DNA from: a virus
Taxonomy: Duplodnaviria; Caudoviricetes
Direction: 5' to 3' (one strand)
Virus record (IMG/VR): IMGVR_UViG_3300030330_006019
Span: 1 to 64,000 of that record
DNA: 64,000 nt
A program made the position numbers and the translations under genes. Under the pieces are notes generated by a model. That model saw only the letters and a list, made by a program, of their open reading frames with translations. It made no database searches and had not been told where the DNA came from. Shown here piece by piece: positions 1-64,000 of the stretch (the stretch's first letter is position 1; each line of letters starts with the position of its first letter).

Positions 1-50
1 TAATGTCCTTTAATTTTATATTTTTAAGTACTTTCATATTTTATAATTTG

Positions 51-124
51 TGAACCAGGAAGGATTCGAACCTTCGACCTACAGCTTAGAAGGCTGTTGC
101 TCTATCCAGCTGAGCTACTGGTCC
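51..124 (-). tRNA. tRNA-Arg (anticodon UCU)
   Basis: Reverse complement GGACCAGTAGCTCAGCTGGATAGAGCAACAGCCTTCTAAGCTGTAGGTCGAAGGTTCGAATCCTTCCTGGTTCA folds into a cloverleaf with anticodon loop CTTCTAA and T-loop GTTCGAA; no encoded CCA. Confidence 0.96.
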
Positions 125-152
125 AGCTCCCGGCCGCCGCACCACCACACCT

Positions 153-178
153 GCGAAGTCTCACATGCGATGCGGCAC
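153..178. repeat. Left copy of GC-rich imperfect inverted repeat (partner 6839-6865)
   Basis: Reverse complement gtgccgcatcgcatgtgagacttcgc aligns to 6839-6865 gtgcgacatcgcatgtgcgaacttcgc at 23/27 positions. Confidence 0.75.
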
Positions 179-181
179 CCA

Positions 182-343
182 TTACAATTCCTTTAAGAAG
201 TGATACAACCACACTACCAGACATATTGGCCATGCAAGGACCATTAACGTCCGCATAGGCCAGTCAATGTTGATTCTCAATGGATGGTTGATGAGTTCCA
301 TAGTGAATGTAAATATAATTCCTATAAGTAAATAATTAATCAT
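182..343 (-). CDS. Small membrane protein (53 aa, below the ORF-track cutoff)
   Basis: Manual translation MINYLLIGIIFTFTMELINHPLRINIDWPMRTLMVLAWPICLVVWLYHFLKEL; two hydrophobic segments. Confidence 0.65.
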   Translation of the reverse strand: MINYLLIGIIFTFTMELINHPLRINIDWPMRTLMVLAWPICLVVWLYHFLKEL

Positions 344-352
344 AATTGTGTT

Positions 353-634
353 TTAATAATATATACATAAATTGTCATTACACAAATCACTACCTGTAAA
401 ATAGAGTTGGTTGACATTGTGTCCGTTGTGGTTGGGGTCAAAGTTTACAGCATCCCAGTCACAGCATACCTCTTCAAATTCAATTTGGCGTTCACAACTA
501 GTAAACACAACAAGTAATAGTATTGACATTAAACCTGCTCCACTACAATTGTGTATAGCAGCTTTTATTTTTTCCTGTTCAATCCATACCCAGTAGGCAT
601 GCCATGATTTGATTTTATTGATTATTGTTTTCAT
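353..634 (-). CDS. Hypothetical, possible lipoprotein with one degenerate CxD..NFDP..C repeat
   Basis: LLLVVFTSC lipobox-like segment followed by CCDWDAVNFDP...CNDNLCIY; true start may be internal. Confidence 0.5.
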   Translation of the reverse strand: MKTIINKIKSWHAYWVWIEQEKIKAAIHNCSGAGLMSILLLVVFTSCERQIEFEEVCCDWDAVNFDPNHNGHNVNQLYFTGSDLCNDNLCIYY

Positions 635-639
635 ATGTT

Positions 640-1191
640 TTATTTATATATTCGACTATTACGCCAGTTACGAAATGCAAATTCGATTTCAGGGTCTATT
701 GATTCCTGCATGCTCTTAATCTCAACAACTGGTTCTGGGAACATGGTTGCAAGTATCTCCATAATGCGTCGGCGTTGTATGCCACTTATTTGTTTGTTGG
801 CCAAAGCCTTTTCGACATGTGCAGTAGCACGGTCACGACAATCCATCTCCATCCAATCAATGGCAACCTCAAGGACACGCTCTAGGTCACTATGAGTATA
901 CTCACGAATAGGTTTGATATTGCGAGGAGTAGTGGATAGTGTAGTCTTGTCAGTTGACGACTTGCCACCACGAAGGCCACGCATAATACCATAACCACTA
1001 CGTGCAGCCAACTTGTTGATTCGCCTAGCAGTTTCCTTGTCGGTTATTTGAATAGTATTACCGGTTTTGTGATATGTAATATCGACACAGGCAACAGCCT
1101 CCTCGGTACTACAATCAACACATACATTATAGCCAAGACTAACCCGACCAGCAGGAATAGTGCACTGACATGATTTACAGATAGCTGACAT
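640..1191 (-). CDS. TraR/DksA-like C4 zinc-finger protein
   Basis: N-terminal CKSCQCTIPAGR...CVDC matches the CxxC-x-IP-x-R...CxxC pattern. Confidence 0.6.
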   Translation of the reverse strand: MSAICKSCQCTIPAGRVSLGYNVCVDCSTEEAVACVDITYHKTGNTIQITDKETARRINKLAARSGYGIMRGLRGGKSSTDKTTLSTTPRNIKPIREYTHSDLERVLEVAIDWMEMDCRDRATAHVEKALANKQISGIQRRRIMEILATMFPEPVVEIKSMQESIDPEIEFAFRNWRNSRIYK

Positions 1192-1218
1192 AATCTAGTT
1201 TGTTTTTTATTTGATAAT

Positions 1219-1274
1219 TAAATATAACCATAATAGTTGGGAAATAAAAATTATTGATGAAAAAGTTATTAACA
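1219..1274 (-). promoter_or_regulatory. Class-1 promoter (TTCCCAA..GTTATATTTA) with upstream TGTTAATAACTT box
   Basis: Same composite motif recurs upstream of genes at 3986, 5358, 5629, 12141 and 12685; TATATTTR resembles the Bacteroidota -7 box TAnnTTTG. Confidence 0.7.
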
Positions 1275-1721
1275 ATTTACACCACTATAACCCAGAGCAT
1301 GTGTATGGTATCGGTATAGACCATCCTGTCCTTTACGGATATATTCGTAATCACCATTGCCTATCAGTCTACGCCTTGGTGTCATTAGGCTACGATAGTG
1401 TCCACTACTGAAACTACCACCACGGTGATTGACTGGATGGTATTCCATGTTGCTAAACAGGTAGTGGTATTCCATACTCATTTCAGTCCATGTACAGGGT
1501 CCAGTTTGTTTCACAAAATCGAGCAGAGCTCGAATTATACCGCCATTCTTAAAGTAGAATCCTTGTGGTACCTGTTGTCCCTTGGCACTATATTCCTGTT
1601 CGATACTTTCTATCCTTGTCTGATATGGATAGTTATCGGATGTACCTTTTGCCTCTACATAATCTCTAAACCACTTTGGTGCTCGAGGGTCATGTGTTTG
1701 TTTTTCAATGTTGTCTTTCAT
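1269..1721 (-). CDS. Hypothetical protein
   Basis: 150-aa ORF, co-oriented, AT-rich leader. Confidence 0.7.
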   Translation of the reverse strand: MKDNIEKQTHDPRAPKWFRDYVEAKGTSDNYPYQTRIESIEQEYSAKGQQVPQGFYFKNGGIIRALLDFVKQTGPCTWTEMSMEYHYLFSNMEYHPVNHRGGSFSSGHYRSLMTPRRRLIGNGDYEYIRKGQDGLYRYHTHALGYSGVNC

Positions 1722-1807
1722 ATTATCTATATTTAATTGGTTTTATACTTTTATAGTGTTAAACACTCTTCTACTACTATCACTTATATACAAGAAAAAT
1801 TGGGCTC

Positions 1808-1939
1808 CTGTACAAAGACGGACTAATGCTTAATGCTACACACACATATCTTGCTGTTAACAAGAAATAGTCCGACTGCATTCACTTGCAGATTTTTGTG
1901 TGTTATAGACAGCCACAAGGCCTGTAATAGACCTGTGGC
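1808..1939 (-). ncRNA. Candidate pseudoknotted structured RNA plus adjacent hairpin
   Basis: Stems 1819-1825/1868-1874, 1840-1846/1897-1903 (crossing), 1849-1853/1861-1865, 1876-1880/1887-1891, and hairpin 1912-1939, in an intergenic gap. Confidence 0.45.
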
Positions 1940-1955
1940 ATTGTCCTGTGGTCCT

Positions 1956-3962
1956 CTATTTGGCTAGGAACATTTTATTTAGAGTCCCGGCTAGTTGAGT
2001 TAGGTTGTTGGTGTCTATACTAGCGCTAGAGCGGCCATACATAGCCTTAAATTGACTACTAACGTCGCTACCACCATCTATATAGTAGCTCAGTACCTCT
2101 ATACCACCACTACGCATGTTTTTCACTTGTTTTGCAGTGTGAGTTGCAGCATCATTTCCCCAATAAGCAATTTCACGATTCTCAAAATAAGGTTCTCCGT
2201 CTGATAGGTTAATGAAGTAGCTGTCCATACTACCATTGCTCTCGACCATGTGCTTTTGAATAGCCTCAAAACATAGACCCTCTGGTGTAGTCCCGAGATT
2301 GACACAATATTTGAATAGAGATTTGATAGTTACTATCTTGTCTTTTCTAGAGTCATATGCTATTACGATAGCCGGCGTAGACATACCACCACTCTCTACT
2401 GTAGTTCTGAAACTTATCTGAACGTTGAGGTTACCAACCATGCTAGCTGCTTTAGCTATAGCCACGCAGGTAGTCATTGCTTTTCTGTATCTAGAACCAC
2501 TCATACTACCACTAGCATCTACCGAGATATGTACATTGGCATCATTATGGCTAGTAGTAAATACCTGACTAAATACACTCTCAGCACCATAGCCTAACGA
2601 GCTAATCAATCTTTTATCTATCTTACCTGTATTTAATCGTGTATATTTAAGGCTGTTCTCCTCGTTTCTAACCTGTAGCTTTCTACCAAGTTTTTGACCC
2701 AATACAAGGCCTTGGTCTACAGCATGTTGCCACGCATCACATCTATTATAGTAGTGGTTCTCTGTAAGAAACAAGTCAAATGGATTTTCGTCAATTAGAG
2801 TCTTACTAATACCATTAATAACAATACAGTTAGTACCAGTACCAGTTTCTCGCCAGTTCTTAGAGATACCATTACCAACATTAGTAACCTGTACATCTCC
2901 TTGCTGAATAGCATTTAATGAACTAGCATCTTTCTTACTCATTCCACCTTTTTTAATATCACCCTTTTGGAAACTCTTTTGCTTTTCAATAGCTTTCTTT
3001 AACTGTTGTTTTTGTTTGTCAGTTAAATCCTCTAGGTCAATAGTTGATGTGGTATTACCATTAGTACAATCAGAACCAGTTGTAGTAGAACCATCGTCAT
3101 TAGATTGTCCTTCTGGTGTTTGAGGAGTACCGCCATCTCTATTATTACTTTCTTGTCCATTACCATTACACTCACCTTCACATTCGTTATCCTCTGGTTT
3201 TGGAGCTTCAATATTGCTTTCTATTACTCGGTATATCTCGCACGCAATAGCAAAGGCTTCTTGAGTATCCTTTACATTACCGATATTCTTTAGGTCCATG
3301 ATATTCCATATCTTTCTTAGACCAGGTAATGCGTTGAGGTCTCTATGACTATTAGTAATGTTACAGATACGGAACATATAAGCTTCAAAGGTAGGCATTC
3401 TAAATTCAGAACTAACCAATCCTTTGTCTATAATTTTAGAGTTAAAGTATTTGTCATACATTGAGTGGTAGTAACCTTTATAACCAGGAGCAGATTTGAA
3501 TACATAGTTATCAATACGTCTGTCCTCGACAATGTTTAACAAATCTTTTAGATTTTTTAGTATATGCCAATTAGCAGAAGACCTGTCGTAATCATACTTA
3601 ATCATTACTGTATTTATAATATCCTCTGGAATAGACTCTCCTATCTTCTGTAGGAATTCAAAATCAGATAACAATATGTGGCTACCTTCGTGAAGAGCAA
3701 GTCCAACAGCAGGGTCGAAATCCTTGTCCTTTAGACTCGAGCTAATTACAATTGACTTACCATCAGTGTAGCTATTACCATTAGTTTTGAATTTAACGGG
3801 AACGTGTTTACCTGTTACAATGTTAACAAAGTTAGCGATTGCTCGTTGGTAACCAGCTAGCTTGATGAGGTCCTTACCAGGTTTCTTAGTTGATTCACCT
3901 GTCAGAATGTCAATGTCATTGTCATAATTGTCATTTAACCAAAAGCTTGAATAATTTGTCAT
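1956..3962 (-). CDS. VWA-domain protein with N-terminal HExxH metallopeptidase-like domain (CobT-like partner of AAA+ ATPase)
   Basis: HEGSH and EDRRID in the N-terminal part, acidic Gly/Asn linker, MIDAS DASGSMS...GTTPE...LSDGEP at the C-terminus. Confidence 0.88.
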   Translation of the reverse strand: MTNYSSFWLNDNYDNDIDILTGESTKKPGKDLIKLAGYQRAIANFVNIVTGKHVPVKFKTNGNSYTDGKSIVISSSLKDKDFDPAVGLALHEGSHILLSDFEFLQKIGESIPEDIINTVMIKYDYDRSSANWHILKNLKDLLNIVEDRRIDNYVFKSAPGYKGYYHSMYDKYFNSKIIDKGLVSSEFRMPTFEAYMFRICNITNSHRDLNALPGLRKIWNIMDLKNIGNVKDTQEAFAIACEIYRVIESNIEAPKPEDNECEGECNGNGQESNNRDGGTPQTPEGQSNDDGSTTTGSDCTNGNTTSTIDLEDLTDKQKQQLKKAIEKQKSFQKGDIKKGGMSKKDASSLNAIQQGDVQVTNVGNGISKNWRETGTGTNCIVINGISKTLIDENPFDLFLTENHYYNRCDAWQHAVDQGLVLGQKLGRKLQVRNEENSLKYTRLNTGKIDKRLISSLGYGAESVFSQVFTTSHNDANVHISVDASGSMSGSRYRKAMTTCVAIAKAASMVGNLNVQISFRTTVESGGMSTPAIVIAYDSRKDKIVTIKSLFKYCVNLGTTPEGLCFEAIQKHMVESNGSMDSYFINLSDGEPYFENREIAYWGNDAATHTAKQVKNMRSGGIEVLSYYIDGGSDVSSQFKAMYGRSSASIDTNNLTQLAGTLNKMFLAK

Positions 3963-3985
3963 AGTTTAATCATTTATTTATAATA

Positions 3986-4062
3986 TAAATATAACTAGAA
4001 TAATTGGGAAATAAAAATTTTTTCACTATTATTTTAGAAAGTTATTAACATAGTTATTAACA
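3986..4062 (-). promoter_or_regulatory. Class-1 promoter with two TGTTAATAAC boxes
   Basis: taaatataactagaataattgggaa at 3986-4010; aagttattaaca 4039-4050 and agttattaaca 4052-4062. Confidence 0.7.
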
Positions 4063-4107
4063 ACCTAACTCCACCCCAAGCAATAAAGCCAGGGCAGAGA
4101 GGTTGTT
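4059..4107 (-). terminator. Long G.U-rich hairpin after the AAA+ gene (terminator or stabilising stem)
   Basis: aacaacct/aggttgtt outer stem with inner ctc/gag and tgccct/ggggtg pairs on the minus strand; no clear U-tract. Confidence 0.45.
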
Positions 4108-4118
4108 CCAGTCGCTTA

Positions 4119-5324
4119 TTACTGGTTATCGTTATCGGCACCATCAACATCTTCAGTATTGAAGAGGTCTTCATCAGTACCATCGTCGCAAAACTTTTGA
4201 ACAAGTTGCTTAACGAAGGTTCTTTCGCTATCAGCTCCACCCGCATCATCGTATTGTGGATACATAATAACCTCAGCAGCTTCTGTTAAACTAAACCCGT
4301 CGTAAACAAGGCTAGTCATTTCAACACAAGCTCTGGTAGAAATACTTGTAGAGATTCTCGCTACTTCACTCTTAACCTCAACACGGGTAGCATGAGCGAT
4401 TTCAGAAATGGCATTAACAGTATTGGAATCTACATTTGGAAATAGTTTTGTTAACAAAGCAAATTCCTCAGATGCATTTAGAGTATCCATCTCTACAATA
4501 ATGAAACGGTCCAGTAACGCTCTGTCCATAACACGTGTAGCTGTATACTCATTACCAATATTAGCCGTAGCAATAAATGTAACTCCTGGAGCAACCTTAA
4601 TAGTTGGACTACCATCAGCCTCATCTAATCTCAAGTATCTCTGACCTTCGTCAAGAACTGTCATAAGAATATTCCAAGCCTCAGGGTGAGCTCTTGAAAG
4701 CTCGTCCATTAGTATAACGGCATTCTCAGTTTGTATGGCTTTCACAAACATTGATTCTGAGAAGAACGTACCACTCTCTTTATTGAAGTGTACATTACCA
4801 ATTAAGGTAGCTCTAGGATCTTGAGTTGCCCCGAGGTTGAAATAAAACTCTGGTCTGTCTAATGCGTTGACAACAGTTTTAGCTGCCATAGTTTTACCGC
4901 ATCCTGCAGGACCAGTCATCATAATGTTTTTACCTCTCATTGCAGACCTAACAAGATATTTCCATTTAAGGTCTTGCATCTTAAGAGTATCTGGTTTTAA
5001 CTCAGGAGATTTCTGAATGAATGCCATTACCTCAGCTTGTTCAGCAGGTACATTAGCAGCAGGTTTATTCAACCACTGGCCATTCAATACAGACGTGGCA
5101 TCTTTAGTCCAATCCTTTTCAGTACTACTATTAGATACTGAGTAGGACATGGCTCCGCCCTCCTTCATTATTACTTTTACGAAGGCTTCTTTTTTAACGG
5201 CCCACGTTAATTTTTGTTTGTTGGCTTTTTCATTTACAGGACATTCATATTGATTGCCAACCTTGTCCGTTAGTACTGGCTTACCACTCTCGTTGATTCC
5301 AGCTTTTAAGATTACATTTTTCAT
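4119..5324 (-). CDS. MoxR/CbbQ/CobS-type AAA+ ATPase
   Basis: Walker A GPAGCGKT, Walker B ILMDE, ATAN sensor, DRALLDRF arginine finger; adjacent to the VWA gene. Confidence 0.92.
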   Translation of the reverse strand: MKNVILKAGINESGKPVLTDKVGNQYECPVNEKANKQKLTWAVKKEAFVKVIMKEGGAMSYSVSNSSTEKDWTKDATSVLNGQWLNKPAANVPAEQAEVMAFIQKSPELKPDTLKMQDLKWKYLVRSAMRGKNIMMTGPAGCGKTMAAKTVVNALDRPEFYFNLGATQDPRATLIGNVHFNKESGTFFSESMFVKAIQTENAVILMDELSRAHPEAWNILMTVLDEGQRYLRLDEADGSPTIKVAPGVTFIATANIGNEYTATRVMDRALLDRFIIVEMDTLNASEEFALLTKLFPNVDSNTVNAISEIAHATRVEVKSEVARISTSISTRACVEMTSLVYDGFSLTEAAEVIMYPQYDDAGGADSERTFVKQLVQKFCDDGTDEDLFNTEDVDGADNDNQ

Positions 5325-5357
5325 AAGCGACTATTTATTGTTGTTTTTATTTATATA

Positions 5358-5435
5358 TAAATATAACTATTAATATTGGGTTTTGTGCTATAACTTATCG
5401 TAAAGTTATTAACAATAATATCAAAGTTATTAACA
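5358..5435 (-). promoter_or_regulatory. Class-1 promoter with two TGTTAATAACTT boxes
   Basis: taaatataac 5358-5367, ttggg 5376-5380, aagttattaaca 5403-5414 and 5424-5435. Confidence 0.7.
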
Positions 5436-5597
5436 TTTTGTAGACAGTTGATCCTCAAGCAATACATAACCAGGATACATATCCAAGGCTTTTGTTTTAG
5501 CGTTGCTGTAGTGAGTTGCTTCCACAGTACAGACCTTTGCAGAGTCTATAGATGGACAGTAAAGATAAACGTCATAAAGATTTTCTAAGTGATTCAT
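5430..5597 (-). CDS. Hypothetical protein (55 aa; start moved to MNHLENL)
   Basis: The ORF-track N-terminus overlaps the promoter at 5629-5660, so the ATG at 5597 is more plausible. Confidence 0.6.
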   Translation of the reverse strand: MNHLENLYDVYLYCPSIDSAKVCTVEATHYSNAKTKALDMYPGYVLLEDQLSTKC

Positions 5598-5628
5598 AGT
5601 ATTATATTTTTTAACCATTATTATACTA

Positions 5629-5660
5629 TAAATATAACTAGAATAATTGGGAAAAAAAAA
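5629..5660 (-). promoter_or_regulatory. Class-1 promoter
   Basis: taaatataactagaataattgggaa, identical to the copy at 3986-4010. Confidence 0.7.
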
Positions 5661-5679
5661 TATTTTCACAACTTTTTTC

Positions 5680-5946
5680 CATGACAATGTGGCACGACCA
5701 GTGGCAAATTTGACATACCATCTATCACTCTTATCGTGAGTCTAGCCATGCCGGATAGTCTAGCTAACGATTACTTTGCCACACTTGTGTCGTGCTCATG
5801 AGTATCATCCAGACTGCCAGAAATGCGCTCCTTCCTAGTCACACTCATGGTTTTTTCAGCCATTTGATTCTCTTGAGCTTCACTATCACTTTGACTAGAG
5901 GATACCATTGCATCTCCTGCCATATCTACCGGTATTGACACAGGAG
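5680..5946 (-). ncRNA. Candidate multi-stem structured RNA overlapping the 3' tail of the KTSC-like ORF
   Basis: Stems 5692-5698/5789-5795, 5701-5708/5775-5782, 5680-5684/5796-5800, 5835-5841/5892-5898, 5914-5919/5941-5946; locally GC-richer. Confidence 0.4.
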
Positions 5947-6181
5947 TCCAGTTGGGATGGCTCTCACAACTCCATCGGCACGGCATTATGTGTCTGTAAT
6001 AGTAATGTAATGCATCGTCTGCTTCACACCACTGTGTCCATCTATCGGGATGTACTCCATGAAACCGGTATATCATGCCTTCCTCGTATACTACTCGTAT
6101 TTCTAGCTTGTTCCAATCGTATGTCGCTACACACCAATCCTGTATTGTTAGTTCTGTATATCTATCAGGATTTGTTGGCAT
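5771..6181 (-). CDS. KTSC-domain-like protein
   Basis: YDWNKLEIRVVYEEGMIYRFHGVHPDRW...YYYRHI fits the KTSC pattern; the C-terminal ~55 aa look like non-conserved tail. Confidence 0.55.
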   Translation of the reverse strand: MPTNPDRYTELTIQDWCVATYDWNKLEIRVVYEEGMIYRFHGVHPDRWTQWCEADDALHYYYRHIMPCRWSCESHPNWTPVSIPVDMAGDAMVSSSQSDSEAQENQMAEKTMSVTRKERISGSLDDTHEHDTSVAK

Positions 6182-6398
6182 TTTGTTTACCCTGTTGTAG
6201 GAGTTGCTGAAGTGTTTCTTGTTTGCCTAACGCATCATCTATATCTGATAGCAACTTATCGCATTCTGCAACTATATCAGGATGCTCTCCTATTGCTGCT
6301 GGGTTATTCAAATAATTCGACAAATTCGCAATTGCTTTCTTTTTCTTTGCCTCATACATTGTATTCAACGCATCCATTATTTCATTAGTTAATTCCAT
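6165..6398 (-). CDS. Conserved small phage protein
   Basis: ANLSNYLNNPAAIGEHPDI motif, recalled from marine T4-like phage hypotheticals; coiled coil. Confidence 0.7.
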   Translation of the reverse strand: MELTNEIMDALNTMYEAKKKKAIANLSNYLNNPAAIGEHPDIVAECDKLLSDIDDALGKQETLQQLLQQGKQNANKS

Positions 6399-6594
6399 TG
6401 TCTTCTCCGTTTGTTATATAATCAATAAAACATGTCAGGTCCTTCCTAACACTAGTTGTTACTTCTCTCCATTCTTCTTTTATCCCACTCTTCAATATCT
6501 GGTCGACTTCCAACATCAGGACTTTCATCCAAGGTTCAATGTCATGATTTGTTGTCGCTAGTCTTTGGTCTTTTTTTGCCATTTTGCTTTGCAT
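6385..6594 (-). CDS. Hypothetical protein
   Basis: Co-oriented, overlaps neighbours in an operon-like chain. Confidence 0.55.
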   Translation of the reverse strand: MQSKMAKKDQRLATTNHDIEPWMKVLMLEVDQILKSGIKEEWREVTTSVRKDLTCFIDYITNGEDNGIN

Positions 6595-6763
6595 CGTGTT
6601 TCTTCTTTACTTTGTCAAGTGCATAACTCCATCTGTCCCGTGTGTCACGATATCGATGTTTGTCTTGCATATCCATTTTTTTGAGTTGAGCGTCAAACTG
6701 TTTTCTTATTCCCAAATCTTCTATTTCTTTTGTTATGTCCCACCAAAAATCTTCCCATGCCAT
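6542..6763 (-). CDS. Hypothetical protein
   Basis: AAGGAG SD 9 nt upstream of ATG. Confidence 0.7.
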   Translation of the reverse strand: MAWEDFWWDITKEIEDLGIRKQFDAQLKKMDMQDKHRYRDTRDRWSYALDKVKKKHDAKQNGKKRPKTSDNKS

Positions 6764-6838
6764 ATTATATTACTCCTTTATATAGCCTTGTAAAGTTGTT
6801 GATAACTTGTAAAGGCAACTTTCTGGTTAGGGTTTGAT

Positions 6839-6880
6839 GTGCGACATCGCATGTGCGAACTTCGCCGGGCCGGGCGGGGG
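6839..6880. repeat. Right copy of GC-rich inverted repeat followed by a G-tract
   Basis: gtgcgacatcgcatgtgcgaacttcgc with internal dyad tcgca-tg-tgcga, then cgggccgggcggggg. Confidence 0.75.
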
Positions 6881-7192
6881 TCAGCCGCACCTGTCATCAA
6901 ATCCATCATTGTTACTACTCTTCTGATTGACCTTTAAGTACTTCTTTCCTAACTCTCGTATTTCATATCTGAATCCTTGATTAGTATTGAAGTTCATTAT
7001 TTCTACAAATTCTTTTGCAGATTTTTCTGTATCAAATTCAAGCGGATCACCATGAGAATCTAACATTAATACTGGTAAATTCTTTTTCTTTCCAACTTCA
7101 TTTGTTGTTGGATTGTAATGCCACTTAATTATAATATAAAACCTGTCTTTTCTACTCATACGTCCAACACAAATAGTATTTCTGTCCATCAT
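6881..7192 (-). CDS. Hypothetical protein
   Basis: Co-oriented ORF with phage-like composition. Confidence 0.65.
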   Translation of the reverse strand: MMDRNTICVGRMSRKDRFYIIIKWHYNPTTNEVGKKKNLPVLMLDSHGDPLEFDTEKSAKEFVEIMNFNTNQGFRYEIRELGKKYLKVNQKSSNNDGFDDRCG

Positions 7193-7457
7193 TTATTAAA
7201 TGTGTTGGTACACAATCCCAGTGTTCAAAGTTTCCAACATTGTAACTATTGACAGCAGTATCTTTATTCTTTACTAACATAAAGTTATTTGCATTCCTAT
7301 ACATTTTTCTAAAAGGTATACCGGTTTGCTTTACATCTCTACATAATACAACTGACTTGATAAACCATAGAAAGTATTCCTTATCATACCACTTTATATC
7401 ATCCATCTTAAAATCACTAGCCAGTTGATTCAAATCAATCTTATTAATATCCATCAC
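7152..7457 (-). CDS. Hypothetical protein
   Basis: Co-oriented; start overlaps the stop of the upstream small ORF. Confidence 0.65.
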   Translation of the reverse strand: MMDINKIDLNQLASDFKMDDIKWYDKEYFLWFIKSVVLCRDVKQTGIPFRKMYRNANNFMLVKNKDTAVNSYNVGNFEHWDCVPTHLINDGQKYYLCWTYE

Positions 7458-7603
7458 TTTTCTTTTTTATCAAAATCTTCCAAGTTTTTCATAAACTTTT
7501 TATGTTGAATTCTACTATCAATCCATGAACTTATCTGAGTAGTTACATACATTCCTAATGCAAAACAACCTACTCCAAATAAAATTATTGCTATTGTTTC
7601 CAT
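7454..7603 (-). CDS. Small membrane protein (49 aa, not in ORF track)
   Basis: Manual translation METIAIILFGVGCFALGMYVTTQISSWIDSRIQHKKFMKNLEDFDKKEK; fills the gap. Confidence 0.6.
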   Translation of the reverse strand: METIAIILFGVGCFALGMYVTTQISSWIDSRIQHKKFMKNLEDFDKKEK

Positions 7604-7606
7604 ATT

Positions 7607-7996
7607 TTACTTCTTTCCTTTTTCTAAATAATTTTGCCATAGTCCTGCAAATACAAACATTGCAGTAAAACTACCAAACATATACAATATAAACCAAGGT
7701 GTGTAAGTCATATCACCATTGATAACAACTGGTATTGCCATTACTAACATCCACACCAAAAAGAATATTAATGGATTCTTTTCCATTTTCTTTTCTATCT
7801 TGACAGTTCTTTCAATGTTCATTAGTCTGGATAACGCATCTTGCATATCTGTACCATAAGCTGGTTGAGTATGTATGCTTCCATCTAATTCTTGTATTGT
7901 AATATTATACTTACAGTAACCTGGATTCTTTTTACTTTTTTCGACTATCTTACACTCGATAGCTCGTCTTCTCTGATATTTACTTTTCTTTGTCAT
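7607..7996 (-). CDS. Membrane protein (two C-terminal TM helices)
   Basis: Hydrophobic LIFFLVWMLVMAIPVVI and WFILYMFGSFTAMFVFAGLW. Confidence 0.75.
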   Translation of the reverse strand: MTKKSKYQRRRAIECKIVEKSKKNPGYCKYNITIQELDGSIHTQPAYGTDMQDALSRLMNIERTVKIEKKMEKNPLIFFLVWMLVMAIPVVINGDMTYTPWFILYMFGSFTAMFVFAGLWQNYLEKGKK

Positions 7997-8103
7997 TTTT
8001 ACTTATTAAATTATTATACATCCATAATTCTATTGGACTTAAACCTTCATGCCAATTATTAAAATCTTTAACAGTTAGATTTGACATTTCATTTTTTATT
8101 CTA

Positions 8104-8319
8104 TTATTCAGGCTTTGCATATACTTCCTCAATTCTACTTGCTCTTATTCCTCTAACTTCATAATCAAGTACAGTGCCTTCTTCTGTTAAAGCTCTTGTT
8201 AAAGTTGTCTCAGCATCAGTGATACTTACAGCTTCTACTAAAAATTCTTTGGTAAATTGTTTTGCACCTTTACGACTATCATCCGTAAACCTTACGTTTG
8301 CTACATAATACATTTTCAT
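8104..8319 (-). CDS. DUF4494-like protein (Bacteroidota family)
   Basis: EFLVEAVSITDAE...YEVRGIRASRIEEVY resembles DUF4494 YLVDAxSFTEAE...V..I....E; AAGGAG SD. Confidence 0.65.
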   Translation of the reverse strand: MKMYYVANVRFTDDSRKGAKQFTKEFLVEAVSITDAETTLTRALTEEGTVLDYEVRGIRASRIEEVYAKPE

Positions 8320-8321
8320 AA

Positions 8322-8849
8322 CTATTTCTCCTTATTTAATTTTATATAAAGTTTATTATTTCTAATATACATAACTCCTACAGGTACTTCTTTTAATTCT
8401 CTACCTTGTAAATCATATATTTTTTTATTACCTATGGCTTTAATTTCCAATTCTTCTATATTTGTTGGCACCATATTAATCAATACCCATGAAAAACTAT
8501 TCTGGTCAAATACTAACCAATCTTCTATATTACAGTATTCTACTGAACCATTTTCATAAATAGACACAGAATAAGATACTTTTATTGTGTCATGTACTGT
8601 AATCTGAGAAAAATAATAATACATACCTTGTCCTGAATAACACATACCATTTGGATAAGTACATACTCCCCAAATCACATCTATAGAATCTGGATTGTGT
8701 ACTATATTTGTTGTATCAAGTCCTATGTTAAATCCTTGACTTTGGTCTATCCAATATGTTATTGAGTCACAGCAAAAATATGGAACTGCCTGTTGTGCTT
8801 GTGTTTGTAGTCCAAGCGAGACTAGTACTGCTAATAAAACCTTTTTCAT
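8322..8849 (-). CDS. Secreted protein with short T9SS-type C-terminal sorting domain
   Basis: Sec signal MKKVLLAVLVSLGLQTQA; C-terminus T.IEE...KIYDLQGRE...G.MYI.NNKLYIK. Confidence 0.7.
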   Translation of the reverse strand: MKKVLLAVLVSLGLQTQAQQAVPYFCCDSITYWIDQSQGFNIGLDTTNIVHNPDSIDVIWGVCTYPNGMCYSGQGMYYYFSQITVHDTIKVSYSVSIYENGSVEYCNIEDWLVFDQNSFSWVLINMVPTNIEELEIKAIGNKKIYDLQGRELKEVPVGVMYIRNNKLYIKLNKEK

Positions 8850-8864
8850 TTCTTTTCTTCTTTT

Positions 8865-9236
8865 TTAATTATTTGAATGTTGATTTGCTTCATCATATAC
8901 TTCACCAGTATTTGATACATTATTATCAGTATACTCCCAGCTTTCTTTTCTTGGCATGTTTGATGTGTTACCTACAACATTTTTAACATCTATTCTTGAC
9001 TTCTTAATGTTTCTCTGTTCAATTCTATCCCAATGTTTTATAATTGTAATATTTTTCCATGCATTAAAAACATTATCACATAATGCAACATCTGGGTAAT
9101 GTCTTAATATACATCTTCCAAATCCATCCTCTACAGTAAACTTTCCATTTGGTCTAACTTTTGTTTCTGCATGAGGGAACATTCTTAGCACTGTTCTTTT
9201 GTATTTCTTAAACTGTTCGTATCGTCTTTCGTTCAT
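8865..9236 (-). CDS. Hypothetical protein
   Basis: ORF behind a promoter-like aatataac at ~9261. Confidence 0.7.
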   Translation of the reverse strand: MNERRYEQFKKYKRTVLRMFPHAETKVRPNGKFTVEDGFGRCILRHYPDVALCDNVFNAWKNITIIKHWDRIEQRNIKKSRIDVKNVVGNTSNMPRKESWEYTDNNVSNTGEVYDEANQHSNN

Positions 9237-9290
9237 AACTTTTATTCTAAATTTTTAATTAATATAACCATTTCAATTGATATAAAAAAA

Positions 9291-9719
9291 TTATTCTGCT
9301 ATTTTTTTAACATTAACACCACATTTTTTTAGGAAATCTAAGCCATCACCGTACCTGTACTTTTCTTTATATATTACTGTTTTTATTCCTGCTTGATGAA
9401 TTAGCTTTGCACAATCTTGACATGGACTTAATGTGATGTATAATGTTGCTCCTTCGCAACTTGTACCATGTTTTGCACACTTAAGTATTGCATTGGCTTC
9501 TGCATGTAATACTTCAGGTTTAGTATTTCCATTTGAATCTTCACAAGAGTTATCAAATCCAGATGGAGTTCCATTATATCCATCTGAAATAATCATTCCA
9601 TCTTTAACCATTATGGCTCCAACTTGCATTCTCTTTGCATGAGAAAGTTTAGACCATTCATTTGCTAGTTTAAGATATGTCTTGTGGTACTTTAGATTTT
9701 TCTGATTTTGGTTTGTCAT
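9291..9719 (-). CDS. dCMP deaminase
   Basis: GYNGTPSG, HAEANAI and PCQDC zinc motifs. Confidence 0.93.
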   Translation of the reverse strand: MTNQNQKNLKYHKTYLKLANEWSKLSHAKRMQVGAIMVKDGMIISDGYNGTPSGFDNSCEDSNGNTKPEVLHAEANAILKCAKHGTSCEGATLYITLSPCQDCAKLIHQAGIKTVIYKEKYRYGDGLDFLKKCGVNVKKIAE

Positions 9720-9975
9720 TTTGTAACAATTTAACTAGTTCAGCACACTTTTCATATTCTTCTATGTCAGGTTGTGAATAGTATTTTATCATTTTTTTAA
9801 TTATTAACCTTGGATTGTTGCTTCCTAAATCTCTTAACCCTCCAACTCCTTCTGCCATTACTATCTCAAATCCTCTCTTCATTGCCTCACCTCTTAATTC
9901 ATATAAGATGTCTTGTAAATCCACTTCGTCGTATTTGTCGTTGTCTGAGTTAAAGCTAAACATGTTATTCTCCAT
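9670..9975 (-). CDS. Hypothetical protein
   Basis: C-terminal EEYEKCAEL (UVR-like) motif. Confidence 0.65.
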   Translation of the reverse strand: MENNMFSFNSDNDKYDEVDLQDILYELRGEAMKRGFEIVMAEGVGGLRDLGSNNPRLIIKKMIKYYSQPDIEEYEKCAELVKLLQNDKPKSEKSKVPQDIS

Positions 9976-10012
9976 TTATTATAAATATTAAGTTATACAT
10001 TCAATTTGTGAT

Positions 10013-10318
10013 TTATGCTGATTCTTTTATGCCTCTTATGTGCCTACATTCTTTTCTTCTAAATCTATAACCAGGACAGTCACATTCATAATTATCTCCA
10101 ACTTTTTTCACAGTGTAAAATATTCCAGTAGTTGATGAACTTTCAACTGTCCATTTATCACTTGGAGAATCTTTACTTTCTATTCTTTCCCAAACAATGT
10201 AATCATTCCAGTTATGTATACCGCATGAATGTGGTACTTCTGTAAAACCTGGCATTAAATAATTTTTACCATTTAATTCCATAAATGTTGGTGGAGCAAT
10301 TCCTTTATATTTTATCAT
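10013..10318 (-). CDS. SWIM zinc-finger protein
   Basis: Y.V.....YECDCPGYRFRRKECRHI = CxCx(n)CxH. Confidence 0.8.
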   Translation of the reverse strand: MIKYKGIAPPTFMELNGKNYLMPGFTEVPHSCGIHNWNDYIVWERIESKDSPSDKWTVESSSTTGIFYTVKKVGDNYECDCPGYRFRRKECRHIRGIKESA

Positions 10319-10823
10319 GTTTCTTTCTTTTATATAGATTAATATTTGCTTTTATATTGTTTTGAAAATGTAAAAATGCCGATTGAAATGAATCAAGTGG
10401 AGTTTGGTGGCCGTGTGGACCTTTCCAAACATTGTTCATATTGAAATCATGTTTATCAATCATATTCAATAACTTAATTGTTTGATTAGGATTTATTACA
10501 TCATCACTTGTACCTAATGCCAAAAATACTTTACTGTCCCATAGTGGTACATCAATTAATGTAGGTGCAAGTATTGCAGGATTGTACAATAATACTGGAA
10601 CTTTCAATACCTTTCCAATATTCCATGCAAACCAACCGCCCATACTTGAACCAATAATTAAATCTGGCTTATACATTTCGCAAAGGTGGAGTGTATCTCT
10701 AAACTCATTTACATCACTATAGTCCATTTTTGGAAATATAACTTTATGACCAAGACTCATTAACCAATCTACTTTTGGTCCACCAACTTTACTTTCTAAT
10801 CCATGTAGGTATACTATCTTCAT
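10305..10823 (-). CDS. Alpha/beta hydrolase (YqiA/YcfP-like esterase)
   Basis: YLHGLES, GSSMGG nucleophile elbow, NPA, DDVI, C-terminal His; start moved to MKIVYLHG. Confidence 0.85.
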   Translation of the reverse strand: MKIVYLHGLESKVGGPKVDWLMSLGHKVIFPKMDYSDVNEFRDTLHLCEMYKPDLIIGSSMGGWFAWNIGKVLKVPVLLYNPAILAPTLIDVPLWDSKVFLALGTSDDVINPNQTIKLLNMIDKHDFNMNNVWKGPHGHQTPLDSFQSAFLHFQNNIKANINLYKRKKHDKI

Positions 10824-10824
10824 A

Positions 10825-12111
10825 TTAGACATTTCTTCCATTTTCAAATATATGTTTAATTACTGGAAATCTCAACGAGTATTCTCCATATTGATTTTTA
10901 CTTTCTTCAAAATATTGTACGGTAATTGTCTTACCTAAAATTTTACTGTGATCCTTTCCAAATTCTTTTCTTTGGTCAAAATTAAATCCTGAACCAACAC
11001 CAACTTGAGTTCCCTTATGATTTATTGTAATCATACTCAAACAATTTATTGTCTTTTCTTTTCCATCTTCAATAACTCTAATGTCGCCGTTTGTTGCGCC
11101 TACAACTTTGTATTCTGCATCATGGAATTTTTTACATTTCAAAAGATTCTTGCTTCTCTTACCTTCATAACCAACATTCTTTCTTAACATGACTCCTTCA
11201 TATCCAGCTTTATCTGCTTCTGCAATCATATCATTTAGGTGTTCTACATCTTTAACATATACTTGTTTGAGTACACTTAATGTATCATAATATCCATCAT
11301 GATAAATTTCACCTTTTAATTCTTTTATTCTTTCAGATAGTTTTATATCACTTTCCTTAGTATCAAATTCTTTTAATGACAAGTAATCAAATATAATATA
11401 TTTTGGATTTTCAATAGTATGATTTTTCTTTTTGATTTGTTTCATGATTCCTTGAAAATCTTCATTGCCATTTTCATCCATCAAACATATCTCTCCGTCT
11501 AAAACAAAATCTCCTGACATTAATGATACATCATCTAATACTTTTTGTAAAGTAGTGAATTCATTACCAGCTCTTGAGAAAGCTTTAACAGTATCACCTT
11601 CTTTTCTAACAATACATCTTACACCATCTAATTTTCTAGATGCCAACCACCTTTCATTATCAAAATCACAAAATCTTGATTCATATTTAGTTGCCAATGC
11701 AACATCAAATGTTGGTATAAGTCCTGGAACTATTTTATTGAATACACTAGCATTTGCACGAATTTCAATATTTCTATCAATGATACCAAAAATTACATCT
11801 CTATAACCTGGACTTTGATATACAAATCCATTTACCATTGCAATTGCATCATGGCCTGTATAAGTTCTATTATCTAAATCATCTAACAATTCAAATAAAT
11901 CTACATATCCACAATGCTTATCAATGATATTAGATGCTCTTAACTTTTTACAGTTTTTACTTGTAACATTGTATTTCTTGTAAGGGTCATAAGTATATCT
12001 TACAGCCTTCATAACAAATTCATTGTCTTTGTACTTTTCAATAATCTTCTTCTTTTCATTAAGTGAAGAAGTATTTTTCATTTCATCTATAAACTTTTTT
12101 AATTCTTTCAT
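10825..12111 (-). CDS. ATP-dependent DNA ligase
   Basis: KLDGVR adenylation motif, LDGEI, FD, EGVMLR, LLKCK, VGSGF, SLRFP. Confidence 0.96.
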   Translation of the reverse strand: MKELKKFIDEMKNTSSLNEKKKIIEKYKDNEFVMKAVRYTYDPYKKYNVTSKNCKKLRASNIIDKHCGYVDLFELLDDLDNRTYTGHDAIAMVNGFVYQSPGYRDVIFGIIDRNIEIRANASVFNKIVPGLIPTFDVALATKYESRFCDFDNERWLASRKLDGVRCIVRKEGDTVKAFSRAGNEFTTLQKVLDDVSLMSGDFVLDGEICLMDENGNEDFQGIMKQIKKKNHTIENPKYIIFDYLSLKEFDTKESDIKLSERIKELKGEIYHDGYYDTLSVLKQVYVKDVEHLNDMIAEADKAGYEGVMLRKNVGYEGKRSKNLLKCKKFHDAEYKVVGATNGDIRVIEDGKEKTINCLSMITINHKGTQVGVGSGFNFDQRKEFGKDHSKILGKTITVQYFEESKNQYGEYSLRFPVIKHIFENGRNV

Positions 12112-12140
12112 ATTAATTTAATTTAACCATTATTATAATA

Positions 12141-12206
12141 CAAATATAACTAGAATATTTGGAATTTGAACTATAATTTTCAATTATTTTTGAAAAGTTA
12201 TTAACA
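12141..12206 (-). promoter_or_regulatory. Class-1 promoter (exact TAnnTTTG) with TGTTAATAACTT box
   Basis: caaatataac 12141-12150 reads GTTATATTTG on the minus strand; aagttattaaca 12195-12206. Confidence 0.72.
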
Positions 12207-12656
12207 AATTACCTTTAACAACTTAGTCATATTATCAATTGACTTAACCATGAAATCCCAATCGTAACCAATGCTAGGGTCAAACTTCATGAATTCTCCT
12301 TCAAACTTAGTTTGTCCTCTGTATGTTGAATCATCAATAAGAATGTCTCCTTTAAGCAGGTTTTTGTGGTGAGTTAAAAATACTTTTCTTTTTAGTTCTG
12401 GAAAGTTTTTTCCTACCCATTCTCTCTTTTGAGTCCAAGCATTTGGATTGTCCCAGGGAGCTGTGCTTGCAATATAAACATCATGTCCCATATCTAGGAT
12501 TTGTTTTACCGCATCTTTTGCCCCAGGAATTATATCAAATTTTGAAAAATCCAATGTTAAATCTGGTCTGAAACCTTTTGTTCCATAATCTGGGTGTTGT
12601 GATGCAGCTTTTTGAAAGTCAGCAAGTACACCGTCTAAGTCAATGTATATTATCAT
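12201..12656 (-). CDS. 5'(3')-deoxyribonucleotidase (NT5C-type HAD)
   Basis: DLDGVLADF, K.EW, K.LL.GDILIDD. Confidence 0.9.
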   Translation of the reverse strand: MIIYIDLDGVLADFQKAASQHPDYGTKGFRPDLTLDFSKFDIIPGAKDAVKQILDMGHDVYIASTAPWDNPNAWTQKREWVGKNFPELKRKVFLTHHKNLLKGDILIDDSTYRGQTKFEGEFMKFDPSIGYDWDFMVKSIDNMTKLLKVIC

Positions 12657-12684
12657 AGTTCTAGTATTATCAATTATTTATATA

Positions 12685-12762
12685 TAAATATAACTAGAAT
12701 ATTTGGGAAAAAAAAATTTTTGGGAGACTTTTTTCTAAAAAAAGCTAAAAAAGTTATTAACA
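12685..12762 (-). promoter_or_regulatory. Class-1 promoter with TGTTAATAACTT box
   Basis: taaatataactagaatatttgggaa from 12685; aagttattaaca 12751-12762. Confidence 0.7.
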
Positions 12763-12896
12763 ATTACAGTGCTAATAGAAATACAACAATCATTATTGTT
12801 ATATAAATTGCAGGTGTTATGTCAAGTTTTTGTGTTTCCATACTAATAAATATGGAAAATATGTTACAACTATATTAATCTAATGTTAATCTATTG

Positions 12897-13115
12897 TTAA
12901 ATATTCTGTAGCTTTTCAGAATCTAACATGTCACCCTGAACTGTTGCATCACCTCTCATATCTTCCAATTCACAAAACTCGTCCGGTGTTATTGTAACCA
13001 TTACATAATCGCTTTTACCTTCAGTGTATTGTGGAGGTTGATTTATACAATATGTTTTAGGGTCAAGCTTTCCCATAGCTGCATCATCCCTGTGTATGTA
13101 AATATTTACTTTCAT
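12897..13115 (-). CDS. Hypothetical protein
   Basis: Co-oriented small ORF. Confidence 0.6.
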   Translation of the reverse strand: MKVNIYIHRDDAAMGKLDPKTYCINQPPQYTEGKSDYVMVTITPDEFCELEDMRGDATVQGDMLDSEKLQNI

Positions 13116-13265
13116 TTATTATTCCTTAATGTTTCTATAGTTGTTAATATTGAAGACAATACTATTGCAACTGAACCAAGAACCCATAAAAATACTGTCA
13201 TTCCTATTGCAACTGGTATTGTTATAAATGCTGCTATAAAAAACAGTGTATTTGCCCAAATCTTT

Positions 13266-13589
13266 TTAATCATAAAATTTTACACCATCATTTCCAATCC
13301 ACTGAACATTTTCATCGGATTCTTTATATCTTATACTATCACAAGTTCCATCTTCATATTCAATTATTCCTATTCCGTTTGGTATAATTGACTGTAAAGT
13401 ATCCAATAAGTTTTCTTCATCACCTGATAAAAAATCATCAAATGTTGGTTCTGGTGAATTATTACAAGAATTAAATATTGAAGCAATTACTATTAAGATA
13501 ACTATTCCAAGTATACTAAAAGAACATGCTGCCATCGCAAATTTTTCTGTTCTCTTTTTTCTATCACTATCATAATAAGGATGTTTCAT
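13266..13589 (-). CDS. Membrane-anchored protein
   Basis: Single TM FSILGIVILIVIASIF then acidic domain; GGAG SD. Confidence 0.7.
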   Translation of the reverse strand: MKHPYYDSDRKKRTEKFAMAACSFSILGIVILIVIASIFNSCNNSPEPTFDDFLSGDEENLLDTLQSIIPNGIGIIEYEDGTCDSIRYKESDENVQWIGNDGVKFYD

Positions 13590-13591
13590 AA

Positions 13592-14215
13592 CTAATCTCC
13601 AAATGCTTGACTATTTTGTGGCAAATCATCAATGTCATTAATATGTTCATCAAATGGCCTGTTCCTATTATGTTGGTCAAGTAGCCATTCTGCTTCTCTA
13701 TCAACTTCTTTTGATGTCTCATTATCAGTATCAACATCATCATCTTTAATTATTGAAGGATTTTGTTTTACAGTCTGTCTTGTAATTAAATCCTTTAGTT
13801 TTGTTGTTGACCAACCATGAGCTCTACTTGTGTAAATAATTTTTGGAGGTAAGTCATCTCCTGTACAAGGTTTACCAATATAATCTTCACCAAGTATTCT
13901 TACATCTGGTTTGAAGAATTTAATAAGTTCATAAAGTTCTTCTTCAGTTTGATAAATGTATACCTCATCAATATATTGTATAGCCATAAGTGCACGGTAT
14001 CTTTCATAAAGAGGTATGACTGGCTTATACTTATTAAACCTGGTTTCAGACGGGTCTCTCTGTAAAAATACAATGAAGTGGTCACAATGTTTTCTTGCAT
14101 CTTCAAATGTATAAATGTAACCTGGATGAAGTAGGTCAAAATTTCCTGCTGTGAATCCAACAACCTTGTTTGGATTTAATTTATTTCTATCTATTTTATT
14201 CATAACTAATCTCAT
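13592..14215 (-). CDS. Cytidylyltransferase-like (TagD/RfaE-II family)
   Basis: GNFDLLHPGY (HxGH variant), ER, VRILGEDY, R.HGWSTT. Confidence 0.85.
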   Translation of the reverse strand: MRLVMNKIDRNKLNPNKVVGFTAGNFDLLHPGYIYTFEDARKHCDHFIVFLQRDPSETRFNKYKPVIPLYERYRALMAIQYIDEVYIYQTEEELYELIKFFKPDVRILGEDYIGKPCTGDDLPPKIIYTSRAHGWSTTKLKDLITRQTVKQNPSIIKDDDVDTDNETSKEVDREAEWLLDQHNRNRPFDEHINDIDDLPQNSQAFGD

Positions 14216-14730
14216 TAAATTCCATGTAATTTATTTGATTTTTTCTGATTAAGTCCACCAATTATTTGAAAGTGACAATTATAACATAATTCGTATAGAT
14301 TATCTACCTTCAAGTTATTTACATTTTCATCACTAAATTCTAGAAGCAGTGGACTTCTTCCATCTGTGATTCGAGTTTCGCAATAACCACAATTTTGACA
14401 AGCACCTTCCAAATATCCAGCCTTTACTAATCTTTCTCTAAGTTTCCATCTTGGATATGTTGGATGTTTACCTTCAAGTATTTCTTCTAATGGAATCTTT
14501 CCTAAGTCTCTTACCTTTGGAATACCTCTTCCATACCAATTGCGATGTTTATCAAAAAGAGTTGTACCACTTTCATCCGTATATAGTTTTGCATATTTTT
14601 TATATGTATTATATGATACACCTAAAAATCTTGCAGCACCTTTGTTTGATTTACTGTTCTTCATTGCAACTTCAAGTTCTGCCTGAAGAAGTGGTCTTTT
14701 ACTATGTCTCTTTCTAATTATATCTGACAT
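14215..14730 (-). CDS. HTH plus degenerate HNH endonuclease-fold protein
   Basis: AARFLGVSYNTYKKY HTH; CQNC...LLLEFSDENVNNLKVDNLYELCYNCH. Confidence 0.75.
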   Translation of the reverse strand: MSDIIRKRHSKRPLLQAELEVAMKNSKSNKGAARFLGVSYNTYKKYAKLYTDESGTTLFDKHRNWYGRGIPKVRDLGKIPLEEILEGKHPTYPRWKLRERLVKAGYLEGACQNCGYCETRITDGRSPLLLEFSDENVNNLKVDNLYELCYNCHFQIIGGLNQKKSNKLHGI

Positions 14731-14948
14731 TACTTTGCCTGTTTAATTGCAACCTTTGATATTAGTTTTGACATTTTATTCCAGTCATCCTTCTTTCCTA
14801 TCAAATCTCTAACATCTGATGCAAGTCCAGTTTCTGTAATTAATGCGTCAACTCCTTTAGTATACCAATCATAAACTTTTTGCATTCCATCTCTGGTATA
14901 CATTTCTATGACTTGGTCATTGTCTATATATCTTTTATGAAATCCCAT
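14730..14948 (-). CDS. Hypothetical protein
   Basis: TAATG coupling to the downstream gene; GGAG SD. Confidence 0.65.
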   Translation of the reverse strand: MGFHKRYIDNDQVIEMYTRDGMQKVYDWYTKGVDALITETGLASDVRDLIGKKDDWNKMSKLISKVAIKQAK

Positions 14949-15014
14949 TACTTGTTCTCCACTAAATGATATACTATTTCTACGTCACCAAAAGTTGTTG
15001 ATGTTGTCCAATAT

Positions 15015-15206
15015 TTATTCATAATCATTTCCTAATGTTAGCATGTTTCTTTTTCTTCCACAAAAATTATAAAGCTCTTTCCATAATTTTGTCTTTCCAA
15101 ATAAATTTCTGTAATTATGTACATAGTTGTATGCTCCCATAATATGAGATGTTGTTTTACAACTACTAATTACTTTTAGTCCTTTGTTGAATGCTTTTAT
15201 TTCCAT
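15015..15206 (-). CDS. Hypothetical protein
   Basis: ORF behind taaatataac promoter-like motif at ~15223. Confidence 0.6.
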   Translation of the reverse strand: MEIKAFNKGLKVISSCKTTSHIMGAYNYVHNYRNLFGKTKLWKELYNFCGRKRNMLTLGNDYE

Positions 15207-15250
15207 GTTAATTTCTTTTTAATAAATATAACAAAAATTATTGACAAATA

Positions 15251-15286
15251 AAAATAAAAAGGCTCCAAATTTCTTCAGAGCCTTTT
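15251..15286 (-). terminator. Intrinsic terminator
   Basis: aaaaggctc...gagcctttt stem with a U-rich tail on the minus strand, after the 15310-15534 gene. Confidence 0.75.
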
Positions 15287-15309
15287 AACTAGATTATTAT
15301 CAAATAAAA

Positions 15310-15534
15310 CTATTTCTTAGTAAAGAATGATACGATAATCACCAATACAATTAAACCTACAAATCCACCATTACCTAGTGCATCAATCATTGCAGTTAAA
15401 TTGCCGATTACATCCATTCCAAATACATTTCCGCCTGTTAATACTTGCCAGACGATAGTTACTGGTAAAACTGCCATCATAATTGATAATAGTCCACCAA
15501 AGAAACCTGTTACGTATTTTATTACTGAATCCAT
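15310..15534 (-). CDS. Small inner-membrane protein (2 TM)
   Basis: Almost entirely hydrophobic; AGGAG SD. Confidence 0.8.
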   Translation of the reverse strand: MDSVIKYVTGFFGGLLSIMMAVLPVTIVWQVLTGGNVFGMDVIGNLTAMIDALGNGGFVGLIVLVIIVSFFTKK

Positions 15535-15599
15535 TGTTTTCTCCTACTTTTGTTAATATTAATAAAAATCGCTTAGAATTAGAGGGTCTAATTAATTAA

Positions 15600-16013
15600 T
15601 TAAAATTTAAGACCAAATCCAATCTGTAGATTTGTAGTCTTATCTCCTGAATTATATACCACTTTCGGGTCTACGTAAACATTATTTCTTAATGTAAACA
15701 TTTTACCAGCACCTAATAACATTCCATCAGTGCTGAGTCCATCTGTTGCTAAATATCCGAAATATCCATTCCAGAAATATCTTGCATGGAAATCCATATC
15801 TAAATCAGCATCTTCATTTGCTTGTGATACAGATGCGCCAACCATAAGGTTGTCATTTACTGCATATCCAATTGTTGGGTTAATTGCTAAATCAGTCCAA
15901 GCAACGCCAGAAACGTCACCAGTTCCAATATACCAATCACCACCATTGTTTTGAGCTTGTGATGTGAAAACAAATCCACATACTAAAGCTAATGTTAAAA
16001 TTAAATTCTTCAT
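15600..16013 (-). CDS. Small outer-membrane beta-barrel protein
   Basis: Signal peptide ending SQA, amphipathic strands (PTIGYAV, FHARYFW, VYVDPKVVY), C-terminal LQIGFGLKF. Confidence 0.8.
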   Translation of the reverse strand: MKNLILTLALVCGFVFTSQAQNNGGDWYIGTGDVSGVAWTDLAINPTIGYAVNDNLMVGASVSQANEDADLDMDFHARYFWNGYFGYLATDGLSTDGMLLGAGKMFTLRNNVYVDPKVVYNSGDKTTNLQIGFGLKF

Positions 16014-16150
16014 GTTTTTCCTCTTTTATTACTTCCTCTATTCTAAACTGTACAATACTCCATAATCTCTATAGAGTTATCTTTTAAGTTATATAATATA
16101 ACTATAATTTTTGAATTAAAAAAATTTTATACCATAAATATGTTGATTAT

Positions 16151-16396
16151 TTAGATAGTAACATTATCTACAATCTCTGTAGAATTTTCTGTCCTAATAC
16201 TAAAACCTTCATTGTGTTGTACAACATTGACATTGTGTCTTTCTAATAAACTATTTGACTTATTATTTCTTTCTTCTGTTGTTTCTGCAATATAACTTTC
16301 GAGCGGTCTGCCAGTGTAATCTACTAAATTAACCAAGTAGACAATATCACTATCATCCGCTACACTTCTTTTGAATCTATGAGTTATTACTTTCAT
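16151..16396 (-). CDS. Hypothetical protein
   Basis: ORF behind an ATATTTAT motif. Confidence 0.6.
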   Translation of the reverse strand: MKVITHRFKRSVADDSDIVYLVNLVDYTGRPLESYIAETTEERNNKSNSLLERHNVNVVQHNEGFSIRTENSTEIVDNVTI

Positions 16397-16503
16397 ATAC
16401 TAATAAATATAAAATTCAACTAATATAAAGTAAAATATGGAGATTTATTTAAGCTAGGCTAATAGCATTTATACTCTTTATTAAGCCATTTCTTAATTTT
16501 TCT

Positions 16504-16872
16504 TTAGCAAGATACGAAACATTGCTCTCCAGGAGGCCTTAAGTCTTCTACTTGCCTTTCAACATACACACATGTATCACCCTCTACAAACCCCTTTTCT
16601 AATAAAAGTGGCAAACTTTTTGGTAATGCCCATGCATATACTTTATAACCTTTATAGTTTTCTTGAACAAATGTCCACCTAGTATTCCATAATTTTCTGA
16701 ATATACCTTTGCGTCTATGTTCTTCATGTACCCAAGCATCTAAAAATTTTATTTTCATTTCTAATTCAACGGACATGAATATATGTCCTAAGGTGTGATC
16801 ATTTTGTACTGCAATCCAACCAATAAGTCCTTGTGCATGAGTATCTAGTTTTATGATTTTTATATCTGACAT
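16504..16872 (-). CDS. GNAT-family acetyltransferase
   Basis: WVHEEHRRKGIF (motif A, R/Q-x-x-G) and LLEKGF. Confidence 0.75.
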   Translation of the reverse strand: MSDIKIIKLDTHAQGLIGWIAVQNDHTLGHIFMSVELEMKIKFLDAWVHEEHRRKGIFRKLWNTRWTFVQENYKGYKVYAWALPKSLPLLLEKGFVEGDTCVYVERQVEDLRPPGEQCFVSC

Positions 16873-16875
16873 TTA

Positions 16876-17397
16876 TCATACAAGTTTGGTTATTAGTTTG
16901 ATTCGAGGATATTTCTTTTTTAGTGCATCAACTGCTCTAATATTTTTTGGACTATCATCCATAAAGTATATCGGGTTATACTTTCCTTTTCGTATTTGCT
17001 TTTCTATATAATCTGCTTTTTTCTGTGGATTTGCATCACCAAGTGGTACAATATATGGTTGAATACCTAGAGTTTTGAAAAAAGAATTTATTGGTGCACC
17101 AAGTCTTCTAGCAGTTAAAATAGTCACTTTCCTGCCACCTTTGCTTAATTGCTTACGTAACAAATCAACATTTTTCTTTATGATTTTAGGGTTTTTTAGT
17201 TTTTTATCAAAATCCTTAAAATTAAATGTTTCACCAACCTTTGGTACATATGTTGCAAATTCAGCTGGGTCTAACTTTTTTACCTCTCTTCCACCTTTCA
17301 TAACATATATCCAACTATCAGTTTTTGCCAATGTATCGTCAAAGTCAAATATACTGAGTGTTGTTGCTTCTCTTAATATGTTAGTCAATTTAATCAT
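16876..17397 (-). CDS. HAD-family phosphatase with N-terminal MIKLxxILxE leader
   Basis: FDFDDTL, ILTAR, K, FMDDS motifs. Confidence 0.85.
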   Translation of the reverse strand: MIKLTNILREATTLSIFDFDDTLAKTDSWIYVMKGGREVKKLDPAEFATYVPKVGETFNFKDFDKKLKNPKIIKKNVDLLRKQLSKGGRKVTILTARRLGAPINSFFKTLGIQPYIVPLGDANPQKKADYIEKQIRKGKYNPIYFMDDSPKNIRAVDALKKKYPRIKLITKLV

Positions 17398-17434
17398 AAT
17401 TGTGTATCAGGATACCAGTTATCCCATTCATCAT

Positions 17435-18448
17435 CTATAAATATTTTAGATAATTTTTCCATTTCATTTCTGCTCTTGTTGCTGCTTTTTCATAAGGATG
17501 AGTTTTGTAATCATATTTTCCACTATCATAACCTGCTTTGAACTTTTTTCTATTTTGTAATGTATGAGTATGCTCATGAAGTAATGACCTAATTATTTGT
17601 TCAGTGTTAGATATTGCTGATGCATATAAATATATTTTTCTTTTATCCCAGTCATATTCACCATAAGGATTGTTGTCAACCATTAAATCTTCTTCACCAA
17701 CTGCACCAAGTCTTCTGTATATATTATTATGTACTTCAACCTTTACAGCTCTTCCACCTAAATCTTTTACTATGTGTGGATAAACTTTACTCACCACATC
17801 CAATATTTCCATTTTAGATGATTCAACAATAAATCTTTCATTTAATGGTTTATCAGATTGTTTAAGCTTTACAACCATTCTAACATTTCGTTTCTTTACA
17901 CTATATTCTGGTCGTGTTCTCTTTCCATATATGTAATCACCTTTTGGAAAATCAACCTGTGTATATCCTCCACCTTCAAACCAAGGTTCAGGTTTACCTT
18001 TTCTCATTCCTAATCTACGTGTTTTTCCACCAGGAATAAATCCAGTGTCTGGTTCTCCAGCGTCAGCAGTGTACGTACTATTACTACTGCCTTCATTCAT
18101 TTTTTTAGTTTTAGCTTTTAACTTTTCTAAATGTGCTGACCAAATTTGATATGCTTGATTTAAGTCTGATTTTTTTTCTGGGTCCTTTGCACGTTCCTTT
18201 GCAACCTTTGCACGTTGTTTCATAACAAGTGTTGCTTGTACTTTATGTGCATGAGTTCTTTTTGCCTTGTTGACTTTTGCAATTCCTTTTCTTGCAGTTG
18301 TTGCATTTTTGAAACCTAAACCATGTATAGTTCCTTTTGGGTCTTCATCAGTAAATAAATCAGAATGTTTACTGCTTTTTTTCTTTTGACCTTTTTTTCT
18401 GGCTTTTCTAGATTCAGCTTCATATAATATATCAGCAAGGCTAATCAT
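17435..18448 (-). CDS. Multidomain protein with C-terminal HExxH metallopeptidase-like domain; MISLxxILxE leader
   Basis: Basic HSDLFTDEDPKGTIHGLGF domain; LLHEHTH...PYE..A. Confidence 0.75.
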   Translation of the reverse strand: MISLADILYEAESRKARKKGQKKKSSKHSDLFTDEDPKGTIHGLGFKNATTARKGIAKVNKAKRTHAHKVQATLVMKQRAKVAKERAKDPEKKSDLNQAYQIWSAHLEKLKAKTKKMNEGSSNSTYTADAGEPDTGFIPGGKTRRLGMRKGKPEPWFEGGGYTQVDFPKGDYIYGKRTRPEYSVKKRNVRMVVKLKQSDKPLNERFIVESSKMEILDVVSKVYPHIVKDLGGRAVKVEVHNNIYRRLGAVGEEDLMVDNNPYGEYDWDKRKIYLYASAISNTEQIIRSLLHEHTHTLQNRKKFKAGYDSGKYDYKTHPYEKAATRAEMKWKNYLKYL

Positions 18449-18990
18449 TACTTCTTTTTACCTCTAACCTTTTTAGCAAGGTCTTTGTCGGCTTTACCCC
18501 AAGTACCTGGACTTTTTGTTGCAAAACTATTTACCCTTGCATATCCCCATTGTTGTTGACTTGCTCCAGGTCTATGTCCTGTTTTCCATGCAGCCATTCC
18601 TCTGTTAAAAACTTGTTTAAGTACACCGTATGGCATTCCAGATTTTTTGGCTTTCTTTTGAAGTGCTTTCTTTACAGGTGCACTTACCTCAGTATGAAGC
18701 TTTGACATTTCATAAACTTCTTTAAGAGTATTCCAACCAGCTTCACCAAACATTTTTTTGAATTTATTTGTATGCTGTGATGGTTTTGTCTTTTCGCCCT
18801 TGTCACTTCTAAATGGCTTATATGCATCTGGGTCGTCATCATCCATTTTACTTCTACGAGCAATTACATTTGACCGTTCTTTCTTTTCCTTTGCAGAAAG
18901 TCCTTTGTAATATTCTGGTGATTTTTTTGGATCCGCTCCAGCTGATTTTTTCTTTTTATCTTCGAATAGTTCTAATGTTTTTTTAATCAT
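18448..18990 (-). CDS. Basic protein, DUF5824-like
   Basis: VFNRGMAAWKTGHRPGASQQQWGYARVNSF...ADKDL motif, recalled from DUF5824 of algal viruses and phages. Confidence 0.65.
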   Translation of the reverse strand: MIKKTLELFEDKKKKSAGADPKKSPEYYKGLSAKEKKERSNVIARRSKMDDDDPDAYKPFRSDKGEKTKPSQHTNKFKKMFGEAGWNTLKEVYEMSKLHTEVSAPVKKALQKKAKKSGMPYGVLKQVFNRGMAAWKTGHRPGASQQQWGYARVNSFATKSPGTWGKADKDLAKKVRGKKK

Positions 18991-18994
18991 AATT

Positions 18995-19273
18995 TTATCC
19001 CATCATTGCAGCAGCCATTGCATTATTGGCTTTCTTTTTAGATTGATAACACGCTCGTGCTTTCATTCTTGGTTTACCTGATTTTGTTCTTTGTATACTT
19101 CCAATCTTTTTGCCTTTATATTTTTTTGGATTGTTTTCTTTCTCTGCCTTAGTAAGTTTATCATCTACATATGCACAAAACTTACCACCAACTTTTCTTA
19201 CATCTTCTTCAACATCTTCAATGTTTTCTACATCTTCAATAAGATTCATTATTTGTTTATAATACTTTTCCAT
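18995..19273 (-). CDS. Hypothetical basic protein
   Basis: Coupled by TAATG overlap. Confidence 0.65.
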   Translation of the reverse strand: MEKYYKQIMNLIEDVENIEDVEEDVRKVGGKFCAYVDDKLTKAEKENNPKKYKGKKIGSIQRTKSGKPRMKARACYQSKKKANNAMAAAMMG

Positions 19274-19968
19274 TATGGTGCCTCTATTGCTGAAATTTGG
19301 TCTTGTGCATTCTTTTTTGATGTATGACAGTTACTAAACTTTTTACCTTTTTTACTAGTATATGATAATGTATAAGTTCCTCTATCACCATCGGACTGTT
19401 TACAAGCCTGTTTTCTTATGTTATATTTTTCCTTTAGATTAGTAATTTTATTACCTTTGTTTTGAAAAACTAACCCGTCCTTTCTTAGCATTAAGACTAA
19501 CTCTCTACCAAACTTATTTCCACGAATATTTGAAAAAGCACCTTTGTTTGTTTTTTTGTCCCAGTTAGACCAAACAGATTCAATTGCCTTAAACATTCTA
19601 TCATCTGAAATATTTTTTAATGCCATTATAATTTTCTTTTCATTCTTTTTTACATACTTTTCAAAATCTAGATATGCAAATTCATTTGGTGACTCAGTCG
19701 GAAATGGTACATTAGTCAAACCAAATCTTCCGTGCTTTTTAGCCGTTGCACTCATTTCATCTAAATCTTTTACTTTTTTATATGCTGAACCATAAGGGGA
19801 AGATTTTCCATCATGGTCAGTTACTGTATTATCTGCAACACGTCTCTTAAGAGATATTCCTGCAGGCTGACCTCCAACTGTATTATCAAGAGAACGACCT
19901 TTTTCATAATATCCAGTCCAAGAAAATGAACCAATTCTTTCAAATATTTTTAGTGTTTGTTTTATCAT
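19273..19968 (-). CDS. Hypothetical protein (putative virion-internal)
   Basis: MIKQTLKIFE leader; internal LDE and LKE sites. Confidence 0.7.
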   Translation of the reverse strand: MIKQTLKIFERIGSFSWTGYYEKGRSLDNTVGGQPAGISLKRRVADNTVTDHDGKSSPYGSAYKKVKDLDEMSATAKKHGRFGLTNVPFPTESPNEFAYLDFEKYVKKNEKKIIMALKNISDDRMFKAIESVWSNWDKKTNKGAFSNIRGNKFGRELVLMLRKDGLVFQNKGNKITNLKEKYNIRKQACKQSDGDRGTYTLSYTSKKGKKFSNCHTSKKNAQDQISAIEAP

Positions 19969-19977
19969 AATGTTTTC

Positions 19978-20310
19978 CTACCAAGTTCTACATGCCCAGT
20001 ACCTAGCTTTATGTTTAGGTCCAGGATTGTCACAATTAAATCTAGCTCTAAAGTTTGCCCGAGCCTTTGGATTGTTTTTTCTTATTCTCATAGTACCACC
20101 TTTAGCATCACCACCTTGTCCAAAGTTTACCTTTACAACATTACCTTTTGGATTTTTTACATATACCTTAAACTTTTTTGCATCACCTTGCATTATCTTA
20201 TTAAGTTTTACTTTACGACCTTGATATTCAGCCTCAGCAAATAATATTGGTTCTGATGACTCGTATATTTCAAGTCTTAAGTTTTTATTTTTGTATATTG
20301 TTTTTTCCAT
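19978..20310 (-). CDS. Conserved basic phage protein
   Basis: KKFKVYVKN..GNVVKVNFG...R.NFRARFNC...ARYWACR.W, recalled from large marine phages. Confidence 0.75.
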   Translation of the reverse strand: MEKTIYKNKNLRLEIYESSEPILFAEAEYQGRKVKLNKIMQGDAKKFKVYVKNPKGNVVKVNFGQGGDAKGGTMRIRKNNPKARANFRARFNCDNPGPKHKARYWACRTW

Positions 20311-20319
20311 AATTTTTTC

Positions 20320-21048
20320 CTATCTACAGTTTCTAGCATATTGAGTTAAAAAATCATTCAAATCTCTAAATGCAGCTAAACCTTCACCAAGATGGCCTTT
20401 AGGAATTCCTGGTGTATTTTCGGCTTCACCATCTGAAAGTCTTTCTCCAAGTGCCAACATATATCTACAAGAAGAATATTTTTCTAATATATCTTTCTGA
20501 CCAGCCGCTGGTACTCTACTAAACCATTCAACTGCAAATGCTCCCTTCTTTTTTGTACGTCCATCTGAATCTGTTTCTTGTTTTAATCTAACAACATTTC
20601 CTTTTCTATCCAATCCAACTTTTGACCCAGATTCATTTATTACTGGTTCATTTGGGTTAAAAAAACTAGCACTAAGAGTTGTACCATCAGTTTTAGTCTT
20701 TGCCAAAAATTTTGGATTCGTAACTCTAAAACAAAATTGCGTGGATGCTCCATCACTCGAACTACACATTCTTTCTGCACGTATACCGTACTTTAAGTCA
20801 TCTCCATCAATTGCCCTGTCATACATTCCTTCAGCTGATGCTGATGCCTTTATACCAGCAATTTTATCTGCCTTCTTAAATAGTGGGCGTCTTTCACCGT
20901 CCTTATCACGACTAATTAATCGTCTCTTATCAGTTTCCTTTTGAATTATTATTTCACTAGTTGGTACTTCTTCAATTTTTTCACCACAGTGTTCACAAAA
21001 TTCTTCAAGTATTTGCTGACTACCACTAAATGTCATTCTTAGAACCAT
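20320..21048 (-). CDS. Hypothetical protein
   Basis: 242-aa ORF, TAATG coupled, N-terminal CEHC. Confidence 0.7.
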   Translation of the reverse strand: MVLRMTFSGSQQILEEFCEHCGEKIEEVPTSEIIIQKETDKRRLISRDKDGERRPLFKKADKIAGIKASASAEGMYDRAIDGDDLKYGIRAERMCSSSDGASTQFCFRVTNPKFLAKTKTDGTTLSASFFNPNEPVINESGSKVGLDRKGNVVRLKQETDSDGRTKKKGAFAVEWFSRVPAAGQKDILEKYSSCRYMLALGERLSDGEAENTPGIPKGHLGEGLAAFRDLNDFLTQYARNCR

Positions 21049-22481
21049 TATATCTCCAACTGTTTATTTATTTCTTCCCTTACTGTTTTAATAAATTTTG
21101 ACTCATTTGTATTTTCTAAACCTAAAGCTGTGACTATATCTAAAACATTATAGTCATCTTCAAGTCCTGACTTCTTTAATTCAGTTTTTACAATTTCTTT
21201 AACCTTTTCTATATCTTCATCATCTTCACTTACACCAGATGCTTTTGCCATTTCACCAGCACCAACATTACTAGCACTACCAATTGCAAATCCTTGTTTT
21301 ACAACAGGGTGGCTGGCCATACTAGCTTCTTTCATATTCTTCATCCAACCAAATGCATCCATTGTATATGCCATTGCAGCTTCTGGATCCTTTTCTTTTA
21401 GTTTTTTAATTAATGCCTTTACACCTTTTCTATGAAAATGTTTTTCTGGTAATCTATCCAATGCATTCTTAAACTTGTTTGAAACTGTTGGATACTTTTT
21501 TGCTTCATTAACCTCTTTGACCTTCTTCTCTTTAGCCATTAATTGTTGAATTTTCAAAAGAGTTTCTTTATCTTTTTTAGAAAGTTTACTCATAATTTTT
21601 TGTCTATGCATATCTTTTAATGCTTTTTCCCATGATTCAGTTGATTCTGCAACATCTGAACCATCAATTTTTGCTTCAGCATCTTCAGCATATCCATAAG
21701 CCGATGGAGCTTTAACAGCTGCACCACCTCTTTCAGTCATTTCTTTCTGTATTAAATCACGTAGTAATACTTTTAATTCTTTAACATCAACATCTTCTAC
21801 ATCTTTTGTTTCATTTGCTTTCTTTAGCATATCAATCAACTTCTCAGCTTGTCCACCATGTAGTTTACTTGCACCTCTTAATTGTGTTACTATCTTTTCT
21901 ATTTTATCAGCTTGTCCACCATGTAGTTTACTTGCGCCTTTTAGCTGTGTAATTATTTTTTCTATAGATTTTTCATAATCTTTAATTGGCTTTTTGTTTT
22001 CTTTAACAAGTTTCAAATCACCAGCACTAGCACCAGCAGCACCTAAACGATATTTGTTTCTCATACCTGTAGGTTTTATATTATATGTACCATTACCAAA
22101 ATCATGTATGACTTCATGTTTTTCACCTTTATGAGGTCCCTTATTTGGAATTACAATACTACCTTTTTTTATTTTAGCTTCTGTTATTTTGCCTTCATTC
22201 TTTGCAGCATTTTGTTTTTTTCTTAATTCTGCTGGGTTATCGGCTAGTCCATCCTTACCATCTAAATAATTGTATACACTTTGTAAATAGTCCATTGACT
22301 TTGTCAACTTTGACTGCACCCATGAAGGAAACTGTAACTTATCAGAATCACCACCATAATTGTCCATGAAATCATATATCATTTTTGCATATTCCATAGA
22401 ACGCTCAAGTTGTGATTTTGCCATTTGGCCTTCGTTATCTTCAAGCTCAGTTAATTGTTTTTTTGTTATTTTGTTTTTCAT
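21048..22481 (-). CDS. K/E-rich modular protein, possible head core or internal protein
   Basis: EGQMAKSQL...WVQSKLTK..DYL module; many hydrophobic-x-E sites (LTE, ITE, VKE, MTE, VNE, MKE); internal 21-aa duplication. Confidence 0.7.
   Translation of the reverse strand: MKNKITKKQLTELEDNEGQMAKSQLERSMEYAKMIYDFMDNYGGDSDKLQFPSWVQSKLTKSMDYLQSVYNYLDGKDGLADNPAELRKKQNAAKNEGKITEAKIKKGSIVIPNKGPHKGEKHEVIHDFGNGTYNIKPTGMRNKYRLGAAGASAGDLKLVKENKKPIKDYEKSIEKIITQLKGASKLHGGQADKIEKIVTQLRGASKLHGGQAEKLIDMLKKANETKDVEDVDVKELKVLLRDLIQKEMTERGGAAVKAPSAYGYAEDAEAKIDGSDVAESTESWEKALKDMHRQKIMSKLSKKDKETLLKIQQLMAKEKKVKEVNEAKKYPTVSNKFKNALDRLPEKHFHRKGVKALIKKLKEKDPEAAMAYTMDAFGWMKNMKEASMASHPVVKQGFAIGSASNVGAGEMAKASGVSEDDEDIEKVKEIVKTELKKSGLEDDYNVLDIVTALGLENTNESKFIKTVREEINKQLEI
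21844..21965. repeat. 63-bp tandem duplication inside the 477-aa gene
   Basis: tcagcttgtccaccatgtagtttacttgc at 21844 and 21907; protein IEKI(I/V)TQL(K/R)GASKLHGGQA twice. Confidence 0.9.
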
Positions 22482-22484
22482 AGC

Positions 22485-23735
22485 TTACTTTCCATACATT
22501 CTTTTAACTACATTTCCACCTTTTTTAAGTTTTCTTTCATAATATCCATTATCAAGGTGCTTTATAAATTTAGGACCAACCATTCTTTCAATTTTACTTT
22601 TGTCAGTTATTACAGGTGCGCCTTTCCCTATCATAATATCATTCATCTTTTTACTAGCTTCTAAACTATAACCTTCAGATTTTACCATGTTTACAACTTT
22701 TTTAACAACTGCACTCTTACTTGGTCCTTGACCATCAGTTGCTAATAATTTTACACGATTACCTCTTGTGAATATAAAGGCATCTGGCATAGGGTCTTTA
22801 TCAACATCGATTAACATTACTATTTCATATCCAGATTTTAACTCTGATGGTGAAAATGCTGATAGTTGCATACCTTCTGAAGAATAGACAGCTTTGTAAT
22901 GCTTAAATATATCATTCATTATTCTATCATCTATATTAGATAATTGTTGCTTTATCCATTTCTTTTTTGGATGGTTATCTAAATCATAATTTTCAGGTAA
23001 TAAGTTTTTTAGTGATAACTTTTTTTCTTCAGCAATTGCAATAATAGCTGTGATTTTTGTTCTCTTTGTTATTCTGTATTCATTTAAGTTTACATGTTTT
23101 TTCAAATGTTCAAATAGTGACTTTGCTAAATTTACACCAAATGATGTATCTGATGCATAATGAACTTTTGCAACCATTCTTGAATTTGCAACATCTGCAC
23201 CTAAATTCATTAACTCCATACTATGCTCTGGATATATTTCTGATAGTATTAATGAAATTAATGTTCCTTGAGTTGCATGTCCTGATGGATATGCTGGTGT
23301 TTGTGCAGATTCTAATGGTTCTTCATGAAATCTTAATCTGTATGATTCTGCTATTTGTTTAGGTCTAGGCCTGTTGTAATGATATTTTAATTTTAATACT
23401 ATTGACCTTACAGCTTTGGTAACCTCTGTTATAAATGCCTTTGGAAAAACATGGTCACATCCACATGAATTTTCAATAAACCATTTTTCAAAATATTCTA
23501 TTGTTTTATCACCTTCATGTATAAATTTGTTATCTAATGGAATAGCATCAATTTGAAGTATTTCTCTAAATGTTGCTTGACTACTATTTTTTGGTGGTGG
23601 CATTGCCATCCACTGTGATGTATCAAAAGTATCAAATGGTTTTGCAGGATTGTTTATTACATCCAGATGTTTCTTTTTGATATTATCTGAATATACCATA
23701 TTATTCATATTTACTATGTCAACTAAACTAATCAT
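22485..23735 (-). CDS. PAP2/vanadium-haloperoxidase-superfamily phosphatase fused to a C-terminal unknown domain
   Basis: K..YNRPRP, PAYPSGH, SR....HY.SD. Confidence 0.85.
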   Translation of the reverse strand: MISLVDIVNMNNMVYSDNIKKKHLDVINNPAKPFDTFDTSQWMAMPPPKNSSQATFREILQIDAIPLDNKFIHEGDKTIEYFEKWFIENSCGCDHVFPKAFITEVTKAVRSIVLKLKYHYNRPRPKQIAESYRLRFHEEPLESAQTPAYPSGHATQGTLISLILSEIYPEHSMELMNLGADVANSRMVAKVHYASDTSFGVNLAKSLFEHLKKHVNLNEYRITKRTKITAIIAIAEEKKLSLKNLLPENYDLDNHPKKKWIKQQLSNIDDRIMNDIFKHYKAVYSSEGMQLSAFSPSELKSGYEIVMLIDVDKDPMPDAFIFTRGNRVKLLATDGQGPSKSAVVKKVVNMVKSEGYSLEASKKMNDIMIGKGAPVITDKSKIERMVGPKFIKHLDNGYYERKLKKGGNVVKRMYGK

Positions 23736-24322
23736 TAGTATTGTTCCATTCTATCCAATTTAGCCATAAGTTTTTTGAACTGAGCCTTTTTCTGTTTATA
23801 TTCTTTTTGTTTCTTTTCAATCTCTCTACCATATCTAGTGGCTTTAGGACCACCTTCCGGTTCAGCTTCTTGTTCCATGTCTTTGTAAAGTTCACTTAAG
23901 GCTTTATTAATCATTTGCATATCCATTTCAATATCCATTATCTCGTCTTGTAATTTCATTTTAGCATCAAAATGTTTCCAAAGACTAGTAGCTTCAGTTA
24001 ATTTGTTTTCATCTACAGAAGAAACCAATGCAAATGGCATTTGTAATTCATCTTGTTCTTCTTTATCTTCAGTCTTAAGTCCTTTTTTGATTTTGTTTAC
24101 TAACATCATCAATTCACCAGAATCTATTTTTAATGCCTCTATCAATCCGGCCAATAAAACTTTTTGTTTTTGGCGATTTAGATTTGCACCCCTGATTGCT
24201 GATAAAAACTTTTCCATGTATCTTTTTATTTCAGAAGGTAATGAAGGTGTTGCTTCAGTTACTTTGCTTTCATTTAATTCTTGGCGTATCATATTTTTAA
24301 TTTCATTTAATAATTTACTCAT
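23735..24322 (-). CDS. Coiled-coil protein (putative virion-internal)
   Basis: Start moved to MSKLLNE (ATGA overlap at 24319-24322); LNE, VTE and LTE sites. Confidence 0.7.
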   Translation of the reverse strand: MSKLLNEIKNMIRQELNESKVTEATPSLPSEIKRYMEKFLSAIRGANLNRQKQKVLLAGLIEALKIDSGELMMLVNKIKKGLKTEDKEEQDELQMPFALVSSVDENKLTEATSLWKHFDAKMKLQDEIMDIEMDMQMINKALSELYKDMEQEAEPEGGPKATRYGREIEKKQKEYKQKKAQFKKLMAKLDRMEQY

Positions 24323-25020
24323 GATTTTCTCAACTCCAATTCTTTTCTTATCCATGCTTTTGCAATTGGATTTTGTACTGGTTTAGACATAAATGAATTT
24401 GCTCCACGCTTAACTGCCCGTTCAAATTCTTTGTATTCACTATTGTCCACTATTAACATATTACTTGCACCAAATAAACTTTGAAATTTTCCAAGATTAC
24501 TTTGTACATCTGACCAGCCTTTCTTTACAACATCCGTTGGTACTTTTCTTTCACGCCTTTGATTTCTTTTTAATGCAACATCTAAATCGGTATTAACAAA
24601 TACCATGTAGCAATCATATCCAACAGACTCTAATCTTCTTTTTTGTTTTGCTATTTTTGCATAATCTTTTCCAGTTCCATCAATAAGCAATCCAAGTCTT
24701 CCATTTATATAATTCTTAAGAGCAGCATCTCTAACCTTTTTACTCTTTTTTCTTATCTCCATAGCTTGTTCATATTCTGCTGGTGTCATCTTTGCAATAT
24801 CTTGGGATAGTCCACTCATTTTCAAATATGTTTCAAAGTACTTGTCACTATTAACAGATTTTAGTCCTTTTGCAGAAACAAATGGCATTTTTTCTGGCAT
24901 ACCAAATAATGTAGATGCAACATATGACTTTCCACTACCAGGACCGCCAGCTGTGAACACAGCCTTAAATATACCCGGGTCATATACACCTTCTGTTAAT
25001 ATGGCAACAAGTTTAATCAT
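24319..25020 (-). CDS. P-loop kinase, zeta-toxin-like/AAA_33, with MIKLxxILxE leader
   Basis: AGGPGSGKS, VNSD, LLIDGTG, FVNTDLDVALKRN..RER. Confidence 0.85.
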   Translation of the reverse strand: MIKLVAILTEGVYDPGIFKAVFTAGGPGSGKSYVASTLFGMPEKMPFVSAKGLKSVNSDKYFETYLKMSGLSQDIAKMTPAEYEQAMEIRKKSKKVRDAALKNYINGRLGLLIDGTGKDYAKIAKQKRRLESVGYDCYMVFVNTDLDVALKRNQRRERKVPTDVVKKGWSDVQSNLGKFQSLFGASNMLIVDNSEYKEFERAVKRGANSFMSKPVQNPIAKAWIRKELELRKS

Positions 25021-25496
25021 GAAGCCCTTTTCAATACATTAACATTTTTCAATCCAGCTAAGAAATCATCCGTAAGAAAAACTGCTCTTCCTATTTCTCT
25101 TTCAGGACCTTTATCTGGATAGTTAGGTCTCTCCTCTACCATCACTGCTGTTAGGTTTACACCACCTGTTCCAAAATCCCTATGATGATATTGAGTTTGG
25201 TGTATAAAGTATTTCTTTCCGTCCTTTCCTTCAACAACATGATACTGTATATGTACAAACATAACTCCTTGAGTTCTGTTCATATTTTGGTCTATGAATT
25301 TTACTTGCTTTTGAGCTTTACCAAGGTTTACCTTTGAAAAACCAGCTTTCTTTAATGTTCTTTCTACTGCTTTTGCATTCTGTGTATTTCTACTGTACAT
25401 GTCCATAGGGTCAAAGTCATATTCAGTAAACTCGTTTAATTGGTGCTTACCTTCTAATAGTTCTCTTCTCCATTTTGAGTCATTAAATTTTGTCAT
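25017..25496 (-). CDS. Hypothetical protein (putative virion-internal)
   Basis: LLE/LNE near the N-terminus; coupled to neighbours. Confidence 0.7.
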   Translation of the reverse strand: MTKFNDSKWRRELLEGKHQLNEFTEYDFDPMDMYSRNTQNAKAVERTLKKAGFSKVNLGKAQKQVKFIDQNMNRTQGVMFVHIQYHVVEGKDGKKYFIHQTQYHHRDFGTGGVNLTAVMVEERPNYPDKGPEREIGRAVFLTDDFLAGLKNVNVLKRAS

Positions 25497-25498
25497 AA

Positions 25499-25885
25499 TT
25501 ACACATCCAATACTTTATTTGTTGTTTGAAAATTTTTCTTTCTCATCACTGTTTTTACTATTAAATCCAATTCACCATCTTTATCCTGTGCAAATACAAA
25601 TGGCATATTTATATCACTTCTCATGTCCTTTATAACGGCTTGAGCATCTGATGTTAGAGATGGTAATTTTTTTCCATACTTATTCCATGTTCTCTTAAAA
25701 ACACCAATTAATTCTGCTGATGATATTGGCTTTATATTTCTCTTATCATTAACACGTTGTCTAAAGTGTCTTGTAAAATCAACGTCGATACCTGCTGCCG
25801 CAAAAAGTTTATCTGCATAACTTTCAACATTACGCATATCACTCTTTGTTACATACTCAAATAGTATATCTGTTAATTTAATCAT
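25499..25885 (-). CDS. Conserved phage protein, possible BECR-fold RNase-like; MIKLTDILFE leader
   Basis: FTRHF.QRVND.RN...KTVMRK resembles the H-x-x-x-R...T signature of BECR-type nucleases; fold is inferred. Confidence 0.55.
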   Translation of the reverse strand: MIKLTDILFEYVTKSDMRNVESYADKLFAAAGIDVDFTRHFRQRVNDKRNIKPISSAELIGVFKRTWNKYGKKLPSLTSDAQAVIKDMRSDINMPFVFAQDKDGELDLIVKTVMRKKNFQTTNKVLDV

Positions 25886-26106
25886 TACTTTCCATTACCT
25901 TTTATTTTTTCTATTGAACTTATACCAAAGCTACCTAAAGTAACAATGACAAATGAATTATATATTACTTCATTTATTACAAGTTCCATACCACACCATC
26001 CAGTAATTAAATCTGCAATTGCAAATAATACCATTAATATAAATGATGCAAAGCCAACAATGGCCTTTTCATTTATATCATTTTCATCCTTAAATAATTT
26101 CCACAT
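25885..26106 (-). CDS. Small 2-TM membrane protein (holin-like size)
   Basis: Two hydrophobic helices and a charged C-terminus. Confidence 0.7.
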   Translation of the reverse strand: MWKLFKDENDINEKAIVGFASFILMVLFAIADLITGWCGMELVINEVIYNSFVIVTLGSFGISSIEKIKGNGK

Positions 26107-26453
26107 TAGAATCCCTCTAATAATATTTCATCAATCTTTTCCTGTACATCTTCTTTGGTTGCTTTCATAGCAAATGATATATCTGCTTGAAATCTTTTAA
26201 CCTCTTCTCCATCGTTAAAAATTATAATTGTTGGTACAACAACTATTTCCCATTTACCTTGAGCCTTTGTATCTGTAGCTATGTCACACTTTTTCACTTT
26301 ACAGTCTGTCAAATCACTTACCCATTTAACATCGTTTGCTGAATTCCAATTTGCATTGAAGTGAACTACTTGTACACCACTACCAACCTTTAAGCTTTGG
26401 CTGAAACCAATTATTGGCAATAACATAACTATAATCAATTTAATAAATTTCAT
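26106..26453 (-). CDS. Exported thioredoxin-fold protein lacking CxxC
   Basis: Signal peptide; VVHFNANWN in place of F.A.WCxxC; I.VVPTIIIF.DGEEV.R cis-Pro loop. Confidence 0.75.
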   Translation of the reverse strand: MKFIKLIIVMLLPIIGFSQSLKVGSGVQVVHFNANWNSANDVKWVSDLTDCKVKKCDIATDTKAQGKWEIVVVPTIIIFNDGEEVKRFQADISFAMKATKEDVQEKIDEILLEGF

Positions 26454-26456
26454 AAC

Positions 26457-26747
26457 TTATCTCCTGTTTAGTTCATCAATTTTTTCCTCAATCCTGTCCA
26501 AATCTTCCTTTATTTCTTCAACGTCTTCTTGAGTATTCTCTATGGTTAAACGTATGTTTTTATCCTTCATATCAAATTCCATTCTTGTGACATCCGGTGG
26601 AGGCGGAACTGGTAATTCTTTTGCCTCTTCAATATCTGCCTGTAGTGCAAACCACATTCCGATAACTGTTGCCATTGCGAATCCAATTGCAATAAGGGTT
26701 TTTATACTAACCTTAAAACCTGAATCTTCATTTAATTCCTTTGCCAT
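26457..26747 (-). CDS. Single-TM protein with Pro linker and C-terminal coiled coil
   Basis: TM LIAIGFAMATVIGMWFAL, PVPPPP, heptad VEEIKEDLDRIEEKIDEL; AGGAG SD. Confidence 0.75.
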   Translation of the reverse strand: MAKELNEDSGFKVSIKTLIAIGFAMATVIGMWFALQADIEEAKELPVPPPPDVTRMEFDMKDKNIRLTIENTQEDVEEIKEDLDRIEEKIDELNRR

Positions 26748-26757
26748 GTGTAAACTC

Positions 26758-27837
26758 CTAAAATATTACGTAGTTAAGTCCAAAACTAAAATCGTGCCAA
26801 TTACGATTCCAGTACTTATTATATTTTCCTTCAACAAATAACCCTAATTTTTTTGGTATAACATAATATCCAAATATAAGGCCACCTGAATAATCTATCC
26901 ATTGTCCACCGTTATATTCATGATAACTAAATTCACCACCATCATCATAATGATATGGCATTACGTTACCCCAACTATGTAACCAAAATTCTTTTGTGAA
27001 ATGATAAAAATCAAATCCAATAACAACTGAATATTGAAATGTTTGGTCTAATTGATTTCTCTTCTTTTCAGTATAATCTGATAATACAGTTGGTATAACA
27101 ACACCTTCCCATATTGCCGTATTTTCTGCAACTAAGTTTCCTGATGGATTGTAATAGGTTTCACCACCTTCACCATCGAATTGTATTGTATAGCCTTCTT
27201 GTATTGCTAATTGAGTATAATGTAAATTACCATTTGATAACATCCATTCTTCCAAAGGATCATATCCATAAGGTTCAGATAGTCTTTGTACTGCACCTAT
27301 ATTAAATGATAATTTATTACCAACCTTTTGCCTAAATCGTTGAGATGCTTCAAAGTATTCTATATCTGCAAATCCATCTTGTAAATATTCAACCTTAACA
27401 ATCCACCTGTCTGCTACATATCTCAAAAAGTGATTTTGGTCTAAAAAGTTAGTACCTTGTTGTCTTCTATAATCAGCTTCAAATAAAAATTCAAACCCAG
27501 AAACTCGACCAATTGTTGCTGCATCACTAAAACTATTTTCTGTACCATTATAAAATGTATTTGCTCTATTCTCATATCCTAATCTTGCAATCTTTCTTAC
27601 ACCAGCTGTAAGTGAATAATCAAATGGAGTAGAAATTGTATTTGTTTCTAAACCATTAGTAACTGAAAAAATATCTACATCTGAAACTGAATTACCTCCA
27701 TTTACAGCACCATAAAATGTTGCAAACTTAAATGTCTTTTTAAGACTTTTCTGTATTTTATCAAACTTATTATCTTTAACTTCTTGACCAAACACTAATG
27801 CTGGTAACATACATAGTATGATTAGTAACTTTTTCAT
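26758..27837 (-). CDS. Outer-membrane beta-barrel protein
   Basis: Signal peptide, aromatic-rich alternating strands, C-terminal FSFGLNYVIF. Confidence 0.75.
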   Translation of the reverse strand: MKKLLIILCMLPALVFGQEVKDNKFDKIQKSLKKTFKFATFYGAVNGGNSVSDVDIFSVTNGLETNTISTPFDYSLTAGVRKIARLGYENRANTFYNGTENSFSDAATIGRVSGFEFLFEADYRRQQGTNFLDQNHFLRYVADRWIVKVEYLQDGFADIEYFEASQRFRQKVGNKLSFNIGAVQRLSEPYGYDPLEEWMLSNGNLHYTQLAIQEGYTIQFDGEGGETYYNPSGNLVAENTAIWEGVVIPTVLSDYTEKKRNQLDQTFQYSVVIGFDFYHFTKEFWLHSWGNVMPYHYDDGGEFSYHEYNGGQWIDYSGGLIFGYYVIPKKLGLFVEGKYNKYWNRNWHDFSFGLNYVIF

Positions 27838-28148
27838 TTTCTTTTACTCCTATTTTTATTAGGCTTATTTGGTTTATTATTCCAAGTTGGTCTATGACCA
27901 TTATATGTAGGTTTATTATTTGGTTTTACAATTACATAATTAGTTGTTTGCTTTGGTCTTGTTAGCCACCACCAATTATAATAATTTGGATATGTTTCAT
28001 AATGATATGTAGTTGGTGGTTTACAACATGCATGGTTAGTCAAGCAAGGTTCACCTCTTAGCATTAATTCACATTTGTGCGGTGCTTCATATGTTAAAGC
28101 ACAACTTGTAAATAACATTGTTAATAATATGTAAATAATCTTGTTCAT
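27834..28148 (-). CDS. Lipoprotein, Cys-containing with Pro/Asn/Lys-rich tail
   Basis: Lipobox LFTSC. Confidence 0.7.
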   Translation of the reverse strand: MNKIIYILLTMLFTSCALTYEAPHKCELMLRGEPCLTNHACCKPPTTYHYETYPNYYNWWWLTRPKQTTNYVIVKPNNKPTYNGHRPTWNNKPNKPNKNRSKRK

Positions 28149-31100
28149 TATTTTTGCTTTATTACTCGTTTAGTTATTTTTAATTTATCATATGTTATGA
28201 CTATATTGTACAATCCTTCTGATATTTCTGAAATATCTAGTCTTTTAGCATTTTCTTTTGACAATATTAATCTTCCCATCATATCGTATAATTCTACATT
28301 AACATCTAATCTTGTATCAATGTTTAATATATCTCGTGTTGGATTTGGGTATATTACAATAGTACCAGAACCTGACATTTCATCAATAGATACTGGCCAT
28401 CCATCTTGGCAATAGTCGTACATTGATTGACAACTTGCATCCCAATCATTTGTACAACAATAATCATCAACATCAATTACCCAAGCATAACATCCATCAT
28501 TTAACCAATAAGGTATACCTGGTCCTCCATAACAACCTGCATCATATAAACATGCGTCTGGGTCAGATACATTGGCTAATGGGTCAAAGTTATATGCGCC
28601 TACATCTGTACAACCTACGATTATAGTTACACAGGTTCCATCATCATAACATGCATCTGGGTCATAATTAAGTGCAGTAGCATCAGTACAGCCACCTATA
28701 TAACAACAACTATTATCTAAAGTATTTGCCAATGGGTCATAATTAAGTGCAGCGGCATCAGTACAACCATAAACAAATGGTTCACATGTTCCGTTATCAG
28801 TATTAGCTAATGGGTTATAGTTAAACTGGGTTGAATCAGTACATCCATAAATAAACGGAATACAATTTCCTGATGATGTATTTGCTAGTGGGTCATAATT
28901 CCACATTGTCGGATCCATACAACCAATAACTACTGGGATACAACTATTATCATCTGTGTTTGCAAGAGGGTCATAGTTAAACATTGTTGGGTCTGTACAT
29001 CCGTATACATAAGGTATACATGAACCATCATCTGTATTTGCAGTTGCAGAGTAATTATACATTGTTGAATCAGTACATCCATAAATATATGGTATACAAG
29101 TTCCATCATCATCTGTAGCAGTTGGGTCAAAATTAATTGATAATGGGTCTGTACAACCAGCAATTTCTAATTCATCACAAATTCCATCACCATCAGTATC
29201 ATTTATACATGCACCATAACAATCATAATATTGTGTTGGGTAAATACATCCACCATTATCTACATTTGCAATTGCATCGTAATTACATGCTGTTACATCT
29301 GTACAACCTAGATATATACATGAAAAGTCATCAACATTTGCTAAGGGATTGTAGTTATATGCCAAACTATCAGTACACCCGTTAACAATAGGAATACAAC
29401 TGTTATCATCAACCGTTGCATTTGGGTCATAATTTATTGCAAAAATATTTGTACATCCATATATAATAGGAATACAACTGTTATCATCTACATTTGCCAA
29501 TGGGTCATAATTTGCAGCCGTACTATCTGTACATCCATACACTACTGGAATACATGTATTTCCACAAAATGGTACTCCAGTATATTTTGTCCAAAATGGA
29601 GATTCAAATGATTGAAGTGCTCCTTGACCATTATTAGCAAAAGGATTCTGTCCTTCATGCATTAACACAACACCATCTGCATTTGTTAGCTTAAATGAAT
29701 TGTGCCATGTTTGGAATTGTACTTCCTGAGGTGGTTGTTGTGGTCCACCTATTTCAAAATAAAATACTTCTACTGGAACTCCTGGGTCTAATACGATATT
29801 CCAAGTTTGTTGATAATTACCTGGTCCCATTGTATAAGTTCCAAGATTTATACCATTTTGATAAACTCCAATAAATGAGTTACCCCAACCATCACCACCT
29901 GCATCGCCAATCCATAATTCATAGTCACAATCTGGAGTTAAGTCCATCATTGTTGCAGTAGGGTCATAATTAAATGCTGCTGGGTCTGTACAACCATAAG
30001 TATGTAATGTTGCACAAGTTCCATCATCTATGTTTGCGGCTGGATTGAATTCAACATAATCATCATCAGTACAACCTAAAACATCTGGAATAACTGGACA
30101 AGGTGTTGCTGTTTGTGGTCCTGAATATAATACATTTCCAAAACCTGGATTGTCCATATACCAAATAGTATCTCCAGCACAATCATATATTACAGCTGCT
30201 CCATCAATAGAACCACCTGATGTAGAACCTGCCATTCCATCACCATAGTCATCATTTAATATTAATTCAAATGCAGCATTTTGGTCTACACAGAATGAAT
30301 AAGTATATGTTTGTCCTATATCATTAAAATCATAAGTTCCTACTGGATAATCAAATGTATTACCTAAGCCATCAACAAATTGCCAACTTGTTTCACCTGG
30401 CCAATTATCTAATGTTAATGAAAGAGATATTTGATATTGTGTGTTTGTATCACATGTTGTTCCTGAACATGAACCGTCATCTATTGTTGCCCAAGGATTA
30501 TATGATATTTGAGCTGGGTCTAAACAACCTGGAATACACGAGTATGGAGTATAAGCAATTGTATCTGACATTGAACCATCTGCAAACTCTAACTGACAAT
30601 AAAATTCTTCTTCCCAATTAGGTGGCATTTGACCTGGTCCTGTATTAAATGCAAAGTTATGAGGTCCGCCAGCTGGCCAATAACCTGGAAATTGAAATGG
30701 TCCTAAGCCATTTTCATTACTTATCCATACACTTACAACTTCACAATTATTACCTGGAGCAGTTTCCCATTCAAATATAGATAATGCTTGACCATTTGGT
30801 TGACAGTTCTGATATGCATTACTAAAAATAAGACCACCACATGGAGGATACGTACATGAACCATCATCAATTGTTGCAAGTGAATTGTAATTGGTTGCAT
30901 TTGTATCTGTACACCCAGTTACTGGTGGTGCACAAGGTTGTATGATAAGATTGTTTGCTAAATATGTTGTACCAAAATCACCAGCCACATATGCCAATGT
31001 ATCTTGACAATCATTTTGTATTAGTAACCAACCTTCTGGTGAGCCATTCCATCCAGCTAAACCATCACCATAAGAATCATTTAGTGTAAATTCAAATGGA

Positions 31101-31318
31101 CTATCTAATGAAGATAAATCAACTATTTCATCATATAAAGTTTCAGCTGTTAATACTGAATCACTCTCAGCAATTAGTTGTCCTGAACCATCTGTTAGTG
31201 TCCAGCTAGTTTCGTCTGGATAAGCATCAGTTAATAATTGTATATTTATCCAAGTATCTGTTGTTTGTGCAAATATTACTGATGGTAATAATAGCAATAA
31301 AAATAATAACTTTCTCAT
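28148..31318 (-). CDS. Large secreted surface protein with 16 Cys/Asp-rich repeats and a T9SS type A C-terminal sorting domain
   Basis: Signal peptide; GCTDxxAxNYDPxAxxDDGSC repeats; D.YP.ETSW...DSYGDG domains; C-terminal IYPNPTRDILNI...YDMMGR...LDIS....GLY....KRVIK. Confidence 0.9.
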   Translation of the reverse strand: MRKLLFLLLLLPSVIFAQTTDTWINIQLLTDAYPDETSWTLTDGSGQLIAESDSVLTAETLYDEIVDLSSLDSPFEFTLNDSYGDGLAGWNGSPEGWLLIQNDCQDTLAYVAGDFGTTYLANNLIIQPCAPPVTGCTDTNATNYNSLATIDDGSCTYPPCGGLIFSNAYQNCQPNGQALSIFEWETAPGNNCEVVSVWISNENGLGPFQFPGYWPAGGPHNFAFNTGPGQMPPNWEEEFYCQLEFADGSMSDTIAYTPYSCIPGCLDPAQISYNPWATIDDGSCSGTTCDTNTQYQISLSLTLDNWPGETSWQFVDGLGNTFDYPVGTYDFNDIGQTYTYSFCVDQNAAFELILNDDYGDGMAGSTSGGSIDGAAVIYDCAGDTIWYMDNPGFGNVLYSGPQTATPCPVIPDVLGCTDDDYVEFNPAANIDDGTCATLHTYGCTDPAAFNYDPTATMMDLTPDCDYELWIGDAGGDGWGNSFIGVYQNGINLGTYTMGPGNYQQTWNIVLDPGVPVEVFYFEIGGPQQPPQEVQFQTWHNSFKLTNADGVVLMHEGQNPFANNGQGALQSFESPFWTKYTGVPFCGNTCIPVVYGCTDSTAANYDPLANVDDNSCIPIIYGCTNIFAINYDPNATVDDNSCIPIVNGCTDSLAYNYNPLANVDDFSCIYLGCTDVTACNYDAIANVDNGGCIYPTQYYDCYGACINDTDGDGICDELEIAGCTDPLSINFDPTATDDDGTCIPYIYGCTDSTMYNYSATANTDDGSCIPYVYGCTDPTMFNYDPLANTDDNSCIPVVIGCMDPTMWNYDPLANTSSGNCIPFIYGCTDSTQFNYNPLANTDNGTCEPFVYGCTDAAALNYDPLANTLDNSCCYIGGCTDATALNYDPDACYDDGTCVTIIVGCTDVGAYNFDPLANVSDPDACLYDAGCYGGPGIPYWLNDGCYAWVIDVDDYCCTNDWDASCQSMYDYCQDGWPVSIDEMSGSGTIVIYPNPTRDILNIDTRLDVNVELYDMMGRLILSKENAKRLDISEISEGLYNIVITYDKLKITKRVIKQK

Positions 31319-31464
31319 ATTTCAAATCCCAAATTAAATATCATAAATCTAAACTTACTTGCTTCCCACTTCATTTCTAATACTGTGAAAGTACCAACTC
31401 TAAATTCTAGGTAGTACTTCTCTTTTTTATTTCCGGCGTCAAACCCGTTTATCCAGTTAATCAT
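31315..31464 (-). CDS. Small hypothetical protein (49 aa, not in ORF track)
   Basis: Manual translation MINWINGFDAGNKKEKYYLEFRVGTFTVLEMKWEASKFRFMIFNLGFEI; GGGAG SD; ATGA overlap with the T9SS gene. Confidence 0.6.
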   Translation of the reverse strand: MINWINGFDAGNKKEKYYLEFRVGTFTVLEMKWEASKFRFMIFNLGFEI

Positions 31465-31480
31465 AACATTCTCCCTTTAT

Positions 31481-31786
31481 TTAATATTCAAATGGCGGTG
31501 TACCATATTTATCTTTGTCAATTCCATGCCAAACATTTCCAATTTGAAAATACCACCACCCATATTTTGTGTCATCAACAACCTTAAACTTTCTAGGTAA
31601 TTTAACTGTCTTTTGTGGTGCTCTTGCAATGTACTTAAGAACAGGAGTTCCATCATCCCAAGTTCTTGTTGTTGATTGTGTTTTTGCACTATTTCCACCG
31701 GAAGCTGTATACATTTTTGCTCCAGGAATATCCGTTAGCAATCCCTTATACCCATCTTCATTTAATAATTTAGACAATTTAATCAT
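31481..31786 (-). CDS. Hypothetical protein with MIKLSKLLNE leader
   Basis: Leader motif; AGGAG SD. Confidence 0.7.
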   Translation of the reverse strand: MIKLSKLLNEDGYKGLLTDIPGAKMYTASGGNSAKTQSTTRTWDDGTPVLKYIARAPQKTVKLPRKFKVVDDTKYGWWYFQIGNVWHGIDKDKYGTPPFEY

Positions 31787-31795
31787 TTTCTTCTC

Positions 31796-32023
31796 CTAGT
31801 TATTTGCAGGGTCGTGTGGTGCTATTGGTTCTTTTTTAGGCGTGTTCTGCAAATCATTAATTGCTTCTCTTAAAAGCTGTTCTTTCATATCCATGCCATC
31901 ACATCTACTTTTTAATTCTGCAATGTCATCTTCTAATTTACAACATTTTTCATCAAATGTTTTTTGTGATACCATACATGAACTTAATGTAAATATCATA
32001 AGTAATATAATTAGATTTTTCAT
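31796..32023 (-). CDS. Lipoprotein with coiled coil (spanin-like candidate)
   Basis: MKNLIILLMIFTLSSC lipobox; TAATG overlap sets the start at 32023. Confidence 0.65.
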   Translation of the reverse strand: MKNLIILLMIFTLSSCMVSQKTFDEKCCKLEDDIAELKSRCDGMDMKEQLLREAINDLQNTPKKEPIAPHDPANN

Positions 32024-32325
32024 TAACAACAAGTTCCTTCACCACCTTTACAAGGTTTACATTTACATGTTGCCCACCATGCCCAACCTACAGTTATTGC
32101 TAATAGTCCTAGTGCTAGCCAATTATTAACGCCAAATAAACATCCAGCACCTAATGCTGTAACATATGCACCATAACAATTTACATAACATAAGATTAAA
32201 TTATATAGACTTCTATTCTTGTCTATGTTTTCAATAATTTTTTCATCGATAGTTGTTGAATCTAAAACTTTTTTTACAACTTTCTTTGCTGTTTTCTTTA
32301 CAGCCTTTTTTACTTTTTTTGCCAT
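32023..32325 (-). CDS. Membrane protein with Lys-rich N-terminus and Cys-rich C-terminus
   Basis: KKVKKAVKK..., 2 TM segments, CKCKPCKGGEGTCC. Confidence 0.7.
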   Translation of the reverse strand: MAKKVKKAVKKTAKKVVKKVLDSTTIDEKIIENIDKNRSLYNLILCYVNCYGAYVTALGAGCLFGVNNWLALGLLAITVGWAWWATCKCKPCKGGEGTCC

Positions 32326-32330
32326 TTCTT

Positions 32331-32720
32331 TTATCCTTTGAATACTTGTTTTTTGCCGCCGTGATACTCGTAAGCATGTCCTTCGGCTTTAAGTTGTTCA
32401 TTTATATTATATTGCTTACCTTCACTATCCATTATAAAAATCTCACCAAGTACTCTACCATATTTACCAACACCGTAAGATTTTAATCTGAAATATCCAG
32501 GCTTGCTGGATACTTCATTTAATAGTTGTTTATTTCTAGCCTTTGCAGCTAATCCTTTTTTCTTTTCATCCAGGTCTCGAGTTCTACTTTCCCAAGTATC
32601 AATTCCCATATATCTGATTCTTTTCTTAACCCATATATCAAAACCTACATCGATAAGAGCATCAATAGTATCACCATCAACCACTCTATCTAATTTTGCC
32701 CTGTAGATATACTTATCCAT
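32331..32720 (-). CDS. Thermonuclease (SNase-like)
   Basis: RVVDGDTI, RIRYMGIDTWE, GKYGRVLG, INEQL..EGHA. Confidence 0.9.
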   Translation of the reverse strand: MDKYIYRAKLDRVVDGDTIDALIDVGFDIWVKKRIRYMGIDTWESRTRDLDEKKKGLAAKARNKQLLNEVSSKPGYFRLKSYGVGKYGRVLGEIFIMDSEGKQYNINEQLKAEGHAYEYHGGKKQVFKG

Positions 32721-33196
32721 TAAAATGCAGCTCGTCTAATTCTATCCATTAAAAATTCTAGAATTTCATCATTTTCAAATCCTTCATCATACAAATCTTT
32801 TTGTATAATTTTTGCACCAATAATGACTTGTTTCATTGCTTTCATATTATGAAGTCCGTCCATTCTTTTTGCAGTTGCAAGATTTAATCTTTCATCAACA
32901 GATTCTCTTTTAGGTCCATGCTTTTTATATATATCTTTGAACTCCTTTTTAGCTTTAGGAGATAAATATCTTTCGATACCAAATGCATTAGCTGGTCCAA
33001 TCAATGAAGCTATTCTACCTCTTAAGATTTGCTTACTATATTTTCTACCATAGGGAGACCTCATAATAAAATCCATCATACCCTGAGCTAAATCTTTTGA
33101 CATCTTGATTCCTTCAATAGAAGTTGTTCTTCCTTTGATTACATCTGTCAATCCAGCCTTTGTAGATATTTCATTTATAATGTTTCTTAATTTCAT
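32720..33196 (-). CDS. Hypothetical protein with MKLRNIINE leader
   Basis: Leader motif; AGGAGG SD. Confidence 0.7.
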   Translation of the reverse strand: MKLRNIINEISTKAGLTDVIKGRTTSIEGIKMSKDLAQGMMDFIMRSPYGRKYSKQILRGRIASLIGPANAFGIERYLSPKAKKEFKDIYKKHGPKRESVDERLNLATAKRMDGLHNMKAMKQVIIGAKIIQKDLYDEGFENDEILEFLMDRIRRAAF

Positions 33197-33198
33197 GA

Positions 33199-33438
33199 TT
33201 ATCCTCCTATCTTTGCATATGTATGCATATCTGCTAGAGCTTTAAGTGCTTTCTTTTTAGCCTTTTCAAATTCTTTTCCATATCTTCCTGAACCACCACC
33301 TTTTTGAGCAAGGTTTGCCATTTGAAATATTTTTTTAATATTTTCAGCTTCTGGGTTCTTTCTCATTTTAGGTGCAGCTTCATTTGTTTCCTTTTCAGGT
33401 GAAAAAGCTTTTTGCGATATTATTGTTTTTAATTTCAT
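33199..33438 (-). CDS. Small basic protein with MKLKTII leader
   Basis: Leader-like N-terminus; AGGAG SD. Confidence 0.65.
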   Translation of the reverse strand: MKLKTIISQKAFSPEKETNEAAPKMRKNPEAENIKKIFQMANLAQKGGGSGRYGKEFEKAKKKALKALADMHTYAKIGG

Positions 33439-33785
33439 TATTTCTCTCCTACGATTCTAGACATTAATTTTGGATAACCTGAAACTACTAGTAAATTCTT
33501 AAGCATTTTTTGTAATACTGTTTTATCAGAACCTTCAGCCGTTTTAAGTTCATGTTTTATATGATTGACAAATGCTTTACAGTTAGACTCAAATTCTTTT
33601 GCAAATTGTCTGTCCATTTCAGCTTCTGTTAGTTCTTCATTTTGTTTTCTAATTTTTTTACCAGCCTTTACAGCAGCTTTATAAGATTTAGACCGTGGGT
33701 CTGACTTTTCACCACGCTTCTTTTTAGCATGAATGTTTGCCCAAAGACCCTTGTTCTTTTCAGTAATTATGTCTTGTAGTTTCAT
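33438..33785 (-). CDS. Basic protein with MKLQDIITE leader
   Basis: GLWANIHAKKKRGE motif; internal LTEA site. Confidence 0.7.
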   Translation of the reverse strand: MKLQDIITEKNKGLWANIHAKKKRGEKSDPRSKSYKAAVKAGKKIRKQNEELTEAEMDRQFAKEFESNCKAFVNHIKHELKTAEGSDKTVLQKMLKNLLVVSGYPKLMSRIVGEK

Positions 33786-34390
33786 TATACTATATCTTTT
33801 GATTCAATTAACGTATATGTAAAGTTATTACTCCACTTATCTCTAGCAACTCTACATATATCCAAAAATTCATGCCAATCATCATTAGCTGCAATTACTT
33901 GGCAACCTGCACTCCACTTGTCTACTTGGCTAGATTTTCTTCCTCCCCATTTTGTAGCTCTATGGATATTGATTCCAAATAAACCTGTTTGTGTATTGTT
34001 ATCATCTAGGTCATATTTATCATCACGATTGTTGTCACGATAAACTGTCACTGGTCTATGTTGACCTAATGCTTCATATCTTCCTTGATGTAATCTGATT
34101 TTATGAGAACCTTTATATTGGCCTGGCTTTAATACTGCCACGCCTTCTTTTCTCATTATATTTTCTACCCAGTGTGTTCCTGGGTCTGTTGTACAATCAT
34201 AACAATAAAATTCCCATTCACCTTCACACTTAAATGAAATTGTTATTTTGTCATCGAATTTATTTGTAACTTCGTTACCTGTTTCAGAATTTCTGATTCC
34301 AACAATGTTGACATTATAGTCACCATTTTCAAACCACTTATAGCCTTTTGATTTAACAGCCGCCTCTACCTGTTCTCTTGTGATATTCAT
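33785..34390 (-). CDS. Putative YkuD-like (L,D-transpeptidase fold) peptidoglycan enzyme, endolysin candidate
   Basis: GINIHRA-x12-WSAGCQV matches the H-x(14-17)-S-x-G-C catalytic motif; no signal peptide. Confidence 0.6.
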   Translation of the reverse strand: MNITREQVEAAVKSKGYKWFENGDYNVNIVGIRNSETGNEVTNKFDDKITISFKCEGEWEFYCYDCTTDPGTHWVENIMRKEGVAVLKPGQYKGSHKIRLHQGRYEALGQHRPVTVYRDNNRDDKYDLDDNNTQTGLFGINIHRATKWGGRKSSQVDKWSAGCQVIAANDDWHEFLDICRVARDKWSNNFTYTLIESKDIV

Positions 34391-34449
34391 TTGTTTGTTC
34401 TCCTAAAAACATATATTATTATACTAAAATAAATATCAATTCACTGGTA

Positions 34450-34641
34450 TTAAATAAGATTTACAAGGGTTTTATCTATCCAATGTTGCACACCTGATAG
34501 TGTAGAGACCAAAACTTTGTCATTTACAACATTTTCAACTTTCAATATATCTTTAGGATATAATGCACCTTTGTCTGTAGTAACAATTGCAGTGACCTTT
34601 ACACGTTTTCCTATATTATTTCCGCTTATTATACTTGTCAT
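34450..34641 (-). CDS. Small SH3-like hypothetical protein
   Basis: Beta-rich 63-aa ORF. Confidence 0.55.
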   Translation of the reverse strand: MTSIISGNNIGKRVKVTAIVTTDKGALYPKDILKVENVVNDKVLVSTLSGVQHWIDKTLVNLI

Positions 34642-34885
34642 ATTTTACACCACTTTTTACTAATTCCAAAGCACGTTCTTCAGCATGCTTTTTACTTTTG
34701 AATTTTTCTTCAAGTACATGTTTTCCATGAAATATACAAATGTTAGTTGTTCCACCAACTGTAGATATTTCTCCAGTAGACCTGTTTTTTACCTTTTTAG
34801 GTAATGTAAACTTTTGCCTAATGTCTAAATATCCAATCTTACTTAAATAGCTACCGTATTTCATCTTATTCTTCTGTGTTGACAT
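34616..34885 (-). CDS. Hypothetical protein
   Basis: ORF behind an ATATTTATA motif. Confidence 0.6.
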   Translation of the reverse strand: MSTQKNKMKYGSYLSKIGYLDIRQKFTLPKKVKNRSTGEISTVGGTTNICIFHGKHVLEEKFKSKKHAEERALELVKSGVKYDKYNKRK

Positions 34886-34912
34886 ATCATATATAAATAT
34901 ATAAATTAATGG

Positions 34913-35137
34913 TTAAACTCTTACTTTAAGTTCAGCAATTGCCGATAAAAACTCCGAAACACTCATTTTTTTTCCCTTATCAGTTTTTATGACAACTTTA
35001 TGTAATTCATCTGGGTGCTTATCTACCATTTTCATTAAAGCCGTCATACCTTGCTCACCCCAAAAAACTCCAAAGCTATTATCAGTACCTAAACTAATTG
35101 GTTCATCACTATCATATATTAAAAAATACTCTGTCAT
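34913..35137 (-). CDS. Hypothetical protein
   Basis: ATGA-coupled last gene of the glycan operon. Confidence 0.6.
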   Translation of the reverse strand: MTEYFLIYDSDEPISLGTDNSFGVFWGEQGMTALMKMVDKHPDELHKVVIKTDKGKKMSVSEFLSAIAELKVRV

Positions 35138-35853
35138 TTTTTAGGTCTATACTTTTTTATTAAATCCAATGCTAATGAATCATTATCTTTACTTAAAATA
35201 TCAACATTTGATATTACACAATGTCCACCAATACCACTTTTTGATGGTGGGTATAATTGTGGTCTTACAACGTGAGGCATATCAAGATTCTTATAACCTT
35301 CATTGTATGTTTCTGTCCATTCATCTATAGTATCAAAACCAACACCATATTTTTCACACATCTTATTCATTTCACCATGCCAAGCAATACACAAACCATA
35401 ATAAGTTGTACTTAAAAGTTTTGCCAATTCAGTTGACCTTGAATCTGGCCAAAGAGAATAATTTATTCCTAAAGAATTATAATGTTTAGCAACTTGTTCA
35501 CCTAATGAATAATCATTATGACCTATAAATTTGTAAAATGTTTCAATACCTTGTTTAAGGTTTGGGTGTACACCTCTAACTGGAGAATGCACAGCATTTT
35601 TTATTTTTTCAGTTGTACCTACTGGTACTGTTGAATGAATAATTACAATCTTTGCATTATACTTTTCAACATAATTATTAACCACATCAACAAAATCTGG
35701 TAATTGTCCTGGTATACAAATATCTAAAATGTCTACATTACCAGTTATTTCTCCATCAATATCACGTGTCTGTGGTGTAATATCTTTGGCCCTATACACT
35801 TCATAAAGAGAAGAACCTATTTCACCTAATCCTATTATTGCTATGTTTTTCAT
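35134..35853 (-). CDS. UDP-glucose/GDP-mannose dehydrogenase family (short form)
   Basis: IGLGEIG, IHSTVPVGTTE, ELAKL, GIGGHC catalytic Cys. Confidence 0.85.
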   Translation of the reverse strand: MKNIAIIGLGEIGSSLYEVYRAKDITPQTRDIDGEITGNVDILDICIPGQLPDFVDVVNNYVEKYNAKIVIIHSTVPVGTTEKIKNAVHSPVRGVHPNLKQGIETFYKFIGHNDYSLGEQVAKHYNSLGINYSLWPDSRSTELAKLLSTTYYGLCIAWHGEMNKMCEKYGVGFDTIDEWTETYNEGYKNLDMPHVVRPQLYPPSKSGIGGHCVISNVDILSKDNDSLALDLIKKYRPKK

Positions 35854-36752
35854 ATTCCTAATTCATTACGATAATTTTTTATCCAAGATGGTAAATCACC
35901 AGTTGGATTCCAACCTAAAACATTTCTTGCCTTTGTATTGTCTGCCAAAGTTTCAAATGGCTCAATTCTTTTTTCACCATACTTTACTGGCCTATCAAAC
36001 ATTTTTGCCAATTCATTAACCGAAAAGTTGTCTCCGTTTCCAATATTAAATACATTACCTTCTAACCTATCAGCGTGTAAACCTGCAAGTATATTGGCTT
36101 GGCATACATCACCAACATATGTAAAGTCTCTTCTTTGTTCTCCATCATTTACAATATTTAATTTTTCACCATTTAATGCTTGTTCAGTAAATACTGCAAC
36201 CACAGTTTTGTATGCTCCTTCAAAATTCATTCTTTCACCATATACATTAAAATATCTAAGTGAACATGTATCTAAACCATAAACTTCCGTAAACATTTTA
36301 CAATATTGTTCACCAACAAATTTTTGTAACCCATAAGGTGACAGTGGATTTGTAGGGTCAGTTTCTAGTTGAGGCATTCTTTCTGCATCTCCATAAGCTG
36401 AACTACTTGCACTATATACTACACGTTTTACACCCGCCTTATGTGCAGCAAACAATACATTTAATGTACCTGTAATATTTGCATCATTAAAAGGTAATGG
36501 ATTTTCAATTGATGGTTGTACTCTTGCCAATGCAGCTAAGTGAAAAACAACTTCCACACCTTTCATGGATTCTTCAAGTAATTTAATATCTGAAAACATA
36601 TCACAAAGCACAAACTTTGCTTTTTTATTTATATTTTTTTCATGGCCTGTTGACATATTGTCAATGATTGTTACATCATATCCTCTATCAATTAGTTTAT
36701 CAACTAAATTTGAACCAATGAATCCTGCACCACCCGTTACTAATACTTTCAT
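35850..36752 (-). CDS. NAD-dependent NDP-sugar epimerase/dehydratase
   Basis: TGGAGFIGS, YGLQK (YxxxK), LRYFNVYG, DGEQRRDF. Confidence 0.95.
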   Translation of the reverse strand: MKVLVTGGAGFIGSNLVDKLIDRGYDVTIIDNMSTGHEKNINKKAKFVLCDMFSDIKLLEESMKGVEVVFHLAALARVQPSIENPLPFNDANITGTLNVLFAAHKAGVKRVVYSASSSAYGDAERMPQLETDPTNPLSPYGLQKFVGEQYCKMFTEVYGLDTCSLRYFNVYGERMNFEGAYKTVVAVFTEQALNGEKLNIVNDGEQRRDFTYVGDVCQANILAGLHADRLEGNVFNIGNGDNFSVNELAKMFDRPVKYGEKRIEPFETLADNTKARNVLGWNPTGDLPSWIKNYRNELGI

Positions 36753-37429
36753 ATATTTGCTCCTAATTTTTTATCATACTTCTTTACTTCAGTAGTATTA
36801 TTTGTTCTATTATTTTCATGCATTCTATACTTATACAATGGAACTGGTAAATTGTAAATCTTATATGATTTATTAAATCTACTCAGTAAATCGTGACCTT
36901 CTCTCATCTTAAAGTTTTCATCATAGAAACCTATTTCACATAATGATTCATATGTAAACATTATTCCACAAGCAACAGGTTCTTTTTGAGATGAATGTCT
37001 ACTAAGTACTTCACCTGTTGGTCCAACCTTAAAATAGTCACATGCAACTCCTTGATAAAAAGTATCTTCACCAGATACCTTTGGACTTGCCGATAAATTA
37101 ATATCTAAAAATGTAGATAACATATACAAGAAATCACTTGATACATAATCATCACTATCAACTCTAACAAAATATTTTCCTAATGATGCTGACAATATTT
37201 TATTTAATGATTTAGGCAATCCTAAGTTTTCTTCATTATTGATTAACCTAATATTTATAAAATCCTTAAAGTTATTACAAATATAATCTAATCTTTCACA
37301 AGGGTCATCATTTACTATAACAACTTCAAAATCATCCTTTGGTATTGTTTGGGAAGATAAACTTCGTAAACACCTATGTAACCAATCTTTTTGCTTATAG
37401 CAGCAAATAGCAACTGTTATTTTATACAT
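36749..37429 (-). CDS. GT2 glycosyltransferase
   Basis: EVVIVND, NLGL..SLN, RVDSDD; start moved to MYKITV. Confidence 0.9.
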   Translation of the reverse strand: MYKITVAICCYKQKDWLHRCLRSLSSQTIPKDDFEVVIVNDDPCERLDYICNNFKDFINIRLINNEENLGLPKSLNKILSASLGKYFVRVDSDDYVSSDFLYMLSTFLDINLSASPKVSGEDTFYQGVACDYFKVGPTGEVLSRHSSQKEPVACGIMFTYESLCEIGFYDENFKMREGHDLLSRFNKSYKIYNLPVPLYKYRMHENNRTNNTTEVKKYDKKLGANI

Positions 37430-38727
37430 TTTGTTATCAATCCCTTTCTTTCTAATACTTTTGAACAACTTAAAATTTGAGTAAAACTAAAGTTACTTAA
37501 TTTTGCAATATCAAATAATGTATGATGTCCGTCTGAGTAATTCATTATCCACTTATATGCTTTAATATCATTTTCTAATGTTGTTGCACCAATTTTATTA
37601 TATAAACCTCTCTTTCCAAAATTAGGTTCACATCGTAGATTTGATGATAGATACCTATAATCTTTTTCTAATATAACTATAATTTTTGAATAAATGCTAT
37701 AAATTTCATTTAATTTCTTTTCTGATATAAAATCAATGTTATCATCAGAGTTATGATACTCTGAAAATTCACCAGGTGGTGTTCTCATAAGTGTACCTAT
37801 AGGCATATCAAAACCTGGAGAACTAAATTGTCTTTCATCACTACCTAATGGTGAATAATCTCTAATATATGAATAATCATAATCTTCTAAAACATGCTGT
37901 ACTATGTCATCTATAATTGAACCACTTCTTGTCTTTTTATATGTAACAGGTCCATTATCACCTGCACAAGTAGTAACAAAGCCACCAACATATTTACCTA
38001 AATGTTTTTGATTTTCATGTAACCAACATATTGCACCAATAGTTTCTGGAATAAAAATAAATCTATATGTATAGTAATTTTTTGTTTTTTCTAACTTTTT
38101 AATTAATTTAGTATGTATTGCTGGGCCACTTAAATTATCATTGCACATTGATGGGTGACACAAATATGTACTAAATAATATTTCTTCATTAGACTTTCCT
38201 GGAATTACAACTTCACCATAATTAAGATGTCCTGGCTCCAATGTTGAATCAATGTATGCATGGTATTTACAATCAGATTTTTTTATGTCTTTATATTTAC
38301 CAGCCTTTCCAACAATTCCAGCTTGTGTACTTTCATAATCTGCCATTTGTAGTCCTGAACAGAATCCCCAATCTCTCTTATAATATGAAGTTCTATATGG
38401 TATTCTTTTTGGCATAATTCCAACATAAAGTTTTTTATAAAGTTCTTCCCATGATAAGTGTTTATCAACAGGTTCACTATATCCCATAACATGTAAATTA
38501 CTATTATTAAAATCAATGAGTTTATTTCCAAACGGGTCTTTTACCCATGCATCACGAATATTCCATTCATTTGGAACAACCCAGTCAAATACTTTAGTAC
38601 CTGATGGCACTGAATGTATTTTCATTTTAGTATTAAATTTTGATGAAATAATTTTAAGAGACTTTCTCAAACCTTCACCAGTAATACTTCTACATATTGG
38701 ATATAATTCATTAATTAATTTTTTCAT
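37417..38727 (-). CDS. DUF4910/DUF2172 aminopeptidase-like polysaccharide-modification protein
   Basis: ICRSITGEG, FDWVVPNEW, IPYRTSYY, YLCHPSMCNDNLSG, PETIG, GSDERQF, EYHNSDD, C-terminal wHTH. Confidence 0.88.
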   Translation of the reverse strand: MKKLINELYPICRSITGEGLRKSLKIISSKFNTKMKIHSVPSGTKVFDWVVPNEWNIRDAWVKDPFGNKLIDFNNSNLHVMGYSEPVDKHLSWEELYKKLYVGIMPKRIPYRTSYYKRDWGFCSGLQMADYESTQAGIVGKAGKYKDIKKSDCKYHAYIDSTLEPGHLNYGEVVIPGKSNEEILFSTYLCHPSMCNDNLSGPAIHTKLIKKLEKTKNYYTYRFIFIPETIGAICWLHENQKHLGKYVGGFVTTCAGDNGPVTYKKTRSGSIIDDIVQHVLEDYDYSYIRDYSPLGSDERQFSSPGFDMPIGTLMRTPPGEFSEYHNSDDNIDFISEKKLNEIYSIYSKIIVILEKDYRYLSSNLRCEPNFGKRGLYNKIGATTLENDIKAYKWIMNYSDGHHTLFDIAKLSNFSFTQILSCSKVLERKGLITKCIK

Positions 38728-38729
38728 TA

Positions 38730-39407
38730 CTACTTCTCAAATATTAAATCCATGCTATTTCTCCAAAATGGAAATTTAACATCAACACCAAAAAGCTTTA
38801 AGTAAAACTTTACATGGTCAACTACAGGATTTGAGTATGGAGAATCAATGTATGGGTATCTTTTTTCAACTAACTTAAATCCAAAGTTTTTCATTGCTTG
38901 CTCCAACCAAATATCAGATGGAATGTAATAATTTGTTTCTGGGTAATCAAGAAATGGAAGAGTTTTCCATAACTTAAAATATAAACTATTTGCATTTGGT
39001 GTTGCTAAGAAAACAACTTTTCCACCCTTCTTTAATGATTCATATGCCTTTTTCATATAAAGAAATGGCGTATCTACATGCTGAATAGTACCTCTAAAAA
39101 CTATAGTTGAAAAATAGTTTTTTGAATTAAAAAGATGTTTATTGAATTTTATACCATTCTTTTTTGCAACACTTTTTGCATGGTCTGAAATCTCCATTCC
39201 ATAATATAACTTTTTTCCAAGTCCCATACCTTTCCAAAATTTAATCATTTCACCAGTTGAACATCCAACATCTAAAAATGCATCCGGGTTTCTATCAATA
39301 TGTTTGATTACAAAATTAAACTCTGATTCAAATGATGCCATTCTCTTATCATCATTTCCGTTTCTATTTTTGAAATAATCTTTATTAAATACTGTATTCA
39401 TTTTCAA
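38730..39407 (-). CDS. Class I SAM-dependent methyltransferase
   Basis: FLDVGCSTG, GMEIS, IQHV..P, LKKGG...TPN. Confidence 0.9.
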   Translation of the reverse strand: MKMNTVFNKDYFKNRNGNDDKRMASFESEFNFVIKHIDRNPDAFLDVGCSTGEMIKFWKGMGLGKKLYYGMEISDHAKSVAKKNGIKFNKHLFNSKNYFSTIVFRGTIQHVDTPFLYMKKAYESLKKGGKVVFLATPNANSLYFKLWKTLPFLDYPETNYYIPSDIWLEQAMKNFGFKLVEKRYPYIDSPYSNPVVDHVKFYLKLFGVDVKFPFWRNSMDLIFEK

Positions 39408-40017
39408 TTGTCTTTATTTGCCCAGTCTTTATTAATAGGTCAAGATAATGCTTTTCTTTTTCTGGGTCATGTTCTTTTCCATCAAATACTCTATCACTTT
39501 TTCTATTATCTTCAAAGTAATGCATATTTTCATGAGTAAAGTAACAATCAAATCCATGAATATAAACTTCATCATAATTATCAATTGCCCACTGAATAGT
39601 TAATAGTCCTGTAGTTGCCCAGGGTCCATTAGGTGACATTTCAATATCCAAAATTGAGTTAATTCTTTCTTCAACATTTTTTTTGATTACTACTGATGGT
39701 AATGATTTCTTAAATGCTTGAAAATCTAATTTAAGATTATCCACTATATGTTCATATTTGAAACCTGGAGTTGATATTACTAGTTTGCCAATATTATTAA
39801 TATCTCTTTGTGTTAAATTATATGGGTCATCCATGTATTCATATACCCATTCATCACTTAGTGACCAAGTATCAACACGCTCGCCAATAAATTCTTCAAA
39901 CCCATCTGTCTTAAATCTATTTACTCTTACAACTTCATCAAATTTAGTGTCTATTATTTTACCAAATTTTTGAGTTAATACTCTTGGTGAGTTTCCTATG
40001 ATAAGTATTTTTTGCAT
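39385..40017 (-). CDS. GT29-like (sialyltransferase-like) glycosyltransferase
   Basis: IIGNS......FG..ID..DEVVRVN....GFE..IG (sialylmotif L), TTGL...V.IHGFD (S), HYFE (III), H...E (VS). Confidence 0.75.
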   Translation of the reverse strand: MQKILIIGNSPRVLTQKFGKIIDTKFDEVVRVNRFKTDGFEEFIGERVDTWSLSDEWVYEYMDDPYNLTQRDINNIGKLVISTPGFKYEHIVDNLKLDFQAFKKSLPSVVIKKNVEERINSILDIEMSPNGPWATTGLLTIQWAIDNYDEVYIHGFDCYFTHENMHYFEDNRKSDRVFDGKEHDPEKEKHYLDLLIKTGQIKTIENEYSI

Positions 40018-40898
40018 AACTTTACAATCGACTTTAACGCTTTTGTTTGACTTTCTACAGTTGCACCAGCAACGTGTGGTGTTATAGTTAAATTATCATA
40101 TTGTCCATTTATATTAAATAGTTCAGATTGCTTTAAGTTTTCAATGTTTTGTTCATTACATAAAACATCACAACTATAGAAAATTTTTCCATTTTTAATA
40201 AGTGTACATATATCTTTTTCTTTAACAACTTCTCCTCTAGCAGTATTTACTACAACCACTTTATCTTTTGCTGTTGAAAGAATTCTCTTATCTATCATTC
40301 CTGTAGTCTCATCTGTTAAATAACAGTTTATTGATATTACATCATATTTTGATAAATCCCTTAATGATTCAATATGATTTTTTGATGTGACATCTATATA
40401 TGGGTCATACCAATCAACATTCATTTCAAATGCTTTAGCATACCTCTTTACTTTTCTACCAATTCTTCCTAGACCAATTATCAATATATTTTTACCACTT
40501 AATTCATTTGACCTTAAAAAGTGTTCATTTACAGAATCTCTCCAATCACCAACATATTCAATTGCAAGATTAAACTTTCTAAATGCATTCATTATATGTA
40601 ACCATGTAAATTCTGCTGATGCTGTTATTGATTCTAAACCAATTCTGTCATCTAGTAAACAAAATGTTTTTACATTTCTACTTTCTAAATATTTAGTGTC
40701 AATGTGATTTACTCCAGTTGATGGTGTACCAACAACCTTAAGATTTTCAAATTTACTAAAATAATCTTTACCTAGATATTGTTCAGTACCAGGATTTACT
40801 ATAAGACATTCTGGATTTTGAGATTCTCTTATATTGTTGTCTTTCATAAAATCTTTCAAATATAAAAAATCAGTAGGACAATCTATTCTTACTTTCAT
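39996..40898 (-). CDS. D-2-hydroxyacid dehydrogenase family
   Basis: STGVNHID, GLGRIG, NTARGEVV, ITPHVAGAT.ES. Confidence 0.9.
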   Translation of the reverse strand: MKVRIDCPTDFLYLKDFMKDNNIRESQNPECLIVNPGTEQYLGKDYFSKFENLKVVGTPSTGVNHIDTKYLESRNVKTFCLLDDRIGLESITASAEFTWLHIMNAFRKFNLAIEYVGDWRDSVNEHFLRSNELSGKNILIIGLGRIGRKVKRYAKAFEMNVDWYDPYIDVTSKNHIESLRDLSKYDVISINCYLTDETTGMIDKRILSTAKDKVVVVNTARGEVVKEKDICTLIKNGKIFYSCDVLCNEQNIENLKQSELFNINGQYDNLTITPHVAGATVESQTKALKSIVKLCKKYLS

Positions 40899-41602
40899 TA
40901 TTTATTCCCTAAAATTATTTCTGCAAGTTTTAAGTCATGCATGGTATCAACATTTATTGATGAGTCATCATCCATAACAAAGGCATAACATTTTTTACCA
41001 TGTCTTGAAAAATCATTAACTATACAATCACGAGTCATTGCATATATTGCACCATTTCTTATATAGCATGGTTCTAAATCTTGTCGCCTACTACCTTCAC
41101 CTTCTGGAAACTCTTTACAAAAATCATGTAAAAGTCCGTCAACTATTCTTTTCATTCTAACTGGATGTTTGTCTTGCATTTGGGCAACAGATGTAACACT
41201 ATCATAATCATTTGAAACCAATATATTTACAGCATCAAAAATATGTTGACTATTTCTTAGTGGAGATACGCATGGTAGTTCAACAACCCAATCATATGTT
41301 GTATCATAAATTCTTTCACATTCTAATACAGCATGTTTTAACGCATCTCTTGACCAAACAGTATCTCCAGATAATTCTTCTGGCCTTAAAAACGGTATTT
41401 GTGCACCTGCTTTCTCAGCAACATCTGCAATTTCTTTTGAATCTGTACTTACGATATATGGACTAAATAATTTTGTTTTTAGTGCTGCTTCAATAGTATA
41501 TGATATAAGTGGTTTCCCATTTACTGGGTATATGTTCTTTTTTGGTATGCCTTTTGAACCACCACGTGCTAATGTTACACCTAATATATTTTTGTTATTC
41601 AT
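40898..41602 (-). CDS. neuA: CMP-nonulosonic acid synthetase (acylneuraminate cytidylyltransferase)
   Basis: LARGGSKGIPKKN, VSTD, PFLRP.ELSGD, SPLR, NGAIY, INVDT..D. Confidence 0.9.
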   Translation of the reverse strand: MNNKNILGVTLARGGSKGIPKKNIYPVNGKPLISYTIEAALKTKLFSPYIVSTDSKEIADVAEKAGAQIPFLRPEELSGDTVWSRDALKHAVLECERIYDTTYDWVVELPCVSPLRNSQHIFDAVNILVSNDYDSVTSVAQMQDKHPVRMKRIVDGLLHDFCKEFPEGEGSRRQDLEPCYIRNGAIYAMTRDCIVNDFSRHGKKCYAFVMDDDSSINVDTMHDLKLAEIILGNK

Positions 41603-42395
41603 TGTTAAATCTTCCGTGATAAATATTTCTTACTTCTTCTTCAACAGGTAAATAATCTCTTGCAACATACTGTTGAGCAATTGCTTTATTGTCAATCCAC
41701 GCCTTAAGACTTTTTAATTCAGGTGGTGTAATTGCAAATTGATTATCTCTTCCAGGTAAAGATGTATCTGTTGTAAAATGTTTTTCAATAACATTTATTC
41801 CATACTCCATTGCAAATTTTGCAACATCAGTACCTAAACAATGGTCGCTATAACCAACAGTTGGACATATCCCTTTCAATCCAAAAATTTTATTTAAGTT
41901 TGCATCTTCAATACTACAAGGATAAGATGATACACAATGCATTAAAAATAGTGGTTTATCAATTAAATCAACACTATTACAAACTTCTTTTAATGTTGTT
42001 GCACCTGTTGACATGTAAATAGATTCGAAGTGTTCATTGCAAAATTTAACAAGTTCAATATTTCTACACTCCATACTTGGAATCTTAACTGTCTTAATAC
42101 CTAAATCAACTAAAAGTTGTGCATCTGCAATACTAAATACTGATGACATAAATTCAATTTCAACTTCTTTACAATAAGATATTAACTCTTCATGATTTTC
42201 ACGAGTTAACTCTGCTTTTTTATATATTTCAATTCTTCCGTCCTCATTCCAAGGTCCTGGTTTTAATCTATCAACCGACCATGTTTGAAACTTTGCAAAA
42301 TCTGCACCTGATTCTTTTGCTGCTTTAATCATTTCTTTAGCAAGATTCATATCTCCCATATGATTCCAACCTATTTCAGCGATTATCTTTGTCAT
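41595..42395 (-). CDS. neuB: Nonulosonic (sialic) acid synthase, lacking the C-terminal SAF domain
   Basis: IAEIGWNHMGD, KFQ, KIPS, STG, HCVSSYP, GYSDH, IEKHFT. Confidence 0.9.
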   Translation of the reverse strand: MTKIIAEIGWNHMGDMNLAKEMIKAAKESGADFAKFQTWSVDRLKPGPWNEDGRIEIYKKAELTRENHEELISYCKEVEIEFMSSVFSIADAQLLVDLGIKTVKIPSMECRNIELVKFCNEHFESIYMSTGATTLKEVCNSVDLIDKPLFLMHCVSSYPCSIEDANLNKIFGLKGICPTVGYSDHCLGTDVAKFAMEYGINVIEKHFTTDTSLPGRDNQFAITPPELKSLKAWIDNKAIAQQYVARDYLPVEEEVRNIYHGRFNNE

Positions 42396-42546
42396 CAATT
42401 TTCTCCTGTATTTCTTTAAGTTCTGCTATTAACTTTTTTAGTTCACGCTTATGTCCTTCTAGTGTCCAACCATCTAATCTGTTTGCATGAACAATTTCAA
42501 GTTTAAGAAATTCTATTCTTTCTTGTATTTTATTAATTCTTGACAT
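42376..42546 (-). CDS. Small coiled-coil protein (56 aa, not in ORF track)
   Basis: Manual translation MSRINKIQERIEFLKLEIVHANRLDGWTLEGHKRELKKLIAEL...; fills the gap. Confidence 0.5.
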   Translation of the reverse strand: MSRINKIQERIEFLKLEIVHANRLDGWTLEGHKRELKKLIAELKEIQEKIDDKDNR

Positions 42547-43717
42547 TTATTAACTCTCTTTCATATGTATCTAAAGATTTTATTTCAATATCAAATATGT
42601 CGTATTTCATATGACCAACCTGTCCACTGTCTGATAATATATTTGATAGCATTGTTAAAAAGTTAAATCTTTCTTGTGTACTTAAAGTTAATGCTGAAAA
42701 TTTTACAATGATATCTTCAGACGGTTTGGATGATATATCACTTAATTTTGAATTTAAGTCATATGATGTATTTTTGTCTTCAAGACTAATATATTTACTT
42801 ATAATTTTACTATCACAATATAATTTACTACACCAAGGTTCAATATGATACAATAATTGCACAGATGCATCATTACAATCATCAACCACAAATGCAATGT
42901 TATATTTTTTTGACACTATAGGTTTCATCATTTTATCATGTTGAACACCTGTTCCCCACTTTCTAATAAACTCCCTAGTTGAATTTGCCATCATTCTTTT
43001 CCAATCATTATGTCTATCCTCATCTCCGTCAAAACTACCTGCACCTCTACCTGTTAAATGATAAACAAAACTATTCCAACTCTGAATAAACTTATAACCT
43101 GCTAGATGCATTCTATTAAATACATCACTGTCTTCTCTACATGAATGTAATATTTTATCGTGGCCACCTATTTTTAGAAAATCTGATTTATACATCATCC
43201 AAGGAGCAAATATTCCTTCTGTAGTTTTGTCACCATATTTTTCTTTTGCCAACTTTACATAATTATCAAATTCTTTTGACTTAAAATCTTCAGGCCACAT
43301 ACCAAAATCAACTAATATTTTTTCACCAGCATTTGGATGAATAGGCGGTTCTATTCGTGTAGAACAAACAACATGATTTTCTTTAAGTTTTTTCCAAGCA
43401 ATTAAATCAGCATCTTTAGCTAACATCATATCTGCATGAAATATCATAAATACATCGGTTGTTGATTGCTTAATGCAATAATCATATGCCATTCCAATAC
43501 CGTACAAACTATTTCCTAAATCAGGATTTACATAGTATGATATATTGTAATCATCTTTAATATCCTTTAACCATTCTACTGTTCCATCTTCATCACTATC
43601 AACAAACACAATAATATCATGGTCTTTTCTATAAGCATTCTTTCTAATTGATGGAATACATTCTTTAAGATATCTTAAGTTACTTTTACTTGGTATGCAA
43701 AATGTTATCCTATCCAT
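42533..43717 (-). CDS. GT2-like glycosyltransferase
   Basis: FCIPS, DGTVEWL, FHADM, REDSD..NR, VYH; start moved to MDRITF. Confidence 0.85.
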   Translation of the reverse strand: MDRITFCIPSKSNLRYLKECIPSIRKNAYRKDHDIIVFVDSDEDGTVEWLKDIKDDYNISYYVNPDLGNSLYGIGMAYDYCIKQSTTDVFMIFHADMMLAKDADLIAWKKLKENHVVCSTRIEPPIHPNAGEKILVDFGMWPEDFKSKEFDNYVKLAKEKYGDKTTEGIFAPWMMYKSDFLKIGGHDKILHSCREDSDVFNRMHLAGYKFIQSWNSFVYHLTGRGAGSFDGDEDRHNDWKRMMANSTREFIRKWGTGVQHDKMMKPIVSKKYNIAFVVDDCNDASVQLLYHIEPWCSKLYCDSKIISKYISLEDKNTSYDLNSKLSDISSKPSEDIIVKFSALTLSTQERFNFLTMLSNILSDSGQVGHMKYDIFDIEIKSLDTYERELINVKN

Positions 43718-44910
43718 TTCCAATCTCCTAACCATTCACAATCTTTTACAATTTGTGAAATTCTTTTTACATCATTTTTTGTTATTCCTAAATGTATTGG
43801 CAATGTAATTAATCTTTTTGAATATGAATGTGCATTTGGACATTTTCCATGACTATCACTATACATTGGATAATTTGTGTTATCAATATAATGTACACCT
43901 GGATATATTTCATTGTTATATAATAATTCAATTAGATTGTCACGACACTCAGCTGGTACTAATATCTGAAATAAATGTTTTGATGATGTTGCAACATACA
44001 AATCATCTTTTACAATTTCTATACATCTAGGGTCGTGTCTTCCCCAATCATCAGTTAAATATTCAGTGTACCAATCTGCAATCTGATTTCTATATTTATT
44101 GTCTTCATCTAATCTATCCAACTGAACTAAACCTATTGATGCCATTATAGAATTTCCATGATATTTGAATCCAATGTTTGGTACATCATATTTCCATTTA
44201 TACGAACCTTCAGTACTTCGTGAATATGTATCTTTGTCAATTCCTAACCATGAAAGTTGTCGTACTAACTTATCATCTTCTTCATCCCTAAAGCATATCA
44301 TTCCACTATCTGCCGTTGGTAAATTCTTTACAGCTTGGAAACTAAAAATAGTAACGTCTGCCTCTTTTCCAACATGTTCAGTTGTATAACCAACACCCAT
44401 AAATACATTTTTAATTTTAGTTCCTGACATATGAGCTGCATCTAAAATTAATCTTATATTATGCTTTTCACATATTCTCTTTACTTCTAATAATTCGCCT
44501 GTGTTTCCACCAATACCAACATATAAAACAGCTCGTGTTTTATCAGTAATATTTTCTTCAATTGACTTTGGGTCTAAACACATTGAGCTATCAACATCTG
44601 CAAATACTGGCTTTAATCTTTCGTACATTATTGCATGATTTGTTGATACAAATGTAAGAGGTGTGGTAATTATTTCATCACCATCTTTCCAACCATCTTT
44701 ATTTTTGAAAAGGTTTAGAGCCAAATGAAGTCCTACAGTATTTGACGCAATGAAGTGTGCATGTGGTAAATCAGTATATTCTTTCCACTTATCTTCAAAT
44801 TCAACAGTTTTGAAACCCATACCTGTCCAACCAGAATCCAAACACTCTCGCATTTGTTCTAATATTTTTTTAGTTTCAAATTTTGGCTTAAGTACATTTA
44901 TTTTTTTCAT
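43705..44910 (-). CDS. DegT/DnrJ/EryC1/StrS PLP-dependent sugar aminotransferase
   Basis: TPLTFVST, DAAH, FSFQAVKNL, LPIH. Confidence 0.93.
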   Translation of the reverse strand: MKKINVLKPKFETKKILEQMRECLDSGWTGMGFKTVEFEDKWKEYTDLPHAHFIASNTVGLHLALNLFKNKDGWKDGDEIITTPLTFVSTNHAIMYERLKPVFADVDSSMCLDPKSIEENITDKTRAVLYVGIGGNTGELLEVKRICEKHNIRLILDAAHMSGTKIKNVFMGVGYTTEHVGKEADVTIFSFQAVKNLPTADSGMICFRDEEDDKLVRQLSWLGIDKDTYSRSTEGSYKWKYDVPNIGFKYHGNSIMASIGLVQLDRLDEDNKYRNQIADWYTEYLTDDWGRHDPRCIEIVKDDLYVATSSKHLFQILVPAECRDNLIELLYNNEIYPGVHYIDNTNYPMYSDSHGKCPNAHSYSKRLITLPIHLGITKNDVKRISQIVKDCEWLGDWKWIG

Positions 44911-44945
44911 AATATAATATAACTAATTTTATTGACAATAAAAAA

Positions 44946-45866
44946 TTATTTTGCTATAAAACTTTCATTAATTGGAATTCTAATTGTTCTTCCACCTTCT
45001 TGGGGTAATTCAACCATTCCATTTCCACACTCTGTCATATATGGAGATTTTCTATATGTATCTGACAAATACTTAAATTTATGTGCACCTAAAACTTTTG
45101 TAAACTTATATGCATTAAGATACATTGTAGTATTTCCAAAGCCATTTGTGAGTTGTAACTTCTCTATCACATTAATGTCAGTTGGTACTTTAGTTTTATC
45201 ATATACCATTAAATTGTGTTTATGGGCATCTGGTGAACCTTTTGAAACTGTTCTTAATGCATGGTTTGGAAGTGGAGTATCTACATAGTCAAATCCACCT
45301 ATAGCTGTCATTGATTCATGTGTTAAACAAACAAAACTTCCTCTAACAGATATTGACTGTAAAGGTCCTTGAATTAAATCATGGTTATCTTCCCTAATAT
45401 AGTCAATCCATCTCTTATTTGGGTCAATCCAGTTTTTACTTATTGGAGGAATATCAAGAGGGTTAAAATATAAAGGATAATTTGCACCATTACCAATAAC
45501 TTTTGCACCTGACTCAATTAAATCAATACATTTTTTTACAAATGACCAATCATGTATTAATATATCGTCTTGCATAAAAAATATAATATCATTATCATTA
45601 AAACTTTCCAATTCATTAGATTTTTGAATATGTCTCCACCCTTGGTCATATCCACCCCACTCTAACCCTAAGTTAGGAAATTCTTTCCAATTAAAATTAT
45701 CCTTGACTATACTGGGTGGTGTTTTATGACATGTCCAAAATACATCAACAAAATCATTCTTGTCACTAAATTCTTTTAATTCTTCAATAAAACTAGTTTG
45801 ACCTTTTTTATTATCAAATTCATCAAACCACCAACCACAAACTATAAATCTTAATTTTCTTTCCAT
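44946..45866 (-). CDS. Putative GT-A-fold glycosyltransferase-like protein
   Basis: NLGLEWGGY, FFMQDD, VRGSF; lies in the glycan cluster. Confidence 0.55.
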   Translation of the reverse strand: MERKLRFIVCGWWFDEFDNKKGQTSFIEELKEFSDKNDFVDVFWTCHKTPPSIVKDNFNWKEFPNLGLEWGGYDQGWRHIQKSNELESFNDNDIIFFMQDDILIHDWSFVKKCIDLIESGAKVIGNGANYPLYFNPLDIPPISKNWIDPNKRWIDYIREDNHDLIQGPLQSISVRGSFVCLTHESMTAIGGFDYVDTPLPNHALRTVSKGSPDAHKHNLMVYDKTKVPTDINVIEKLQLTNGFGNTTMYLNAYKFTKVLGAHKFKYLSDTYRKSPYMTECGNGMVELPQEGGRTIRIPINESFIAK

Positions 45867-45876
45867 AATATTTCCT

Positions 45877-46845
45877 CTAAATTGTACGATGTAACTCTAT
45901 ATCATTATCAACCATTTTTACAACCAATTCTGTAAAATTAGTTTTTGGAGTCCAGCCTAAATCATCTTTTGCTTTTTTATAATCACCTCTTAATACATCA
46001 ACTTCAGCCGGCCTCATAAATCTAGGGTCTTGCTTAATATAATTTGACCAATCTGATATTCCAATATGATTAAATGCTGCATCTAAAAAGTCACGAATTG
46101 AATGTTTTTTACCTGTTGCAATTACATAATCATTAGGCTGTTCTTGTTGTAACATTAGCCACATTGCTTCAACATAATCAGGTGCATATCCCCAATCTCT
46201 TTCAGCATCTAGGTTACCTAAAGTAATATAATCAGAAAGTCCTAAATGTATCTTTGCAACTCCATCTGAAATTTTTCTTGTTACAAATTCAATGCCTCTT
46301 CTTTCACTTTCATGATTAAAAAGAATACCACTACAAGCAAACATGTTATATGATTCTCTATAATTTTTTGTTATCCAATGTCCATATAGTTTTGAAACAC
46401 CATAAGGACTTCTTGGATAAAACGGAGTATTTTCATTTGCTGGATTTTCAACCATTCTACCAAACATTTCAGAGCTGCTTGCTTGGTAAAATTTAATCTT
46501 TGGATTGAATTCTCTTATTGCTTCAAGTATTCTTAATACTCCTAAACCTGTTACATTACTTGTTTGTTCAGGTGTATTCCAACTTTCACCAACAAATGAT
46601 TGTGCTGCAAGATTATATACTTCATCTGGATTTGATTCTTTAAGACATCTAAAAAGTGAATTTTGGTCTGTCATATCACCATTAAGTATTGTTATGTTTC
46701 CGTCCAAATGTGAAGTGTTAATATTATTAATATGAGATGAACGCCTTTCCATTCCATACACTATATAGTTTTTTGACAATAAAAAGTCAGCTAAGTGACT
46801 TCCGTCCATTCCACTAATGCCTGTAATTAATGCTATCTTTTTCAT
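45877..46845 (-). CDS. gmd: GDP-mannose 4,6-dehydratase
   Basis: ALITGISGMDGS, YNLAAQS, QASSSE, PRSPYGVSK, GILFNHES.RRG..FVTRKI, RDWG. Confidence 0.96.
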   Translation of the reverse strand: MKKIALITGISGMDGSHLADFLLSKNYIVYGMERRSSHINNINTSHLDGNITILNGDMTDQNSLFRCLKESNPDEVYNLAAQSFVGESWNTPEQTSNVTGLGVLRILEAIREFNPKIKFYQASSSEMFGRMVENPANENTPFYPRSPYGVSKLYGHWITKNYRESYNMFACSGILFNHESERRGIEFVTRKISDGVAKIHLGLSDYITLGNLDAERDWGYAPDYVEAMWLMLQQEQPNDYVIATGKKHSIRDFLDAAFNHIGISDWSNYIKQDPRFMRPAEVDVLRGDYKKAKDDLGWTPKTNFTELVVKMVDNDIELHRTI

Positions 46846-47714
46846 TGATTTATCCTATTCTTTGAACCATCTATTGGTTGCATTGCTATGTAATGTTGAT
46901 TATTATCTAAGTCTGGTGTTTTTCCGTATTTTTCAACAAACCTTTGTAGACTTCTTTGTTCTATTTGTGCCAAATTAACTGGCCTTGCCTTTAAGTTATC
47001 ATCTGGAAATCTTGATGCTCTTGATGCAAAATGATAAACTAAAGATTTTGATGTCAATACAAACCTATAACCTTCATTCATCATTCTAATAAATAAGTCA
47101 GCATCTTCCCAGTATGCAGGGGCAAACCTATCATCATTTCCACCTATATAGTCCCAGTCACGTTTTCTTATCATTCCACTAACACCTTCAGTTTTAACAA
47201 TTTCAAAATCATTTATTGAAGTAAAAGACTCTGCCCATGTTAAAAAATGTTCTTCATCAAAGTTATGGTGATATTCACCAAATTCATTTAGTGGTACAAA
47301 GATTGTTCCTGGCCGTTGACTATCATTAAAAATATCTGGTTGTATTCTTTGGCTAAATACCATTAATTTATCATCTGGGTATTTTTCAAATTTATTTAAT
47401 AATTCAATATCCCAGTTTTTTGATACATAAAAATCAGCATGTAAAAAATTAATGAATTCAGTTTTTACCTTTGATGCACAAAAGTTCATTCCACCACCAA
47501 TACCAATTGGATTTTCATTTTGTTCAACATAATATTCAAAATTCCATTTTTTACTATTATCGGCTAACCATTCATTAGTACCATCTTGGCAATTTTCAGC
47601 ATGAATAATTAGTGGTGAATCTTTATAATATGAATTTTCACGAACTGACTTGACTGCCAATTTCAAATAATTCAAATTGTTAAATGACGATATACAATGT
47701 GTTATCTTATGCAT
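46842..47714 (-). CDS. GT2-like glycosyltransferase
   Basis: DGTNEWL, FLHADF, WEDAD...R, VYHF; paralogue-like to 42533-43717. Confidence 0.85.
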   Translation of the reverse strand: MHKITHCISSFNNLNYLKLAVKSVRENSYYKDSPLIIHAENCQDGTNEWLADNSKKWNFEYYVEQNENPIGIGGGMNFCASKVKTEFINFLHADFYVSKNWDIELLNKFEKYPDDKLMVFSQRIQPDIFNDSQRPGTIFVPLNEFGEYHHNFDEEHFLTWAESFTSINDFEIVKTEGVSGMIRKRDWDYIGGNDDRFAPAYWEDADLFIRMMNEGYRFVLTSKSLVYHFASRASRFPDDNLKARPVNLAQIEQRSLQRFVEKYGKTPDLDNNQHYIAMQPIDGSKNRINQ

Positions 47715-48438
47715 TAGCTCTCTCCTTCAAAAGTTTTTCAACTATTTCAATATCACCTGGAACATCAACTGCATGTGAGTCTCCAGATACATTTATTATT
47801 TTTACTGGTATTCCCATCTCTAAAAATCTCAATATATCAACTTCTTCTACACCTTCTAAAGGAGTAGTTCCCTGGTCTAAAAACAATTTTAACTCTTCTT
47901 TGTTATAAACATAAATACATACTTGTTTTTTACAAATTGGAGCATTTCCTGACTTTTCAACTGGTATTGGATTTCTTGATGCACATACAAGATTATCGGT
48001 TAGTCCCATTGCCATTTTTATGATGTTTCTATTTTCAGGTTTTTCAAAATCTTGTAAATCTGCTGCACAATTTATTACATACCCTGGGTATTGTTGTTTT
48101 GCATTTATTGCCAAAGTTATCTCATTAGGATTTAACATTGGTTCATCTCCTTGTAAATTTACAATTATATCAGCATCTAAATGATAAGCTGCTTCAGCAA
48201 CTCTATCTGTACAACATGGATGTTTAGGAGATGTCATAATAACATTATAACCGCCATTTTCAACAACATTTTTAATTCTTAAATCATCAGTTGCAACATA
48301 AACATTTTGTTTACCAACAGCTTTTTCTGCTATTTCTGCAACTCTTATAACCATTGGCTTACCTAGAATATTTTCCAATGGTTTTCCAGGAAATCTTCCT
48401 GATTTATATCTTGCTGGTATAATAACCGCTACTTTCAT
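47707..48438 (-). CDS. kdsB: 3-deoxy-manno-octulosonate cytidylyltransferase-like
   Basis: IPARYKSGRFPGKPL, VATDD, TDR, VNLQGDEP, LE..E.VD.LR, VD.P.D; start moved to MKVAV. Confidence 0.88.
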   Translation of the reverse strand: MKVAVIIPARYKSGRFPGKPLENILGKPMVIRVAEIAEKAVGKQNVYVATDDLRIKNVVENGGYNVIMTSPKHPCCTDRVAEAAYHLDADIIVNLQGDEPMLNPNEITLAINAKQQYPGYVINCAADLQDFEKPENRNIIKMAMGLTDNLVCASRNPIPVEKSGNAPICKKQVCIYVYNKEELKLFLDQGTTPLEGVEEVDILRFLEMGIPVKIINVSGDSHAVDVPGDIEIVEKLLKERANA

Positions 48439-49091
48439 AATTGTCCTCCGTTTATATCTATACATGCACCATGAATATATGACGCATCTTCAGAGCATAA
48501 AAATAATATAGGCTTCACAACTTCATCAACTTCAGCAACACGTCTTAATGGAATTTTACTTTCTAAATTTGCCAATTCTTCTAAGGACATTGACCTTTCC
48601 AACATTGGTGTTAATGTCTGGCTTGGACATACACAATTAATGTTTATACCTCTTGGTCCTAGTTCTTGTGAAAGCTGTCTTGTTAAACCAATAATTCCTG
48701 CCTTTGATGAAGTGTAATGTACACCACTTACCAGGCTCTTATTTCTTCCAGCTATTGATGATACATTTACTATTTTACTTCCTCTTTTCATTAATGGAAT
48801 ACACTTTTTAATTATATAGAAATATGATGTAAGGTTTGTGTCTATTACACTTTTCCACTCATCTAAATGTATATCTTCAATAGGTTTACAGTAATTGATG
48901 GCTGCATTGTTAATAAGTATGTCTACCTCATGTATATCTGAAAAATAGAAATCAATATCTTCTTTTTTAGTTATATCACAATTTGACCTACTTATAGATT
49001 CAACCCTAGCACCAAGTTTTTTGAAAGAATCAACGATACCCTTTCCAATTCCTGTACTTCCACCAACAACAACTACTGTTTTATTTTTCAT
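48435..49091 (-). CDS. SDR oxidoreductase
   Basis: GGSTGIG, NNAA, YTSSK (YxxxK), INGG. Confidence 0.92.
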   Translation of the reverse strand: MKNKTVVVVGGSTGIGKGIVDSFKKLGARVESISRSNCDITKKEDIDFYFSDIHEVDILINNAAINYCKPIEDIHLDEWKSVIDTNLTSYFYIIKKCIPLMKRGSKIVNVSSIAGRNKSLVSGVHYTSSKAGIIGLTRQLSQELGPRGININCVCPSQTLTPMLERSMSLEELANLESKIPLRRVAEVDEVVKPILFLCSEDASYIHGACIDINGGQL

Positions 49092-49503
49092 ATACATGCT
49101 CTACATCTGGTTGTGTTATTGCATACCTTATACCTGGACCTTTTATACATTTAATATGATGCCAAGTATTTACGGGTACAACAATAATATCATTTTTCTT
49201 TACTGTCTTTGTTCCTTGCCCATCAATCCACCATTCCCATTCTCCATCTATTATCACCCAGTTTTCATCTGCATGTGGATGATAATGTTTTCTATTTCCT
49301 TCCCCACTTTGTTGCTGTATTACAACTCCACCAAACCTATCATTGTATGCAATTCTTACAGCCCAGCTACCCATTCCTAATTCTTTTCTTAAATCATCAA
49401 TATTTACAGTGGTATTATTTTCATATGAATGAAATGTTTTTAATGATTCCTCTGGAAGTCCATCATCTGTTAATACATTTTTTACATCACTGTCTGATTT
49501 CAT
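49081..49503 (-). CDS. Cupin-domain protein
   Basis: HYHPHADE.W...GE and VP.NTWH cupin motifs. Confidence 0.88.
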   Translation of the reverse strand: MKSDSDVKNVLTDDGLPEESLKTFHSYENNTTVNIDDLRKELGMGSWAVRIAYNDRFGGVVIQQQSGEGNRKHYHPHADENWVIIDGEWEWWIDGQGTKTVKKNDIIVVPVNTWHHIKCIKGPGIRYAITQPDVEHVYEK

Positions 49504-50300
49504 AACTTCACTCTTTTTATTGATTTGTGGGCAGAACTCTTATCAGAAACTATTTCTAACTCAATTCCTTTAGAGTTTAACCATTCCTTTAAGAATTTTG
49601 TTGAATCTATAACAACTTGCATTTCACGGTATGTCATTCCACATTTTGCTTCAGTTATTTCACCATATTTATTTTCTTCAGTTGAATAACAATGGTCATG
49701 AAATATAACTTCATTTGGGTCATCACCAGAGTATGGGCTTAAATCCCCAATATCCCAACCAACTACAACAATTTTTTTAACACCTAAGTATACGGCTAAA
49801 TGAAAAATTATTTCATACATCATTCCTGGACCAAATTGTCTATATATTGTTTTATCCAATGTCCAATCATCAAAACTCAATTTTCCAGCTTGTGATTCAT
49901 CCATTCTTTCTGGGTTAGGTATGTGATTACCAACAACAGGTAACATTAAATGACATGGCCATTTATTTTCCAATATTAAATTTGGATGGAATTGTTCAAA
50001 TACTTCCCATATATTTATAGTTTCATCACTTTCATAAGTATATGGCTGATAGTTTATAATATTAAGAATATGAAAATCTGCAACCTTTCCTAAACTATTA
50101 TATGCTTGTTTATTAGCAATTACTAACTTATCACTTAATTTTTCCTTTAGTTCATCTACAGGAATATCATTTAATGATGGACCACATGTTACTATATATG
50201 CAGTTTCATCTTTATAATAATCTCGCATTTCACGAAGTCTAAGTGGTATAAGTTCGTGTTTACCAATATTCTTTTTTAATTGTTTAGTTTTAGAGTGCAT
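49500..50300 (-). CDS. Maf/DUF115 (MptE-like) protein, putative ulosonic-acid transferase
   Basis: AYIVTCGPSL, LAVYLGVKKIVVVGWD. Confidence 0.7.
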   Translation of the reverse strand: MHSKTKQLKKNIGKHELIPLRLREMRDYYKDETAYIVTCGPSLNDIPVDELKEKLSDKLVIANKQAYNSLGKVADFHILNIINYQPYTYESDETINIWEVFEQFHPNLILENKWPCHLMLPVVGNHIPNPERMDESQAGKLSFDDWTLDKTIYRQFGPGMMYEIIFHLAVYLGVKKIVVVGWDIGDLSPYSGDDPNEVIFHDHCYSTEENKYGEITEAKCGMTYREMQVVIDSTKFLKEWLNSKGIELEIVSDKSSAHKSIKRVKL

Positions 50301-51258
50301 CTACTTCTCCAAGAGTTTGTTCCCAATTCTTAAATGTTATACCTTTGTCATCAATGTATGCAACTGCTCTAGGTTTTTCTGATGTTACCTTTGTGACAAA
50401 TTTTGCCATATCATTATCTCTTAACCAATCCCATACTAACTGAATACCAGTTTTTCCGTTTATTAAACCTCTATCTGGTTTTGCCTTTGCAGTATAAATT
50501 ATTACATCATACTTTTTTGACAATTTTTCAAGAGCTTCATATGAACCTTCAATTGGTTCGTCATAAACAGTTCCATCATAAAATCCTTTACTGTTTTTAT
50601 GAATTACTCCATCAAAGTCTACACCTATATTTCTTGTTTCATCTGGAAAACTATGCTTTCTAATTTTATCACCTTGCCAATTTAATTTATCAAGTTCTTG
50701 TGGTGTATTTTTACCAATAGGCGGGCATTCTTTTCCAGAACCATGTGTAAGTTGATATTGTAATAATAGGCTTAAACATTCTGCCGTATGGTAATACTCT
50801 ACGCCTAATACTACTTGCGTAAGTCCTTTAATTTGTCCAGCTATAGGATTAGCTGTTACTAAGCATGTTTGCATTCCATTATCTGATGCCCACTGCAATG
50901 CTTTTAATACATCAATAGATTTACCAGAAGAAGAGATTCCATAAACTAATGATTTTTTCATTTGTGATTTTGTTCTTGTTGAAGTTCTTTGCTTTAACCA
51001 AGCAACCATCCATAAATCAAAACTTGTATCATTTATTAATGATGTTGCAACTACACAACTCCCAGGGCACATTGCATTTTTTGTACCATTAGAAAGTCTT
51101 GTCATATCAACTGCCGTATGGTCTGCTATTCCCATATTGCCACCATGTCCTAATACATAAATGTCATCACATTCATTATACTTTACTTGTAAATCATTCC
51201 ATTCAGGTGTACTTATAACCTCTGTAAATCTATGTCCTATGTTTTCGATATTCATCAT
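50290..51258 (-). CDS. SIS-domain sugar-phosphate isomerase (GmhA-like) fused to a HAD phosphatase
   Basis: LGHGGN..IADH, GISSSGKS; C-terminal VDFDGVI...YTA...KP.AVAYIDD. Confidence 0.85.
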   Translation of the reverse strand: MMNIENIGHRFTEVISTPEWNDLQVKYNECDDIYVLGHGGNMGIADHTAVDMTRLSNGTKNAMCPGSCVVATSLINDTSFDLWMVAWLKQRTSTRTKSQMKKSLVYGISSSGKSIDVLKALQWASDNGMQTCLVTANPIAGQIKGLTQVVLGVEYYHTAECLSLLLQYQLTHGSGKECPPIGKNTPQELDKLNWQGDKIRKHSFPDETRNIGVDFDGVIHKNSKGFYDGTVYDEPIEGSYEALEKLSKKYDVIIYTAKAKPDRGLINGKTGIQLVWDWLRDNDMAKFVTKVTSEKPRAVAYIDDKGITFKNWEQTLGEVDAL

Positions 51259-51318
51259 AACTCTATTTCCTTTAATTTTATTTAATATAACAATTTTTCT
51301 TGAATAATAAAAATTTTA

Positions 51319-52203
51319 TCATATCCTTTTTAGAAATTTTTCCATTTCCAAAGAATAATTTTTATGTGATTGTTGTCTCCAAAAATCTTTCATATCACTT
51401 TTTGTTTTTACATAATTATCATAAGGGTAATCTCTAAACATTCTATCTTCAATGACAATCATATCTGATAAAACATATTGTCGTATGTCATAACCCTTTC
51501 TTAACATGTGCATTGATGCTTCTGCAACAAATGTATCATCTAATCCATAAGGTCCTAGTGAATCTGGAATTGTAATAAATTTTAACAATTCAATATTAAA
51601 CAGATTAAACCATCCACCACCAAACTTAACCGTTGGTATCTGTTTTAATTTAGGTATGCATGGTTCTCTTCTATCAAAAACTCTATATGGATTTGTATGC
51701 CATAGCTTTTTACTTCTATCAGTATTTCGTGTTCTTTCATTTGAAATAACATCCCAACTAGAATCCCATAGCTGCAAAATTTCTGATGATATAATATGAT
51801 ACTTATTTTTTATTTGGCTTATTGCATCAAACATCATTGTAAGATTGTAATCAGAAAAGTATACATCAGTGTCTAAATATAAAATATGTGTTGCATCTGT
51901 ATCTGAATTAATTGCATTTCTTCTTTTATCATTACAACCTAAACATGTATCACTAACATCAAATCTATTTACAAATGGTGAAAGTGACTTAATGTAAGTA
52001 AATTTATCTATAAAATATTCTTTTGGTATTTTTGAGTTTTCCCAATCTGTTAACTTATCAGATACATTTAGAGTAAAGTCAAGTATTACATTATTAACAT
52101 CACTAATATAAAACTGTGACCTAGCTAATTGGTCAACTATTCTCTTTACTTCATCTATTTCTCTAGGAAGAGAATGTAAAACTATCTGTATTTTGTTTGT
52201 CAT
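51319..52203 (-). CDS. Putative GT-A glycosyltransferase
   Basis: RR.AI, LYLDTD (DxD), GGGWF, YGLDD. Confidence 0.65.
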   Translation of the reverse strand: MTNKIQIVLHSLPREIDEVKRIVDQLARSQFYISDVNNVILDFTLNVSDKLTDWENSKIPKEYFIDKFTYIKSLSPFVNRFDVSDTCLGCNDKRRNAINSDTDATHILYLDTDVYFSDYNLTMMFDAISQIKNKYHIISSEILQLWDSSWDVISNERTRNTDRSKKLWHTNPYRVFDRREPCIPKLKQIPTVKFGGGWFNLFNIELLKFITIPDSLGPYGLDDTFVAEASMHMLRKGYDIRQYVLSDMIVIEDRMFRDYPYDNYVKTKSDMKDFWRQQSHKNYSLEMEKFLKRI

Positions 52204-52205
52204 TT

Positions 52206-52847
52206 CTAAAACTCATAACCGAATGCATCAATATCTTCAAGGTATACTTCTGCAATTCTTTGTCTACTTTCATCTGAATAATATTCTCTATAACCAGAAT
52301 GATTTGTTTTATTAATCATTGGTAAGGGCTTGTTTATTATTCCAATTTGATCACATACAATTTGCATGTCTTCAGCAAGGTTTTCATATTTTCCAATAAA
52401 GTCAAAAATTTGTTCACCATTACGATACATTTTATTATAGTGTGATATAAAATGTCCCTTTTCTTTTTCATGGTGCATATGCCTATATATTGAATTACAA
52501 ACAAATCCTTCAATTAAATCAAAACTTTCTATTCCATGATATGCTTTGTAAATATATTCACAATACTTTTCAAAGGGCAGTGCACCTGACTTCATAGCAG
52601 GTTCATTCTTTACTTGTTCTTCCCATTTATACATACTAACAATTCTATCCCAAGGATTTCTAACAAATCCAAATGAAAAGAAATTATTTTCTTTCATATA
52701 TTTTATTTCATCATCTGAAAGTATTGTATGTCTATGCCCTAATGGACTATACCCTAGTTCATCACTTAAAAATTTTTCAATTGACGTTGTTGCTGTTTTT
52801 TGAGGTGCTAAATATACAACTTTATTTTTTACAAACCAAAGTGCCAT
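52206..52847 (-). CDS. Sulfotransferase (Sulfotransfer_2 family)
   Basis: QKTATTS (5'-PSB), FVRNPWDRIVSMY (3'-PB), DFIGKYENL, Y.EDI..FGY. Confidence 0.88.
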   Translation of the reverse strand: MALWFVKNKVVYLAPQKTATTSIEKFLSDELGYSPLGHRHTILSDDEIKYMKENNFFSFGFVRNPWDRIVSMYKWEEQVKNEPAMKSGALPFEKYCEYIYKAYHGIESFDLIEGFVCNSIYRHMHHEKEKGHFISHYNKMYRNGEQIFDFIGKYENLAEDMQIVCDQIGIINKPLPMINKTNHSGYREYYSDESRQRIAEVYLEDIDAFGYEF

Positions 52848-52858
52848 AAAAACTTTCC

Positions 52859-53485
52859 TTATATTGTTTCATAAAAGGCATTTTGTTTTTCTTGTCTTCC
52901 AATATTTTTTGGATGATATAGTGCAAACTTTTCTTCTGCTGGTAAATTAGCAAATTTTGTATAACCTTTTAATTGTTCATGAACTGGTTTTATCCAGTAT
53001 ATTTCTTCTTTATTTTGATATATTCTCATTTGCCAATCAGGAAAGTTTACCCAACCATCTTCATTCATTTTCCATCCCCACTTGGCAATGTGTTCATCCG
53101 TAATTCCAGCAACTGTATTTACTCTTGGAACCCAGAATGCTTCTGTTTCTTCATTTGCTTCCAATATAAAAGGAAGTGCTTCTAACAAATATTCATTTGG
53201 CATTTCATCTGCATCTATTTGAAATATCCAATTTCCATTACAAGCTTTATTCAAATTATTTTTATATTGTGCAAAGTTTTTATTTAATGCAAATTGATTT
53301 AATGTATACTCATCATGTGGTTTTGATTCCCATTTTTCACATGCATTAATAACTTCTGGAGTTGCATTCATATCCATCTGAACTACAACTTGGTCTTCTC
53401 GTCTTTTATGTTCAAATAGAAAAGCTAATAATCTTTCTATTTCTTTGTGTTCATTACATACTGTAATTGCATAACTAATTTTCAT
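52859..53485 (-). CDS. GT2-like glycosyltransferase
   Basis: NFA..KN, WIFQIDADE, PRVN, PDWQ.R, VHE. Confidence 0.85.
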   Translation of the reverse strand: MKISYAITVCNEHKEIERLLAFLFEHKRREDQVVVQMDMNATPEVINACEKWESKPHDEYTLNQFALNKNFAQYKNNLNKACNGNWIFQIDADEMPNEYLLEALPFILEANEETEAFWVPRVNTVAGITDEHIAKWGWKMNEDGWVNFPDWQMRIYQNKEEIYWIKPVHEQLKGYTKFANLPAEEKFALYHPKNIGRQEKQNAFYETI

Positions 53486-53488
53486 AAC

Positions 53489-54019
53489 CTATTCTCCTTG
53501 TAAATTAATCTCATCTAAATTTTTTCCTGGTGGTTGTGTACCAATTGATGTATCAGTTTCTCCTGGCAAATATGCATCTAAAACATTTTTACTAAACTCA
53601 TAATTGACAACTCTAAGTGAATTAAAGTTGCCTATATTTAGTGTCCTATAACTATCACCTAATCTTGTTTTTGCAATTTTTCTAATTGCTGCTGCATAAA
53701 ACTGTTTAGGATTTTGTCCCACAATTAATTTTCTAAGCTTTACCTTTTTTGACTTATATGCTTCAGAATATTCTATTCCTTGTCCACCAGCAAATAAATT
53801 AAATGCATTTAATGGAATTAAGTCAAGTGACAATGCATGCATAACTCTTCTAAAATTTGGATTTAACACCAATAGTATATACTTTTTTGCACCACCCTTT
53901 TCCTTGCCTCTTGGTTGTTTTTTATAAACGGCTGAAATTATCATTCCAGGCTCCAACTGTGCAATTGATATTTGTTGTCCAGCTCCACATTTACTTAGAT
54001 GTTGTGAAAAGTATGACAT
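53489..54019 (-). CDS. Hypothetical protein (weak resemblance to T4 gp2-like DNA end protectors)
   Basis: PGMIISAVY...LLVL...HALSLDLIP...YRTL pattern only. Confidence 0.45.
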   Translation of the reverse strand: MSYFSQHLSKCGAGQQISIAQLEPGMIISAVYKKQPRGKEKGGAKKYILLVLNPNFRRVMHALSLDLIPLNAFNLFAGGQGIEYSEAYKSKKVKLRKLIVGQNPKQFYAAAIRKIAKTRLGDSYRTLNIGNFNSLRVVNYEFSKNVLDAYLPGETDTSIGTQPPGKNLDEINLQGE

Positions 54020-54474
54020 TACTTGGCTACACCCATTCTTTTACATGCGTCCATAAATTTATCACGTGGAAATCTTTCGGATAATTCTATTCCAAGTCTT
54101 GTTTTATAATACTCACCATCTCTTCCAGGAATTGGGTATTTTATTTGCTCACCTTTTTCAATCTGAACAACTGGTGAATATACCCATTCATAAGAATCTT
54201 TGGTTCCTTCTGGATATAGCATTGCATGCTCCATAACAATTGTTGTTAAATACCAGTATTGTCCTAAAAGCTTGTCTTCAAATCGTGTTGACGTAATTAT
54301 TTTAGGTGAACGAGATTCAAACTCTTCTACTTGTTTATTTCCAATTGTTAAATTACTATTTGTATTATACCCAGTGTCCATACACATTTTAGATATACCA
54401 GCTTTTTCATCTTTTTCAACTATAACTGATACTCTATTTGTAAAAGGACTTTTTTCTTTTAAGTCTGTACTCAT
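54019..54474 (-). CDS. Hypothetical protein
   Basis: Coupled ORF, 151 aa. Confidence 0.7.
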   Translation of the reverse strand: MSTDLKEKSPFTNRVSVIVEKDEKAGISKMCMDTGYNTNSNLTIGNKQVEEFESRSPKIITSTRFEDKLLGQYWYLTTIVMEHAMLYPEGTKDSYEWVYSPVVQIEKGEQIKYPIPGRDGEYYKTRLGIELSERFPRDKFMDACKRMGVAK

Positions 54475-55745
54475 GATATTTTCTCCAATTTTGGTAATGT
54501 TATTTTAGGCATATTTAGTTGTACTTGCTGTGGTACATTAACATGCTTTTCCATTATTTCTGTAAATCTTTCTGTCATTTTATCTAGATTTAATTCTTCA
54601 CGAACAAGTCTTGCTTGTTTTCTTGCATCTGGAATATATTTTTTATATTTTTTATGTATATCCTTTAACACTTTTGATGCATATAGATGGTTTACATAGA
54701 ACCATTTAGAACCTTGAACAACTACATTTTCCCATTGTGCAGATTCATGTACTTCTTGCAATTCACCAGGTAAAAGAACTGAATGTTTTAGAAAATCTAT
54801 ATGTCCTGACCAGTTTGATGCTATTACTGGTTTTTGAGTTACACAAAATTCTGCAAGAGGTCTTCCATAACCTTCTCCATGTGTAAATGATAGCATGGCC
54901 TTTACCTTTGGATGATTGTATAAACTATTCATTTCTTCAGGTTCTAAATCTCCATGAAGTAAATATACATTAGGTAAACCTTCACCACACTGGTCTGCAA
55001 TAAGCTTAATTTTTCTAAGAATATTTTCTCTGTCTATTACACTAAATGTTGCTTGACTAGTTTTAAGTATCAATGCAGGTTTATTTGCTTTTCTCTTAAA
55101 TGTCTCAAAAAATGTTTTTAACATTCCAGCAACATCTTTTCTATCATGTCCAAAATTTCCATTTAGCCAATGTCCAACAAAAAGAAAACAAAAGTTTTCC
55201 TTAATATTTGATAATTCATCTGCAACTGTTTTTGAAATTTCAGATGTCTTATTCCATACTTTTGTATCAACACCTTCAAACAATACCTCCATTGGTACAG
55301 TTACTTTATGTTCACCTTCTTTTTTCTGAGTTTGATTGTTTATCTTGTCATAAACTGTTCTCAAAAATGATTCTTTTGAATGTTCAGATGTCACAATTAC
55401 TAAATTCATCCTATTCATTCCATCAACCCAAGGATGAGAAACATGTGTTGTTTCAATACCTGCAGTTATACCTATATTGTATTTACCAACTGGCTGAAAT
55501 TCATTAGGTACTGTAACCTGAATCCATATATCTGGTTGTTTTGGTAAATTTCCAAAGTGTAAAACATCTATAATATCCTGGTCATCTTTGCCAAGAGCAT
55601 TCATAGGGCATGAACCCCATCTTTGACTAAGTACTTTTATATCATACTTATCCATTGCTATCAAACTTCTCAATAAATCTCTAGCGTGGTCTCCATATCC
55701 TGAACGTGTCGCAACTGGTGCACTCATAACTAATAATGGTTTCAT
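54471..55745 (-). CDS. GT4 glycosyltransferase
   Basis: TRSGYG, RK, EGYGRPLAE, SNWSGH.DF. Confidence 0.9.
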   Translation of the reverse strand: MKPLLVMSAPVATRSGYGDHARDLLRSLIAMDKYDIKVLSQRWGSCPMNALGKDDQDIIDVLHFGNLPKQPDIWIQVTVPNEFQPVGKYNIGITAGIETTHVSHPWVDGMNRMNLVIVTSEHSKESFLRTVYDKINNQTQKKEGEHKVTVPMEVLFEGVDTKVWNKTSEISKTVADELSNIKENFCFLFVGHWLNGNFGHDRKDVAGMLKTFFETFKRKANKPALILKTSQATFSVIDRENILRKIKLIADQCGEGLPNVYLLHGDLEPEEMNSLYNHPKVKAMLSFTHGEGYGRPLAEFCVTQKPVIASNWSGHIDFLKHSVLLPGELQEVHESAQWENVVVQGSKWFYVNHLYASKVLKDIHKKYKKYIPDARKQARLVREELNLDKMTERFTEIMEKHVNVPQQVQLNMPKITLPKLEKIS

Positions 55746-55754
55746 TTTTTTCTC

Positions 55755-57212
55755 CTAAAAATTATGTCCTACTGGGTATTTTGGTTTTGGTTTTTGTGAG
55801 TCAATTAAAGTAAATCTTTTTCTAGGTTTCCAATGTTTCCAACAACTTTCAATTGAACGTTCAAATGCATTACACATTTCCTTTGCTGTAAATCCATTTT
55901 CAATTGCCCAGTCTCTTCCTTTCATACCTCTGGTTTTTAATTCATCTACTCCTAATCTATATGCTTTTTCAATTTGGTCTGTAACATCAGGTATATTACA
56001 TCTTGAATCATAAATGTATGGTGTAAGAGGTGAACCTTGTAAATTTATTTGTGGCCAAACAACAAATGACCATTCACCATGATTCTTATACCTACCATTA
56101 CTATTACTTGGCCAATCAGAATTATAATCTTCCAACTCTACATATTTTCCATCATCTTTAATAATACCTACTTGGTCTTGTAAACCTCCAATACAATTTA
56201 CTAAAACTGGTGTACCTGTCATAATTGATTCCATGCAACTTAAACCAAATCCTTCAGCAGAACTAATATTTGCACCTAAATCTGACATATTATACAAGTA
56301 GTTTAATTGTTTTGTTGTTAACTTAGCTTCACTAAATATCACATTATAATCTGGTAATAGTGCATCTTTTACAGCACCTAAATCAGTACCTGCATCATCT
56401 ACTTTATTTGTGTGTAATAACAAGTAACATTCATTTGCTTGTTCTTTTGTTAATCTATCACAAAATAGTTTATACGCTAACATTAAGTCAGATGTAGATT
56501 TTCTTCTAATATTTCTACTGTTATACATTACAACAAATCCTGGCGTAACACCTCCAAATATCTGATGTTCAAATTTAATCAATTCATTAAACTCTGGGTG
56601 ATCCTTTCCAATTGGATAGTATTCATCTGTTGGTATTCCGTGTTGTACATATGTTAAGTCTATACCTTTTCTTCTAGGATTCTTTTGGCAAACATTAAAA
56701 TTAATATTGTATGTTTGCTTTGATATTGCCATAAGTAAATCACATGAATCATAAAAAGGCTCATTCCAATGCGGATAAGGCAAATCATCCCAGATATTCA
56801 AATATCCTAATGGTATAGTTTGTCTTATTTCATGTTCCATTTGATAAAGCCACTGCCAGAACCTAGGGTCTGTAAAGTGAATAATTGCATCTGGTTTTTC
56901 TTGTGAAATTATATGTCTAACAATTTCTTGAGTACCATAACCTGAACATGGATATATTTTTACATCTGCATCATCTACTCCAGTTTCAGTTTTTACTTGG
57001 TCACTTATATCTAAAAGTTTTCCATTGTCTGGATGTTTTACTGCTCCTCCTAGTTGTACCCAGTCATATCTATCAACTGTTCCAAAAACTAAATTCTTTG
57101 ATACAGTTCCTACACCTGAATGCAATCTCATATCATCTGAAAGCAATAATATTTTTTTCTTTTTTGGCTTATTTGGGTCTACACTTCTTAATTTTGGTAA
57201 TTTGATTTCCAT
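55755..57212 (-). CDS. GT4 glycosyltransferase
   Basis: SGVG, HG, RNIRRK, EGFGLSCMES...GTP, GGLQDQ. Confidence 0.9.
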   Translation of the reverse strand: MEIKLPKLRSVDPNKPKKKKILLLSDDMRLHSGVGTVSKNLVFGTVDRYDWVQLGGAVKHPDNGKLLDISDQVKTETGVDDADVKIYPCSGYGTQEIVRHIISQEKPDAIIHFTDPRFWQWLYQMEHEIRQTIPLGYLNIWDDLPYPHWNEPFYDSCDLLMAISKQTYNINFNVCQKNPRRKGIDLTYVQHGIPTDEYYPIGKDHPEFNELIKFEHQIFGGVTPGFVVMYNSRNIRRKSTSDLMLAYKLFCDRLTKEQANECYLLLHTNKVDDAGTDLGAVKDALLPDYNVIFSEAKLTTKQLNYLYNMSDLGANISSAEGFGLSCMESIMTGTPVLVNCIGGLQDQVGIIKDDGKYVELEDYNSDWPSNSNGRYKNHGEWSFVVWPQINLQGSPLTPYIYDSRCNIPDVTDQIEKAYRLGVDELKTRGMKGRDWAIENGFTAKEMCNAFERSIESCWKHWKPRKRFTLIDSQKPKPKYPVGHNF

Positions 57213-57230
57213 AACCTCTTCCTTAATAAT

Positions 57231-57422
57231 CTATAAATTTTTGCCTAATAGTGTTGTTTCTAAAATCTTCTGTCTAAAATTTTTGTCTGTTAAATATAAA
57301 TGAATTGCCCTATTTGTGATTTTTTGAAAATTAAGGTTATCTTGTATTCCTTTAATCTTAAAATCCCTGTGCAACTCTTTAGAAATTTTGACAGATGTTA
57401 ATTTAAGTTTGTCCTGTGTCAT
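57231..57422 (-). CDS. Ribbon-helix-helix DNA-binding protein
   Basis: TSVKISKELHRDFK...FQKITNRAIHLYL; AAGGAG SD; first gene of the glycan operon. Confidence 0.65.
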   Translation of the reverse strand: MTQDKLKLTSVKISKELHRDFKIKGIQDNLNFQKITNRAIHLYLTDKNFRQKILETTLLGKNL

Positions 57423-57480
57423 CTTATTATCTCCTTTATATATGAATATACATATATAAATATAATCATAAAATTAAAAA

Positions 57481-57882
57481 CTAATGAATAATGACAACTT
57501 TTTTGCGAAATTTTCTTGCTTCAAAAATTGTATATTCAGTTCCTTTACTTTCTTCACCCTTTGGAATAAATGCTATTAAGTAATCAACATATCTTGCCAA
57601 AATAGTATTTCTTGTAAAATAATTTTTTGTTTTATATGGTTTATTGTACCAATTTTCTGACATAATTGAATACAATGTTTTTTGTGTATGAGCTGGGTTT
57701 ACTTCCCTATATTCACAACCTAACTCTAATGCATATTTTTTAACATACTTGTCGGCACCATGCTGTCCTCCTCCACTAACAACAATTAACCTATCACCAA
57801 ATCTTTTTGTTAAGTCAAATACTGTTTGCTTAATCTTTCTTTTATTTTCATATGTATTACTACCGACAATTCCTATTTTCAT
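57481..57882 (-). CDS. SLOG-superfamily (DprA/YspA-like) protein
   Basis: IGIVGS, VSGG..GAD, RN, SKGT..TI..A. Confidence 0.8.
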   Translation of the reverse strand: MKIGIVGSNTYENKRKIKQTVFDLTKRFGDRLIVVSGGGQHGADKYVKKYALELGCEYREVNPAHTQKTLYSIMSENWYNKPYKTKNYFTRNTILARYVDYLIAFIPKGEESKGTEYTIFEARKFRKKVVIIH

Positions 57883-58103
57883 TACTTTCTATTCCTATTT
57901 GGTCTATAACTATACCAAGCTCTTTCATGAAAATAATACAATACCATTTTTGTAATTAATTCTAGTGCACCTACCTTTAACCCAATCATAGGGTCTCCAC
58001 TAACAAGCCAACCTAATGCCATTGTATCTAATGTACCAACAACTCTCCATGTTATGGTTTTAATAATATGTCTACGCCTTGCAGCCCATTTATTTCTTGT
58101 CAC
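57882..58103 (-). CDS. DUF2061 membrane protein
   Basis: KTITWRVVGTLDT...KMVLYYFHERAW. Confidence 0.85.
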   Translation of the reverse strand: MTRNKWAARRRHIIKTITWRVVGTLDTMALGWLVSGDPMIGLKVGALELITKMVLYYFHERAWYSYRPNRNRK

Positions 58104-58453
58104 TTTAGCAACCCCTCTTTTCTCATTTGTTTTCTAATTTTAGTTGCTGATATCTTTTCAACTTGTGTTGGAGGTACATGTTCGATAATTTCATATCCAA
58201 CACCTCTGCCATAATTAACAGATTCTATGTCTGGTATAATTACTACCTTTATACTTCCATTTGCAATTTCTTTTGAAAATCTTTTATTTAAGTTTTGCTC
58301 AACTTCTTGTGGTGTCCAAGGTTGATTTTCATTTGGTTCAACATCCCTAATTGCTATACATATATTTTTGCCTTCTTTAATTCTTTGGTCTATTAACCAT
58401 TGATGGCCATCATGCCAAGGTTGCCACCTTCCTATAAACATTGAGTATTTCAT
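58100..58453 (-). CDS. Minimal HxGH nucleotidyltransferase (possible ATP sulfurylase-like)
   Basis: GRWQPWHDGH, YGRGVG, ISATKIR. Confidence 0.8.
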   Translation of the reverse strand: MKYSMFIGRWQPWHDGHQWLIDQRIKEGKNICIAIRDVEPNENQPWTPQEVEQNLNKRFSKEIANGSIKVVIIPDIESVNYGRGVGYEIIEHVPPTQVEKISATKIRKQMRKEGLLK

Positions 58454-59208
58454 ATTCCTTTATCTCTTTGTAAATTTAATGCTATTGCCCTTTCACCAGG
58501 CTTATCAGGATCCATATCATTAATAAGATATCTTGGACCTCGCTCAATCCCCATTATTAATCTATCAAATGGTATGTAATTATTTACCAATTCATTGATA
58601 GTATGTTCTCTCATATCTTCAGGTCTTGCTGTTGTTAAAATTATCATATGACCATCATCATACCACTCATTTAATTTATCAACAGTTGAAATTATAGGTT
58701 CTGCATCTGAAGTTGTATATGTTTCAAATTTTCTATACTTAAAAATTGTTCCATCAATGTCACAAAAATATGTATGCTTCTTTTTTACATTAAATGATAT
58801 TTTGTCTAAACACTTTTCAATAGAAATATTTGTTGTGTCCATGTCAATAAAATTTTCTGTAGGCTTTTCATAATCTTTTGCAAAATAGTCTTCCCTACCT
58901 CTAGTTTCAGTTGTATGAACATATATTTCAGTTACATCATTTGTTGCCTTTAGTGAATCTCTCATTTCCTTATATGGAGCAACAACTGAAACAACAACTG
59001 TCAATCCTTTATTATCTAAGAATCTACATAAATCCAATACTGACTGTATATTCTTTGTTCTCCCAGCTGGGCTATAGTCGAAATTTTGAAATAAATCTCG
59101 CAAACCATCACCATCAATATGAATGCAATTATCACTACATTTTTCTATCATTGCTTTAGCTAATGTTGTCTTACCAGCACCTGGCTGGCCTGTAAACCAA
59201 TATATCAT
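58450..59208 (-). CDS. cysC: Adenylyl-sulfate kinase fused to a HAD domain
   Basis: WFTGQPGAGKTT, DGD.LR, R..NI, APY..R, YEKP; C-terminal CDIDGTI...TTAR...IND. Confidence 0.85.
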   Translation of the reverse strand: MIYWFTGQPGAGKTTLAKAMIEKCSDNCIHIDGDGLRDLFQNFDYSPAGRTKNIQSVLDLCRFLDNKGLTVVVSVVAPYKEMRDSLKATNDVTEIYVHTTETRGREDYFAKDYEKPTENFIDMDTTNISIEKCLDKISFNVKKKHTYFCDIDGTIFKYRKFETYTTSDAEPIISTVDKLNEWYDDGHMIILTTARPEDMREHTINELVNNYIPFDRLIMGIERGPRYLINDMDPDKPGERAIALNLQRDKGI

Positions 59209-60134
59209 AAAGTAATCCTTTTATCTTTTGGGCATAATTCATAATTTGTCTTAAATGGGCACCACTTACAATTTTTATTTTTTTCACCCTTTGTTGCTGG
59301 GTATATACCTTGTAAGTTATGTTTACCATCGGCAGTAAATGCTTCTGATATGAATTTTGCCAAATTTTTGTTTGTTTTATTAATACTAGGTTTTCCTGAT
59401 GCTGGAGAATATGTTTGTATTCTTCTTTGTGGAAAATCTAAATTTTCATAAAGCTTTCTTTTAACAATAAAATATTCTATTTCAATATCACTAATATCTG
59501 TTTCATATTGTCTTGAAAAATATTCTTTATAAATTCTAAGTTGGTCACCATTCTCTTTCTTTTGAGAAGGTCTCCATCCCATTGTACTGGTTTTAATGTC
59601 TATGATTTTGATTTTATTGTGTTCACGTATAACTAAATCAATAAATCCTGTCATCATAATATTTGGGTTTACTTCAGTTTCATAAAAAATTGGCATTTCT
59701 ATTCCAACCAATTCACAATTCTTTTTACTAAAATATGCACCTCTTTTTCTTTTTAGATAATCTATAATTTCTACACCATCCCAATAAAACTCCATCATTT
59801 GATTTTGATTAGAAAAATGTTTTCCATCAAACTCAGCAAGTGTTTCTTTATAGTTGTGTTGCATTCTTTCTTTAAGCATTTTGTGAAGGTCTAAACTATC
59901 AGCTGACTTTATTGAATCGCTATACATTACTTCAAGATAATGCTGAATTACTTCGTGCATAGATGTACCAAATGTTAAATAGATAGATGGCTCAAAGTCT
60001 CTGTGCTTATCTATATAATTTAATTTCCATTGATGTGGGCAAGTTTTATACATATTGAACTGACTGTAAGAAATTGTTTTCTTACCCATCATTCTTGCTT
60101 TTATTGCCAAATCTCTAGGTGATTTTATTTTCAT
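59205..60134 (-). CDS. PD-(D/E)XK nuclease (RecB/Cas4-like, PDDEXK_1)
   Basis: SYSQ...CP, FG...H, E...GFIDL...IIDIKT, QL.IY, CKWC...C. Confidence 0.9.
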   Translation of the reverse strand: MKIKSPRDLAIKARMMGKKTISYSQFNMYKTCPHQWKLNYIDKHRDFEPSIYLTFGTSMHEVIQHYLEVMYSDSIKSADSLDLHKMLKERMQHNYKETLAEFDGKHFSNQNQMMEFYWDGVEIIDYLKRKRGAYFSKKNCELVGIEMPIFYETEVNPNIMMTGFIDLVIREHNKIKIIDIKTSTMGWRPSQKKENGDQLRIYKEYFSRQYETDISDIEIEYFIVKRKLYENLDFPQRRIQTYSPASGKPSINKTNKNLAKFISEAFTADGKHNLQGIYPATKGEKNKNCKWCPFKTNYELCPKDKRITL

Positions 60135-60171
60135 CTATATAATATAACCAATTTTTATGAATTATTAAAAT

Positions 60172-60369
60172 TTATTTAGAGTTATTTTCAATAAGTTTAT
60201 CTAAATATTGTTTTGCTTTTAACAAATCTTCCATTCCATTTTTGTGTCGCCATCTTGTAATATACTTTACAATATTACCTTCAAAAAAGTCAAGGTTTTG
60301 AGAGTGAGCATATTCCCACATCTCTATTCCTTTAGTGTAATGCTTTGGATGTTTAACATTATCAGCCAA
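60172..60369 (-). CDS. DUF3310 (SaV-like) protein
   Basis: DNVKHPKHY..GIE...F..GN..KY..R..HKNG.EDL.KA..Y; probable TTG start overlapping the upstream stop. Confidence 0.85.
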   Translation of the reverse strand: MADNVKHPKHYTKGIEMWEYAHSQNLDFFEGNIVKYITRWRHKNGMEDLLKAKQYLDKLIENNSK

Positions 60370-60616
60370 GTTTAATTGTTCCTTTGCTATCTTTCTTATC
60401 TGCTTGTTGAGGAATAAGCTCGTCATTAACATGGCCACAGCTACTACACTCAAATACAGGCATTGGTAAAAAACTTTTCTTTCCACTTGGCGACATTACA
60501 GCTGAAACACGTTTTAATAATACTACTTGAATAAATGTAGGATTTCCACATTCTTCACAAACAACATCATCCATGTCGTTTAGATTTATATTTATCTTTT
60601 GTTTATTATCTTTCAT
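60362..60616 (-). CDS. Zinc-ribbon protein
   Basis: CEECG...CSSCGH. Confidence 0.75.
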   Translation of the reverse strand: MKDNKQKININLNDMDDVVCEECGNPTFIQVVLLKRVSAVMSPSGKKSFLPMPVFECSSCGHVNDELIPQQADKKDSKGTIKLG

Positions 60617-62265
60617 TATCCTATTCCAAATCCTCCTCCCATCATTGGTGGCTCTTTGCCTTCTTCCTCTGGGAGTTTATTAATTACACATTCAGTTGTT
60701 AAAATTGTACCTGAAACTGATACTGCTTTTTCAAGAGCAACACGTGTTACTTTATTAGGGTCAACAATTCCTTCTTCATACATATCTACAACTTTTTCAT
60801 TTCTTGCATCAAATCCTGGTACTTTCAAACCATCTGATGTATTAACTTTATTCCATATTACATCAGAATTTAGACCTGCATTTTCCATTATTGCATTAAA
60901 TGGTGCCTTGCATGCATCTAAAACAATTTCATATCCAATTAGTTGGTCAGGATTTGAAACAAATGGACCTTCTTCTTCAGCCTCTGTGCTTGCAATTCTT
61001 AGTGCTATTCCACCACCAGGTACAATACCTTCATCAATTGCTGCTCGTGTTGCTGCAAGTGCATCTTCAACTCTATATTTTTTTTCCTTAAGCTCTATTT
61101 CAGATTGTGCACCTATATTTAATATTGCAACACCGCCTGTCATTTTACCAAGCCTTTCTTGAAGACTTTCTATTTCATAACTAGAGTCTGAACTATCAAT
61201 TAAGTCTTTTATATCATTTGCCCTGGCTAAAACATCATCAGAATTTCCACCACCATCAACAATTGTTGTATTTTTACCAGTTATACTAATTAACTTTGCT
61301 GTACCAAACATATCAGGTGTAACTTTGTCAAGTTTCATTCCCTTTGTTGTTGAAATTACAGTACCTCCAGTCAAAACAGCAATGTCTTGTAACATATCAT
61401 TTCTTTTATCACCAAATCCTGGTGCCTTTACAGCTGCTACTTTACACGTACCTCTTGCTTTATTAACAATAAGTCCTGCCAATGCTTCACCATCAACATC
61501 TTCGGCAATAATAACTAAAGGCTTATCTGCTTGGATTGCCATTTCAAGTGGCTTAACTATTGATTTTAGACTAGATATTCGTTTATCATATAGTAGAATC
61601 CATGCATTTTCCAATTGGCACATCATCTTTTCATTTGAATTTACAAAGTATGGAGATAAGTAACCTCTATCAAACTGTAAACCTTCAACAACTTCTAAAT
61701 TTGTTTCTGATGACTTTCCTTCCTCAACTGTTATTACACCTTCACGACCTACTTTGTCCATAGCTTCAGAAATAAGGTTTCCAATTTCAGTATCATTATT
61801 TGCAGATATTCTTGCAACTTGTTGAATTTCAGTTTCAGATTCTATTTGTTTACTCATAGAACTTAATTTTTCTCTAATAACACCAACAGCCTTTTCCATA
61901 CCTCTTTTTATTTCAACAGGGTTTGCTGAACTTCTTGAAATTGTATTCAACCCATTCTCAATAATACTGTGAGCCAATACTGTAGCCGTTGTTGTTCCAT
62001 CACCAGCTTCATCATTTACTTGCTTGGCAACTTCTTTAACCATTTGTGCACCAGCATTTTGAACTGAATCTGTTAGTTCTACTTCTTCAGCAACTGTTAC
62101 ACCATCCTTTGTTGAAACATATTCACCAAAATCTTTTTCAATGACAACATTTCTACCTTTAGGACCTAATGTAGTTTTTACTGCATCACATAATGTATTT
62201 ATTCCAGCATACAATCCATCTTTTGCTTTTTTGTCAAATGATATTTTTTTTGGACCTGATTTCAT
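60616..62265 (-). CDS. groL: Chaperonin GroEL
   Basis: [52 protein letters not shown]. Confidence 0.98.
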
Positions 62266-62266
62266 T

Positions 62267-62563
62267 TTATTTCTCCTTAATAATAACTAATAATTCTTTT
62301 TCACGAATGACCAAATAGTCTTCTCCGTCAACTTCAATCTTTTTTGCACCATACTTTGGGTACATAACTTTATCACCTACTTTGCACTGCATATAACCAA
62401 CTTGGCCAGAAGATAATACTTCGCCTGGACCAACTGAACATACTGTACCTAACATAGTTTCTTCTTGTGCAATATCTGGAAGGATAACTCCTCCTGATGT
62501 CATTTCATCTGGGTCAATTGCTTTTAATACGACTCTATCGCCTATTGGATTTAATTTTTCCAT
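62267..62563 (-). CDS. groS: Co-chaperonin GroES
   Basis: PIGDRVV, TSGGVILPD, VGPG, KVGDKV; GGAGG SD before MEKLNP. Confidence 0.96.
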   Translation of the reverse strand: MEKLNPIGDRVVLKAIDPDEMTSGGVILPDIAQEETMLGTVCSVGPGEVLSSGQVGYMQCKVGDKVMYPKYGAKKIEVDGEDYLVIREKELLVIIKEK

Positions 62564-62622
62564 TATAACCTCCATTTATTATGTATATATTAATAACCTT
62601 TTTGTATATATAAATATACTTC

Positions 62623-64000
62623 TTAACTAACTAAACTCTCATATTGCTGCAATAAATTATCAACATTTCCAATTAATTTGAACTCTTCTAATTGTTCTAA
62701 AACTTGCTTTGAAAAATATGTTTCGTAATCTATTTCAAATATTTCTTTTCTATCATCTATTAAGTGTAAATCTTCTTCATTCAAACATATTGCAGTTTGT
62801 CGTTCTCTAATCTTAATATCATCTTCACATTTACTCTTTATATAAAATAAATAAGGTGCATCTAGGTTTGTAATTGTTGTACCTAGTTTTTCATTTGCCC
62901 ATAATGCAGCCTTTAAGTGTTGTGGTTTATTTTTTAAGTATTGGTTAAATCGTTTAGTAAACTTTTTAGATATTCCAATATCTTTATAATTGATTGTCTC
63001 TATCTTTTTTCTTAACTGGGTTAAATGCTCTATTTTCAAATTGTCACGTATTGCCATTTCAGTAACAACATTTAATGCCTTCTTAAGAAACTCTGGTGCA
63101 TCTTTTCTAATAATATTCATACCTCTAATATATTTTTTACCAGTATCTCTTATTATTGCATAGTACCTTTTCTTTGATTCACCAAAATAAATGTATTCTA
63201 AATCATATTCAAATTTAAGGTCCATCATCATATACTCATCTGAAACCTTAGGATTGTATTTTGCAACATATTCGTTTCTTAAGTCATCATTAAATTTAAC
63301 CAATTTGTCTTTCATTTGTGTTTCTGTACAACCATTTGACTTTACAAATATACTATCAGTATCACCATATAAAACTTTATGTTCTTGATTAAATTTTAAT
63401 GTTGCAAACTTTAATGCTTGTCTTGCAAAAAATGTAATTGCATCTGCACACTCTGGTTTATATAATCTAAAAAAGTTGAATCCCATAGCACCATAGGCTG
63501 AATTAAGAACTAACTTATATGCCCATTGTCTTTTGTCCATTGCAACTTTTTCATCACCTTTGTATTTTCCTTGACCAAGACCTTTATTTATTTCTACTCT
63601 TTGTAAAAATAACTTCTTTAGAATTTTAGGTAATAGTCCTACCTTATATGAATGGCCATAAAATAAATATCTTCCACCAAATAGAGTTTCATCTTCACCT
63701 GTATCAATAAAATCAGTATCTTCTTCCTTTAGCTTGTCAACTATTTCTTGTATATTCATACCCATATTGTCACATTGTTCCTTTGAACAAATAAATGTTT
63801 CTGGGCTAATATTGAATGACATAATACTTGTAGGATATAGTGATGTATAGTCCATAACAGTAACATCTTTATGTCTACCAGGTTCAGTAGGGTTAAATAC
63901 GATTGCACCTGCATAGTTTTTTCTAGGACGTGTTATCCTATTAGGAAATATAATTTTATTGTGATTATCTTTTAAGATATAACTATCAACAACAACGGAT
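62623..64000 (-). CDS. Family B DNA polymerase (C-terminal part; 5' end outside the window)
   Basis: Frame stays open to the window edge (YAGAIVF...DYTSLYP); K...NSAYG, YGDTDS, KKRY. Confidence 0.96.
   Translation of the reverse strand, partial: SVVVDSYILKDNHNKIIFPNRITRPRKNYAGAIVFNPTEPGRHKDVTVMDYTSLYPTSIMSFNISPETFICSKEQCDNMGMNIQEIVDKLKEEDTDFIDTGEDETLFGGRYLFYGHSYKVGLLPKILKKLFLQRVEINKGLGQGKYKGDEKVAMDKRQWAYKLVLNSAYGAMGFNFFRLYKPECADAITFFARQALKFATLKFNQEHKVLYGDTDSIFVKSNGCTETQMKDKLVKFNDDLRNEYVAKYNPKVSDEYMMMDLKFEYDLEYIYFGESKKRYYAIIRDTGKKYIRGMNIIRKDAPEFLKKALNVVTEMAIRDNLKIEHLTQLRKKIETINYKDIGISKKFTKRFNQYLKNKPQHLKAALWANEKLGTTITNLDAPYLFYIKSKCEDDIKIRERQTAICLNEEDLHLIDDRKEIFEIDYETYFSKQVLEQLEEFKLIGNVDNLLQQYESLVS

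What the first reader, a model, noticed from the sequence alone, without database searches (positions are those of the whole stretch)
25885..31464. Phage-encoded cell-surface display operon built around a T9SS substrate
Seen: seven tightly coupled genes, six with envelope signals. In order: a 49-aa beta-rich peptide, a 1056-aa protein with signal peptide, 16 Cys/Asp repeats and a type A T9SS sorting domain, a lipoprotein, a 359-aa OM beta-barrel, a TM plus coiled-coil protein, an exported thioredoxin fold without CxxC, and a 2-TM protein. Established: the T9SS is largely Bacteroidota-specific, and some cargos need a co-encoded barrel (SprB/SprF, PorP family). Inference: the phage supplies cargo plus its own anchor or shuttle and folding helper to remodel the infected cell surface, for exclusion, adhesion or grazer avoidance. 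I know of no described lytic-phage system like this.
Basis: partly seen in the sequence, partly recalled or inferred. Interest (0 to 1): 0.85.

Follow-up and report, generated by a model that had tools for sequence, protein, structure and literature searches.

The report
Phage envelope cassette with T9SS fibre
An uncultured marine Bacteroidota phage carries a phage-only four-gene set, common in marine viral DNA and usually beside the lysis genes: a cysteine-rich fibre tagged for the host's type IX secretion system, an outer-membrane barrel, an inner-membrane coiled coil and an inactive periplasmic thioredoxin; its role is untested.

Summary
All seven ORFs sit at the stated coordinates and are tightly coupled, and six carry export or membrane signals.

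- **Cargo.** The 1056-aa protein has a Sec signal, 16 Cys/Asp repeats and a type A T9SS sorting domain scoring above the curated cut-off.
- **Conserved core.** It is four genes: cargo, a 12-stranded OM barrel, a TM coiled coil and a thioredoxin fold lacking its CxxC. They co-occur in essentially every related IMG/VR locus, whether the search starts from the barrel or the cargo. They occur in three gene orders and on phage backbones with unrelated portals. Bacterial genome hits are only MAG contigs of scattered taxa.
- **Variable members.** The lipoprotein is lineage-specific. The 49-aa and 2-TM genes are frequent but optional.
- **Barrel identity.** It is not PorP/SprF, PorV or PorQ by HMM or profile-profile tests, so "own anchor or shuttle" is analogy, not membership.
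The cassette usually lies beside endolysin and holin genes of four unrelated families, or among structural genes. That points to late expression and a role near lysis.
- **Prior knowledge.** Phage-encoded T9SS cargo is published (Bellas 2020). I found no paper on this cassette. This scan had already noted it in other genomes.

Best reading (about 0.45): a late-made surface fibre with dedicated envelope partners. A lysis device remains a serious rival.

The parts
31315..31464 (-). 49-aa cytoplasmic small protein (g49), overlapping the cargo start by 4 nt; a frequent but optional cassette member
   Evidence: ORF. No signal or TM segment. Conserved at 47-94% identity in 21 of 80 barrel-anchored loci and in many cargo-anchored loci, next to the cargo or the barrel. 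No family hit.
28148..31318 (-). 1056-aa T9SS type A cargo: Sec signal, beta-sandwich domains, 16 Cys/Asp repeats, a conserved Cys-rich stem (about residues 926-985) and the sorting domain (989-1055)
   Evidence: TIGR04183/PF18962 above cut-off. Sorting domain present in 54/56 homologues. 16 repeats and 57 Cys. Residues 287-408 model as a beta-sandwich at pLDDT 95.6. The N-terminal sandwich (19-128) is the most variable part (41% identity) and the stem the most conserved (84%). At least 3958 relatives, nearly all of those listed carrying PF18962.
27834..28148 (-). 104-aa lipoprotein-like ORF; lineage-specific and not part of the conserved core
   Evidence: Lipobox LFTSC. A homologue appears only in L002 among 80 loci. 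In some relatives the barrel itself starts with a similar lipobox signal.
26758..27837 (-). 359-aa outer-membrane 12-stranded beta-barrel of a phage-only orphan family
   Evidence: Signal peptide and C-terminal Phe. AF2 pLDDT 74. Best fold matches are KdgM/NanC and autotransporter beta-domains at Z 13-15, while PorV reaches only Z 8.6. 3740 homologues, none named and none with a Pfam domain. 406 representative clusters. No Pfam, NCBIfam or PHROG hit. hhalign against PorP, PorV and PorQ gives 5.8%, 0.4% and 0.2%.
26457..26747 (-). 96-aa bitopic inner-membrane protein: N-terminal TM segment, Pro-rich linker, periplasmic helical/coiled-coil tail
   Evidence: TM segment at about residues 11-37. 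Present in 79/80 loci, always directly upstream of the thioredoxin-like gene, at 56-99% identity. Only weak spanin or holin PHROG hits (E 0.06-0.07) and no clear family.
26106..26453 (-). 115-aa exported thioredoxin-fold protein without the CxxC motif
   Evidence: Pfam Thioredoxin 23.6 bits against a 23.5-bit cut-off. The family profile hits PDB thioredoxins at E 2e-8, with a 5-residue gap where WCGPC would lie. The signal peptide is kept in relatives. Present in 79/80 loci.
25885..26106 (-). 73-aa two-TM protein with a charged C-terminus (holin- or antiholin-like topology); a frequent accessory member
   Evidence: Two TM segments. Found in 40/80 loci, often between the thioredoxin-like gene and an endolysin. 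No family hit.
31796..32023 (-).
   Evidence: Read from the sequence. Lipobox LSSC. Homologues only in L002 and L012. No Pfam hit.
33785..34390 (-). 201-aa endolysin-like gene at the head of the gap-free gene run that contains the cassette
   Evidence: phrog_33083 'endolysin' at E 4.5e-17 and phrog_3000 at E 6.5e-35. The same family lies within 3 kb of the cassette in 20 of 80 related loci. No Pfam or PDB sequence hit, so the label rests on PHROGs alone.

Best explanation
This is a phage-specific, laterally shared, late-expressed envelope cassette. Its core is four genes that work together.

Proposed mechanism:
1. The cargo is exported by Sec. Its 57 cysteines and Ca-type repeats fold in the periplasm, probably with the redox-dead thioredoxin-fold protein acting as a holdase or chaperone.
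2. The type A sorting domain hands the folded cargo to the host's T9SS.
3. The cargo ends up as a long repeat fibre on the outer membrane. The variable N-terminal beta-sandwich forms the tip. The highly conserved Cys-rich stem docks on the phage's own 12-stranded barrel.
4. The inner-membrane coiled-coil protein and the thioredoxin-like protein link the barrel to the inner membrane, or help assemble it.

The cassette sits with lysis and structural genes, so the fibre is probably made late. It would then act around or after lysis, for example by masking receptors on the cell and its debris, by excluding other phages, or by sticking the infected cell to particles or neighbours.

Shown: the sequence features, the conservation, the co-occurrence, the phage-only distribution and the lysis neighbourhood.
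Inferred: secretion through T9SS, docking on the barrel, the chaperone role, expression timing and the biological role.
For: - Type A sorting domain above cut-off, and kept in 54/56 homologues.
- Sec-type signals kept on cargo, barrel and thioredoxin-like protein across relatives.
- The four genes are present in 77-80 of 80 barrel-anchored loci and 63 of 77 cargo-anchored loci. The remaining loci are cut by contig ends.
- The four stay clustered through three gene orders.
- The cassette occurs on backbones with unrelated portals, yet the barrel stays at least 60% identical.
- Bacterial-genome hits are only MAG contigs of scattered taxa.
- Cargo gradient: the N-terminal sandwich is 41% identical, the stem before the sorting domain 84%. 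This is what an adhesin-like fibre with a conserved docking base would show.
- The cargo repeats also occur in cyanophage proteins annotated 'virion structural protein' beside genes annotated as tail-fibre genes, which suggests they build fibres.
- The barrel's largest inter-strand insertion (residues 188-265) is densely conserved. That it faces outward is my reading of the topology.
- The thioredoxin fold lacks its redox motif.
- Late context: endolysin or holin genes lie within 3 kb in 44/80 loci, and portal and tail-like genes flank the cassette in other lineages.
- Precedent for phage-encoded T9SS cargo: PMC7468147.
Against: - No experiment and no expression data. No T4-type late promoter enrichment and no sigma-70 enrichment.
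- The barrel is unrelated to the known T9SS barrels PorP/SprF, PorV and PorQ. To my knowledge, type A cargos are not known to need a private barrel.
- The cargo beta-sandwich has only weak fold matches (Z at most 5.8), so a binding role is not shown.
- The lysis neighbourhood and the spanin-like topology of the 96-aa protein fit a lysis device equally well.
- The host is unknown, so presence of a T9SS in it is assumed.
Confidence: 0.45

Rival explanations
1. Lysis or egress device. Barrel, inner-membrane coiled coil and periplasmic thioredoxin-like protein form an envelope-spanning complex. It carries out or controls the outer-membrane step of lysis in marine Bacteroidota phages, as a functional analogue of spanins. 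The T9SS fibre would be part of that device or its trigger. The 2-TM protein would be a holin or antiholin.
For: - Endolysin or holin genes of four unrelated families lie within 3 kb in 44 of 80 loci and in most cargo-anchored loci.
- The 96-aa protein has i-spanin-like topology: an N-terminal TM segment and a periplasmic helix.
- The 73-aa protein has class II holin-like topology and often sits directly before the endolysin.
- In this window the cassette shares a gap-free run with an endolysin-like gene.
- Weak PHROG spanin and holin hits (E 0.06-0.07).
Against: - It does not explain why a T9SS cargo co-occurs obligatorily in both search directions.
- The periplasmic part of the 96-aa protein is only about 58 residues, which is short for a spanin (my own estimate).
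- No conserved o-spanin-type lipoprotein. The 104-aa lipoprotein is present in only 1 of 80 loci.
- The proteins are far more conserved (barrel at least 60%, coiled coil 56-99%) than I would expect of lysis proteins.
- Accessory late genes in lambdoid phages (bor, stx) also sit beside lysis cassettes (my own knowledge), so adjacency alone is not specific.
- Cultured Bacteroidota phages in GenBank lack the barrel.
Confidence: 0.3
2. Superinfection exclusion or envelope immunity. The inner-membrane, periplasmic and outer-membrane proteins block entry of competing phages, as T4 Imm and Sp or T5 Llp do. The fibre masks or competes with T9SS-dependent surface receptors.
For: - The components sit in all three envelope layers.
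- The N-terminal sandwich, the presumed fibre tip, is the most variable cargo domain.
- The cassette is shared among unrelated phages that presumably infect similar hosts.
- Bellas et al. suggest exclusion as a role for phage T9SS cargo.
Against: - Exclusion genes are usually early, whereas this context looks late.
- Barrel and coiled coil are very conserved, which is not expected in an arms race.
- No homology to any known exclusion protein.
Confidence: 0.12
3. The 1056-aa protein is a virion fibre, and the sorting-domain match only reflects an Ig-like decoration domain. The neighbouring envelope genes would be unrelated.
For: - Its repeats match cyanophage proteins annotated 'virion structural protein' beside genes annotated as tail-fibre genes.
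- In some lineages the cassette lies between the portal gene and tail-like genes.
Against: - A conserved N-terminal Sec signal in essentially all complete homologues.
- The sorting domain scores well above the curated cut-off in 54/56 homologues.
- Obligate linkage to an outer-membrane barrel and to exported proteins.
- No paralogue of the cargo elsewhere in a complete 145-kb genome of this lineage.
Confidence: 0.05

Closest known systems
Phage-encoded T9SS type A cargo genes of 'Cryophage' (Bellas et al. 2020, Nat Commun, PMC7468147)
   Same: A phage of a Bacteroidota-type host encodes proteins with a type A T9SS sorting domain. They are presumed to hijack the host secretion system and were suggested to act in exclusion or competition.
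   Different: The Cryophage cargos are enzymes or a PA14-domain protein, they vary between variants, and the text I read mentions no partner genes. Here the cargo is a non-enzymatic Cys-repeat fibre. It is locked to a phage-only barrel, a coiled-coil protein and a dead thioredoxin, and it sits by the lysis genes.
sprCDBF-type operons: the SprB adhesin with its PorP-like barrel SprF in Flavobacterium johnsoniae (my own knowledge)
   Same: A large repeat-rich T9SS surface protein is co-encoded with an outer-membrane barrel and small accessory proteins. This gives a plausible cargo-plus-private-barrel logic.
   Different: SprB carries a type B sorting domain and SprF belongs to PF11751. Here the sorting domain is type A, and the barrel shows no PorP/SprF relationship (HMM: no hit; hhalign 5.8%). 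The genes here are phage-borne.
Two-component spanins
   Same: An inner-membrane protein with an N-terminal TM segment and a periplasmic coiled coil is encoded next to an outer-membrane partner and next to holin and endolysin genes.
   Different: The outer-membrane partner here is a 359-aa beta-barrel, not a small lipoprotein. There are two extra obligatory partners, the thioredoxin-like protein and the T9SS cargo. The periplasmic domain is short. Only weak spanin PHROG hits were found (E 0.06).
Phage-encoded outer-membrane proteins (lambda Lom and Bor, from my own knowledge; cyanophage Phage_OMP PF24653)
   Same: Phage genes for outer-membrane barrels or lipoproteins that are expressed from the phage genome.
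   Different: PF24653 is absent from this genome, and in S-CAM3 it is a small protein far from the repeat protein. The barrel here is 12-stranded, belongs to an orphan family, and is part of a fixed four-gene set.

Membership tests
T9SS type A cargo (CTD-bearing substrate) | C-terminal TIGR04183/PF18962 sorting domain above the curated cut-off | tested here: met
   46-48 bits against cut-offs of 23-27, at residues 989-1055. 54/56 homologues match.
T9SS type A cargo (CTD-bearing substrate) | N-terminal Sec signal peptide | tested here: met
   A basic then hydrophobic N-terminus ending in AQ, kept in nearly all complete homologues. This rests on a heuristic reading; no dedicated signal-peptide predictor was available.
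T9SS type A cargo (CTD-bearing substrate) | Secretion depends on a host T9SS, followed by removal of the sorting domain | not testable with these tools
   The host is unknown. The nearest phage GroEL genes are from Flavobacterium phages.
PorP/SprF (PF11751, TIGR03519) | Match to the family HMM or profile | tested here: not met
   No Pfam or NCBIfam hit at E up to 0.1. hhalign against 10 PorP/SprF sequences gives 6.3% and 5.8% probability.
PorP/SprF (PF11751, TIGR03519) | Partnered with a type B sorting-domain cargo | tested here: not met
   The adjacent cargo matches type A (TIGR04183); no type B model was among the hits.
PorV / PorQ (T9SS outer-membrane shuttle and attachment barrels) | Family HMM or profile match, and a 14-stranded FadL-like fold | tested here: not met
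   hhalign gives 0.4% and 0.2%, against 93.8% for the PorV-PorQ control. The model has 12 strands. PorV chain 6h3i_F reaches Z 8.6, against 14.8 for KdgM.
Two-component spanin | i-spanin: N-terminal TM segment plus periplasmic coiled coil | tested here: inconclusive
   The topology fits, but the periplasmic part is only about 58 aa and the spanin PHROG hit is only E 0.06.
Two-component spanin | o-spanin: a small outer-membrane lipoprotein encoded adjacent to or within the i-spanin gene, and conserved with it | tested here: not met
   The 104-aa lipoprotein has a homologue in only 1 of 80 loci. The conserved outer-membrane partner is a 359-aa barrel.
Two-component spanin | Location in the lysis cassette | tested here: met
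   Endolysin or holin within 3 kb in 44/80 loci, and in most cargo-anchored loci.
Thioredoxin (PF00085) | Thioredoxin fold | tested here: met
   Pfam 23.6 bits against a 23.5-bit cut-off. The family profile hits PDB thioredoxins at E 2e-8, and the cis-Pro VVPT loop is kept.
Thioredoxin (PF00085) | Redox-active CxxC motif | tested here: not met
   The position reads FNAxWNxxN, with a 5-residue gap where WCGPC would lie, in all 39 aligned members.
Autotransporter (type V) beta-domain | 12-stranded barrel fused to an N-terminal passenger domain | tested here: not met
   The fold resembles the EstA and NalP beta-domains (Z 14.4 and 13.3). However, the protein is only a signal peptide, a short helix and the barrel, with no passenger and no Pfam autotransporter hit.
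Class II holin (for the 73-aa protein) | Small size, two TM segments, charged C-terminus, next to an endolysin; family HMM match | tested here: inconclusive
   The topology and the frequent position before the endolysin fit. No PHROG or Pfam holin family was matched, and other holin genes coexist in the same loci.

The most novel reading that the evidence does not exclude
The cassette is a previously unknown way for phages of Bacteroidota to deal with the outer membrane at the end of infection. A phage-built assembly would span the envelope: an inner-membrane coiled coil, a periplasmic dead thioredoxin and a 12-stranded outer-membrane barrel. It would be coupled to a fibre sent through the host's T9SS. 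It would breach the outer membrane in place of spanins, or control when lysis happens.
Probability: 0.25. Interest if true: 0.9.

Novelty: new variant of a known kind. Interest (0 to 1): 0.68.

Why it matters
The cassette is abundant. The barrel has 3740 relatives and the cargo at least 3958 in public metagenomes, and hundreds of IMG/VR contigs carry them. It is confined to phages and is kept nearly intact across unrelated phage backbones, so it must matter for infecting marine Bacteroidota, which are major degraders of algal-bloom carbon.

It would be the first fixed multi-gene system in which a phage supplies both a T9SS substrate and its own envelope partners. Depending on which reading is right, it would show either how phages re-dress the host surface late in infection, or a new solution to the outer-membrane step of lysis in a phylum where spanins are poorly known. 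It also offers a natural handle on T9SS cargo recognition and surface anchoring.

Tried and rejected
- **Known T9SS barrel (PorP/SprF, PorV, PorQ):** rejected. No HMM hits. hhalign gives 5.8%, 0.4% and 0.2%, while the PorV-PorQ positive control gives 93.8%.
- **Cyanophage Phage_OMP (PF24653),** a lead from the protein atlas: absent from this genome. In S-CAM3 it is a small protein far from the repeat protein.
- **Pfam scan of distant barrel relatives:** nothing relevant.
- **Host insert or chimera:** rejected. GC of the genes is 0.27-0.36 against 0.317 for the window. The cassette sits in phage context in more than 140 contigs. Bacterial-genome hits are only MAG contigs of scattered taxa, including Nitrosopelagicus, Rickettsiales, Parvibaculum and Flavobacteriales, which is typical of mis-binned viral DNA.
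- **Cargo as a mimic of the phage's own tail fibre:** no second copy of its domains in a complete 145-kb genome of this lineage or in the 105-kb contig.
- **Timing from promoters:** TATAAATA is not enriched (19 found, 15.4 expected). Sigma-70-like sites are not enriched (82 found, 87.8 expected). The gene run is gap-free from about 34390 to 17435.
- **Function of the cargo beta-sandwich:** only weak, generic fold matches to Ca-binding sandwiches, PLAT/C2 domains and CBMs (Z at most 5.8). The sequence search against the PDB finds only sorting domains. The protein atlas gave nothing above 0.9.
- **PHROG scan of 34 coiled-coil and 2-TM family members:** only unnamed families.
- **Cultured phages:** no barrel homologue in 50,697 GenBank phage records and no DNA match. 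Sorting-domain hits occur only in two records over 630 kb and one gut fragment.
- **Endolysin-like gene:** no PDB sequence match and no Pfam hit. Its label rests on PHROGs alone.

Full report
**1. The observation**

Their junctions are -4, -1, -4, +10, +3 and -1 nt.

- **Cargo (1056 aa).** It starts with a Sec-type signal and has 57 Cys and 16 GC[TLM][DN]...C repeats. Its last 67 residues match the T9SS type A sorting domain well above the curated cut-offs: Pfam PF18962 at 47.7 bits against 27, and TIGR04183 at 46 bits against 23.
- **Barrel (359 aa).** It has a signal peptide and ends in Phe. It models as a 12-stranded outer-membrane barrel with a short N-terminal helix and one large inter-strand insertion (pLDDT 74). 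The best fold matches are KdgM/NanC porins and autotransporter beta-domains at Z 13-15.
- **96-aa protein.** It has one N-terminal TM segment, a Pro-rich linker and a charged helical tail.
- **115-aa protein.** It is an exported thioredoxin fold. Its family profile hits PDB thioredoxins at E 2e-8. The WCGPC segment is deleted and reads FNAxWNxxN in all 39 aligned members.
- **73-aa and 104-aa proteins.** The first has two TM segments. The second has a lipobox.

**2. It is a phage, not a chimeric insert**

The window is part of a 105-kb IMG/VR virus record that CheckV rates 42% complete. It encodes phage-type DNA ligase, CobS/CobT-like proteins and GroEL. Among phage records, the closest GroEL genes are from Flavobacterium phages. 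GC content of the cassette genes (0.27-0.36) brackets the window mean of 0.317.

The barrel has 142 confirmed relatives in IMG/VR, and the cargo's beta-sandwich domain has 416. Among one genome for each of 185,579 prokaryote species, the barrel appears only on eight MAG contigs of scattered taxa, including Nitrosopelagicus, Rickettsiales, Parvibaculum, Maricaulis, Flavobacteriales and Sphingobacteriales. That is the pattern expected of mis-binned viral contigs.

**3. The conserved unit is four genes**

- In 80 barrel-anchored loci, barrel, coiled coil and thioredoxin-like gene are adjacent in 79, and a cargo homologue is present in 77.
- In 77 cargo-anchored loci, 63 hold all four genes. The other 14 are cut by a contig end on the side where the missing genes would lie.
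- Three gene orders occur: cargo-barrel-cc-trx, barrel-cc-trx-cargo, and cc-trx...cargo-barrel. The coiled-coil and thioredoxin-like genes are always adjacent in that order.
- 54 of 56 distinct cargo homologues keep the TIGR04183 domain. Signal peptides are kept on cargo, barrel and thioredoxin-like protein.
- The 2-TM gene occurs in 40 of 80 loci, the 49-aa gene in 21, and the 104-aa lipoprotein in 1.
- In some relatives the barrel itself begins with a lipobox signal that resembles the start of the 104-aa ORF.

**4. The cassette moves between unrelated phages**

The flanking genes are mosaic. The 812-aa portal that directly precedes the cassette in one lineage has no detectable homologue in a complete 145-kb genome with terminal repeats from the window's own lineage. 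Even so, the barrels of these lineages are 60-67% identical.

The barrel family is large (3740 relatives) but compact: 406 clusters at 50% identity among 1.84 billion representatives. Neither the 120 listed relatives nor the ten distant members I scanned carry a name or a relevant Pfam domain. The cargo family is equally large, and nearly all listed members carry PF18962.

**5. What the barrel is not**

- No Pfam, NCBIfam or PHROG family matches it.
- A diversified barrel alignment (Neff 3.9) was compared by profile with T9SS barrels taken from two Bacteroidota MAGs. The probabilities were 5.8% for PorP/SprF, 0.4% for PorV and 0.2% for PorQ. The PorV-PorQ positive control gave 93.8%.
- The cargo's sorting domain is type A, whereas the SprB/SprF precedent concerns type B cargos (my own knowledge).

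**6.

PHROG scans identify four frequent neighbours:
- a 201-aa family: phrog_33083 'endolysin', E 4.5e-17;
- a 151-aa family: phrog_894 'endolysin', E 7e-30;
- a 128-145-aa family: phrog_3427 'holin', E 4e-33;
- a 138-aa family: a weaker holin-like hit, phrog_199, E 4e-4.

At least one of these lies within 3 kb of the cassette in 44 of 80 barrel-anchored loci. By my count from the listing, at least one also lies within the 9-kb flanks in about 46 of the 63 complete cargo-anchored loci. For a roughly 5-kb module in a 145-kb genome, I estimate chance adjacency to a given gene at under 10%.

In other lineages the cassette sits between the portal gene and tail-like genes.

In this window the 201-aa endolysin-like gene (33785-34390) heads a gap-free, co-directional run that reaches past the cassette. 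The run is interspersed with proteins that share an M(I)KLxxI(L/I)xE start. Another reader of this scan took these for capsid-targeted proteins.

All this suggests late expression, but I could not show it. Neither T4-type late promoters nor sigma-70 sites are enriched.

**7. The cargo looks like a fibre with a variable tip and a conserved base**

- Residues 287-408 model with pLDDT 95.6 as a beta-sandwich. Its fold matches are weak and generic: Ca-binding sandwiches, PLAT/C2 domains and CBMs, all at Z 5.8 or lower.
- The Cys/Asp repeats also occur in proteins of Synechococcus phages S-CAM3 and S-H9-2 annotated 'virion structural protein'. In S-CAM3 that gene lies beside genes annotated as tail-fibre genes.
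- Across 14 full-length homologues, the N-terminal sandwich is the most variable part (41% identity). The 60-residue Cys-rich stem just before the sorting domain is the most conserved (84%). The sorting domain itself is 54% identical.
- The barrel's largest inter-strand insertion (residues 188-265) and a low-confidence stretch (85-112) are densely invariant.

**8. Interpretation**

The obligate two-way co-occurrence says the four proteins work together. The most economical model has these steps:
1. Sec exports all of them.
2. The dead thioredoxin handles the Cys-rich cargo in the periplasm.
3. The host T9SS exports the cargo.
4. The cargo's conserved stem is held on the phage barrel.
5. The coiled-coil and thioredoxin-like proteins couple the assembly to the inner membrane.

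All of this would happen late in infection (confidence about 0.45).

The main rival (about 0.30) is that the barrel, coiled-coil and thioredoxin-like trio is itself an outer-membrane lysis device, or controls one. That reading fits the neighbourhood and the topology. It does not explain the obligatory cargo, the short periplasmic domain or the unusually high conservation. Exclusion (0.12) and a virion fibre (0.05) are less likely.

**9. Novelty**

Phage-encoded T9SS type A cargo has been reported once, for 'Cryophage' enzymes (Bellas et al. 2020, PMC7468147). T9SS-sorting ORFs were noted in passing on crAss-like contigs (PMC6949934). Four literature searches found no paper on this cassette.

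In GenBank phage records the barrel is absent. A similar sorting domain occurs only in two records over 630 kb and one gut fragment.

This scan had already noted the same cassette in other genomes. Two follow-up reports reached similar readings. I reached the lysis link independently before seeing them.

Noticed in passing
window 15600-16013 (-) and 15310-15534 (-): A second, small phage-encoded outer-membrane barrel: 137 aa, signal peptide, ends in Phe, with a weak OMP_b-brl hit (E 0.007). A 74-aa two-TM protein is encoded just downstream.
   Followed up: partly
window 31796-32023 (-) and 32023-32325 (-): A 75-aa lipoprotein (lipobox LSSC, helical middle, Pro-rich tail) directly follows a 100-aa protein with a very basic N-terminus and a C-terminal TM segment. 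The lipoprotein recurs only in L002 and L012. The TM protein recurs in 11 loci. They could be lineage-specific lysis or envelope genes.
   Followed up: partly
window 16876-33785 (-): Many otherwise unrelated proteins flanking the cassette start with M(I)KLxxI(L/I)xE. They include a Zeta-toxin-like kinase (24319-25020) and a PAP2-domain protein (22485-23735). The motif resembles T4 prohead-protease targeting and cleavage leaders, which would mark them as late, capsid-packaged proteins.
   Followed up: no
window intergenic gaps, e.g. 60135-60171, 51259-51318, 44911-44945, 9237-9290, 15207-15309: A recurrent GTTATATT(A/T) motif lies just upstream of gene starts in most intergenic gaps. No such gap or motif occurs inside the run from about 34390 to 17435 that contains the cassette.
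   Followed up: no
G004 (contig of L062), about 104-107 kb and 222-226 kb: This 245.6-kb viral record carries two non-identical cargo copies (1014 and 1008 aa open frames; 57% and 55% identity to the query) about 119 kb apart. They are either a true duplication or two related genomes joined in assembly.
   Followed up: no
L004, L006, L010-L012, L023, L030, L035 (barrel N-termini): In these relatives the barrel begins with a lipoprotein-type signal (…ASCA.PK.CC…) resembling the start of the window's separate 104-aa lipoprotein ORF. This suggests a gene split or fusion, and that the barrel is lipidated in some lineages.
   Followed up: partly
window 26106-26453 (-), C-terminus: The periplasmic thioredoxin-like protein ends in a nearly invariant Phe (…SxF). 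A C-terminal Phe is better known from outer-membrane proteins, so it may be a docking signal.
   Followed up: no
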